Part shown: positions 1 to 24,000 of the stretch, piece by piece
Numbering within the stretch: the first letter of the stretch is position 1
Layout of the letters: the number at the start of each line of letters is the position of its first letter
Source of the DNA: an uncultured Rubritalea sp.
Lineage (GTDB): Bacteria; Verrucomicrobiota; Verrucomicrobiia; Verrucomicrobiales; Akkermansiaceae
DNA: 24,000 nt
Assembly: GCA_937981665.1 (NCBI GenBank)
Contig: CALJOJ010000057.1
Coordinates: forward strand, 3,255-27,254
Direction: 5' to 3'
Made by a program: the position numbers and the translations under genes
Notes under the pieces: generated by a model
What the model saw: only the letters and a program-made list of their open reading frames with translations
What the model was told of the DNA's origin: nothing
Database searches by the model: none

Positions 1-268
1 CACGGCTATCTGCATAGATCACTACTCTAGTGCGTGCTCCACTAGACTTAGCGACCTGTCTTGCTTGGTCAAAGACACTTTGAGCTAATGGTACTGCTGT
101 ACTTACACCTTTAGACTTAGAGAGATTCTTAATCGCTCCTACGCCTACGCTAAGTAATGCACCAATGATAGCCAACACCACTAAAATTTCAACCAATGTG
201 AAACCTCTCGATCTACGTCGCACGGTAGGTCTAGGCTGATTATTGAGTCTTAATAAATGCGTATTCAT
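1..268 (-). CDS. Prepilin-type N-terminal cleavage/methylation domain protein (type II secretion/pseudopilin-like), 3' end cut by the window edge
   Basis: Reverse translation from the ATG at 268-266 gives MNTHLLRLNNQPRPTVRRRSRG-FTLVEILVVLAIIGALLSVGV... A basic leader, then G/F with E at +5 and a hydrophobic helix, is the prepilin peptidase signal. The frame stays open to position 1. It is absent from the ORF track because it is open-ended. Confidence 0.8.
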   Translation of the reverse strand, partial: MNTHLLRLNNQPRPTVRRRSRGFTLVEILVVLAIIGALLSVGVGAIKNLSKSKGVSTAVPLAQSVFDQARQVAKSSGARTRVVIYADSR

Positions 269-490
269 ATTGATTCTTGTAGTTGTTAAAAGTAGCTATT
301 TAGTTATGTTAAATGGCTAACCATCAAAAGCTATATTTTTAAAATTACGAAATTTTCATCATAAATCAAGTTAAAATGTAAATACAAAGTAACTTCAATA
401 CTCAATACACACAGTAATAAGGGTTCATTTTAATCATTTAAAGGTACTTCTGGAAAGATCCAATTACGCTGTGATGCTCACATGAGTATA

Positions 491-534
491 TAAAAAACGC
501 CATGTGCTTGCTCAGAAATGAGCAAGCACACGGC
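491..534 (-). terminator. Rho-independent terminator for the 3510->563 operon
   Basis: Stem 499-514 (gccatgtgcttgctca) pairs with 519-534 (tgagcaagcacacggc) with one mismatch and loop gaaa. On the minus strand it is followed by a T6 run (plus-strand A6 at 492-497). It lies 29 nt downstream of the stop codon of the 65-aa ORF. Confidence 0.75.
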
Positions 535-562
535 GGATGAAGTGAATTTTTGTTAGACAGTC

Positions 563-760
563 TTACTCTTCTAGTTCTTTAGGAATGGCGTCTGGATTTG
601 CCGCCATTTCGTGTTCCATAGAGACACAGCTTTGGCATTCTCCGTCATCGGCGACCCACTCTGGGTTTACTTGAGAGATACTTTTATGGAGTGTCTCTTC
701 AGCGCAGTCCATACCTTCACAGGCTTCGTCTTTGACTTTATTTTTTGGGTTATTGTCCAT
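563..760 (-). CDS. Small acidic 4-Cys protein, function unknown (65 aa)
   Basis: The ORF starts 4 nt after the stop of the upstream 4Fe-4S gene, the same 4-nt spacing as the preceding gene junction. The strong terminator follows it. Cys pattern is C14-x4-C19 ... C42-x2-C45, with many D/E residues. I recognise no family. Confidence 0.55.
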   Translation of the reverse strand: MDNNPKNKVKDEACEGMDCAEETLHKSISQVNPEWVADDGECQSCVSMEHEMAANPDAIPKELEE

Positions 761-764
761 AGTT

Positions 765-2144
765 TTATTTCTTTTCTAGTTTACGAGCTTTCGCAGAACC
801 TAGTAGGTCCATCGTGTATTCCTCTCTCTGCTCAGTAGGTCCGTTTTCTAAACTCAGTACACCACGTGGGCAGACTGCTGAGCATATTCCACATCCTACG
901 CAAGAAGCACGCTTGATGTCTTGTCCGCGCTGTGCGTACCAGCGTACATCAATTCCCATTTCACAGTAAGTAGAGCAGTTACCACATGAGATACACTGCG
1001 CACCATTAGTAGTGATCCGGAATCTTGATTTAAATTTCTGAATCATCCCGAGCACCGCAGCCATAGGACAGCCAAAGCGGCACCAGACTCGTGAACCTAG
1101 AAGTGGATAAAAACCTACTCCGATGACTCCTGAGAACGTAGCTCCAATGAGGAACCCGTATACTTTTCTTACTGGTAAGGAGGCTCCACCGAGTGTGCCC
1201 CACCAGGCATCCATCCAGACCATCGCGGTCATTATGATTACGAAAATAAGAATACTATATATCATTATGCGCTCTATTTTCCAGGCTGTTCTAGATTTAT
1301 TAGAGAGTTGTCTAAAGCTATCTCCTGCTGTATTTGCAAGTCCACCACAGCCACATACCCATGAGCAATACCAACGCTTTCCGAAGTAATAAGTAAGCAA
1401 AGGCGTAGCAACGAGAGTCATGATGATTCCCCATCCGAAGACGAATCCTGCCATTGATTTACCACTACTTAGAAGCGTCTCGACTTTATCTGGCATCAGC
1501 GCTTTATATTCCAATGGCCAGAAATAGTTTGGTAAGAAATAAGGCTGGTTAAGGCGCTCCATGATGGAAGGAACGATGAAGGCAAATCCAAACTGACAGA
1601 ACATAATAGAGCACGTTCTAACGATTTGATACTTACTATGACGGTATTTTGCCAGAGCCTTAATTCCCATGATGAGAACAGCAATGGTATAACATGCTCC
1701 ATAGACAAACCAAATATCAGCATTGCTATTTCTGAGTAGTTGACTCAATGGATCAAATATCTGAGTGATACTAGGTCTGTATTCAGTACCTGCTTTAGTG
1801 AGTGCAGATTCTTGGTAGAAGAAATAGTAAGCGGTATAGAAACCCGTAATGATGATTCCGAGTAACCAGCCACCAGCACCAACAGCGGTGAAGGTATTTT
1901 TAACCAGATTATTATTATGAATACCCGGAGGACGTTTCAAGTGAGTGCGTAAACTGTAGGTGATGCCACCTGCTACAATACCAAATAACATAGTATAAAA
2001 CACCCAGCTTCCTGTGGCTATTTCTTGTTCGAACAGGGCTAGTAAAAATAACACCAGTCCTATTCCTAAAACTGAAAGGCCTATTCTCTGAATAGTATCG
2101 AGCTTTGGGTCTGGAGGGACGATTGAATGACTTTCTCTTAACAT
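765..2144 (-). CDS. Polytopic membrane 4Fe-4S binding protein (NapH/MauN/NosR-like polyferredoxin)
   Basis: About 8 hydrophobic helices. Two membrane-proximal Cys motifs typical of NapH-type proteins are present (CSWVCGCGG and WCRFGCPMA). The C-terminus carries two ferredoxin motifs, CISCGNCSTYCEMG and CVGCGICSAVCPRG. Confidence 0.85.
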   Translation of the reverse strand: MLRESHSIVPPDPKLDTIQRIGLSVLGIGLVLFLLALFEQEIATGSWVFYTMLFGIVAGGITYSLRTHLKRPPGIHNNNLVKNTFTAVGAGGWLLGIIITGFYTAYYFFYQESALTKAGTEYRPSITQIFDPLSQLLRNSNADIWFVYGACYTIAVLIMGIKALAKYRHSKYQIVRTCSIMFCQFGFAFIVPSIMERLNQPYFLPNYFWPLEYKALMPDKVETLLSSGKSMAGFVFGWGIIMTLVATPLLTYYFGKRWYCSWVCGCGGLANTAGDSFRQLSNKSRTAWKIERIMIYSILIFVIIMTAMVWMDAWWGTLGGASLPVRKVYGFLIGATFSGVIGVGFYPLLGSRVWCRFGCPMAAVLGMIQKFKSRFRITTNGAQCISCGNCSTYCEMGIDVRWYAQRGQDIKRASCVGCGICSAVCPRGVLSLENGPTEQREEYTMDLLGSAKARKLEKK

Positions 2145-2148
2145 AAAA

Positions 2149-3510
2149 TTAGTTGGCTTTGAATAAATTGATCTTGGTAAGTAGGGTGCTAAATAATCCC
2201 TTACCTACGGTCTTTGTGACTTGTTCTGAATTATCATGATTCCAATGCGCAATAATTTCGTCTTCATATTGATTGAAAAATTCTGGGTCGAAGTTCGCTC
2301 CTGCTAGCTGACTGAGAACATCAGTAATTTTAGCCTCATCGCTTAACCACTTTTCCCAGACTTGATGACGATGACGAATCCCAAAGACATTAACCCCTGT
2401 GACAGCTAAATCATTCTCTCTGTAGTTAATGCGGATGGTAATGTGCTTGTCTGGAGCTTTCCAAAAAAACGTCTTTTCTCCATCTTGTGGATCAGGCATT
2501 ACTGTGCCGTAAGTCTGGTATTCGATATCGAAAAACTTCGCTGAGTTCCACCAGATGCCCGGGTTATAGTCTTGTGGATCACCACATATATTAGCAGCAA
2601 CAAATGCGCCCTGAAGTTTACCTACATACCAGACTGCTTCTATCGGTCTACGTCCCTTAGGAGGAGTACGTAACTGAGCACAGTCACCAATACTCCAGAC
2701 GTTTGGAAGGTTTGTTCTAAAATGGTTATCCACTAGGATTCCTCGATCAGTTTCGACCTCGCTACCTTCTTTTATCCAATCAATATTAGGTCTAACTCCG
2801 GCGGTAAGACCAACGATAGAACATTCTATTTTTTCCCCAGCTTTAGTGACGATATGCGAAACTTTGCCATCATCTCCAGCATGAATGCTATCTAGCTCGT
2901 CACCCATTCTTAAGTCTACATGATGCTCATGGATGTGATCTTCAATCATCATAGCCTCCTCTTCAGGAATAACGCTGCCCCAGAAATTTTTCTCTCGGAC
3001 TAAGAAACTGACACCAATCCCACGAGTGATGAGCATTTCTGCCATCTCTATACCGATCAATCCTCCACCTGCGATTACTGCATGTTTGGCTCCGACAGCA
3101 TTTTTTTCTAGCTCATCAAGATCTTGTTTAGAATAGAGTCCTTGAACACCAGGCAGATCCTGCCCAGGCCAGCCGAACTTGTTAGGAGTGGAACCTACGG
3201 CTAATATGAGATGACTATATCCAAGCTTTTCTCCTCCCTGAAGAATGATGCTATTAGAGTGATGATCTATTTTTTCTACCCAAGCACGCTTAAGGTCTAG
3301 TTTATTTTCTTTCCAGAAATGATCTTCATAAGGCTGAGTGTGTTTAAATTTCATATGCCCCATAAAGATATACATGAGGGCGGTTCTGGAGAAATGGTAG
3401 TCAGTTTCTCCTGAAATGATGAGGATTGGCACTTGGGAATCTAGCTTTCGGACTTCGCGTGCTGCGGTGACTCCGGCTATTCCGTTACCAATGATAATGA
3501 TAGGTTGCAT
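2149..3510 (-). CDS. NAD(P)/FAD-dependent oxidoreductase (pyridine nucleotide-disulfide oxidoreductase fold)
   Basis: N-terminal FAD Rossmann motif IIIIGNGIAGVTAA. Second dinucleotide motif AVIAGGGLIGIEMAE. Motif SIGDCAQ near the FAD-binding C-terminal segment. No redox-active CxxxxC pair is visible. Confidence 0.9.
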   Translation of the reverse strand: MQPIIIIGNGIAGVTAAREVRKLDSQVPILIISGETDYHFSRTALMYIFMGHMKFKHTQPYEDHFWKENKLDLKRAWVEKIDHHSNSIILQGGEKLGYSHLILAVGSTPNKFGWPGQDLPGVQGLYSKQDLDELEKNAVGAKHAVIAGGGLIGIEMAEMLITRGIGVSFLVREKNFWGSVIPEEEAMMIEDHIHEHHVDLRMGDELDSIHAGDDGKVSHIVTKAGEKIECSIVGLTAGVRPNIDWIKEGSEVETDRGILVDNHFRTNLPNVWSIGDCAQLRTPPKGRRPIEAVWYVGKLQGAFVAANICGDPQDYNPGIWWNSAKFFDIEYQTYGTVMPDPQDGEKTFFWKAPDKHITIRINYRENDLAVTGVNVFGIRHRHQVWEKWLSDEAKITDVLSQLAGANFDPEFFNQYEDEIIAHWNHDNSEQVTKTVGKGLFSTLLTKINLFKAN

Positions 3511-3758
3511 AGTTTAGTGATGAAAAAATTTTCAAGATAGATCTATAACAGCCTTCCTTAGTATTAGTAAAGGAAATAAGGATATCTATATGTAAAACTT
3601 AAAGATATCTCATATATGACTCATTATTTTACCTATCGTGATAGTTCTTATTTTAGTTAGCCAAATAGCTAGGTTGAAAATAATTATGAATAAAAAGAGC
3701 GCATTTTTCATCTTAAGAGGTAACAATATTTTACAACATTAATATTCCTATATAAGCG

Positions 3759-4487
3759 ATGAACATTTCAAAACTAACTACATTTTCTACTATCCTAGCT
3801 GGCTTCATTTTCACTCAGGCAAACGCCCAAGACTACACAGCTTATAATGAGCTTCTTAAAAAGTACGCACAGCCTGATGGTGTAGACTACAAGTCATGGG
3901 ATAAGAGCAGTAAAGATCATAAGGCACTAGAAAAAATCCTTAAAGAATGGGCTAAGATCGACGCAAGCAAGCTCCCTCATGCAGACAAAGCGGCCTTTCG
4001 TATCAACCTCTATAATGCTGCGATGGTCGACGTGGCGCTCGATAACTACCCATTAGCCACTGTGACTAAGCTAGGTGATAAGGACTTCGCTATCTTTGAT
4101 GCTAATATTATCAACACCCCAGGTGGAGCTATCAGTCTCAATACACTGGAGAAGAAAACCTTACTTAAAGAATTTCCAGATTCACGCCTCCACTTCGCAG
4201 TGAACTGTGCCAGTGTGAGCTGCCCGCCACTCCGTAATGAAGCATACACAGGAGCTCAACTACAGCAGCAACTTACGGACCAGAGTGTGAAGTTCGCTAA
4301 CAGCCCACATGCAGTACAGGTGAATGGATCTACAGCCCTCTACTCTGAGCTCTTTAACTGGTACGCAGCGGACTTCAAAACCAAGAATCCTGCTACCTAC
4401 CTTAATAATTACAGAACAGCAAAGATCAATACCGCAGCAAAGATAGGATGGATCAAGTATGACTGGAATCTAAACCAGTCTAAATAG
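3759..4487 (+). CDS. Exported DUF547 domain protein
   Basis: N-terminal signal peptide (MNISKLTTFSTILAGFIFTQANA-QD). DUF547 hallmark segments are AAFRINLYNAAMV and RLHFAVNCASVSCPPLRNEAY. Confidence 0.8.
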   Translation: MNISKLTTFSTILAGFIFTQANAQDYTAYNELLKKYAQPDGVDYKSWDKSSKDHKALEKILKEWAKIDASKLPHADKAAFRINLYNAAMVDVALDNYPLATVTKLGDKDFAIFDANIINTPGGAISLNTLEKKTLLKEFPDSRLHFAVNCASVSCPPLRNEAYTGAQLQQQLTDQSVKFANSPHAVQVNGSTALYSELFNWYAADFKTKNPATYLNNYRTAKINTAAKIGWIKYDWNLNQSK

Positions 4488-4531
4488 TCTTGAATAAATA
4501 AATATAACATCGTTTACTTCGCTGTAATTAA

Positions 4532-6037
4532 ATGTTAGTAAATATTCCACTCTTCATCTATGCCTTCTGTAGTGCAGTTCTTATTCTATTCGGGCTGCAT
4601 CACTATTTTATGATCTTTCTCTTTTTTAAGAAGAAAAATGGCATCAAAGAAGATAACCAACGTACTGAAGAAGAAAATGCGATCACGGAGCAAAATGCCC
4701 CTGCAGTGCTATCACAGATCCCGCTCTACAATGAGCCTGCTGTAGCTGAGCGTGTGATCCGTGCTGTAGCTGAGATAGACTATCCGAGGCATCACATCCA
4801 GGTGCTAGATGACTCTACAGATGACTCTACTAAATTAGTAGACAAGGTAGTTTCTGAGCTACAGGAAAAAGGGATATCTATCGAAGTATTGCGCAGAGAA
4901 GGTCGCGCAGGCTTTAAGGCAGGCGCTCTTGACTACGGTCTGAAGAAAAATGATGCACCTTATGTTGCCATCTTTGACAGTGACTTCGTACCACCGAAAA
5001 ATTTTCTAGAACGAACGATCCCGCATTTCTTAACAAACAACAAATACTGCGTGGTGCAAGCCCGCTGGGGTCACCTTAACTCTGAAGAAAATGCCTTTAC
5101 CCGCGCCCAGAGTGTCGGTGTGAACGGGCACTTTGTCATTGAGCAAGTGGCGCGCTCATACAATGGATACTTCCTAAACTTTAACGGAACTGCTGGCATC
5201 TGGTCACGTGAGGCTATCACTGACGCAGGAGGGTGGAATGCGGACACTCTAACAGAAGACTTAGACCTCTCATACAGAGCACAGCTCAAGGGATGGAAAA
5301 TCCACTTCTTGCCTCACCTCGTAGTCCCCGCCGAGCTTCCATCCTTCTACCAAGCTTTCAGATCCCAACAGTTCCGCTGGGCAAAAGGTTCCATGCAGAC
5401 GGCTAAGAAACTTCTGCCCGTAGTATGGAAATCTGGCATCCCTGTTTCTAAGAAAATAGAAGCCTCATTCCACCTCACTCATTACTCTATCCATCTGTGT
5501 ATGTTCCTACAGGCACTCATGGCATTACCTATCATTTTGATCAATAAGAACTCATTTGATTCACAAGTAGTGGCATGGTTCGCGGCTCCGATGGCATTAG
5601 CAATGATAGGCCCGAGCTTACTCTATCTAGTAGCCGAACGTTGGCTGGATTCAGAGAAAGGAACCCTAAATTTTTTCAACCGCTTACCGATGCTTCTACT
5701 AATCGGTTTCGGTATCTGCCTGAGTAACGCAAGAGCATGTGTCGAAGGACTCATCGGCATCAAGTCACCATTTGTTAGAACTCCGAAGAAAGGTGATCAC
5801 CAGTCGATGACTAAATTCATGGATCTAGGTAAGGGAAGTATTATGCCGATACTTGAGATAAGTATGGCGTTGCTCACCCTCGTGACGGCAATTGTTTACT
5901 ATAATAAAGACTCTGCTGCTATCATCCCGTTCTTCCTTATCTACTCCTTTGGATTCGCCATGTTTGGTTACAGAAGCATCACGGGTGGCATAGAAAAAAA
6001 CACTGTTAAAAAAACCGCCAAACGCTTTAAGACTTGA
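4532..6037 (+). CDS. Processive family-2 glycosyltransferase (CslA/BcsA/MgdA-like membrane beta-glycan or glycolipid synthase)
   Basis: One N-terminal TM helix, a GT-A domain with LDDSTDDST, FDSDF and TEDLDLS, and QQFRW (QxxRW) at 5366-5380. Several C-terminal TM helices follow. Confidence 0.85.
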   Translation: MLVNIPLFIYAFCSAVLILFGLHHYFMIFLFFKKKNGIKEDNQRTEEENAITEQNAPAVLSQIPLYNEPAVAERVIRAVAEIDYPRHHIQVLDDSTDDSTKLVDKVVSELQEKGISIEVLRREGRAGFKAGALDYGLKKNDAPYVAIFDSDFVPPKNFLERTIPHFLTNNKYCVVQARWGHLNSEENAFTRAQSVGVNGHFVIEQVARSYNGYFLNFNGTAGIWSREAITDAGGWNADTLTEDLDLSYRAQLKGWKIHFLPHLVVPAELPSFYQAFRSQQFRWAKGSMQTAKKLLPVVWKSGIPVSKKIEASFHLTHYSIHLCMFLQALMALPIILINKNSFDSQVVAWFAAPMALAMIGPSLLYLVAERWLDSEKGTLNFFNRLPMLLLIGFGICLSNARACVEGLIGIKSPFVRTPKKGDHQSMTKFMDLGKGSIMPILEISMALLTLVTAIVYYNKDSAAIIPFFLIYSFGFAMFGYRSITGGIEKNTVKKTAKRFKT

Positions 6038-8052
6038 AGCTAAGAGAAATAGTTTGGCTTGTTCTCGCTGTAATCATAGCTGTGCTATGCTACTGCTATG
6101 CATCTTACACGCCAGATTTTGATAGCTATGGAACTCCACGAGTTATCCTAGGAGTGCTTATAGGAATAGTAGGCTTGGCGATGGTCTTCATCTTCCCTAA
6201 TGTTTCTAACAAGAAGGCAATCATTCTCATTCTAGCCATCGCGGCGATCACTCGTTTAGCTATTTTCCCCACTGGAGCATCAGACGATGTGAACCGTTAT
6301 CTCTGGGAAGGAAATCTCTATTCTCAAGGTATCAGCCCGTATAAAAATGTAGCTGAGCATAAGTCCTATATTCCCTATCGTGATCAGTTCTATGAGGAAA
6401 TGAACCATAAGGATAAGCCCACTGCTTACCCTCCATTCGCTCTACATTGCTTTAGTATGATCAATAAAATCGGCTATAACCCGAGCAGTTATAAGATCGT
6501 ATTCCTGCTGTTAGACTTACTGGTTATCGCTACCATTTTGGCATTATTACGCCACTATCATCGGCCTATTCAATGGTCACTACTTTATGCGTTGAGCCCT
6601 ATTTCGTTATTATCTTTTGCTGCTGAAGGTCACTTTGATGTGGTGATGGTTCTATTTCTAACCGCTTCTATTTTATGTATGACTAAGCGATGGATCATCC
6701 CGTGCGGTATCGCTGTGGGGCTCGCCATTTCTGTAAAAGTCATGGCCGCTGTGGTCGCGCCTATCATTCTTTTGAAGACAGGTTGGAGAGGGATCATCGT
6801 AGGCATTATTGTCAGCCTCCTGCCACTAGCACTCTACTATGATGATAGTTTACAGATGGCTCAGGGTATTCTTAAATTTGGATCTAACAGATTTAATGGC
6901 CCGGCTAATCAATTTTTTGTACAGGCCCTTGGCTTCTCTACAGAGTATGCGGGGGCTCTCTGTAAAGTTCTCTTCTTTACCTCATGGGGTATAGGATTCT
7001 GGCTCTGCATTAAGCATAAATTCTGGGTAAGTATCAACCTCTGTCTGGGAAGCCTTATCTTCTTCTCCCCTATTATTCACTTCTGGTATCTCTCATGGTT
7101 ACTGCCATTCATTGCTCTTCGTCCGTCACTGCCGTGGATCACCATGTCCATCACCATGCCCCTCTACTTTACTGTGTGGACGCAGTTTGAAAACACTGGT
7201 GAATGGGCTATGCCTGTCTGGGCGCGCTGGCTATTCTGGACACCATTTATCCTCGCCTGCATCATGCATCTTCCACGTCACGTGATCTCCATGTTCTATG
7301 CCATCACCCGACCTACATCTAACAGAAAAGAAAATGAGAGGTTACATTGGTCAGTAATCATCCCTACGCTAAGCATCGATGTTAGACTCAGAGAACTCAT
7401 TCTAAAACTAGAGAAACAGAGCATAGTGCTGGACGAAATAGTCATCGTGTATTCTTCTGATGAAGACGTGAGCGATGAGTTAAAATCCGAGTATTTTCAT
7501 ATCAAAATGATCCATTCTCCTAGAGGGCGAGGGCTACAAATCAAGACGGGTGTGGAAGCTGCGCAGATGGACTGGTGCCTTATTCTCCATGCAGACAACC
7601 AGCTACAACTAGACACATTCAGTAAGCTTAATGCAGCTATCCAGGTGAATGCCGACATCGTAGGCGGCAGCCTCGGTCAGCGCTTCGACCGTCACGCTCC
7701 AGGGCTACTACTTATAGAGAGCATGAATGACTTCCGAGCCAGTTTACTACAAACTAGCTTTGGGGATCAGAACCAGTTTTTACATCGCGAGACGGCGATT
7801 AGCAATAACGTCCTCACCGATCAGCCCTTGATGGAAGACATAGAAATGAGCGACAGGCTGAGACTGCAAGGCGACACCTTACATCTCGCCCATGAGAGCA
7901 CAGTATCAGCCGAGAAATGGAAGAAGAAGACGTACTGGACACGCTTCTTCACCATCGTTGGCTTCTATTTTAAATACCGTATACTGTTTTACTCAGCCCG
8001 TAAACGCGCGGACTTGAGCAAGATGTTTTATAAAAAGTATTACCTACGATAA
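6034..8052 (+). CDS. Fusion protein: N-terminal polytopic GT-C-like (DUF2029/PMT/PIG-V-like) membrane domain plus C-terminal TIGR04283-like GT2 domain (rSAM/selenodomain-associated transferase 2; arsenosugar-associated glycosyltransferase)
   Basis: Residues 1-430 contain more than 10 hydrophobic helices and an acidic loop motif, GASDDVNRYLWEG (starting at 6280), after early TM helices, as in GT-C enzymes. For the C-terminal domain see the separate feature at 7345-8049. The start is TTG at 6034, overlapping the upstream TGA. Confidence 0.75.
   Translation: MKLREIVWLVLAVIIAVLCYCYASYTPDFDSYGTPRVILGVLIGIVGLAMVFIFPNVSNKKAIILILAIAAITRLAIFPTGASDDVNRYLWEGNLYSQGISPYKNVAEHKSYIPYRDQFYEEMNHKDKPTAYPPFALHCFSMINKIGYNPSSYKIVFLLLDLLVIATILALLRHYHRPIQWSLLYALSPISLLSFAAEGHFDVVMVLFLTASILCMTKRWIIPCGIAVGLAISVKVMAAVVAPIILLKTGWRGIIVGIIVSLLPLALYYDDSLQMAQGILKFGSNRFNGPANQFFVQALGFSTEYAGALCKVLFFTSWGIGFWLCIKHKFWVSINLCLGSLIFFSPIIHFWYLSWLLPFIALRPSLPWITMSITMPLYFTVWTQFENTGEWAMPVWARWLFWTPFILACIMHLPRHVISMFYAITRPTSNRKENERLHWSVIIPTLSIDVRLRELILKLEKQSIVLDEIVIVYSSDEDVSDELKSEYFHIKMIHSPRGRGLQIKTGVEAAQMDWCLILHADNQLQLDTFSKLNAAIQVNADIVGGSLGQRFDRHAPGLLLIESMNDFRASLLQTSFGDQNQFLHRETAISNNVLTDQPLMEDIEMSDRLRLQGDTLHLAHESTVSAEKWKKKTYWTRFFTIVGFYFKYRILFYSARKRADLSKMFYKKYYLR
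7345..8049 (+). other. TIGR04283-like GT2 domain inside the 672-aa fusion protein
   Basis: Segment HWSVIIPTL...IVIVYSSDED...SPRGRGLQIKTGVEAAQMDWCLILHADNQL...SFGDQNQFLHRE...PLMEDIEMSDRL...SAEKWKK. It matches my recollection of the family consensus (IIPT.NE, GRa.QmN.Ga, lfLHaDt, yGDQ, lMEDie...Rl). Confidence 0.7.
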
Positions 8053-10610
8053 AGGAATGCGTCTGATGTTACCAGTGAAGTAATGAGAGCTTTCATACTG
8101 CCATCGTTATCGCGGTAAGCTTTATGAGCTGCTTTCAATACCGGAGCGTCATGCAAGGTTTCGTTTCTACCCATCCAGTAGCGGAAGGCGTGGCGGACGA
8201 AGACCTGTTCTACGCGCTCACTCTTGGCTAGCTTGTTGATCATTTCAAACGCATCTTTGACAGGGCCATCTAGTGCGGGATCACCGGAGTCAATGATTCT
8301 GCCGCTAGTGTCCACTGGCTTACCATGCTCAAAGTCGCGAAAAATCCCCATGTGATTATACATCTCAAAGGTGAGGCCTAATGGGTCCATTTTTTCATGG
8401 CAGCTAATACATTGCTTTTCTCGTGTGATACGCATGCGTGAGCGTAGTGTGGTGCCCGGTTCATCTGGAAGCTGAGCATCCACTGTAATAGGAACATCTG
8501 GAATGCCACCACCTAACAGACGCTCGCGCACCCATATGCCACGGTGAATAGCGTGGTTATCCATAGCGTCTGAGTGTGAGACTAGCCAAGATGGAGTGGT
8601 GAGGATGCCGAGACGCTCACCTTTAGGAGCATTGGTAAGAATACGCTCTGCCGGCATCGATCTTAAGCCTAATGTAGGCCTTGTCATGCGGGCATAAATA
8701 GGCTCACCTGTTAAATCAGCATGATTAACTTTTGGCGTTTTTAGAACAGCCAAGTCACGGCGATAGGCCGCTGAGGTATTAGACTTGTTACGTATGTCAA
8801 AGACTTGTTTATAGAGTTCTCTCCACCTCTCGCTGCCTTTACTAGCTCTATTAGCCTCAGTGGTTAGTTTTTTCTTTTCATTTATTAGCTGTTGAGTCCG
8901 TGCGTTGGCTCTGTCATAATTTACATTCCAACTGTCGATTTTTTGTTTCGATAGTTTCGCCTCTTGCTCGGTAAACATCTTACCGTAGAAAACGATATCG
9001 TCTGGTGAAGCGACTACTTTCTGCGTAGTGAGTAGCTGATTGAGTACATCTTTATCTTCCTCAAGAATAAACTCCACGAGACGATCCGTACTGGCAGAAG
9101 CGCCAAACATAGATTTACTAAGTTGTTCAGTATCATGGTTTATACCTGCCTCCTTTAAGGCTTCAGCGTCTTTATCGTTATATCCTGCTAGATCATAGTC
9201 AAAATATTCGCGGAAAAACTGAAGCACACGTGGCTTTCTAAGCGTGTCATCATTTAACATGCGGGTAAGCTCACGCTTTACATCTTCTTTGGTACGCATC
9301 TTACCATTGACAATTGCTTTACGTAATGTGGCATCGGGCTTGATGTAGCTTAGTGCATGGTTCACCGCTAGCCCTAGTTCCCAGTCTTGTAACATCACTC
9401 TACCGTGTTCATCCGTAGTATTTCCTGTACCCAGCTCAGAGCGGAACAGTGCATCTCTATCGAGAAATATCGCAGATAGCCCTACGATTACTCCTTCTTT
9501 CTTACCTAGCTTCGCGATCGTATTTTCGACTAGTTTCATGTACTTACTGGTCTCTGTATCCGTAGGAGGACGGAAGGTGAGCCTCTCAAAGAGGTCAGCC
9601 ACTACATGACGTAACTCTTCTTCTGTATACTCTTTCTCTACATCTTGGAGCAGATGATAAAGTGGGGTTTCTGGTCGGTGAAATTTAGTACTATAAGTGA
9701 GTGATGATGCAAGACCGCGGTCATCTTCTCTCTCTCGTTTGAGCTGGTGTTCCGTGGGATCATCAGTGATCTGATCTGGTGTGCTTGAAATGCTAATAGG
9801 CCCGAATGCAGCATACCTGAGCAGGCGCTGAGCTTTATCTAAGATCTGCATCGTCTCCGCGCTATTCACGCTCGCTTGGTCTGCGTAGTTCTCGATACCA
9901 TGTTGATGCATGGATGACAGCACACTCGGAGTGCTCGTGATAGCGGTCACATAGGCCACGCTACCACCAGACCAGTTGATGATATTATCAAGCCCGTAAT
10001 ATAGCTTCAGCTCCCCTGCATGGTTCACTGGGATAGCATCTCCATGAGTACGATACCCTGGCTTGTTAGGATCGTACTTAGGTTCGGTGTTGATGAGCTC
10101 ATTTAGTCTTGTTAGATGCTCGCTAGGTGTTACTCGCCAGATTCTTCTAGGAGATGCGGTAGGCTCTAACTTTATGTCCTTTGGTAGCTCATTAAAGAGC
10201 AGATCATGATCTACGAAGTTTCCTCGCTTCGCTTTCTGATGATCATGAAATCCTCCTTTATGTTTCATCAAGGTTTCCATGTTAGAAACGATGCCGTGGT
10301 TAAATTTTAGTCGTTCAATAATTTCTGGTTGTTCCTCATCTTTTGGAGGCATTTCCTTCAGAGCTACTTGAGCCCAGATAGACTTCCATTGTTCTGCGTT
10401 GGTCTCATCAAGCTGTCCCAGGTCATCCATGTTGAAACCACCTTTTTTTGAGCCATCTCCATGACAATCAAAACAATAGTTCTCTAGGAAATCGGTAGTG
10501 AAGGCTTGGTAATCTTTGATAGTACTATGCCCAGGGACATAGTTTTCCTGCGCGCTGATCGAGGAGAACGGCGATACCGCTACTATTAAAAATGTGCTGA
10601 TTATTTTCAT
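8040..10610 (-). CDS. DUF1592/DUF1588/DUF1585-family protein (planctomycete-type PSD/PSCyt domains), exported, with two CxxCH motifs
   Basis: Signal peptide MKIISTFLIVAVSPFSSISA-QE. CFDCH at 10461-10475 in the context NYCFDCHGDGSKKGGFNMDD. CISCH at 8397-8411 in the context CISCHEKMDPLGLTFEMYNHMG, the DUF1588 hallmark. It is paired with the upstream DUF1552 gene, as this family typically is. Confidence 0.85.
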   Translation of the reverse strand: MKIISTFLIVAVSPFSSISAQENYVPGHSTIKDYQAFTTDFLENYCFDCHGDGSKKGGFNMDDLGQLDETNAEQWKSIWAQVALKEMPPKDEEQPEIIERLKFNHGIVSNMETLMKHKGGFHDHQKAKRGNFVDHDLLFNELPKDIKLEPTASPRRIWRVTPSEHLTRLNELINTEPKYDPNKPGYRTHGDAIPVNHAGELKLYYGLDNIINWSGGSVAYVTAITSTPSVLSSMHQHGIENYADQASVNSAETMQILDKAQRLLRYAAFGPISISSTPDQITDDPTEHQLKREREDDRGLASSLTYSTKFHRPETPLYHLLQDVEKEYTEEELRHVVADLFERLTFRPPTDTETSKYMKLVENTIAKLGKKEGVIVGLSAIFLDRDALFRSELGTGNTTDEHGRVMLQDWELGLAVNHALSYIKPDATLRKAIVNGKMRTKEDVKRELTRMLNDDTLRKPRVLQFFREYFDYDLAGYNDKDAEALKEAGINHDTEQLSKSMFGASASTDRLVEFILEEDKDVLNQLLTTQKVVASPDDIVFYGKMFTEQEAKLSKQKIDSWNVNYDRANARTQQLINEKKKLTTEANRASKGSERWRELYKQVFDIRNKSNTSAAYRRDLAVLKTPKVNHADLTGEPIYARMTRPTLGLRSMPAERILTNAPKGERLGILTTPSWLVSHSDAMDNHAIHRGIWVRERLLGGGIPDVPITVDAQLPDEPGTTLRSRMRITREKQCISCHEKMDPLGLTFEMYNHMGIFRDFEHGKPVDTSGRIIDSGDPALDGPVKDAFEMINKLAKSERVEQVFVRHAFRYWMGRNETLHDAPVLKAAHKAYRDNDGSMKALITSLVTSDAFLYRR

Positions 10611-10628
10611 CGTTTCAGTAGAAATAAA

Positions 10629-12035
10629 TTAAGCTAGAACCTCGCGTAGAGGGCCGCTGCTAGCGTCAAATTTCCCTGCAAGACTCTCGGACATGTTATA
10701 TCTTTCAACAGTGTTCTTTCCGCAGCCAGTCATGAGTGAAGCGTAGAGAGAGTTGATAGGTCTACTTCCATCAAGTTTAGTCAGCCTACCGGTTTTAAAG
10801 GCTCCTCCTGGATTCCCTATGAGCATCATCGGCCAGGTTTTTCCTGTGGTGTGTTGCTTGTCTGCATTGTTAGAAGTATAGACGATGAGTGTGTTGTCCA
10901 TCATCGTGCCGCTACCTTCAGGAACACTTTCAAGCTCTTCAATGACCTTAACGAGCATTTCCATATTATAAGCGCGGATTTTATCCCAAATTGGATTTCT
11001 ATACTGCTGCATGTGGCCTAGGTTATGCCCTCGCTGCTGGATACCTAGACCTGTATATGAACCAAAAATTTGACCACGACCAGAAGCCATAGTGAGGACA
11101 TTTGTAGTGCCTGACTTTAGAGTGGAGATACCTAGGTCTAACAAGACATCATGCCAGTCTGTCTCAGACTCTGGAGCTCTGTAGCGGCTGTCCACTGTAG
11201 GGGCAAATTTTCGTAAGTGATCTTCGGCGCTGGCGAGCTTATCACGGAGCGTATTCATGTCTTCGAAGCCATTGATAAACTGATTATATCGTTCTCTATC
11301 TCCAGATGGCAAAGCCTCAGCATTGCCCTGAGCTATTTGATGGATATTACCTAACAACGCGGTCTGCACGTCATGCTGAGTGCGTAAGTCTCCAGTGGCT
11401 ATCCCGCCGTAGAGATGCTTATAGAGATGCTCTGGATTAGAGTGCATGAAGATCGGTTTTCCTGCACCAGAGGCAGAGAGTCGTGCTACGGTTGGCTTGG
11501 CCTTCATTGCTTCTAGAGAGTCCATACCGATGCAGAGATGAGGGAGTAAGCTCGTTGGCATAAGTTGGCTTAGATCATGGTCAATAGTTGAGCCACTAGG
11601 CAGCATGCCATCACCACTACGGTAGCCACCTAGAGCACCAAAAAAGGCGCTGTGCGTGGGGCTTGTGTGTTTGCCGTGCAGGCCTGTGATGATATGGAGC
11701 TTATCTTTGAAAGGGTCTAAGGCTTGGATCGGCTTTGGTAAAACAGCGCCGGCTAGCGAGCCATTATTTCCCGCCATTTTCGTAGGTAGGCAAGTGCGTG
11801 GGTCAAATCCTTGGTTCTGAAGAAAGAATACGACACGTTTAGGTCCACCTATGCTTCCTGGCTGAGCCACTCCCGCCTGAGCAAGCTGAGCTAAGAGTCC
11901 GGAGCTAGCACCAACACCAGCACCGAATAGTGAAGTCTTCGCTGCTGCTCCCAAGCTACCAATCAGCGTTTTCAATGACTCTCTGCGTGTTAGTTCCTTC
12001 ATAAGAATTAATTTAATAAGTGATGATAGCCTCAT
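10629..12035 (-). CDS. DUF1552 domain protein with twin-arginine signal
   Basis: Tat-like [17 protein letters not shown] near the N-terminus. The protein is about 450 aa and sits immediately upstream of the DUF1592 partner with an 18-nt gap. The true start may be the ATG at 12002 ([11 protein letters not shown]), which gives a more standard Tat leader. Confidence 0.85.
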
Positions 12036-12210
12036 CTAGTTACATTAAGCCTATCTATTCCTATACATACGGAGGTTCATGGCGGATATTTCATGCCAAT
12101 GGCGAAATGTAGAGGAGCCTAATAGATCACATTACAGTTAACAAAGCCTCTATTAGGATAGGATGGTCTTTCCGAGTTCCAACGGAACGGGCTATGTTAG
12201 GTAATAGAGT

Positions 12211-12232
12211 AATAAAAGAGGTCTGAAAGACC
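12211..12232 (-). terminator. Weak candidate terminator after the ars operon
   Basis: On the minus strand the sequence is GGTCT-TTC-AGACC followed by TCTTTTATT. The stem is only 5 bp. Confidence 0.3.
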
Positions 12233-12248
12233 GCGCTAAGACCGCGCT
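12227..12248. repeat. Perfect tandem duplication of an 11-nt unit (aagaccgcgct x2)
   Basis: Read directly: 12227-12237 and 12238-12248 are identical. The first copy overlaps the small hairpin at 12220-12232. Confidence 0.9.
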
Positions 12249-12312
12249 GATAGGATCCAGCATGTTCATTTTAGAGGGATAAATCACCCTAAACAACTAG
12301 CCGTAATGACGC

Positions 12313-12969
12313 TTACTCCCAGAGCCTACCACCAAGTACTTCTGCAGCGTGATCCAGGTCTGACTCGGTGTCTACATCACGGAGTGCTTCGAATAGCTTT
12401 AGTGAGTTTCCAGCTGTGCGTAAACGCTTAGCTGACATTTCTAAAACGGTGTCTGTGCTCCACTCGATGTCATGATACATCTCAGGGTGAACAGCTTTTA
12501 CGCCAGCCATAACGTAGCCGCCATCTAAGGCTGGGGTGAATGCTACATTGTGGTCATCAAGAGCTCTGACGGTAGCTTCTATGTGAGCGGGAGTGATGGC
12601 CGGGCAGTCGGTGCCGATAATGAGTGCCTTCTTAACTCCTTCAGTGAAGCTGGCTTCAATGGCGGACTGCATTTTTAAGCCTAAGTCCCCTTCTGCCTGC
12701 CGCTGCCAGTGCGCACTGCCTAGCCATTCCGTGACATCGGCATCTGACCCTCCAGCTACGTGAAACCTTAGCTGGATAGAGTCCAGATGCGGTAGAGTCT
12801 TATCTAACAGATGCTGCACCATGGCACGGTGGAGCTTACATGATGCTTCATTTCCAATGCTGGCGCCGAGCCTGGTCTTCACCTTTCCTGGCTCAGGAAA
12901 TTTTGTCATAATGACGAGGTGTGTCACTTGATTTTTACAAGCTTCGTCACTTATGAAATTTTCTAACAT
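12313..12969 (-). CDS. TIGR04282/DUF2064 family protein (rSAM/selenodomain-associated transferase 1; arsenosugar-associated glycosyltransferase)
   Basis: N-terminal hallmark LVIMTKFPEPGKVKTRLG. Also IGTDCP, and about 200 aa of nucleotide-diphospho-sugar-transferase-like length. It is the last gene of the arsM-arsS-arsC operon, 21 nt after arsC. Confidence 0.8.
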   Translation of the reverse strand: MLENFISDEACKNQVTHLVIMTKFPEPGKVKTRLGASIGNEASCKLHRAMVQHLLDKTLPHLDSIQLRFHVAGGSDADVTEWLGSAHWQRQAEGDLGLKMQSAIEASFTEGVKKALIIGTDCPAITPAHIEATVRALDDHNVAFTPALDGGYVMAGVKAVHPEMYHDIEWSTDTVLEMSAKRLRTAGNSLKLFEALRDVDTESDLDHAAEVLGGRLWE

Positions 12970-12990
12970 TGAGCAATAAAGTCTAACAGT

Positions 12991-13425
12991 TTATTGGTTT
13001 TGATGCGTTAGCTCATCGACATAAAGCTCAAATTTCTCCGATATCTGATCACGAATTCTTCTAAACTCATTTTCCACTTCTTCAGGAGATCCTTCTGCAT
13101 CTGCAGGATCATCAAAGCTCCAGCAGTAGTGATTTTTCTCACCTTTGAAGGTAGGGCAGCAGCCTTCTGCATTATCACAAACGGTGATGACCGTCTCTAC
13201 CTCACCATCGATGAACTCATCGAGATGCTTGCTCTTGTGATCTGAGATATCGATGTTTATTTCTGACATCACCTTCTGTGCTAATGGGTGGACGTAGCCG
13301 GAGGGCTTAGCACCAGCACTCTGCACATCATAGAGGTGACCTACCTTGTGCTTGAGATAGCCTTCTGCCATATGGCTACGGCAGGAATTTCCGGTACAGA
13401 GTACTAGTATCTTTGGTTTATTCAT
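12991..13425 (-). CDS. arsC: Arsenate reductase, LMW-PTP/thioredoxin-coupled type
   Basis: P-loop LCTGNSCRSHMAEG (CX5R). Downstream Cys cluster ITVCDNAEGCCP matches the Cys82/Cys89 region of Staphylococcus/Bacillus ArsC. Length 144 aa. Confidence 0.9.
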   Translation of the reverse strand: MNKPKILVLCTGNSCRSHMAEGYLKHKVGHLYDVQSAGAKPSGYVHPLAQKVMSEINIDISDHKSKHLDEFIDGEVETVITVCDNAEGCCPTFKGEKNHYCWSFDDPADAEGSPEEVENEFRRIRDQISEKFELYVDELTHQNQ

Positions 13426-13438
13426 GATTTGAAAATAT

Positions 13439-14383
13439 TTAACTCACTTTTCCTCCACAGCTACTACCTTTACCAGCAGTACAGCCGAAGCAATGGTTCG
13501 CGGTAATGATGTCTACGTCCTTCATGTCATCTGGAGCTATGTCCCAGAGGTAGAGTGGTTTTTCTTTCTTGAGCTGGTAGTTTAACATCTGGTTAAAGTC
13601 ACAGTCGTAGACTTCACCTTCGTAACCGATGTTTAGCGTGTTTCTACACATCAGGCCTTCTATTGTGGCTGGGTTATAGCTGTTAGAGAGGAGTTCCATG
13701 TAGTCATCGTACTCACCACGCTCCTTGAGATACGCCGTGTAGCGAGTCACTGGGATGTTAGCGAGCGCGAATAAGCGGGTGAATTCTACGCCGTAGCGCT
13801 TCTTAAGTTCCACTTTGTAGTCTTTTTCTAAATCATCCTGATCTGGCGGCAGTACCGCATCAGTAGGATTATAGACTAGTGTGAGAGGAAGCTTAGTTCC
13901 GTAGCCAGCAGCATTTAGCTTCTTCAGCGCACTGATAGACTTCTGGAAAACTCCATCACCACGTTGGCCATCTACATTATCCTCAAGATAACATGGTAGC
14001 GATGCTACGATCTCTACCTCATGCTTAGCCAGGTACTCAGGCAGATAAGCATGCGCCTTAGTCTCGATGATGGTGAGGTTATTACGGTCGATAACATGCG
14101 CACCTACTGATTTAGCCGTCTCCACGAAGTAGCGGAAAAATTCACTAATCTCAGGTGCACCACCGGTGATGTCTACCACCTTAGGCTTATGCTCCTTGAT
14201 CCATGCCCCCACTTTGTGTGCGCACTCCTCGTCCATCATTTCGGTTCTCCAGGGAGAAGCCTCTACGTGGCAATGAGAGCACGTTTGGTTACATTTTCGG
14301 CCTACATTGATCTGTAGAGTGTCGAAGGTTCCTCGCTTGAGCACCTGATCGTGCTCGCGTAGCTTCGCTTGAAAGTTAATCAT
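13439..14383 (-). CDS. arsS: Arsenosugar biosynthesis radical SAM protein ArsS (radical SAM/Cys-rich domain family), all-Cys form
   Basis: Radical SAM motif C31-x3-C35-x2-C38 (GRKCNQTCSHCH). C-terminal Cys-rich tail NHCFGCTAGKGSSCGGKVS. It sits between arsM and arsC with 37-nt and 13-nt gaps. Confidence 0.85.
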   Translation of the reverse strand: MINFQAKLREHDQVLKRGTFDTLQINVGRKCNQTCSHCHVEASPWRTEMMDEECAHKVGAWIKEHKPKVVDITGGAPEISEFFRYFVETAKSVGAHVIDRNNLTIIETKAHAYLPEYLAKHEVEIVASLPCYLEDNVDGQRGDGVFQKSISALKKLNAAGYGTKLPLTLVYNPTDAVLPPDQDDLEKDYKVELKKRYGVEFTRLFALANIPVTRYTAYLKERGEYDDYMELLSNSYNPATIEGLMCRNTLNIGYEGEVYDCDFNQMLNYQLKKEKPLYLWDIAPDDMKDVDIITANHCFGCTAGKGSSCGGKVS

Positions 14384-14420
14384 TATTTTTGTTAGATTAG
14401 GCTGTTAGACCGTTAATATA

Positions 14421-15581
14421 CTAGCAGCATCCATCAGTAGCACAGCAGTCAGAAGCGACTGTTGTGGCTTTATATTCCATGCCCTTTGTCTCTCTTGCAT
14501 GACGTGTCGTGTCACGTGAGCAGTCAAATTCTACAGCTTCTTCGAGTGGTATTTCTGTGCGTGGCGCGATGATCTCAAAATGATCTTTATACGGTGCCTG
14601 CTGGTAGAGATTATATGTCTTATCACATACTGCATAGCTCTGTCCGCGCTTCATCGTGTGGCCATCGTCATCACTGACCTGGCTGAATGGACCTTTGTAC
14701 ATGACTGCCTGATTACGCTCTAGACATGGGCCTTCCTTACCTTTCCAGGCACGGATCGTGACACTGCGGAATTCTATTCCCTCGACAGTCTGCCACGGCT
14801 CAGAATCACGCTTTAAAATTTCAATACCATAGAAACCTGCGTCTTCAAATGCCTTCACGAAGCCTTCTTCGGTGTATGCACCACTGATGCAGCCACTCCA
14901 GAGGTATGGGTCATCTGCTAAGTGCTTAGGGATCTCTTCATCACTGACGATGTCAGAAATGACAGCTCTGCCACCCTTTTTGAGAACACGGAAAAGCTCT
15001 TCGAACATCTGCGCCTTGAGGTCTTCTTCTACGAGATTTAAAACACAGTTAGAGACGACTACGTCTATGCTGTCAGATTCCACGAGTGGTTTCTTCTGGC
15101 TCAGCTCCTTAGTGATGACGTCTAGCTCCATCCAGCTATTAGCATCCTTGATAGGCTTGACTGCTATTTCCTGTTCTAACAGATCAAGGTTTAGCGCGAG
15201 GTCCTGAATACGTCCTTTTCTAAATTCCACATTCGCGTAGCCCACCTTCTCAGCAATGATCGGTGCGTTACGGTTAGCTACTTCAAGCATGTCATCCGTC
15301 ATATCAATGCCGATGACCTTACCTTCCGCACCCACTACCTGAGAGGCAATGAAACAGATCTTACCCGTACCAGAACCGAGATCTAGAACTACATCTCCAG
15401 ATTCCACATACTTTGATGGGTCACCACAGCCGTAATCCTTCTCTATCACTTCACTAGGAATGATCTTTAAGTACTGGGGATCATAATCTACAGGACAGCA
15501 AAGTGCTGGTTCTGCGGCTTCTGCGGCTGCTGCATATCTATCGCGGGTCGCCTCTTCGGACGTTGATATTGTGTCTGACAT
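14421..15581 (-). CDS. arsM: Arsenite S-adenosylmethionine methyltransferase
   Basis: SAM motif VVLDLGSGTGKICF. The ArsM-type conserved cysteines are present: ALCCPVDY, DYGCGDP, VSNCVLNL and WSGCISGA. There is a C-terminal domain ending in the Cys-rich tail SDCCATDGCC. Confidence 0.9.
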   Translation of the reverse strand: MSDTISTSEEATRDRYAAAAEAAEPALCCPVDYDPQYLKIIPSEVIEKDYGCGDPSKYVESGDVVLDLGSGTGKICFIASQVVGAEGKVIGIDMTDDMLEVANRNAPIIAEKVGYANVEFRKGRIQDLALNLDLLEQEIAVKPIKDANSWMELDVITKELSQKKPLVESDSIDVVVSNCVLNLVEEDLKAQMFEELFRVLKKGGRAVISDIVSDEEIPKHLADDPYLWSGCISGAYTEEGFVKAFEDAGFYGIEILKRDSEPWQTVEGIEFRSVTIRAWKGKEGPCLERNQAVMYKGPFSQVSDDDGHTMKRGQSYAVCDKTYNLYQQAPYKDHFEIIAPRTEIPLEEAVEFDCSRDTTRHARETKGMEYKATTVASDCCATDGCC

Positions 15582-15748
15582 AATAATTGGAATATTAAGA
15601 TTATCTATATAGAGTGAGGTTCGCCCGTCAAATTTATTCCCAAAATATGAAAAGAGTTGATTTTAATTTATATTGTTTAGATATCAGATTACCATAACTG
15701 TTCTTGACTAAATGATTCATTATCACTGACATTGTTGAAGATCCGACG

Positions 15749-17011
15749 ATGACTACGTTTAGTAAACTAATTCAAAAACCAGAAAATGCGCTTATTCTAC
15801 AGGCGGACTGGGAAGGCGGGATTACGCATGTCGCTAATGATCTCATTGATAATGGGGTAAATGTGACCAAAGTAGTGCTAAATGCAGCTGATTGGATATA
15901 TACCAGAAAAGAATTACCTACAGTGAGTTATGATCATCCTTTTGAAGAGTTCGAGTCATGGCTACGTTGTTATATTGCAGAAAATGGTGTGGATTGCATT
16001 ATTTTGTATAATCAGTACCGACCATATAATAAAGTGGGCTGGGATCTCGCTGAAGAACTGGGGATTCAATGTGTTGTATTAGAGCTGGGCTTATTGAGAC
16101 CTGATTTCTGTACTATTTACACGCGAGATTTTGACCATTTTACCTATTTAGCTGAGCAGTGGGGTCGTGTTATGAGTGGTGAAATTTCCCCAGAAAAATC
16201 TGTTGATAATCAGCGCCTTGCGAGAATGCGCACAACGGCCAAAATGAAGCAATTCGCTGCCTTCTTTTTGTTTTCTCGTTTGATGGCTATTATTTTCAGA
16301 CGTTATACTCATTACATTGACCAGCGAGGACAGGGGATTTGGCATCATTTATATGCGGCGGTAGTTTCGGGGCTTCGCTATCAAGGACGGATGAAGGATG
16401 ATCGCTATAATATAAAGTTTTCCTCCGAGTGGAATGGAGCATTCTACTTTGTCCCTCTGCAGGTGCATACGGATAGCCAGATCACCCAGCGCTCTCAGTT
16501 CACTTCGATCGATTACTTTATTGATGATGTCGTAGCATCGTTTTTAAAGCACGCTCCTAAGGGGACGAAGCTTGTATTTAAGGTGCATCCCATGGATCGA
16601 GGGTATAAGGATTACCATAAGAAGATCAAGGCGATCAATCAGTCTATAGGTGGTAAGAAGAGGATTTATTATGTGGATCGAATCAACCTTCCACTAGCTC
16701 TGGAACATTGCAGAGGATGCATCACTATCAATAGTTCGGTGGGGTTATCTGCATTGATCCATAGTAAAAAAACGATCTGTCTCGGTGAGGCTGCATATAA
16801 TCTAGCGAAGCTTACTTATCAAGGTGAACTGGCAGACTTCTGGAGGTCAGACTTTGAGCCGAAAAAGAAGGATGTAGAATACTTTATTAATCTACTGAAG
16901 CTGACATCTCAGGCTCACGGGGTTTTATTCCAGAGGCTGTATAGCGCGAAAGGAAACTGTAAAATTATTTGGCCTCAATTGTTCTCCCATATTTTCCATA
17001 AGGAAAAGTAA
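15749..17011 (+). CDS. KpsS/LpsZ-like capsule polysaccharide biosynthesis family protein (Capsule_synth domain; lipid-linked beta-Kdo transferase homologue)
   Basis: Motifs resemble KpsS/KpsC. VVLELGLLRPDF compares with FEEGYLRP. FYFVPLQVHTDSQI compares with the VPLQV..DSQ motif. GCITINSSVGLSALIHSKKTICLGEAAYN compares with vvTiNStvG.EAL..GKPV...G.A.Y. Confidence 0.75.
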   Translation: MTTFSKLIQKPENALILQADWEGGITHVANDLIDNGVNVTKVVLNAADWIYTRKELPTVSYDHPFEEFESWLRCYIAENGVDCIILYNQYRPYNKVGWDLAEELGIQCVVLELGLLRPDFCTIYTRDFDHFTYLAEQWGRVMSGEISPEKSVDNQRLARMRTTAKMKQFAAFFLFSRLMAIIFRRYTHYIDQRGQGIWHHLYAAVVSGLRYQGRMKDDRYNIKFSSEWNGAFYFVPLQVHTDSQITQRSQFTSIDYFIDDVVASFLKHAPKGTKLVFKVHPMDRGYKDYHKKIKAINQSIGGKKRIYYVDRINLPLALEHCRGCITINSSVGLSALIHSKKTICLGEAAYNLAKLTYQGELADFWRSDFEPKKKDVEYFINLLKLTSQAHGVLFQRLYSAKGNCKIIWPQLFSHIFHKEK

Positions 17012-17038
17012 TAGGTAGTGGCTCTGGTTGGTATTAGA

Positions 17039-18169
17039 TTAGAAATTTCTGTTAGGTGATGCAACGCTCGTGATAGTGCGCTCCAGCGTGCTGACAAATT
17101 CTTGGGCTATATCAGTCCATTGGCATTGGAGGATACTCTGGTGAGCTAGTGACTTCATTGTGCTATTGTCCTTATTCTGGATTGCTTTTAGAAGCTTTGA
17201 GCTTAGTTCTGAAATGTCAGCAGGGGGAGCAGTGTAGCCGTTTTCTCCATCAGTGATGAGATTGCCAGCGGCTGCGTAGCTATAGGCTACAGTGATGAGT
17301 CCAGAAGCGAGTGACTCTGTGATGACATTACCAAATGTTTCCGTCTCACTGGCAAAGAACATCACATCTGCGGATGCATAGTACTCAGCTAGTCGCTCAC
17401 CTTTAAGTACTCCAGCCCAGTGGTAAGCATTTGATGAGTATTTAGCTTCCAGGCTTTTCCTCAGTGGACCTTCTCCTACGATGACGGTTTTTATATTCAG
17501 AGAGCTGTCTAAGCTCGCGATGCTCTCTAGCGCAGCTGTTAGATTCTTCTCTTTAGCTATACGCCCTACGATGATGATCACGCAGTCTGCATCATTTACT
17601 CCCCATGAGGCCCTGAGCTCTGAGGATCTTTTCTCTGGGGAGAAGCGCTCTGTGTTGACGCCTCTTCCTATCACACTAAGATTTCTAAATCCCTGCGTAT
17701 GAAGAAGATCATAGGTGTGCTGAGATGGCACGATGGTGGCGTCACAGTAGTTATGGATGGCGCGTAGTATTCCCAGAATAGGGCGCTCGACTTGAGGAAT
17801 GAAATAGCGCTTTAAGTACTGATGAAAATTTGTATGGAAGCCAGCGACTACGGGTATATCTAGGTGGCGAGCCACCAGCATAGCGGAGATACCGAGGAAG
17901 CCTTCTGTGGCTACGTAGATGATATCTGGTCGTTGCTTGTTCCAAATCCCTCGCAACTTAAATGGCCGAGGGTAGCCGATCTTGACATCTTTATAAAAAG
18001 GGAAACGGAAGCCAGAGACGCTCGTTTCATAGTCTGCAGAAGTCTCGCCTGTATGGATCACATGCACGGTGTGTCCAAGCTGCAACATCGAGCGAGTGAG
18101 GCGTTGAAGTGTCAGCGCTGCTCCATTGATGTCAGGAGAATAGGTGTCTGTCACTATGGTTACATTCAT
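17039..18169 (-). CDS. Family-4 glycosyltransferase (GT-B fold, group 1)
   Basis: N-terminus MNVTIVTDTYSPDINGAALTL. Mid motif GFHTNFHQY. C-terminal nucleotide-sugar binding region FFASETETFGNVITESLASGL (EX7E-like). Confidence 0.85.
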   Translation of the reverse strand: MNVTIVTDTYSPDINGAALTLQRLTRSMLQLGHTVHVIHTGETSADYETSVSGFRFPFYKDVKIGYPRPFKLRGIWNKQRPDIIYVATEGFLGISAMLVARHLDIPVVAGFHTNFHQYLKRYFIPQVERPILGILRAIHNYCDATIVPSQHTYDLLHTQGFRNLSVIGRGVNTERFSPEKRSSELRASWGVNDADCVIIIVGRIAKEKNLTAALESIASLDSSLNIKTVIVGEGPLRKSLEAKYSSNAYHWAGVLKGERLAEYYASADVMFFASETETFGNVITESLASGLITVAYSYAAAGNLITDGENGYTAPPADISELSSKLLKAIQNKDNSTMKSLAHQSILQCQWTDIAQEFVSTLERTITSVASPNRNF

Positions 18170-18310
18170 GTCTGTAATGATGTTTAGAGCGGTGGCAGTA
18201 TGCGGTCAACCATGATCTGACGATCTTTCTCCCCGATAGTAGTATATAGTGGCTAAATATTTTCTATTGTAGCTTCGGTAGATGTAGCTAGTCTGCAGAT
18301 AAGAAATTTT

Positions 18311-18982
18311 ATGACTATCCTCATCACAGCAGGCCCCACACGAGAGGCTATTGACCCCGTGCGCTATCTGACGAACCGCTCATCTGGGAAGATGGGATAT
18401 GCACTAGCAGATGTGGCAGCGGGTAAGGGACAGCGAGTCATTTTAATTTCTGGCCCTACAGACGCAAGCTTAGAGATTCCAGATGGGGTGGACTTCATCC
18501 CGGTGGAGAGCGCTGCAGATATGTATACGACTGTGGAGCGCTGGATAGGTAAGGCAGATGTTGCTATCTTCGCCGCAGCGGTGGCAGATTATCGTCCGAT
18601 AGAGGTCGCGGAGCAGAAGATCAAAAAAAAGGGGGAAGAGATGACGCTGAAGCTAGTGAAGAATCCTGACATCTTAGGCTCAGCCAGAGATGTATTCTCT
18701 TATGAAGGTACGCTTGTAGGCTTCGCCGCGGAGACAGAGAATGTAGTAGAAAATGCTAGAGGTAAGCTCATCAAAAAGGGATGTGATATGGTAGTAGCTA
18801 ATGACGTTTCACGGAAAGACATCGGTTTCGATGCGAATGAGAATGAAGTGATCCTCGTGTTCCGAGATAACGAAGAGCCAGTTGCCAAGGCGGATAAGCA
18901 CCGCATCGCACATAGTGTGGTGGAGGTCGCGATGGGGATGGAGAAAGACAGGCAGAACAGTGTCGCTATTGATGAGCAATAA
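18311..18982 (+). CDS. coaB: Phosphopantothenate-cysteine ligase, standalone CoaB domain
   Basis: ILITAGPTREAIDPVRYLTNRSSGKMGYALA matches the start of the CoaB half of bifunctional Dfp/CoaBC. AAAVADYRP and KIKKK are also present. No flavoprotein (CoaC) domain lies upstream in this ORF. Confidence 0.85.
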   Translation: MTILITAGPTREAIDPVRYLTNRSSGKMGYALADVAAGKGQRVILISGPTDASLEIPDGVDFIPVESAADMYTTVERWIGKADVAIFAAAVADYRPIEVAEQKIKKKGEEMTLKLVKNPDILGSARDVFSYEGTLVGFAAETENVVENARGKLIKKGCDMVVANDVSRKDIGFDANENEVILVFRDNEEPVAKADKHRIAHSVVEVAMGMEKDRQNSVAIDEQ

Positions 18983-19012
18983 CGGTAAGCATAAGCAGGG
19001 AGATAGAAATTT

Positions 19013-19762
19013 ATGAAAGCAGTAGATATAGCCGTGAAGGCAGCAAAGGAAGCAGGTGTACTCTTGAGAAAAAATTTCGGATGTGCACTTGAGGTGGATG
19101 AAGCAAAGCATCACGATATTAAGCTAGCCCTTGATAGGGAGTCACAAGACCTCATTACTGAGATTCTATTAGGTGAGACCCCTGACTACGCGCTCTACGG
19201 TGAAGAGGGTGTTGCTGGGAACCAAGACTCAGACTACCAGTGGATTGTTGATCCCATTGATGGAACTGTGAACTACTTTTATGGTATCCCACACTACTGT
19301 ATTTCTATCGCACTAAGGCATAAAGAGGACATTATCGTAGGCGTTATCTATGATCCGTCTATGGATGATCTATGGACAGTGGTGAAAGGGGAAAAGCCTT
19401 ATCTCAATGGTAAAGAGATTTCCTGTAGTTCACGTACTAAGCTAGAAGAAAGCATTCTTTACGTAGGATGTGGTAAGACAGAAGACGCTCTGTCTTCAGG
19501 TCTCGAGAGATTCCGTAAAGCATCACTGCGTGCGCGTAAGATGCGCATGATGGGCTCTGCAGCGCTGGGTATGGCATACATCGCTACCGGTAGACTAGAT
19601 GCCTATGTGGAGTCACGTATCTCGCTCTGGGACATCGCAGCTGGCAAGCTCCTCATCGAGGCTACCGGAGGGAAAGTAACACTCACTCCGAAGAAAGACT
19701 GCCCTGATGTGATGAGCATTATTGCTACCAATGGCAAGATCCCTATCGAGGAGATCTTGTAA
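19013..19762 (+). CDS. Inositol monophosphatase family protein (SuhB/HisN/CysQ-like)
   Basis: Metal-binding motifs YGEEG and WIVDPIDGTVNYFYGIPHY. Later motif WDIAAG. It lies 30 nt after coaB, with AGGGAG upstream of the ATG. Confidence 0.85.
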   Translation: MKAVDIAVKAAKEAGVLLRKNFGCALEVDEAKHHDIKLALDRESQDLITEILLGETPDYALYGEEGVAGNQDSDYQWIVDPIDGTVNYFYGIPHYCISIALRHKEDIIVGVIYDPSMDDLWTVVKGEKPYLNGKEISCSSRTKLEESILYVGCGKTEDALSSGLERFRKASLRARKMRMMGSAALGMAYIATGRLDAYVESRISLWDIAAGKLLIEATGGKVTLTPKKDCPDVMSIIATNGKIPIEEIL

Positions 19763-19783
19763 TGACTAGAAGCATAGTTTCTT

Positions 19784-19827
19784 AAAAACGAGAAAGCCCA
19801 CATACGAGATGTGGGCTTTCCTTTATT
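19784..19827. terminator. Bidirectional rho-independent terminator between convergent genes
   Basis: Stem 19792-19803 (gaaagcccacat) pairs perfectly with 19809-19820 (atgtgggctttc), with loop acgag. It is flanked by aaaaa (19784-19788) and ctttatt (19821-19827). Confidence 0.8.
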
Positions 19828-19858
19828 AGCTAAAAGCTAACAAACAAACAAATTTGTA

Positions 19859-20500
19859 TTATCTGCGACGTCTAAGGATGAACGCGAGTCCACCTAGTCC
19901 GAGAAGAGCTGTTGATGATGGCTCTGGTATTGCTGTTGAAAACTGTAGAGTAACTGTGTCTGCAGCTCCAGAGTTTTCAGTGAGTGTGAAGGAAGAAACT
20001 GCGCTATCAAATACGATAGTGCCGTGACCTTGGTCGAAGTTGCCATTAGCACCAGTAATCGCTGTGCCAGATGTGAGCCCTACCGCGTTTACTGAACCAA
20101 CATTGCTGACTAATCCAGTAGCTGATAGCGTGCTGTCCCAACCAGAAACTAGGGAGAAACCTACGCCACCTGCATCAATAGTGAAGCTGTTATCTAGACC
20201 AAAAAAGTGAACTGCAGTAATCGTTGTGCCGGTACCACCTGCAAATGTATGTGTAGTACCATCCGCATTAGTGAAACTGAAGTTAGAAACTGTACCAGCT
20301 GATTCGGGGCTCCAAATGTCAGTACCAAGTGAAAAGTCAGTAGTGGTGGATGTGACGATATCAGTAAGGTCACTAGAAGTAGCTGAAACAGATGCTTGAC
20401 CTTCTGAAAGTGTGTTTGTTGATGCCTCGTAAGTTGTCAAGTAAGCGAATGATGAGCTTGTGGAAGCTGCAATGAATAGTGTTATTATTGTTTTTTTCAT
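19859..20500 (-). CDS. PEP-CTERM sorting domain protein, Thr/Ser/Gly-rich secreted protein
   Basis: Signal peptide MKKTIITLFIAASTSSSFA. C-terminal IPEPSSTALLGLGGLAFILRRRR, with PEP at 19919-19927 followed by a TM helix and an Arg cluster. Confidence 0.85.
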   Translation of the reverse strand: MKKTIITLFIAASTSSSFAYLTTYEASTNTLSEGQASVSATSSDLTDIVTSTTTDFSLGTDIWSPESAGTVSNFSFTNADGTTHTFAGGTGTTITAVHFFGLDNSFTIDAGGVGFSLVSGWDSTLSATGLVSNVGSVNAVGLTSGTAITGANGNFDQGHGTIVFDSAVSSFTLTENSGAADTVTLQFSTAIPEPSSTALLGLGGLAFILRRRR

Positions 20501-20847
20501 TGTTATTATAGTTTTGTTGTTTGTTATGATGTTAAGTAAGAGAACATCCCGCTAGAGTGTGTTGATTTTAAATAGTAACACATATTTTCATTTTTAATTT
20601 TTTCTGTATGACAGAGCGTGATGTCTTTATCTGGCTAGGTCTTAATGGTTTTTTGAGAATAATGTCATAAGCAAAGTTTACAAAAACCACTTATCGATAC
20701 TCTTAAAATAGTGAAATGAACTGAGTACTCTCACCCTTCCTTTAAAGAGCAGTGAAAGGTTTTTTCATCTATTTGCTGATGAAAGATGCAAGATAACATA
20801 AATTTATAGTGCTATGACGCAGGGGTAATGACACTGTTATAGCTAGT

Positions 20848-21408
20848 ATGAGTGAAAAATCTTCAATCGCAGATGAGCAGTTGCTTATTAGACGCAGCCA
20901 AAGTGGAGACTTGGACGCCTTTGGTGAACTTGTGCGTATCCACCAAGTGTGGTTACGTGGATGGCTACGCGGCCAGCTAACAGACTGGACTGTAGCTGAT
21001 GATCTAGCTCAGGAAACATTTGTTACGGCACTCAAGAAGATAAAACAATACCGTGGTGATGGACGCATCGAGTCTTGGCTACGTTCTATCGCTCATAATT
21101 ATTTACGGAATTATATCCGTAAGCACAGAGCCGTTTCTGTAGGTGGTGTTGATGAACTACAACATTTAATAGTATGTGATGAAGGTGAGCTTGCTGACTC
21201 ATCAAGCGCTTCTTTGGAGGCTCTTCGTGATTGTCTTGCTAATGTAAGAAATCCAGCTAAACGGTTGCTCGAAGAACGTTATCAGCACGGTAAATCAGTC
21301 AGGGAAATGGCTATAGACGAAGATATAGGCTATTCTGCGATGACGATGAAACTACATCGGCTACGCAAATCTCTTGCTACTTGTATCGAAAATAAACTTA
21401 CTCCTTAG
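20848..21408 (+). CDS. ECF-type sigma-70 family RNA polymerase sigma factor
   Basis: Region 2 (FGELVRIHQVWLRGWLR...DDLAQETFV) and a region 4 helix-turn-helix (SVREMAIDEDIGYSAMTMKLHRLRKSL). Length 186 aa. The anti-sigma gene follows 5 nt downstream. Confidence 0.85.
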   Translation: MSEKSSIADEQLLIRRSQSGDLDAFGELVRIHQVWLRGWLRGQLTDWTVADDLAQETFVTALKKIKQYRGDGRIESWLRSIAHNYLRNYIRKHRAVSVGGVDELQHLIVCDEGELADSSSASLEALRDCLANVRNPAKRLLEERYQHGKSVREMAIDEDIGYSAMTMKLHRLRKSLATCIENKLTP

Positions 21409-21413
21409 AATAA

Positions 21414-23006
21414 ATGAACTCTATAGAATTTGATAAACTATTAGCTCTTGTCATAGCAGATGAGGCGTCTGGTGATGAAGTTAAGCAGCTTATAGATGCG
21501 ATGAACAATGATCGGTCACTGTTACTAGAGGCTAGGTATCATTTCCAGCTACATGGTCAGCTGGGTGTCGCTTTAGAGAGTGAGTTCTCTAGAGAGAAGG
21601 CTCTATCTATGATAAAATCGGAGATCGAGATAGGGGATGCTGAGGAATTTACCCAGAGAGTAAGTCGAAAAATTCATCGCCAACTATGGATCAAGAGAGC
21701 AATGATGGCAGCAGCAGTGATGTTGATTGGTATCTCCAGCGTTTTGTTTGTTTCTCAGTTTTCAGCTAATGATGATGCTCCAGAGAATCTATCAGCAGTC
21801 GCTTCTGTGACAGCGATCAGTGGTGTACAGTGGCTTGATGATGAATATAAAGAAGGTGATTCTATTATTTCTGGTCAGAAGGTTAGGTTTGGTTCTGGCT
21901 TACTAGAGTTAGATCTTGGAGGGAGAGGGAGCTTGGTTATTGAGGGGCCCGCTCATTTAGATTTCACATCAGCTATGGAATCTGTGCTGCACAGAGGTAG
22001 TCTGGTAATGCGGGCTACTGAACAAGGGCACGGTTACACAGTAAAAACGTCTCAAGGTAGCGTGGTAGACCTAGGTACGGAATTCGCAGTTTCTGTGAAC
22101 GCAGATAACTCGGTGGAGACGCATGTGATAGAGGGCTCAGTCGAGGCTATAGCATATGATGGCACCTCAGTGACTCTGAAAGCAAATGATGCTCGCAGAT
22201 TCAATGAGACGAGTGGGCAGGCTATTCCGGCAGATATAGGGAAATTTTATACAAGCATGCCTCCCACTCAGCAGAAATATAAATACGCTCACTGGAGCTT
22301 CGATGAGAACGAGGGTGACCTAGCACAAGCTTCTGGTGAACTTGGCGAGTCCGAGAGCGTGAACAAAGATCTCGTTTTATACGCAATCGATGAAGGAGTG
22401 AAGCCTAGATGGACGAAAGGCATGAAAAATTCTGGAATTTATTTTGACGGTAAAGGTGGCTTTGCTCAGAGTGAATATCAAGGAATTCAAGGCGGAAAAG
22501 CACGTACTGTTTGTTGCTGGGTTAAAGTACCTGAAGACTTTTTGGCCGCTCAAGGATATGGTATTATTTCATGGGGTAAGCCAACCAAGCTTGGGGAAAC
22601 ATGGCAAATTTCTGTGAACCCGGATTCTCAGGATGGCAAAGTAGGGACATTACGACTAGGTTTATTAGGTGGACATATTATAGGCTCTACTGATCTCAGA
22701 GACGGGGATTGGCATCATATCGCTGTGGTTCTATACGGAGGATCTAGTCCAAATGTAGGGACCCACGCACTACTCTATGTAGATGGTAAGCAAGAAGCTG
22801 TCTCACGTGCTTCACTCCAAGAGGTGAAGACAAACTCAAGCAACGGCGATTACGGAGTCTGGCTAGGACGCAATGTAACCTACAGAAAGAACGCTCGAAA
22901 TAAGAGCCGTAATCCTAAAAGATTTTTCCGTGGTGGCGTAGATGAGCTTTATATATTCGATTCTGCTATTTCAGAGACTCAGATACAAGAGTTGATGAAA
23001 AGGTAG
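21414..23006 (+). CDS. Anti-sigma factor-like membrane protein with FecR and LamG (concanavalin A-like) domains
   Basis: A cytoplasmic N-terminal domain, then a single TM helix (AMMAAAVMLIGISSVLFV). A FecR-like beta region follows (GSLVIEGPAHLDF...VVDLGTEFAVSV...HVIEGSVE). The C-terminal LamG signature is HWSFDENEGD, GIYFDGKGGFA, GDWHHIAVV, LYVDG and VDELYIFDSAISETQIQ. Confidence 0.8.
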   Translation: MNSIEFDKLLALVIADEASGDEVKQLIDAMNNDRSLLLEARYHFQLHGQLGVALESEFSREKALSMIKSEIEIGDAEEFTQRVSRKIHRQLWIKRAMMAAAVMLIGISSVLFVSQFSANDDAPENLSAVASVTAISGVQWLDDEYKEGDSIISGQKVRFGSGLLELDLGGRGSLVIEGPAHLDFTSAMESVLHRGSLVMRATEQGHGYTVKTSQGSVVDLGTEFAVSVNADNSVETHVIEGSVEAIAYDGTSVTLKANDARRFNETSGQAIPADIGKFYTSMPPTQQKYKYAHWSFDENEGDLAQASGELGESESVNKDLVLYAIDEGVKPRWTKGMKNSGIYFDGKGGFAQSEYQGIQGGKARTVCCWVKVPEDFLAAQGYGIISWGKPTKLGETWQISVNPDSQDGKVGTLRLGLLGGHIIGSTDLRDGDWHHIAVVLYGGSSPNVGTHALLYVDGKQEAVSRASLQEVKTNSSNGDYGVWLGRNVTYRKNARNKSRNPKRFFRGGVDELYIFDSAISETQIQELMKR

Positions 23007-23037
23007 TAAGCAATAAAACTATTCCTGAAGTAAGGCT

Positions 23038-24000
23038 TTATTTTGTGTCCTGCTGAGCCTCGATAGTATCCAGATAGCGTGGACGCATGTAGGCCTGTAT
23101 GATGAAGCCTAGACCTATGACTATCATGAAGAGTGACAAGTATTGTCCCATTGTGAAGTCGATTCCTAGCAGAGAAACGTCCTCAGTCTCTTGTTGGCGG
23201 AAGTTTTCCATGATGATACGGAAGATCGCGTAGAAAACGAAAAACATGCCAGTGAGTACTCCGTGTGGGAGCCTGCGGAAGCTCATTCTCGTGATGAAGA
23301 GAATGAGAAAGAGACAGAGTCCCTCTCCAGCTGCCTGGAAGAGCTGTGATGGGTAACGTGGCTCTAAAAGATTACCAATCGCCTCTCTAACCATTTCATT
23401 ATCGCGGATGGATTCATTGAGTCTGACACTTTGTTGGCTCATTAATGATGAATAATGCTCAAGCTCTTCAGTACTAAGGCCTGGTCTATTGAGTGATCTT
23501 GCCTCGTTTATATAATTGGCATAGTTTGGATCATGTTGAGCAGCTAGATTTTTTGCATTATCGAGTTGTTGACGCTCTGGCGCTTCTGAGTCAAACAAAG
23601 CATTCGGGAATTTCATCGCCCAGCCGTATGTCTTATCAACTCTACCATAGAGCTCGCCGTTGATGAAATTTGCCAATCTACCGAACATGATGCCGAGTGG
23701 TGCTACTACGCAGAGAGCGTCGCCTAGACCAGTCCATGAGACCTTCTTGATATAGGCATAGATGAGGGTGAAGAGCATAAGTCCTATAATTCCACCGTGA
23801 GATGCCATGCCGCCCTCCCAGACTCGGAAGACCACCAGGGGATCGCCGAGAAATTCATCCCGCTGGTAAAAAATAATATTTCCAATACGACCACCCATAA
23901 AGACTCCGAAGATCGCAGCTAGGGTAATGAAGTCGCTGGCTTTCTCACCAGGAAGTACCCAGAGCTTTTTGTTTCCTAGCCTCTGGAGTAGGAGAAACCC
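23038..24000 (-). CDS. lgt: Prolipoprotein diacylglyceryl transferase, 5' end beyond the window
   Basis: GGRIGNIIFY, HGGIIG, FGRLANFINGELYGR and RYPSQLFQAAGEGL are Lgt signatures. The frame stays open upstream of the track's Met (...GFLLLQRLGNKKLWVLPGEKASDFITLAAIFGVFMGG) to position 24000. Confidence 0.9.
   Translation of the reverse strand, partial: GFLLLQRLGNKKLWVLPGEKASDFITLAAIFGVFMGGRIGNIIFYQRDEFLGDPLVVFRVWEGGMASHGGIIGLMLFTLIYAYIKKVSWTGLGDALCVVAPLGIMFGRLANFINGELYGRVDKTYGWAMKFPNALFDSEAPERQQLDNAKNLAAQHDPNYANYINEARSLNRPGLSTEELEHYSSLMSQQSVRLNESIRDNEMVREAIGNLLEPRYPSQLFQAAGEGLCLFLILFITRMSFRRLPHGVLTGMFFVFYAIFRIIMENFRQQETEDVSLLGIDFTMGQYLSLFMIVIGLGFIIQAYMRPRYLDTIEAQQDTK

Follow-up and report, generated by a model that had tools for sequence, protein, structure and literature searches.

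The stretch of DNA analysed here, referred to as the window, comprises 24,000 nucleotides and holds on its plus strand three co-directional genes: one for a DUF547 protein (3759..4487, with an ATG start at 3759 and a TAG ending at 4487), one for a GT2 synthase (4532..6037, ATG start at 4532, TGA at 6035-6037) and one for a GT-C + GT2 fusion protein (6034..8052, TTG start at 6034), the last composed of a GT-C domain (6034..7323) and a TIGR04283-like GT2 domain (7324..8052). These open reading frames, proposed in an earlier note on this DNA, were confirmed, and both the gap of 44 nt between the DUF547 and GT2 genes and the overlap of 4 nt between the GT2 and fusion genes are read directly in the sequence. 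The same note had described a three-gene module; the three genes are indeed kept together in relatives, but the module comprises at least five genes, as a flavoprotein and a NapH-like polyferredoxin belong to it. This redox pair (765-3510), absent from the earlier note, lies on the minus strand, divergent from the DUF547 gene, and consists of a NapH/MauN-like membrane polyferredoxin (765..2144) and an FAD/NAD(P)H flavoprotein oxidoreductase (2149..3510). The 248 intergenic nt that separate the redox pair from the plus-strand genes (3511..3758) are AT-rich and presumably hold promoters for both directions, judging from the gene arrangement only; a consensus promoter scan of this region returned sites no more numerous than in shuffled sequence.

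The DUF547 protein matches PF04784 with 71.6 bits (cut-off 27), and its N-terminus, MNISKLTTFSTILAGFIFTQANA|QD, resembles a signal peptide, from which the export claimed earlier is predicted and stands as a prediction only. The cysteine pair noted before (NCASVSCPPL) is present, and 30 family members show it without variation as C150, C155 and P156, within an invariant motif HFAxNCAxxxCP; it is conserved in 19/19 DUF547 locus homologues, and all homologues compared combine the pair with a signal-like or lipobox N-terminus. While an AF2 model of high confidence was obtained (pLDDT 91.7), a Foldseek search of the PDB found no solved structure with the same fold (best E-value 0.48, TM <0.25), and a profile search against PDB sequences gave no significant match. 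Two observations count for a redox pairing of DUF547: a flavoprotein or DedA gene begins right downstream of it in 14 of 37 independent DUF547 loci, and in plants DUF547 is fused to a glutaredoxin domain (PMC13621322). These plant class IV glutaredoxins (GRX-DEP-DUF547) share with the bacterial system the DUF547 domain and a thiol-redox partner, but they are eukaryotic and predicted to be cytosolic, whereas bacterial DUF547 is a single-domain protein with predicted export.

The polyferredoxin has at least six hydrophobic helices, CX3CG and CX3CP motifs and two C-terminal ferredoxin-type Cys clusters, and matches Fer4_5, Fer4_21 and Fer4_7. With NapH/MauN and CcoG-type polyferredoxins it has in common the Fer4_5-type CX3CP, the two ferredoxin-type clusters and a polytopic membrane domain; its score against the NapH family (TIGR02163), however, is 69 bits at a cut-off of 213, and unlike in NapH/MauN, the adjacent or fused partner is an NAD(P)H flavoprotein, not NapG or a quinol site. 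Immediately upstream of the GT2 synthase, R. tangerina, C. algicola and Luteolibacter encode flavoprotein-polyferredoxin fusions of 755-770 aa, whose C-terminal half is a homologue of the window polyferredoxin (29% identity, 137 bits); orthologues of the latter with 215-730 bits are found in Bacteroidota-type operons. The flavoprotein is a soluble Pyr_redox_2 protein (155 bits) of the ferredoxin-reductase / CoA-disulfide-reductase-like type, whose top NCBIfam matches (PadH, CoADR, the NirB N-terminus and NorW) all remain under their cut-offs; it presumably donates electrons to the polyferredoxin. Its orthologues (440-546 bits) are found in seven loci (L089, L090, L099, L101, L109, L129, L140), always with DUF547 on their upstream side and the polyferredoxin following directly. 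Orthology with the YpdA/TrxR-like domain of the fused version was considered and rejected; as judged by sequence comparison, the flavoprotein has been exchanged for a non-orthologous one, with the architecture retained.

Could these components form, at their core, a periplasmic thiol/sulfur redox system, in which the DUF547 Cys pair, a periplasmic rhodanese, the flavoprotein and the Fe-S membrane protein modify (thiolate or reduce, for instance) a lipid-linked sugar or a glycan, with arsenic as only one of several substrates or as a late recruit? The commonest neighbour of DUF547 is a disulfide-reductase-type flavoprotein (17/47 loci), set either in PyrRedox + polyferredoxin or in the unrelated architecture DedA + class-I PNDR with CxxxxC, and in the rhodanese the N-terminus carries a signal or lipobox and the CX4R loop is of the sulfurtransferase type; the invariant cysteines and the plant glutaredoxin fusions point in the same direction. 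Yet a thioredoxin-like fold is not recognisable in DUF547, the window is without visible sulfur-carrier or sulfur-mobilising genes, and the link to ArsS, ArsM and TIGR04282 would be left to explain, making such a system a rather improbable core of the module.

The GT2 synthase matches the Pfam families Glyco_tranf_2_3, Glyco_trans_2_3 and GT21. Its closest solved relative is BcsA (78 bits), to which it aligns in the motifs YNEP, DDxTD, KAG, DxD, FxG(T/S)A, TED and QxxRW, and its hydropathy predicts one N-terminal and about five C-terminal hydrophobic helices. Alignment and hydropathy thus agree with the earlier description as a BcsA/CslA-like GT2 with a processive-type motif set and C-terminal TM helices. 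As in BcsA and the plant CslA-type synthases, with which it shares every catalytic motif including TED and QxxRW, TM helices flank the GT-A domain; unlike BcsA, it has just 501 aa and is without a PilZ domain or a BcsB partner, and it scores well under the equivalog cut-offs of CelA (108 vs 699) and PgaC (103 vs 422).

In the fusion protein, GT87 matches residues 132-273 (35.4 bits, cut-off 25) and PF00535 residues 440-553, while homologues carry an MptA_B_family domain. The GT-C domain has about 11-13 transmembrane helices and an invariant DDxxRYLWEG in the first large external loop; its invariant residues are D84, D85, R88, Y89, W91, E92, H200, D202, K235 and HFWY 349-352. In a structural model (pLDDT 89.6), this N-domain resembles yeast ALG3 (9s6r, TM 0.62) and PimE (9dm7, TM 0.59), both Dol-P/polyprenyl-P-mannose-dependent enzymes, and the C-domain adopts a GT-A fold, after which come two amphipathic helices of basic/aromatic character (631-650 and 655-670). 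The invariant residues of the GT2 domain are H519, D521, G577-D578-Q579 and M600-E601-D602, and positively charged residues that follow the last transmembrane helix suggest that it is cytoplasmic. Its assignment to TIGR04283 in the earlier note could not be upheld: it scores 128.7 bits, under the curated cut-off of 182. With an HMM made from the sequences of 42 stand-alone TIGR04283 proteins, the score is 167 bits.

The module recalls two groups of known systems. With the mycobacterial polyprenyl-phosphomannose system (the synthase Ppm1 and the GT-C mannosyltransferases PimE, MptA and MptB) it shares the logic of a donor synthase and a GT-C user, the GT-C domain matching the GT87 and MptA_B families and resembling PimE in structure; the sequence similarity is low, however, at 17% identity to PimE in the structural alignment, the phylum is a different one, and the MptB model NF038066 scores 35.8 in a relative, below its cut-off of 40. 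With the three-component systems of periplasmic glycosylation (GtrA/GtrB/GtrC, ArnC/ArnT and CsbB/GtcA/YfhO) it shares the pairing of a cytoplasmic GT2 and an outer-face GT-C, predicted here for the fusion, a GT-C fold resembling Dol-P/polyprenyl-P-sugar users, and a GT2 domain related to AglJ and Dol-P-hexose transferases. Unlike in those systems, GT2 and GT-C are joined in a single polypeptide, and the system is tied to DUF547, a flavoprotein/polyferredoxin pair and a synthase of the BcsA/CslA type; a GtrA-like flippase gene is missing, the GT2 lineage is TIGR04283 rather than GtrB/ArnC, and the polyprenyl-phosphate acceptor is putative.

As stated in the earlier note, ars genes lie near the module on the opposite strand; their distance is 4.3-7.5 kb. 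This operon (12313-15581, minus strand) encodes TIGR04282 (DUF2064; 12313..12969; 187.6 bits, cut-off 134), a protein with a nucleotide-diphospho-sugar-transferase fold (90.6 bits to PDB 3cgx) and the usual partner of TIGR04283; an LMWP-type ArsC-like arsenate reductase (12991..13425; LMWPc 62 bits; TIGR02691 129.9, below the cut-off of 174) with a CX5R loop, CTGNSCRS, and Cys residues downstream; the radical-SAM protein ArsS (13439..14383; TIGR04167 426 bits, cut-off 300), whose characterised homologues adenosylate dimethylarsenite to DDMAA according to the literature; and an ArsM-family arsenite methyltransferase (14421..15581), assigned at family level only since its scores are all below cut-off (NF040538 353 of 500, PRK11873 202 of 263, AsSugarArsM 145 of 400). 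From the NCBIfam/TIGRFAMs arsenosugar set (TIGR04167, TIGR04282, TIGR04283, TIGR04169, NF045521, NF038099), the window ArsS and TIGR04282 pass, and no window protein passes the cut-offs of the other four; related loci hold the entire set adjoining module genes. The named set excludes DUF547, GT-C, GT2 synthase and redox pair, and a literature search turned up no paper about the part they play. A split of the signature set into two operons, the reading offered in the earlier note, would presuppose that the set had once been united.

How firm is the link between module and ars genes? Our survey covered 34 non-redundant loci encoding the GT-C + GT2 fusion, which are not phylogenetically independent and many of which lie on truncated contigs. 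The GT2 synthase gene is directly upstream of the fusion in 24/34 loci, the polyferredoxin is present in 15/34 and DUF547 in 12/34. At least one of ArsS, ArsM and TIGR04282 lies at ≤10 kb in 12/34 loci, in shuffled orders, spanning several orders of Verrucomicrobiota, Desulfobacterota and one 'Proteobacteria' MAG; the linkage is seen in Bacteroidota-like metagenome contigs too. Thus, the gene-neighbourhood check proposed earlier found the three genes conserved together and co-localised with arsS/arsM/TIGR04282 far above chance. The module component most tightly tied to ArsS is DUF547 (8/12 vs 1/22 loci, Fisher p = 2e-4). Fusions also occur: a single protein of 1163 aa (L019) joins GT2 synthase, GT-C and GT2 in the order of the separate genes, and elsewhere ArsS is fused to ArsM and TIGR04282 to TIGR04283. 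In two loci (L089, L132), one co-directional cluster comprises ArsS, the rhodanese NF045521, TIGR04282, PNP, AsSugarArsM, DUF547, a true TIGR04283, the redox pair and the GT2 synthase.

A chance adjacency of three unrelated genes to the ars operon, for which the 4 kb of unrelated genes (PSCyt, DUF1552) in between and the opposite strands might speak, is barely credible and effectively refuted by these neighbourhood data: the co-localisation is repeated across phyla with rearrangements and fusions, whereas among about 170 related loci PSCyt, DUF1552, KpsS-like, CoaB and IMPase, neighbours in the window, are never seen again, and Lgt just once. In two close relatives (L001, L036), the ars operon directly abuts the fusion gene, the 3' ends of TIGR04282 and the fusion being 14-18 nt apart; the 4-kb gap here is therefore an inserted PSCyt/DUF1552 pair.

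The conservation of the set, its linkage to ars genes in shuffled orders, the fusions and the non-recurrence of control neighbours lead us to propose that DUF547, GT2 synthase, fusion, flavoprotein and polyferredoxin form one conserved membrane system, which would serve the ArsM/ArsS/TIGR04282 arsenosugar pathway as its membrane arm; we put this reading at a little under even odds (roughly 45%). That the product of the module contains arsenic is something we purely infer. As known from the literature for homologues, the ArsC-like protein, ArsM and ArsS would yield 5'-deoxy-5'-dimethylarsinoyl-adenosine in the cytoplasm. Adenine would then be lost, probably via phosphorolysis, which fits a PNP gene within four ars clusters, and TIGR04282 would activate the arsenoribose. 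The cytoplasmic TIGR04283-like GT2 domain would put the sugar, probably arsenoribose, on a lipid phosphate that acts as carrier and is most likely polyprenyl phosphate. Once this has flipped, the GT-C domain, part of the fusion too, would hand the sugar to an acceptor on the periplasmic face, most likely a glycan, possibly a glycolipid, polymerised and exported by the BcsA/CslA-like GT2. In the weakest step, DUF547 may act as a periplasmic thiol protein on the face of the GT-C transfer, with the NAD(P)H flavoprotein and NapH-like polyferredoxin as dedicated redox partner either of DUF547 or of the arsenical group. The logic of a lipid-linked donor is suggested by the resemblance of GT-C to ALG3 and PimE, by the cross-matches of TIGR04283 proteins to AglJ and dolichyl-phosphate hexose transferase models, and by the DedA-family membrane proteins, a family that includes polyprenyl-phosphate transporters, adjoining stand-alone TIGR04283 genes in Proteobacteria and Methylomirabilota. 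It is further suggested by Bacteroidota-type operons, in which GT-C adjoins an AglJ/Dol-P-hexose-transferase-like GT2, not TIGR04283. These operons also attest the conservation of the set, as they hold its parts in the form of 6-8 separate genes (rhodanese, DUF547, flavoprotein, polyferredoxin, GT2 synthase, a small GT2, one gene of unknown type and GT-C). Against the proposed system, the window holds no flippase gene; to our knowledge, moreover, the known arsenosugars are small molecules or phospholipids, and no glycan decorated with arsenosugar has been described.

Several observations count against the arsenosugar reading: around two thirds of the homologous modules lack an ars gene within reach, the GT2 synthase itself is without ArsS enrichment (p = 0.22) and is missing from some ars-linked loci (L010, L018), the GT2 domain of the fusion scores under the TIGR04283 cut-off, and the GT-C donor in Bacteroidota may be an ordinary hexose. 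The module might instead make an ordinary envelope glycan or phosphorus-free glycolipid without arsenic, placed near ars genes through a shared condition such as phosphate limitation, under which arsenate uptake and membrane remodelling would increase together. We consider this less likely than the arsenosugar reading, with several points on its side. No ArsS, ArsM, TIGR04282 or TIGR04169 is within reach in 22/34 fusion and 40/47 DUF547 loci; the module also stands without adjacent ars genes in complete genomes such as those of Coraliomargarita algicola, Rubritalea tangerina and Luteolibacter sp. AS25. On either side of the R. tangerina module lie a phosphonate-type ABC transporter and a fusion of metallophosphoesterase and GT4, which we take to resemble the PlcP/Agt lipid-remodelling pair, and a homologue of this GT4 (358 bits) is encoded in the window at 17039-18169. 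Moreover, the GT2 synthase is above the Pfam cut-off of GT21, a lipid glucosyltransferase family, and the Bacteroidota operons themselves encode the Dol-P-hexose-transferase-like donor synthase. However, protein fusions and tight operon interleaving rarely arise from co-regulation alone: gene orders such as ArsS-DUF547-flavo/polyferredoxin-fusion-ArsM (L010, L094) and ArsM-DUF547-TIGR04283-GT2b-GT2 synthase (L132) are found, a TIGR04282 + TIGR04283 fusion immediately follows the GT-C fusion gene in L040, DUF547 is paired with true TIGR04283 genes, and the operon-leading rhodanese is NF045521, named by NCBI from its position near these glycosyltransferases. Found beside arsenosugar genes in several phyla, the module is thus a testable candidate for the late steps of bacterial arsenosugar/arsenolipid synthesis.

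What can be gathered from the gene layout about the function of this module? On the map of the window, built from ORFs of at least 80 aa and Pfam/NCBIfam family scans, the genes for DUF547 (3759-4487, + strand), a BcsA/CslA-like GT2 synthase (4532-6037, + strand) and a GT-C/GT2 fusion with the start codon TTG (6034-8052, + strand) follow one another; across an AT-rich divergent spacer of 248 nt (3511-3758) lie an FAD/NAD(P)H oxidoreductase (2149-3510, - strand) and a polytopic, NapH-like 4Fe-4S membrane protein (765-2144, - strand). The 44-nt gap and the 4-nt overlap (TTGA) by which the earlier note had tied DUF547, synthase and fusion into a three-gene glycoconjugate module linked to the ars operon are both in the sequence, but the redox pair extends the unit to at least five genes. 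The idea behind that proposal is partly supported: we read the unit as a probable lipid-linked periplasmic glycosylation system, here combined with arsenosugar genes and with redox components. The nearest named homologues of the window proteins are from Rubritalea and Akkermansiaceae, which points to Verrucomicrobiota as the source, and promoter and terminator scans of the window returned sites no more numerous than in shuffled sequence.

The synthase is BcsA-like, as had been proposed: the D, DxD, TED and QxxRW motifs align to BcsA (5ej1 and 4hg6), so that its catalytic core has every signature motif, and hydropathy yields six hydrophobic segments, one N-terminal and about five C-terminal helices. 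Its scores stay under the equivalog cut-offs of CelA (108 against 699), PgaC (103 against 422) and NodC (19.7 against 550). DUF547 was identified with PF04784 (71.6 bits; gathering score 27) and carries the NCAxxxCP motif of the family as NCASVSCPPL. Its cysteine pair is conserved, as claimed, C150, C155 and P156 being invariant among 30 diverse family members and the pair and the proline likewise in 19 homologues from related loci. Export is predicted from the signal-peptide-like N-terminus of the window protein, and all 19 homologues have a hydrophobic signal-like or lipobox N-terminus. Structure and profile comparison with the PDB found no solved structure matching the modelled fold; we took a DinB match in the profile search (E = 0.09, 15 bits) for a chance hit. 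In the literature searched we found no functional study of DUF547, DUF2064, TIGR04282 or TIGR04283, nor of arsenosugars together with a glycosyltransferase.

The fusion protein yields a confident AlphaFold model (pLDDT 89.6). Its N-terminal domain matches PF09594 (35.4 bits; gathering score 25), PF26314 is precomputed on homologues of this GT-C domain, and the predicted fold resembles yeast ALG3 (9s6r, TM 0.62) and mycobacterial PimE (9dm7, TM 0.59), both at probability 1.00, which are GT-C enzymes using Dol-P- or polyprenyl-P-mannose. Twelve diverse homologues all keep D84 and D85 of the first large loop, which hydropathy and charge would place in the periplasm. The C-terminal domain is modelled with a GT-A fold, and its H519, D521, D578 and E601-D602 are invariant across homologues; given these invariant residues, both domains are predicted to be catalytically intact. 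In a GtrABC-like three-component system, a polyprenyl-phosphate GT2, a small flippase and a GT-C would be encoded together; the window has a GT2 and a GT-C, fused into one protein. No GtrA/DedA-type flippase gene was found among window ORFs of at least 80 aa, and DedA neighbours are confined to other lineages.

TIGR04283, put forward in the earlier note as the only functional handle, is indeed the closest family to the fused GT2 domain and its best NCBIfam match by a wide margin (E = 2e-37; next 3e-3), but the handle is weaker than stated, since the score of 128.7 bits lies under the curated cut-off of 182. The fused domains of relatives reach 135-165 bits and stand-alone neighbours of ArsS or DUF547 181-285 bits. 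Against an HMM of our own, built from 42 stand-alone TIGR04283 proteins, the window domain scores 167 bits and fused domains overall 116-210 bits, with ars-linked and unlinked loci alike by this measure. In the window the fusion lies 4.3-5.4 kb from TIGR04282 and ArsS; in its closest relatives, L001 and L036, only 14-18 nt separate the fusion gene from the end of the TIGR04282 gene. Four further loci (L010, L014, L022 and L025) have no TIGR04283-like gene detected near TIGR04282 other than the fusion.

The ars genes of the window comprise TIGR04282 (12313-12969), which has a nucleotide-diphospho-sugar-transferase fold (PDB 3cgx), an LMWP ArsC-like protein (12991-13425), ArsS (13439-14383) and an ArsM-family protein (14421-15581), all on the - strand. 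This is no classical ars resistance operon, in which ArsR and ArsB/Acr3 stand alongside ArsC: among window ORFs of at least 80 aa, neither an ArsR regulator nor an ArsB/Acr3 efflux pump gave a Pfam/NCBIfam match. Judged by gene content, the order ArsM-ArsS-ArsC-like-TIGR04282 is a biosynthetic and not an efflux layout. In the ArsM-family protein, methyltransferase models match two separate stretches; it falls under the cut-off of every ArsM subfamily, the nearest being the arsinothricin-type NF040538 and not the arsenosugar-type NF038099. Two genes, for a PSCyt/PSD protein (8040-10610, - strand) and a DUF1552 protein (10629-12035, - strand), separate the fusion gene from the ars operon in the window but are missing in L001 and L036. 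As fusion gene and ars operon are direct neighbours in these relatives, the stretch 8040-12035 looks like an insertion unrelated to the module; the multi-domain PSCyt/PSD protein has DUF1588, DUF1592, DUF1585 and planctomycete cytochrome c domains.

On the far side, a KpsS-like gene (15749-17011, + strand) adjoins ArsM; its product scores 170 bits for Capsule_synth and 214 bits for KpsS, under the cut-off of 600, and it recurs in none of the related loci. Beyond a GT4 gene (17039-18169, - strand), housekeeping and regulatory genes on both strands fill 18311-23898, with a PEP-CTERM protein, an ECF sigma factor and a FecR/LamG anti-sigma-like protein within 19859-23006. R. tangerina has a comparable trio downstream of its fusion gene, with low similarity to that of the window (41-96 bits), which makes shared synteny doubtful; we therefore make no claim that the ars region was inserted relative to R. 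tangerina.

How general is the association? We scanned one genome per GTDB species, translating every ORF and searching it with the window proteins, and obtained 80 loci, among them 34 non-redundant loci with a full-length fusion; as many contigs are truncated, the counts are lower bounds. The synthase is directly upstream of the fusion in 24 of the 34, and within reach are polyferredoxin (15), DUF547 (12), TIGR04282 (10), ArsM (10) and ArsS (9). At least one ars-pathway gene is within reach in 12/34 loci, while the negative controls PSCyt, DUF1552, KpsS-like, CoaB and IMPase recur in none of the related loci and Lgt in one. The proposed ars co-occurrence holds for part of the modules; about two-thirds have no ars gene within reach at the locus. 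DUF547 tracks ArsS (8/12 against 1/22 loci; Fisher p = 2e-4); the synthase does not (p = 0.22), both tests being made on the 34 loci with phylogenetic relatedness ignored. The hosts span several Verrucomicrobiota orders, Desulfobacterota, a 'Proteobacteria' MAG, Fibrobacteria and Kiritimatiellae, and gene orders vary, from ArsS-DUF547-flavo/polyferredoxin-fusion-ArsM (L010) to ArsS ... polyferredoxin ... DUF547 ... GT2-fusion-(TIGR04282+TIGR04283) (L040). In the 'Proteobacteria' MAG (L019), an apparent ArsS + ArsM fusion (203-2257) is followed by a single 1163-aa protein (3937-7425) that joins synthase, GT-C and TIGR04283-like GT2 in the gene order of the window, with DUF547 between the two and TIGR04282 after; this triple fusion argues for physical coupling. 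The Verrucomicrobiales MAG CAYNLE01 has two fusion paralogues (L007, L025): the one closest to the protein of the window (56% identity) stands alone, and the more distant one lies beside synthase, TIGR04282, ArsM, ArsS, DUF547 and ArsC-like genes.

The flavoprotein/4Fe-4S membrane unit accompanies the module in every GT2-homologue locus that we looked up and in that of one DUF547 homologue. It consists of two divergently transcribed genes in the window, L001 and L036. In R. tangerina, Luteolibacter sp. AS25 and Coraliomargarita algicola it is a single protein of 755-770 aa, encoded co-directionally with the synthase and directly upstream of it. The polyferredoxin halves of the two forms are homologous (29% identity, 137 bits). 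Orthology of the window flavoprotein to the flavoprotein half of the fused proteins of about 760 aa was rejected, as BLASTP returned no match; the latter is YpdA/TrxR-like, the former ferredoxin-reductase/CoADR-like. Since only the polyferredoxin half is homologous, we describe the unit as conserved in architecture, with its flavoprotein exchanged. The split pair of the window has true orthologues (440-730 bits) in Bacteroidota-type operons.

An independent sample anchored on DUF547, comprising six homologue neighbourhoods and a metagenome scan of 47 loci of at least 5 kb each, agrees with this picture. Of the 47, 29 have at least one partner: a flavoprotein or Fe-S partner (17), a small GT2 (13), a GT-C (9), a rhodanese (9), a GT2 synthase (8) or a strict ars-pathway gene (7). 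Where a locus leaves room for a gene directly downstream of DUF547, it is a flavoprotein or DedA gene in 14/37 loci. Five loci (L099, L101, L109, L129 and L140) share the operon (Crp/Fnr regulator)-rhodanese-DUF547-flavoprotein-polyferredoxin-GT2 synthase-small GT2-unknown-GT-C, which recurs without rhodanese in L090, a MAG with Bacteroidota-type secretion genes; its small GT2 is AglJ/dolichyl-phosphate-hexose-transferase-like. The rhodanese passes NF045521, 'rhoda_near_glyco' (174-188 bits; cut-off 145), and its signal-peptide or lipobox N-termini (L101 7302-7820; L089 4161-4664) suggest that it is, like DUF547, probably periplasmic. The idea that it stands in for the LMWP ArsC-like protein, as an arsenate reductase of the Acr2/Cdc25 type, we rejected as unsupported on account of these N-termini and its CX4R loop, which is of the sulfurtransferase type. 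In two loci, L089 and L132, the DUF547 operon is merged with a textbook arsenosugar cluster of TIGR04169, ArsS, NF045521, TIGR04282, purine-nucleoside phosphorylase, AsSugarArsM (574 bits; cut-off 400), DUF547 and true TIGR04283 (219-224 bits; cut-off 182). Among the small GT2s adjoining DUF547, those of L088 and L089 are true TIGR04283 members, and that of L092 is a borderline case at 181.1 bits. The phosphorylase (342 bits; cut-off 218) also lies inside the arsenosugar clusters of L160 and L165; L089 encodes it together with an OlsE-like fatty-acid hydroxylase family protein (5268-6083 and 7113-7997), a gene that hints at a lipid product.

Unfused TIGR04283 genes make up the remaining approximately 45 of the 80 loci, in Nitrospira, Methylomirabilota, Gallionellaceae, Halomonas and others. 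Most of them have TIGR04282 as an adjacent gene, about a dozen have ArsS at a distance of a few kb, and six have DUF547 adjacent; in Methylomirabilota, DUF547 comes after a disulfide reductase. A DedA-family membrane protein is common here, and in many cases a class-I disulfide reductase with CxxxxC is joined to it. Fusions of this kind, between DedA/TVP38 domains and a pyridine-nucleotide disulfide reductase of class I (GGDCLNYGCVPSK motif), occur in L050, L067, L071, L073, L082 and others, with the fusion gene sitting between ArsS and TIGR04283. A membrane-anchored flavoprotein thus partners TIGR04283 in two unrelated architectures. A suspected recurrence of an SDR between the R. tangerina and Nitrospira loci was dropped, 69-84 bits being generic similarity.

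ArsS adds a 5'-deoxyadenosyl group to dimethylarsenite, giving DDMAA (5'-deoxy-5'-dimethylarsinoyl-adenosine), and the published account says of the adenine that it 'can then be removed', with derivatisation following, and names no enzymes for this removal. The phosphorylase inside ars clusters suggests phosphorolysis, which would release arsenoribose-1-phosphate; TIGR04282 would then activate the arsenoribose sugar, and the TIGR04283-type GT2 would load it onto a lipid-phosphate carrier. We propose this loading because of the kinship of the GT2 with polyprenyl/dolichyl-phosphate glycosyltransferases, its amphipathic basic/aromatic C-terminal helices, and the company of DedA and GT-C. The fused GT-C would transfer the sugar at the outer face, most plausibly to an acceptor chain supplied and exported by the BcsA/CslA-like synthase. 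DUF547 would act on the periplasmic side with the flavoprotein/polyferredoxin pair as its likeliest partner.

Some caveats apply to this scheme. The GT-C neighbour in Bacteroidota is a hexose-type Dol-P transferase, so the GT-C donor there may be an ordinary sugar, and we know of no arsenic-bearing glycan. It is also credible that co-regulation under phosphate stress explains the link between module and ars genes: the R. tangerina module is flanked by a phosphonate-type transporter and a metallophosphoesterase/GT4 fusion, and the GT4 of the window is a homologue, at 358 bits, of the GT4 part of that fusion (L003 4731-6728), which lies beside DUF547. This GT4 resembles lipid glycosyltransferases, matching the GlcNAc-PG synthase and alpha-MGlcDAG synthase models, both under cut-off, and may be a PlcP/Agt-like enzyme of phosphate-stress lipid remodelling. 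We put at roughly one in four the probability of the arsenosugar reading in full, namely that these genes perform the missing late steps of bacterial arsenosugar/arsenolipid synthesis, with arsenoribose riding on a lipid phosphate until the GT-C attaches it on the outer side of the cytoplasmic membrane, and with DUF547 as a periplasmic thiol protein of new fold that handles the organoarsenical, its reduced state being maintained by a dedicated NAD(P)H-flavoprotein/polyferredoxin chain.

The candidates for the steps after ArsS, and for the route of arsenosugars to lipids or envelope, are TIGR04282, the TIGR04283-like GT2 fused to GT-C, the phosphorylase of some clusters, DUF547, the flavoprotein/Fe-S membrane pair and the BcsA/CslA-like synthase, a gene set that recurs in marine Verrucomicrobiota, Bacteroidota-like and Desulfobacterota genomes. 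For DUF547, a widespread family that includes plant members, the module provides the first coherent genomic context. Should the arsenic link fail, what is left is an envelope glycosylation operon that is widely distributed, has so far not been described and includes a redox module of its own, which is unusual; should the arsenosugar reading hold in full, DUF547 would gain its first function, and the pathway would be the first known to make arsenosugars by way of a lipid-linked intermediate.

Follow-up and report, generated by a model that had tools for sequence, protein, structure and literature searches.

A recurrent fusion of a PimE-like GT-C membrane domain with a TIGR04283-like glycosyltransferase domain in bacteria

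A GT-C::GT2 fusion protein

A single open reading frame (ORF) of 672 amino acids with a TTG start (6034..8052, + strand) in the window, i.e. the whole stretch of 24,000 nucleotides of uncultured Rubritalea sp. DNA analysed here, encodes a putatively bifunctional protein, in which a GT-C membrane domain is joined to a GT2 glycosyltransferase domain; this fusion is real, widespread and uncharacterised. The original prediction, made from the DNA sequence alone, had already proposed that the GT2 domain is not standalone here, and we found the fusion to be genuine and recurrent. Residues 1-430 (6034..7323, +) form a multi-helix membrane domain, as had been proposed, which is all-helical in a confident AlphaFold model of the full-length protein (pLDDT 94.3, pTM 0.94), and residues 438-672 (7345..8049, +) form the C-terminal GT2 domain of the GT-A fold, predicted to be cytoplasmic. 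They are connected by the last transmembrane (TM) helix, the longest in the model (residues 395-425), and a linker, RPTSNRKENER, recognized as basic by the analysis of hydropathy and charge (7216..7344, +). To judge from the pTM value, the two domains meet at a fixed interface, and the TTG start is about right, because homologues align with the ORF from residue 1 onward. An identical protein (P0001) is present in the public collection, together with about 80 clusters of full-length homologues, and no described function for such a fusion was found in the literature, in keeping with the initial statement that none was known.

The frequency of fused and standalone forms was surveyed among the 150 closest representatives of the C-terminal domain at 50% identity, of which 101 exhibit the same architecture and two more are triple-fused. 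The fusion is present in at least eight phyla, and its cultured carriers include Rubritalea tangerina, Luteolibacter algae, Thalassobacterium maritimum and Nitrosomonas sp. Nm51. An assembly or frameshift error merging two neighbouring genes can be ruled out, even though standalone GT-C relatives at about 50% identity are known (P0021-P0028) and TIGR04283-like genes also occur standalone, as the continuous architecture recurs in more than 100 independent clusters (50% identity), which draw on cultured genomes and numerous assemblies. The standalone protein P0022 ends at its own stop, is not followed by a GT2 gene and has another neighbourhood, and the AlphaFold model confidently shows one chain comprising both domains and the linker.

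The membrane domain is most likely an active transferase

Assignment of the N-terminal domain to the GT-C superfamily was borne out by Pfam, Foldseek and profile searches, which agree on a specifically PimE/ALG3/PIG-M-like domain. It matches Pfam GT87 with 35.4 bits (cut-off 25), and PF26314 (MptA_B_family) is among its precomputed matches. A Foldseek search with a model of residues 1-430 placed GT-C folds on top, with ALG3 (TM 0.56/0.62) and PimE (TM 0.54/0.62) followed by GPI-mannosyltransferase I (GPI-MT-I), ALG6 and PIG-U, and then by ArnT, Pmt4 and Emb; transporters appeared at noise level only. Profile comparison retrieved GPI-MT-I with E = 6e-8 and PimE with E = 0.0019.

The acidic loop originally noticed as being placed like the catalytic Asp loop of GT-C enzymes, GASDDVNRYLWEG (residues 81-93; 6274..6312, +), is a conserved catalytic-type loop: among 70 full-length homologues D85, R88, W91 and G93 are invariant, and S83, D84, N87, Y89, L90 and E92 are at least 90% conserved. 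In the AlphaFold model, D84 and D85 form the N-terminal tip of a short helix (residues 84-97), with Y89 four residues past D85. In PimE, the catalytic base D58 and its hydrogen-bonding partner Y62 are located at the tip of JM1, and D85-x3-Y89 mimics this pair by spacing, which suggests a residue-level equivalence, albeit not one obtained by alignment. Other functional residues of PimE (9dm5) do have aligned counterparts. In the HMM alignment Y132-P133-P134 (6427..6435, +) corresponds to Y92-P-P, with Y132 invariant; in H200-F-D202 of the EGHFD motif (6631..6639, +) H200 aligns with Q163, and both H200 and D202 are invariant; K235 (6736..6738, +), invariant in all three alignments, corresponds to K195 ('GLAvavK' vs 'GLAGGVK' in PimE); and H349, W351 and Y352 of the P346-IIHFWYLSWLL-P358 motif (7069..7107, +), invariant among the fused proteins, align with W319, H321 and H322. 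The PimE mutants Y92A, Q163A and K195A are inactive, K195 makes a salt bridge with polyprenyl-phosphate, and W319, H321 and H322 bind the donor phosphate. Judging from the invariant catalytic-type loop and the aligned counterparts of the donor-phosphate residues, the GT-C domain is most likely an active transferase that uses a polyprenyl-monophosphate-sugar donor.

It is highly improbable that this domain is a non-catalytic, lipid-binding or flippase-like scaffold that merely anchors the GT2 domain in the membrane. PIG-U, which shares the fold and is not a glycosyltransferase, is indeed among the top structural matches, and in Ppm1 of M. tuberculosis an unrelated membrane domain tethers a polyprenyl-phosphate mannose synthase; however, the Asp loop and all the aligned counterparts of the essential PimE residues are invariant in 70 or more sequences, the most distant of which share about 27% identity, and H200, D202, K235, W351 and Y352 are invariant in the standalone homologues as well.

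PimE comprises 12 TM helices, with both termini in the cytoplasm, where TM12, its longest helix, ends. The basic N-terminus, the basic loop 53-60 and the basic linker after the last TM helix fit such a topology according to the positive-inside pattern. Together with the homology to PimE, this supports the proposed arrangement, in which the GT-C active site with its DD loop would be periplasmic and the GT2 domain cytoplasmic.

Relationship of the C-terminal domain to TIGR04283

Residues 440-649 match the family TIGR04283 ('arsenosugar biosynthesis glycosyltransferase', formerly rSAM/selenodomain-associated transferase 2) far better than any other (128.7 bits, E = 2.3e-37, with 208 of the 221 profile positions covered); the next family follows with E = 0.0026, and PF00535 matches residues 440-553 with 45.5 bits. 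The curated cut-off of TIGR04283 is, however, 182 bits, a level reached by just one of the 70 fused homologues, so by these scores the fused GT2 domain is a sister subfamily of TIGR04283 and not an equivalog. The original description as a TIGR04283-type GT2 thus holds insofar as this is the sole strong family match, and fails at the cut-off, here as in 69 of the 70 fused relatives. To call it transferase 2 of the arsenosugar set was an over-statement, given the sub-threshold score and the existence of two loci (L038 and L066) in which the fusion coexists with a separate TIGR04283-like gene. No experimentally shown activity of TIGR04283 itself was found in the literature.

Foldseek matches of the GT2 domain to GT-A structures include WrtF, RmlT, TarS and PcManGT, and none of DPMS, ArnC and GtrB is among the top 50. 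Profile comparison does retrieve DPMS (6.6e-14), ArnC (7e-10) and GtrB (1e-7), over the nucleotide-binding half only and no better than WrtF or K4CP; the similarity of the domain to polyprenyl-phosphate GT2s does not exceed that to GT2s of other kinds. H519-A-D521 (7588..7596, +), with H519 invariant and D521 at least 90% conserved, presumably occupies the position of the DXD metal/nucleotide-sugar motif of GT2 enzymes. The acceptor-side half matches no solved structure; its motifs G577-D578-Q579 and M600-E601-D602-x-E604 (7762..7845, +), invariant in the 70 homologues, appear to resemble those of ordinary hydroxyl-acceptor GT2s.

An upstream synthase and a conserved module

The gene directly upstream (4532..6037, +) encodes a membrane GT2 of the processive-synthase type (501 amino acids; D, D, D, QQFRW), which matches the Pfam families Glyco_tranf_2_3, Glyco_trans_2_3 and GT21 and whose best relative in the PDB is BcsA (residues 16-365, E = 4e-21); it reaches no NCBIfam equivalog cut-off. 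Its TGA stop overlaps the TTG start of the fusion in TTGA at 6034-6037 (ACTTGAAG), and the same 4-nt overlap is found in L003 and L004. A BcsA-like GT2 is encoded directly upstream of the fusion in at least 37 of the 49 fused loci, and in two relatives (P0150 and P0175) it is covalently joined to it. On the strength of gene arrangement, the BcsA-like GT2 is predicted to be an obligate, translationally coupled partner of the fusion, and it may synthesize a glycolipid instead of a polymer.

Neither this synthase nor the wider module around it (DUF547, Pyr_redox/NapH-like) was mentioned in the original prediction. A DUF547 protein with an apparent signal peptide (3759..4487, +; PF04784, 71.6 bits) is a recurrent member, present in 19 of the 56 fused loci, also in L001 and L003. 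Family matches identify a NapH-like 4Fe-4S membrane protein (765-2144, -) and a Pyr_redox_2 flavoprotein (2149-3510, -), which in relatives are one fused gene (750-770 amino acids), found in L003 and L005 just ahead of the GT2 pair; NapH-like matches were found in 20 of the 56 fused loci. The recurrent module comprises DUF547, Pyr_redox/NapH-like, GT2, GT-C::GT2 and TIGR04282, accompanied in about 30% of the examined loci by ArsS and/or ArsM.

Linkage with arsenic genes

The window does contain the arsenosugar set that had been reported (12313..15581, -), which consists of a TIGR04282 gene (12313-12969, -; 187.6 bits, cut-off 134), ArsC (12991-13425, -), ArsS (13439-14383, -; 426 bits, cut-off 300) and an ArsM-like methyltransferase (14421-15581, -). 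Fused forms also co-occur with arsS/arsM elsewhere: TIGR04282, ArsS or ArsM is encoded in the flanks of 17 of the 56 fused loci, scattered over the family tree. Of 18 arsenic-linked fused loci, 16 contain no TIGR04283-like sequence besides the fused domain. On the other hand, in L054, L058 and L070 ArsS and ArsM are neighbours of a GT-C-only relative whose flank lacks any TIGR04283-like gene, which, together with the double copies in L038 and L066, indicates that the fused GT2 can be dispensed with in some loci and is not the only copy in others.

It is possible, if rather unlikely, that the fusion has nothing to do with arsenic and belongs to a general envelope glycan or glycolipid system that transfers an ordinary hexose, e.g. 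mannose, its neighbourhood resulting from co-regulation, shared islands or the ancestry of the GT2 domain. The sub-threshold TIGR04283 score and the nearest GT-C relatives, which are mannosyltransferases, are consistent with this, as are the 39 of 56 fused loci (about 70%, including all Nitrosomonas loci, Rubritalea tangerina and Luteolibacter algae) that carry no arsenic-set gene within the fetched flanks. However, the linkage recurs in clades and phyla that are far apart, and the gene order varies. In Opitutales and Puniceicoccaceae, a co-directional array ArsS-DUF547-(redox protein, seen via its NapH-like part)-GT2-fusion-ArsM was found (in L010 without a GT2 match), and in several of these loci ArsM begins about 70-110 nt past the end of the fusion match on the same strand. 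TIGR04282 directly adjoins the fusion in L007, L014, L030, L048 and L066, an arrangement that parallels the canonical pairing of TIGR04283 with TIGR04282 in L078, L081, L082 and L084. Two unrelated genes do separate the fusion from the arsenic set in the window, but in L007 the same arsenic gene order abuts the fusion with no intervening pair, which argues that this separation is a secondary insertion. Being often found amid genes of arsenic methylation and arsenosugar synthesis, the fusion is a candidate enzyme for late steps of the arsenosugar pathway.

A possible mechanism

Our best explanation, which we regard as about as likely as not, is that one polypeptide charges polyprenyl phosphate inside the cell and transfers the sugar outside. 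The GT2 domain would load a sugar onto polyprenyl phosphate at the inner face, the lipid-linked sugar would be flipped across the membrane, and the GT-C domain would move it at the outer face to an acceptor, a lipid or a glycan that the upstream synthase probably makes, so that a GtrB/flippase/GT-C 'three-component' system would be collapsed into one protein; more speculatively, the sugar may come from the ArsS product where arsenic genes are present. The self-contained route of the original prediction is thereby reduced to a plausible one, as the GT2 domain is not specifically of the polyprenyl-phosphate type and no GtrA-type flippase is encoded nearby. GT2 and GT-C pairs acting via lipid-linked sugars are established (PMC7389260, PMC5836110), and Ppm1/PimE is a further such pair.

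A less probable alternative, still deserving consideration, involves sequential steps on one lipid: the GT2 domain would glycosylate a hydroxyl of a membrane lipid or other hydrophobic acceptor, like the TIGR04283 relatives MftF and CruG, the product would be flipped, and the GT-C domain would extend it outside with a polyprenyl-phosphate sugar from a separate housekeeping synthase, the BcsA-like GT2 providing a third step. The nearest named families after TIGR04283 are indeed CruG and EpsD-type GT2s, not ArnC, GtrB or DPM1, and the TIGR04283 model carries the name 'glyco_like_mftF'. The invariant M600-E601-D602 is an ED-type motif, typical of hydroxyl-acceptor GT2s, the GT-C-only versions, which lack the GT2, share this gene context, and PimE itself follows cytoplasmic glycosyltransferases on a phospholipid-anchored glycolipid. 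Against this, the supply of a lipid-linked donor is the simplest reason to fuse a cytoplasmic GT2 to a periplasmic GT-C domain, and the conserved module encodes no separate polyprenyl-phosphate sugar synthase.

Comparison with known systems

The GT-C domain shares its fold and profile match with PimE (GT87) and MptA/MptB, mycobacterial mannosyltransferases dependent on polyprenyl-phosphate-mannose, and with PimE also the D-x3-Y catalytic-type loop at the tip of a juxtamembrane helix, invariant counterparts of Y92, Q163, K195 and W319/H321/H322, and the predicted cytoplasmic C-terminal side after a long last helix. It differs from PimE in two extra N-terminal TM helices ahead of the catalytic loop and in the phosphate site, with H200 for Q163 and H/W/Y for W/H/H, and from all three enzymes in the appended GT2 domain and its occurrence in non-actinobacterial phyla.

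The C-terminal domain resembles TIGR04283 in the GRGxQ, HAD, FGDQ and MEDVE motifs, kept in the fused family, and in recurrently adjoining TIGR04282 and ArsS; unlike TIGR04283 proteins, which are standalone (about 220-250 amino acids), it is fused to a GT-C domain and can coexist with a separate TIGR04283-like gene. The upstream GT2 shares with BcsA/HAS/NodC-type synthases the D, D, D, QxxRW signature (DDSTDD, FDSDF, TEDLD, QQFRW) and the N- and C-terminal TM helices, but it has only 501 amino acids and neither PilZ nor a BcsB partner.

In the three-component systems (GtrB/GtrA/GtrV, CsbB/GtcA/YfhO, GacI/GacK/GacL, ArnC/ArnEF/ArnT and Ppm1/PimE) the extracytoplasmic GT-C enzyme needs a polyprenyl-phosphate sugar (PMC7389260, PMC5836110). 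The fusion shares their combination of GT2 and GT-C domains, predicted here to be cytoplasmic and extracytoplasmic, respectively. Unlike them, it unites both enzymes in one polypeptide with no flippase gene nearby, its GT2 domain belongs to the TIGR04283 lineage and lacks the C-terminal TM helices of the GtrB/DPM1/ArnC lineage, and it is paired with a BcsA-like synthase.

Architecture and distribution of the fused proteins

The 672-codon ORF at 6034-8052 (+) begins with TTG, which shares bases with the TGA that ends the gene before it (…ACTTGAAG…), and this start is essentially correct, since the alignments of homologues begin at residue 1. The AlphaFold model of the full-length product (pLDDT 94.3, pTM 0.94) holds a multi-helix membrane domain and the C-terminal GT2 domain (residues 438-672) in a fixed arrangement. 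A search of 5.8 billion proteins returned an identical protein (P0001) and about 80 clusters of full-length homologues, 620-718 aa long and 27-84% identical, the majority of which carry PF26314 (MptA_B_family) and/or PF09594 (GT87) in addition to PF00535. The frequency of fused and standalone forms of the TIGR04283-like domain was surveyed by scoring the C-terminal domain alone against 1.84 billion representatives clustered at 50% identity, which gave 681 matches at E ≤ 1e-10. The best 150 of these comprise 101 GT-C + GT2 fusions, two triple fusions in which the upstream GT2 is also part of the chain (P0150 and P0175), 41 proteins with the C-terminal domain only (28 of them 214-299 aa long) and six tandem TIGR04283-like proteins or TIGR04282 fusions. 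The fusion read from the DNA alone in the original prediction is therefore real.

The fused form is widely distributed. Searching one genome from each GTDB species gave 582 relatives, with fusions in Verrucomicrobiota (Rubritalea tangerina, Luteolibacter algae, Thalassobacterium maritimum, Akkermansiaceae, Opitutales, Puniceicoccaceae), as well as in Nitrosomonas, Desulfobacterales, Fibrobacteria, Acidobacteria, Kiritimatiellae, Cloacimonadota and other groups. Altogether the family comprises more than 100 clusters at 50% identity from at least eight phyla, with cultured marine Verrucomicrobiota and Nitrosomonas among its hosts, and its members are labelled in the databases only as 'glycosyltransferase', 'GT87 family protein' or 'hypothetical'. 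Separate halves in relatives had been named beforehand as a possible sign of a sequencing frameshift. Standalone GT-C relatives at about 50% identity do exist and are genuine genes: P0022, an N-domain-only relative of about 430 aa, is complete, ends at a stop codon of its own, lies in a different neighbourhood and has nothing GT2-like downstream, so the fused and unfused states are both natural. A frameshift or assembly artefact is ruled out by the recurrence of the fused architecture across clusters and genomes.

Other TIGR04283-like architectures were seen in the homologous proteins P0097, P0119, P0174, P0118, P0136 and P0176, namely a single chain of TIGR04283 and TIGR04282 (DUF2064) and tandem TIGR04283-like duplications.

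The N-terminal GT-C domain

Residues 132-273 match GT87 (PF09594) with 35.4 bits against a gathering score of 25, and both PF26314 and PF09594 are annotated on P0001 and on most homologues; having passed the Pfam GT87 threshold, the N-terminal domain can be filed as a GT-C/GT87-like member. A separate AlphaFold model of residues 1-434 (pLDDT 93) was compared with the PDB by Foldseek. The best match is yeast ALG3 (E = 1.4e-4, TM 0.56/0.62), followed by PimE (E = 2.5e-4, TM 0.54/0.62), GPI mannosyltransferase I, ALG6 and PIG-U; these five leading matches, all of the GT-C fold, span E-values from 1e-4 to 7e-3 and TM-scores of 0.53-0.62, and ArnT, Pmt4, ALG12 and EmbB/C come lower. A profile built from the domain and its standalone relatives likewise matched GPI mannosyltransferase I (E = 6e-8) and PimE (E = 0.0019). 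The assignment to the GT-C superfamily made in the original prediction is thus upheld, and a transporter is rejected, as transporters and GPCRs appear in Foldseek only at E > 0.5 with a probability of at most 0.11.

In PimE, D58, located at the tip of the juxtamembrane helix JM1 and hydrogen-bonded by Y62, is the catalytic base, K195, W319 and H322 grip the phosphate of the polyprenyl-phosphate, and the mutants D58A, Y62A, Y92A, Q163A, K195A and W319A are all inactive (PMC12041525). HMM alignment places Y92 of PimE at Y132 of the fusion, Q163 at H200, K195 at K235 and W319/H321/H322 at H349/W351/Y352. All these positions are invariant in 70 fused homologues, and H200, D202, K235, W351 and Y352 stay invariant when the standalone relatives are added; the Y and K identities of the PimE donor-phosphate site are kept, whereas the other positions are substituted. 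The acidic loop, GASDDVNRYLWEG (residues 81-93), had been described as placed like the catalytic Asp loop of GT-C enzymes. Its D85 does not vary among the same 70 homologues, and D84 and Y89 reach at least 90% conservation; in the AlphaFold model D84 and D85 form the N-terminal tip of a short helix (84-97), and the D85-x3-Y89 spacing is that of D58-x3-Y62 in PimE, although this segment falls outside the HMM alignment to PimE. D85 would be the putative equivalent of D58. Judged by this conservation, the domain very probably works like PimE, with a polyprenyl-monophosphate-linked sugar as donor on the outer side of the membrane, and by analogy it is predicted to act with inversion and, as in PimE, probably without a metal.

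The predicted topology agrees with this reading. PimE has 12 TM helices with both termini in the cytoplasm, TM12 being the longest; the last TM helix of the fusion (395-425) is also its longest and is followed by a basic linker, RPTSNRKENER, and then by the GT2 domain, but the fusion has two more N-terminal helices than PimE. The N-terminus (MKLRE) and the loop 53-60 (NVSNKK) are basic and the loop 26-32 is acidic, a pattern which argues for three TM helices before the acidic loop and for an outside location of the latter. By homology to PimE and charge bias, an argument that covers the termini and the first three helices, the predicted arrangement of a periplasmic acidic loop and a cytoplasmic GT2 domain, also anticipated from the DNA alone, is supported.

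The C-terminal GT2 domain

Residues 440-649 match the NCBIfam model TIGR04283 with E = 2.3e-37 over profile positions 2-209 of 221, and the runner-up family reaches only E = 0.0026, but the score of 128.7 bits is below the curated cut-off of 182; Pfam recognizes Glycos_transf_2 in residues 440-553. The cut-off level (E ≤ 2e-53, about 182 bits) is attained by one of 70 fused homologues, which argues for a sister subfamily of TIGR04283 rather than for the equivalog, and whereas the latter is a standalone protein of about 220-250 aa, the fused domain makes up the C-terminal third of a 672-aa protein. Of the TIGR04283 assignment in the original prediction, the relationship to the family stands, TIGR04283 being the best match over nearly the full profile, and membership of the equivalog does not; from its profile scores, the domain should be called TIGR04283-related.

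The conserved GT2 motifs, R499-G500-x-Q502, H519-A-D521 at the DXD position, G577-D578-Q579 and M600-E601-D602-x-E604, suggest an intact active site. Fold and profile searches with the domain retrieve WrtF, K4CP, DPMS (6.6e-14), ArnC (7e-10), TarS, GpgS and GtrB (1e-7). The profile matches to the PDB run solely through the nucleotide-binding half, with DPMS, ArnC and GtrB no better than other GT2s; these three are absent from the best 50 Foldseek matches, and a sub-profile of the acceptor-side half (residues 540-672) found no match in the PDB at E ≤ 10.

The extreme C-terminus of the fusion (residues 667-672, window 8032-8049) displays a conserved Y-x-x-Y-Y motif that reaches the stop codon, with Y669 invariant and Y666 and Y670 at least 90% conserved in alignment A1. 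It might make contact with the membrane interface or between the domains.

Coupling to an upstream BcsA-like synthase

The preceding gene (4532-6037, +) encodes a membrane GT2 of 501 aa with the D, D, D, QxxRW signature of processive synthases (DDSTDD, FDSDF, TEDLD, QQFRW). It matches Glyco_tranf_2_3 and GT21 in Pfam, its nearest solved relative is BcsA (E = 4e-21), and its database names are generic only ('cellulose synthase/PNAG synthase-like glycosyltransferase'). Its homologue lies directly 5' of the fusion in at least 37 of the 49 fused loci with enough sequence, and the same 4-nt overlap of stop and start occurs among the called genes of two other loci (L003 and L004). The two genes are covalently joined in the triple fusions P0150 (1159 aa) and P0175 (1147 aa), composed of a BcsA-like GT2 (residues ~8-480), a GT-C domain (~532-906) and a TIGR04283-like GT2 (~914-1152). 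Read as sequences, these proteins are Rosetta-stone evidence that the synthase and the fusion act together.

Gene neighbourhood and linkage to arsenic genes

The original prediction had counted the fused GT2 as transferase 2 of an arsenosugar set. The other components are present in the window, all on the reverse strand: TIGR04282 (12313-12969; 187.6 bits against a cut-off of 134), ArsC (12991-13425), ArsS/TIGR04167 (13439-14383; 426 bits against 300) and an ArsM-like methyltransferase (14421-15581); the fused GT2 itself is TIGR04283-like but sub-threshold. TIGR04282 and ArsS lie 4.3 kb and 5.4 kb downstream of the fusion on the opposite strand, separated from it by two genes at 8040-12035 (-), which encode a PSCyt1/DUF1595/DUF1592/DUF1588/DUF1585 protein (856 aa) and a DUF1552 protein (468 aa). 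In L007, the locus of the closest relative with flanks, the gene order is otherwise that of the window, and TIGR04282-ArsC-ArsS-ArsM adjoin the fusion directly, so the two genes can be regarded as a secondary insertion of about 4 kb that splits one ancestral cluster. The PSCyt1/DUF1552 pair is typical of Planctomycetes and Verrucomicrobia.

Across the family the linkage of the fusion to TIGR04282 and ArsS is real but partial. In the fetched flanks of 56 fused loci, TIGR04282 was found in 17, ArsS in nine and a close ArsM in nine, so that fused forms do co-occur with arsS and arsM, a point for which the original prediction had asked for a survey. At least one of the three is present in 17/56 loci (30%) and in 5/20 of those whose flanks each extend for 8 kb or more; about 70% of the fused loci, including all those of Nitrosomonas, have no arsenic gene nearby in the fetched flanks. 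That the arsenic chemistry has no chemical link to the fusion, a question orthogonal to the mechanism of the enzyme, is a reading consistent with these loci, but we consider it rather doubtful. A restriction of the linkage to a single clade is ruled out by a context-labelled NJ tree, in which it is spread over the whole family: Fibrobacteria/Proteobacteria, Desulfobacterales and four clades of Verrucomicrobiota. In Opitutales and Puniceicoccaceae a co-directional array ArsS-DUF547-redox-GT2-fusion-ArsM is found (L011 and L055; L010 without a GT2 match), with the ArsM start about 70-110 nt past the end of the fusion match. Three loci of Chthoniobacterales and Methylacidiphilales (L054, L058, L070) contain a standalone GT-C homologue adjoining ArsS, ArsM and DUF547, with TIGR04282 in two of them and no TIGR04283-like gene found in the flank, which ties the GT-C enzyme itself, and not the GT2 domain alone, to the arsenic genes. 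In L038 (5517-6680) and L066 (11905-13092) the fusion is followed by TIGR04282 and by a second, weaker TIGR04283-like gene with 23-25% identity to the fused C-terminal domain, so a locus with the fused domain can have a standalone transferase 2 as well.

Further genes recur in these neighbourhoods: DUF547 in 19/56 fused loci, and also Pyr_redox_2 and a NapH-like Fe-S membrane protein. The last two are separate genes in the window (a NapH-like 4Fe-4S membrane protein at 765-2144 (-) and a Pyr_redox_2 flavoprotein at 2149-3510 (-)) and form a single protein of 750-770 aa directly upstream of the GT2 pair in L003 and L005; this membrane redox protein might be an electron donor for ArsS or have a part in the redox chemistry of arsenic in the periplasm. 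The DUF547 protein of the window (3759-4487, +) has an apparent signal peptide (…FTQANA/QD) and a Cys pair (NCASVSCPP), and its predicted periplasmic thiol pair could bind trivalent arsenicals.

Several observations concern individual genes and loci. One Verrucomicrobiales genome (assembly CAYNLE01) has two paralogous fusions (L006 and L037), one with 56% identity to the window protein and without the upstream synthase or arsenic genes, and another with 32% identity inside a full GT2/TIGR04282/ArsC/ArsS/ArsM/DUF547 cluster. In L060 (2797-3736, -) the ArsS match is split into two overlapping pieces near residue 145, which could reflect an in-frame selenocysteine codon or a frameshift; the ArsS family is annotated as '(seleno)protein'. 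The ArsM-like protein of the window has as its best NCBIfam match arsinothricin ArsM NF040538 (353 bits, below the cut-off of 500), scores 145 bits against arsenosugar ArsM NF038099 (below the cut-off of 400), and shows a match to its methyltransferase domain that falls into two stretches, suggestive of an insertion. It is adjoined by a KpsS-like capsule protein (15749-17011, +) and a GT4 (17039-18169, -), whose best NCBIfam match is N-acetylglucosaminyl-phosphatidylglycerol synthase (139.6 bits against a cut-off of 480). Arsenosugar phospholipids exist, and the presence of a phosphatidylglycerol-glycosylating-type GT4 beside arsenosugar genes may be a coincidence.

A proposed two-step mechanism

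The reading that we favour, to which we give about an even chance, is that the fusion is a single-chain GT2/GT-C pair. The cytoplasmic GT2 domain would charge polyprenyl phosphate with a sugar, the charged carrier would be flipped to the outer face, and the PimE-like domain would there pass the sugar on, probably to the lipid or glycan that the coupled BcsA-like synthase makes. This is the route put forward in the original prediction; the transfer half is backed by the PimE-like donor site, while the charging half meets with a GT2 domain that matches DPMS, ArnC and GtrB no better than other GT2s, and no flippase gene accompanies it: no Pfam or NCBIfam match to a GtrA/GtcA/ArnEF-like flippase was found in window ORFs of at least 80 aa or among the called neighbours in five loci (L001-L005). 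The main alternative, in our view unlikely, is that a lipid hydroxyl is the acceptor of the GT2 domain, and that this glycosylated lipid is extended outside by the GT-C domain with a donor made elsewhere. The ED-type motif of the GT2 domain leans slightly towards a hydroxyl acceptor, as we presume from GT2 enzymes in general.

If the single-chain pair does act on arsenic compounds, it could account for late steps in the synthesis of arsenosugars or arsenosugar lipids. ArsM and ArsS are not known to carry arsenosugar biosynthesis beyond 5'-deoxy-5'-dimethylarsinoyl-adenosine, and we know of no enzyme to which removal of the adenine, formation of the glycoside or assembly of arsenosugar phospholipids has been assigned. 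In this scheme the 5-deoxy-5-dimethylarsinoyl-ribosyl unit made by ArsM and ArsS would be activated, perhaps with TIGR04282, and placed on polyprenyl phosphate by the fused TIGR04283-like domain; at the periplasmic face the PimE-like domain would transfer it to a lipid head group (e.g. phosphatidylglycerol, giving an arsenosugar phospholipid) or, alternatively, to the glycan from the BcsA-like synthase. We regard this scheme as improbable in its particulars. Nevertheless, the recurrent placement between ArsS and ArsM makes the fused proteins candidates for the unassigned late steps of arsenosugar or arsenolipid synthesis, with D85, K235 and D521 as concrete positions for mutagenesis and lipid-linked or periplasmic arsenosugar transfer as the prediction.

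Comparison with known systems

The remark in the original prediction that no function is known for such a fusion agrees with our literature searches, which returned nothing that mentions TIGR04283 or concerns the function of TIGR04282 or TIGR04283, nothing that joins arsenosugars, ArsS and a glycosyltransferase, and nothing on DUF547 with arsenic or on GT2-GT-C fusions; neither did they return an account of these fused proteins, of how they pair with a BcsA-like synthase or of an arsenosugar cluster that includes a GT-C enzyme. The combination of GT2 and GT-C is well known from separate genes, and the architecture alone will not astonish a glycobiologist; the fused family is large and uncharacterised, and it physically links a TIGR04283-type GT2 to a PimE-like transferase predicted to need a lipid-linked donor.

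Known pairs of this kind are GtrB/GtrV, CsbB/YfhO, ArnC/ArnT and Ppm1/PimE (PMC12041525, PMC7389260, PMC5836110). With the GtrB-type three-component systems the fusion shares a GT-C enzyme, here predicted to be extracytoplasmic, but the dedicated small flippase gene of those systems was not found in the window or among the called neighbours. Even without arsenic, it would be a single-chain version of the widespread GT2/flippase/GT-C logic, and as such a system with no flippase gene nearby it is of interest for the question of how lipid-linked sugars cross the membrane.

Follow-up and report, generated by a model that had tools for sequence, protein, structure and literature searches.

The window, by which we mean the whole 24,000-nt stretch of DNA analysed here, carries four co-directional genes on its minus strand (15581..12313, from the open reading frame list and the sequence), encoding an ArsM-like methyltransferase, the radical SAM enzyme ArsS, an arsenate reductase ArsC and a DUF2064 protein (Table 1). 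Counted from the methyltransferase gene, they are separated by 37, 13 and 21 nt, as the first-pass annotation had also read from the same coordinates. This gene order recurs identically in three close relatives, represented by loci L001, L002 and L089 (L001 and L002 hold one identical ArsS protein, on an NCBI contig and a Logan contig, respectively), and portions of it are found again across phyla, indicating that the arrangement is not due to chance. The divergent intergenic region upstream of the methyltransferase gene presumably holds the operon promoter; two promoter-like hexamer pairs occur on its minus strand, no more than in shuffled sequence. The operon probably ends in the spacer behind the DUF2064 gene, where the matches of a scan for terminator-like hairpins were not enriched over shuffles.

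Table 1. Coordinates of the four-gene operon, its flanks and the second gene module in the window.
Feature	Position	Strand	Remarks
ArsM-like As(III) SAM methyltransferase	14421..15581	-	386 aa; C-terminal CC..CC tail
ArsS, radical SAM/Cys-rich (DUF3641) enzyme	13439..14383	-	314 aa
LMW-PTP, thioredoxin-coupled-type arsenate reductase ArsC	12991..13425	-	144 aa
TIGR04282/DUF2064 protein, CofC-type nucleotidyltransferase-like	12313..12969	-	218 aa
Presumed operon promoter region	15582..15748	.	167-nt divergent intergenic region; placed by position only
Spacer after DUF2064 gene	12036..12312	-	277 nt; weak terminator-like hairpin 12232..12220
GT-C::TIGR04283-like fusion	6034..8052	+	672 aa; N-terminal GT87/MptA_B type, C-terminal GT-A domain
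Membrane GT2 glycosyltransferase, CelA/PgaC type	4532..6037	+	501 aa; about 6 predicted TM segments
DUF547 protein	3759..4487	+	242 aa; N-terminal signal-peptide-like sequence; Pfam DUF547 71.6 bits
Pyridine-nucleotide-disulfide-family flavoprotein	2149..3510	-	453 aa; Pfam Pyr_redox_2 155 bits
NapH-like membrane 4Fe-4S ferredoxin-type protein	765..2144	-	459 aa; about 6 predicted TM segments

None of the 19 window genes matched ArsR, Acr3, ArsB or ArsA in Pfam and NCBIfam scans, in agreement with the earlier reading of the sequence. Outside the 19 scanned genes, no open reading frame reaches 70 aa except a pilin-like fragment (2..268) and a 75-aa frame (611..838), which shares part of its length with the NapH-like gene. 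Among named homologs, the closest are those of Rubritalea sp. (ArsS 87%, methyltransferase 83%), Haloferula and Luteolibacter. Together with the PSCyt, DUF1552 and PEP-CTERM genes that the window also encodes, they support the PVC origin that had been proposed. The host is a marine Rubritalea-like, non-phototrophic verrucomicrobium.

Against TIGR04167 (cutoff 300), ArsS reaches 426.2 bits over profile positions 2-302 of 303, with the next-best family at 41 bits, which sustains the identity initially given to it. Pfam recognizes DUF3641 (179.7 bits) and Radical_SAM (30.6 bits). The CX3CX2C motif is formed by C31/C35/C38. Towards the C-terminus follow C246, C261, C298, C301 and C309. C309 lies in a GSSC that corresponds to GxxU, the motif given for selenoprotein members, and puts a Cys at the Sec position. 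C31, C35, C38, C298, C301 and C309 are invariant in our ArsS alignment (A1). Cyanobacterial ArsS, the only one for which this reaction is known, adds the 5'-deoxyadenosyl group to DMAs(III), yielding DDMAA, according to papers that cite Cheng 2021 and Xue 2019. The score above the TIGR04167 equivalog cutoff predicts that the window ArsS would likewise adenosylate DMAs(III).

The methyltransferase is less easily placed, as it falls below every curated NCBIfam ArsM cutoff. Its best match is NF040538, the arsinothricin-type ArsM (353.5 bits, cutoff 500), followed by NF008823 (201.7 bits, cutoff 263). The cyanobacterial arsenosugar ArsM model, NF038099, matches in two stretches and reaches 145.4 bits of the 400 required, ruling out this type for the window protein. 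It does hold all four ArsM cysteines (C28/29, C52, C179 and C231), which are BgArsM positions 30, 54, 181 and 233 shifted by 2. It also matches the CmArsM structures 4FS8/4KW7 (E 9e-33), with the equivalents of Cys72, Cys174 and Cys224 aligned, and has a SAM-binding Rossmann domain of the Pfam Methyltransf_31 type (106 bits). The first-pass assignment to ArsM thus stands as far as the four conserved cysteines are concerned, and not at the level of the curated cutoffs. NCBI labels the Rubritalea homolog only as a “methyltransferase domain-containing protein”. ArsS-linked methyltransferases from other phyla share 48-83% identity with the window protein, and members of the same subfamily occur without ArsS, as a solitary gene in Rubritalea profundi. 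In Verrucomicrobiaceae bacterium 227 the methyltransferase of this subfamily is plasmid-borne and ArsS is chromosomal.

These scores raise the question of the order of events. ArsS might adenosylate As(III) or MAs(III) first and the methyltransferase act only afterwards, since the latter fits NF040538 (353.5 bits) far better than the cyanobacterial arsenosugar model (145.4 bits), and arsinothricin-type ArsM methylates an organoarsenical that already bears one C-As bond, BgArsM being active on AST-OH(III). Nevertheless, DMAs(III) is the demonstrated ArsS substrate, BgArsM is considered a typical As(III) methyltransferase that accepts a broad range of trivalent substrates, and the same subfamily exists as a solitary gene, making such an altered order or substrate improbable. 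The same top model is the sole support for the notion that the product is an arsinothricin-like amino-acid arsenical instead of a ribosyl arsenical. This is hardly credible: the radical SAM protein has no match at E <= 1e-3 to NF040542 (ArsL, with its RCCLKC tail), it ends in ...CFGCTAGKGSSCGGKVS and not in RCCLKC, and an ArsQ-like permease is absent from the window. The family scan, which returns ArsS and not ArsL, effectively refutes it.

The alignment of ArsC with B. subtilis ArsC 1JL3 (E 7e-27) and pI258 ArsC 1LJL extends over the whole protein. Conserved in this alignment are the CX5R P-loop (C10-X5-R16 within CTGNSCRS) and the equivalents of the disulfide-cascade residues Cys82 and Cys89 (C83 and C89/C90), and the equivalent of the general acid Asp105 is an Asp in FDDPA (104-108). 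The LMW-PTP arsenate reductase of the first-pass annotation is therefore upheld by its catalytic residues, all of which are kept, but the protein scores 129.9 bits against TIGR02691, the pI258 ArsC family, where the equivalog cutoff is 174.3. The DUF2064 protein, by comparison, passes the TIGR04282 cutoff (187.6 bits, cutoff 134), as had been assumed. It also matches CofC over the full length, though secondarily (TIGR03552, E 2.4e-11), and among PDB structures it matches 3CGX, described as a “putative nucleotide-diphospho-sugar transferase” (E 1e-24). TIGR04282 and TIGR04283 owe their names to gene context, and no reaction is known for either family.

The four genes make up only part of the unit: at 765..8052 the window also holds a TIGR04283-like domain, from the second partner family, and four other conserved genes, which the first-pass annotation had overlooked. 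The TIGR04283-like domain is fused to a membrane glycosyltransferase with about 11 TM helices. Residues 440-649 of the fusion match TIGR04283, and no other family, over profile positions 2-209 of 221 with 128.7 bits, short of the cutoff of 182, and JGI names a 34%-identical homolog of the fusion “rSAM/selenodomain-associated transferase 2”. This C-terminal domain is a GT-A domain with profile matches to DPMS, ArnC and GtrB. The N-terminal domain passes the Pfam GT87 cutoff (35.4 bits, cutoff 25) and has a DD motif in the first extracytoplasmic loop, of which D85 is invariant and D84 nearly so. In an AF2 model (pLDDT 92.9 for the whole fusion, 94.3 for the N-domain alone), Foldseek aligns it with ALG3, PimE, GPI-MT-I, ALG6 and ArnT at TM 0.5-0.64; as modelled, the N-domain has a GT-C fold.

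In L001, L002, L086 and L089 the fusion gene has the methyltransferase-ArsS pair or the four-gene operon beside it, and an unfused GT87 gene lies upstream of methyltransferase-ArsS in the planctomycete loci L037 and L074. GT-C genes are thus found beside this pair in two phyla, in fused and unfused forms. The GT2 gene, whose stop overlaps the start of the fusion gene by 4 nt, is always immediately upstream of it (L001, L002, L087, L088 and L089); its product matches Pfam GT2 families, with sub-threshold NCBIfam matches to CelA and PgaC. In Haloferula (L003) and Verrucomicrobiaceae bacterium 227 (L004) the DUF547 gene has ArsS or TIGR04282 as its neighbour, and it is also present in L011, L037 and L088. 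The flavoprotein gene is syntenic in L001, L002 and L089. It is paired in relatives with the gene for the NapH-like protein, which matches Pfam Fer4 families and, below threshold, the NCBIfam NapH/MauN models; in L088 the two form one fused 767-aa protein. The second module abuts the four-gene operon in three close relatives (four loci), and in the window a 4.3-kb DUF1592/DUF1552 block lies between them. In our reconstruction, the ars cluster was ancestrally contiguous and is split in the window copy by a lineage-specific DUF1592/DUF1552 insertion. The GT-C/GT2/DUF547 module may not be arsenic-specific, as L087 and L088 carry it without ArsS within 8 kb.

ArsS is carried by at least 599 species genomes, and the nearest 80 of these are all non-cyanobacterial. 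NCBI already labels verrucomicrobial ArsS homologs as “arsenosugar biosynthesis” proteins. The case for regarding a heterotrophic producer as notable is consequently weak: the arsenosugar-type cluster is common among non-photosynthetic bacteria and is already named in public annotation. The searchable literature holds no report of arsenosugars from any verrucomicrobium. Among 85 surveyed ArsS loci, the families encoded within 10 kb of ArsS included an ArsM-type methyltransferase (36/85), TIGR04282 and TIGR04283 (24/85 each) and a MerA-like flavoprotein (21/85), followed by DedA (11/85), TIGR04169 (9/85), a PiT-like transporter (8/85) and MTAP (6/85). ArsC is near ArsS in five of the 85 loci, and also in L089, which was fetched later. 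Locus L031 is an example of a co-directional array, with ArsS, an OlsE-like protein, MTAP, TIGR04283 and DUF2064.

The operon of four genes is real, and we consider it probable, at roughly two chances in three, that it belongs to the known ArsM/ArsS arsenosugar-type system and would reduce, methylate and adenosylate arsenic, with glycosyl steps proposed to follow. ArsC, with its catalytic residues intact, would convert arsenate to arsenite, and the ArsM-type methyltransferase, judged by its four catalytic cysteines and its homology to CmArsM and BgArsM, would convert As(III) to DMAs(III). ArsS would then join DMAs(III) to the 5'-deoxyadenosyl group of SAM, giving 5'-deoxy-5'-dimethylarsinoyl-adenosine (DDMAA). 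Loss of adenine from DDMAA, by MTAP-like phosphorolysis or by a nucleosidase and a kinase, could yield arsenoribose-1-phosphate, for which the CofC-like TIGR04282 protein may provide nucleotide activation. The TIGR04283-like GT-A domain might transfer the arsenoribose, possibly onto polyprenyl phosphate, and the fused GT-C domain might pass it to an acceptor at the periplasmic face, with the flavoprotein/Fe-S pair perhaps providing reducing power. One point against this explanation is that the window lacks any gene for MTAP, a nucleosidase or a kinase. It is further weakened because the methyltransferase and ArsC score under all curated equivalog cutoffs, and because the methyltransferase subfamily also occurs without ArsS. 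The cluster nevertheless gives testable leads on the steps after adenosylation.

The same genes could instead form an operon that serves mainly in detoxification, with ArsC and ArsM lowering toxicity through reduction and methylation, ArsS and TIGR04282 only rendering the highly toxic DMAs(III) harmless, and the glycosyltransferase module building an unrelated envelope glycan. The first-pass annotation had preferred biosynthesis on account of the missing pump and regulator, but their absence within 24 kb cannot separate the two. In favour of the detoxification reading, ArsC and ArsM are known classically from resistance, the subfamily of the methyltransferase is also found alone, and the GT-C/GT2 module stands apart from the operon in the window and, in L087 and L088, has no ArsS within 8 kb. 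However, arsS mutants of Synechocystis are not arsenic-sensitive, and TIGR04282 and TIGR04283 each co-localize with ArsS in 24 of the 85 loci. The operon and the module are contiguous in three close relatives. Moreover, TIGR04282 bridges the two gene sets, because it is located inside the ars operon in the window and inside the glycosyltransferase module in L088. The chemistry predicted under either reading is also largely identical. A mainly detoxifying role appears unlikely, and the arsenosugar-type reading is preferred.

Among the closest known systems is the arsM-arsS pair of Synechocystis sp. PCC 6803 (Xue et al. 2019; ArsS biochemistry from Cheng et al. 2021). There, too, an ArsM-type gene immediately precedes a TIGR04167 ArsS gene on the same strand, ArsS has a radical SAM motif and a Cys-rich C-terminal domain, and the intermediate is DDMAA, which in the window is predicted from the genes. 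The window methyltransferase, with 145 bits where the cyanobacterial model requires 400, falls in another ArsM subfamily. The window differs further in the inclusion of LMW-PTP ArsC and TIGR04282 in the operon, in the linked GT-C::TIGR04283 module and in its non-phototrophic verrucomicrobial host. Within the arsenosugar neighbourhood described by NCBIfam (TIGR04167, TIGR04282, TIGR04283, TIGR04169 and NF038099), the window ArsS and TIGR04282 pass their cutoffs and a TIGR04283-like domain is present, although GT-C-fused and sub-cutoff. The TIGR04169 peroxidase-like protein, the MerA-like flavoprotein and DedA, common elsewhere, are absent from the window, whereas ArsC is included.

The arsQML genes of Burkholderia gladioli similarly combine an ArsM of the same subfamily with a radical SAM enzyme that makes a C-As bond from SAM; the four cysteines of this ArsM and of the window methyltransferase differ in position by exactly 2 residues. 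There, however, ArsL, with its RCCLKC tail, transfers the ACP group, whereas the window ArsS belongs to the 5'-deoxyadenosyl-transfer family, and the ArsQ permease has no counterpart in the window. Finally, the combination of GT-A and GT-C in the 672-aa protein resembles the two-step polyprenyl-phosphate glycosylation of ArnC/ArnT, DPMS/ALG3 and Ppm1/PimE. The link of the window fusion to arsenic is drawn from gene context only, and the fusion differs from these pairs in that both predicted activities reside in one polypeptide.

The methyltransferase, radical SAM, LMW-PTP and DUF2064 genes form a compact co-directional set, and the gaps of 37, 13 and 21 nt given in the first-pass annotation match the ORF list and the sequence exactly. 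With 426.2 bits against TIGR04167, the model for ArsS (cutoff 300), and no other radical SAM family above 41 bits, the radical SAM protein falls in ArsS, as had been proposed, and not in another clade. It has the CX3CX2C motif (C31/C35/C38), the Cys-rich DUF3641 domain and, around C309, a GSSC sequence that fits the GxxU motif given for the selenoproteins of the family. The assignment of the DUF2064 protein to the TIGR04282 transferases holds as well (187.6 bits, cutoff 134); CofC nucleotidyltransferase is a secondary full-length match, and PDB 3CGX is also matched. The two remaining assignments stand in part. The proposed arsenate reductase, ArsC, aligns full length with the ArsC proteins of B. 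subtilis and pI258 and keeps the P-loop, the two downstream cysteines and the Asp, but its score of 129.9 bits lies under the 174.3 cutoff. The methyltransferase, judged by its sequence, is clearly ArsM-like: it matches CmArsM structures (E 9e-33), and its cysteines 28/29, 52, 179 and 231 parallel 30, 54, 181 and 233 of BgArsM. The four conserved cysteines claimed for it are thus kept, but it falls below every curated ArsM cutoff in NCBIfam, among them those of its top match, the arsinothricin-type ArsM (353.5 bits, 500 needed), and of the cyanobacterial arsenosugar ArsM (145.4 bits, 400 needed). Its Rubritalea homolog carries the NCBI name "methyltransferase domain-containing protein".

That best model prompts an arsinothricin-type reading of the operon, which is excluded because the radical SAM protein is ArsS and neither an ArsL with an RCCLKC tail nor ArsQ is present. 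The methyltransferase itself ends in SDCCATDGCC (14421..14465), and 117 of its 120 closest homologs, some of them not linked to ArsS, have three or four cysteines in the final 14 residues. Comparable to the RCCLKC tail of ArsL, this tail may serve to bind arsenic or to hand it on. The ArsS-linked methyltransferases of other phyla have 48-83% identity with that of the window and share its C-terminal CC..CC tail, indicating that it is of the type that usually accompanies ArsS outside the cyanobacteria. In Rubritalea profundi this subfamily is represented by a solitary gene. In Verrucomicrobiaceae bacterium 227 (locus L004), an ArsS-ArsC-DUF547-DUF2064::GT2 set is chromosomal and has no adjoining methyltransferase, and an ArsM-type homolog (P0181) is annotated on a plasmid.

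A divergent intergenic region of 167 nt lies 5' of the methyltransferase gene, and a 277-nt spacer lies 3' of the DUF2064 gene. Scanned for promoters and terminators, the operon gave no enrichment over shuffled sequence, with just a weak hairpin inside this spacer, and the operon limits are therefore taken from the spacing. The absence of ArsR, Acr3/ArsB and ArsA, as first reported, is borne out among the 19 window genes scanned with Pfam and NCBIfam. Beyond this set, the only ORFs of at least 70 aa are a 75-aa ORF and a pilin-like fragment, and the scan together with this search brought up no hidden ArsR, Acr3, ArsB or ArsA gene. The sequence places the host as a verrucomicrobium near Rubritalea, in agreement with the proposed PVC origin; the closest proteins are from Rubritalea sp. 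(ArsS 87%, methyltransferase 83% identity), followed by Haloferula and Luteolibacter, and the PSCyt, DUF1552 and PEP-CTERM genes of the window are consistent with this. The left end of the window holds the type IV pilin-like N-terminal fragment, and an ECF sigma factor with a FecR-like anti-sigma protein lies towards the right. Upstream of the operon are a capsule polysaccharide gene and a GT4 gene; there is no synteny with relatives on this side, so a connection with the arsenic genes is improbable.

Features of the window, with coordinates in nucleotides
Feature	Position	Strand	Length
Type IV pilin-like N-terminal fragment	2..268	minus	
ORF outside the domain scan	611..838		75 aa
Fe-S protein (NapH-like), module	765..2144	minus	
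Flavoprotein (Pyr_redox), module	2149..3510	minus	
DUF547, module	3759..4487	plus	
GT2, module	4532..6037	plus	
Fusion gene (GT-C::TIGR04283-like), module	6034..8052	plus	672 aa
DUF1592/PSCyt and DUF1552 genes	8040..12035	minus	856 aa and 468 aa
DUF2064 protein (TIGR04282), operon	12313..12969	minus	218 aa
LMW-PTP protein (ArsC), operon	12991..13425	minus	144 aa
Radical SAM protein (ArsS), operon	13439..14383	minus	314 aa
Methyltransferase (ORF list and sequence), operon	14421..15581	minus	386 aa
KpsS-like capsule polysaccharide protein and GT4 glycosyltransferase	15749..18169	plus and minus, respectively	
ECF sigma factor and FecR-like anti-sigma protein with Laminin_G_3 domain	20848..23006	plus	

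The operon belongs to a larger cluster, which is split in the window. In three close relatives, the loci L001 and L002 (one ArsS on two contigs, 87% identical to that of the window) and L089 (methyltransferase 95% identical), a convergent gene set starts directly after the DUF2064 gene and consists of a GT87/MptA_B::GT2 fusion, a GT2 and a DUF547 gene, then a divergent flavoprotein and Fe-S pair. All five have counterparts in the window (the module of the table), separated from the operon by the DUF1592/PSCyt and DUF1552 genes. The three closest relatives lack these two genes at that point, with 7-75 nt between their operon and module. Comparison with L089 by blastn gives collinear blocks with breakpoints at 12311 and 8042, indicating that 8043..12310 is extra sequence that splits the cluster; flanking repeats sought around it as signs of a mobile insertion amounted to chance-level short matches. 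The ArsS gene of L089, the closest relative, (1635-2487) is called as 99 aa and so looks truncated; gene decay is ruled out as the reason, since a 100-N scaffold gap accounts for it.

The linkage of operon and module goes beyond simple inherited synteny. The methyltransferase-ArsS pair of L086 adjoins the fusion gene in a neighbourhood that otherwise differs, the arrangement ArsS-(ArsC)-DUF547-DUF2064::GT2 occurs in Haloferula and in Verrucomicrobiaceae bacterium 227, and in the planctomycete loci L037 and L074 an unfused GT87-like gene lies immediately upstream of the methyltransferase-ArsS pair. The set in L088 comprises DUF547, a fused flavoprotein::Fe-S protein, GT2, the fusion gene, a borderline APH-family kinase (10033-11106) and, beside it, DUF2064. 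As a qualification, no ArsS was found within 8 kb of the module in L087 or L088. The fused protein of L088 (4147-6450, plus strand, 767 aa) joins a Pyr_redox flavoprotein to a NapH-like 4Fe-4S protein, which are encoded by separate but adjoining genes in the window. This indicates that the two work together, and connects their counterparts in the window (765..3510) with the module.

In its C-terminal domain, the fusion protein matches TIGR04283, the second of the "arsenosugar" transferase families, over the full profile at 128.7 bits, under the 182 cutoff. This domain is of the GT-A type, with profile matches that include DPMS, ArnC and GtrB. A full-length AlphaFold2 model (44-sequence alignment; pLDDT 92.9, pTM 0.93) returned GT-A matches only in Foldseek, and the N-domain was therefore modelled separately (pLDDT 94.3). 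Its matches are the GT-C enzymes ALG3, PimE, GPI mannosyltransferase I, ALG6 and ArnT (TM 0.5-0.64), all of which are known to use polyprenyl-phosphate sugar donors. The first-loop residues D84/D85 are conserved.

A pattern scan for ArsS with one genome per species gave at least 600 matches, of which at least 599 are confirmed ArsS relatives. Of the matches listed, none of the 80 nearest is cyanobacterial; they belong to Verrucomicrobiota, Planctomycetota, Acidobacteriota, Nitrospirota, Binatia, Proteobacteria, Omnitrophota and Fibrobacteria. In Verrucomicrobiota, such proteins already carry the NCBI name "arsenosugar biosynthesis radical SAM (seleno)protein ArsS". A non-phototrophic carrier is thus ordinary at the genomic level, and the suggestion that a heterotrophic producer would be notable is not upheld. 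The literature searched, with incomplete coverage, yielded neither reports of arsenosugars from heterotrophic or verrucomicrobial bacteria nor surveys of ArsS.

Within 10 kb of ArsS at 85 surveyed loci (iterated HMMs, unsupervised clustering and NCBIfam), an ArsM-type methyltransferase occurs at 36, TIGR04282 and TIGR04283 at 24 each, a MerA-like FAD oxidoreductase/flavoprotein at 21, DedA at 11, a TIGR04169 peroxidase-like protein at nine, a PiT-like transporter at eight, DUF547 at seven, MTA phosphorylase (MTAP) at six and LMW-PTP ArsC at five. The median distance between the MTAP genes and ArsS is 490 nt (L031, L059, L063, L067, L077, L011), and TIGR04283 and DUF2064 are often part of the same array. 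This proximity, with the APH-like kinase beside DUF2064, suggests a ribose-1-phosphate intermediate after 5'-deoxy-5'-dimethylarsinoyl-adenosine (DDMAA). The PiT-like phosphate (possibly arsenate) transporter lies between or beside the methyltransferase and ArsS (L012, L014, L025, L033, L046, L030, L052, L072), and PstB genes occur at seven loci; both are absent from the window. Their occurrence near ArsS hints at a connection to the uptake of phosphate or arsenate. An OlsE-like membrane protein of the fatty-acid-hydroxylase family lies beside ArsS, MTAP and TIGR04283 at six loci (e.g., L031, L067, L028, L070); it, DedA and the MerA-like flavoprotein are putative lipid-related or redox partners.

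In the proposed pathway, ArsC would reduce As(V), ArsM would methylate As(III) to DMAs(III), and ArsS would adenosylate this to DDMAA, a conversion established for cyanobacterial ArsS. These three steps are shown or strongly inferred; for those that follow, gene context and fold are the guide. MTAP, or a nucleosidase together with a kinase, would split off the adenine, and the resulting sugar-1-phosphate would be nucleotide-activated by TIGR04282. The TIGR04283-like domain would then move the arsenoribose, possibly onto polyprenyl phosphate, and the GT-C domain would finish the transfer on the periplasmic side. The flavoprotein/Fe-S pair could reduce the radical SAM cluster or a disulfide. Algae are known to contain one arsenoriboside with an isoprenoid link, phytyl 5-dimethylarsinoyl-riboside, for which the published pathway likewise invokes a nucleosidase step. 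We put at roughly one in five the chance that marine heterotrophic Verrucomicrobia convert DDMAA to nucleotide-activated 5-dimethylarsinoyl-ribose through MTAP/kinase and TIGR04282, and that the GT-A::GT-C fusion passes it by a polyprenyl-phosphate carrier to a periplasmic lipid or glycan.

The predominant forms of arsenic in marine food webs are arsenosugars and arsenolipids, for which algae and cyanobacteria are credited. To our knowledge, the only defined arsenosugar enzymes are the first two, ArsM and ArsS, and all steps past dimethylarsinoyl-adenosine have been hypothetical since the 1980s. If the proposal is correct, the pathway would end in an arsenosugar conjugate bound to the envelope, the cluster would hold the long-missing glycosidation enzymes of arsenosugar/arsenolipid biosynthesis, and a non-algal marine source of such compounds would be indicated. 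The window does not overturn the prevailing picture, the genetic potential of heterotrophs being already visible in public annotation; the first-pass observation is confirmed, but its interpretation is supported only in part. The value lies not in the non-phototrophic host but in testable candidates for the steps after DDMAA. The gene set (ArsC, ArsM, ArsS and TIGR04282 with GT-C::TIGR04283, GT2, DUF547 and the flavoprotein/Fe-S pair) is compact and probably tractable, with the MTAP linkage in other phyla it provides concrete candidates and a reaction order, and it gives reason to examine cultured Rubritalea and Luteolibacter for arsenosugars. This kind of cluster is already known and database-curated; the variant features here are the in-operon ArsC, the non-cyanobacterial ArsM subfamily and the GT-C::TIGR04283 fusion.
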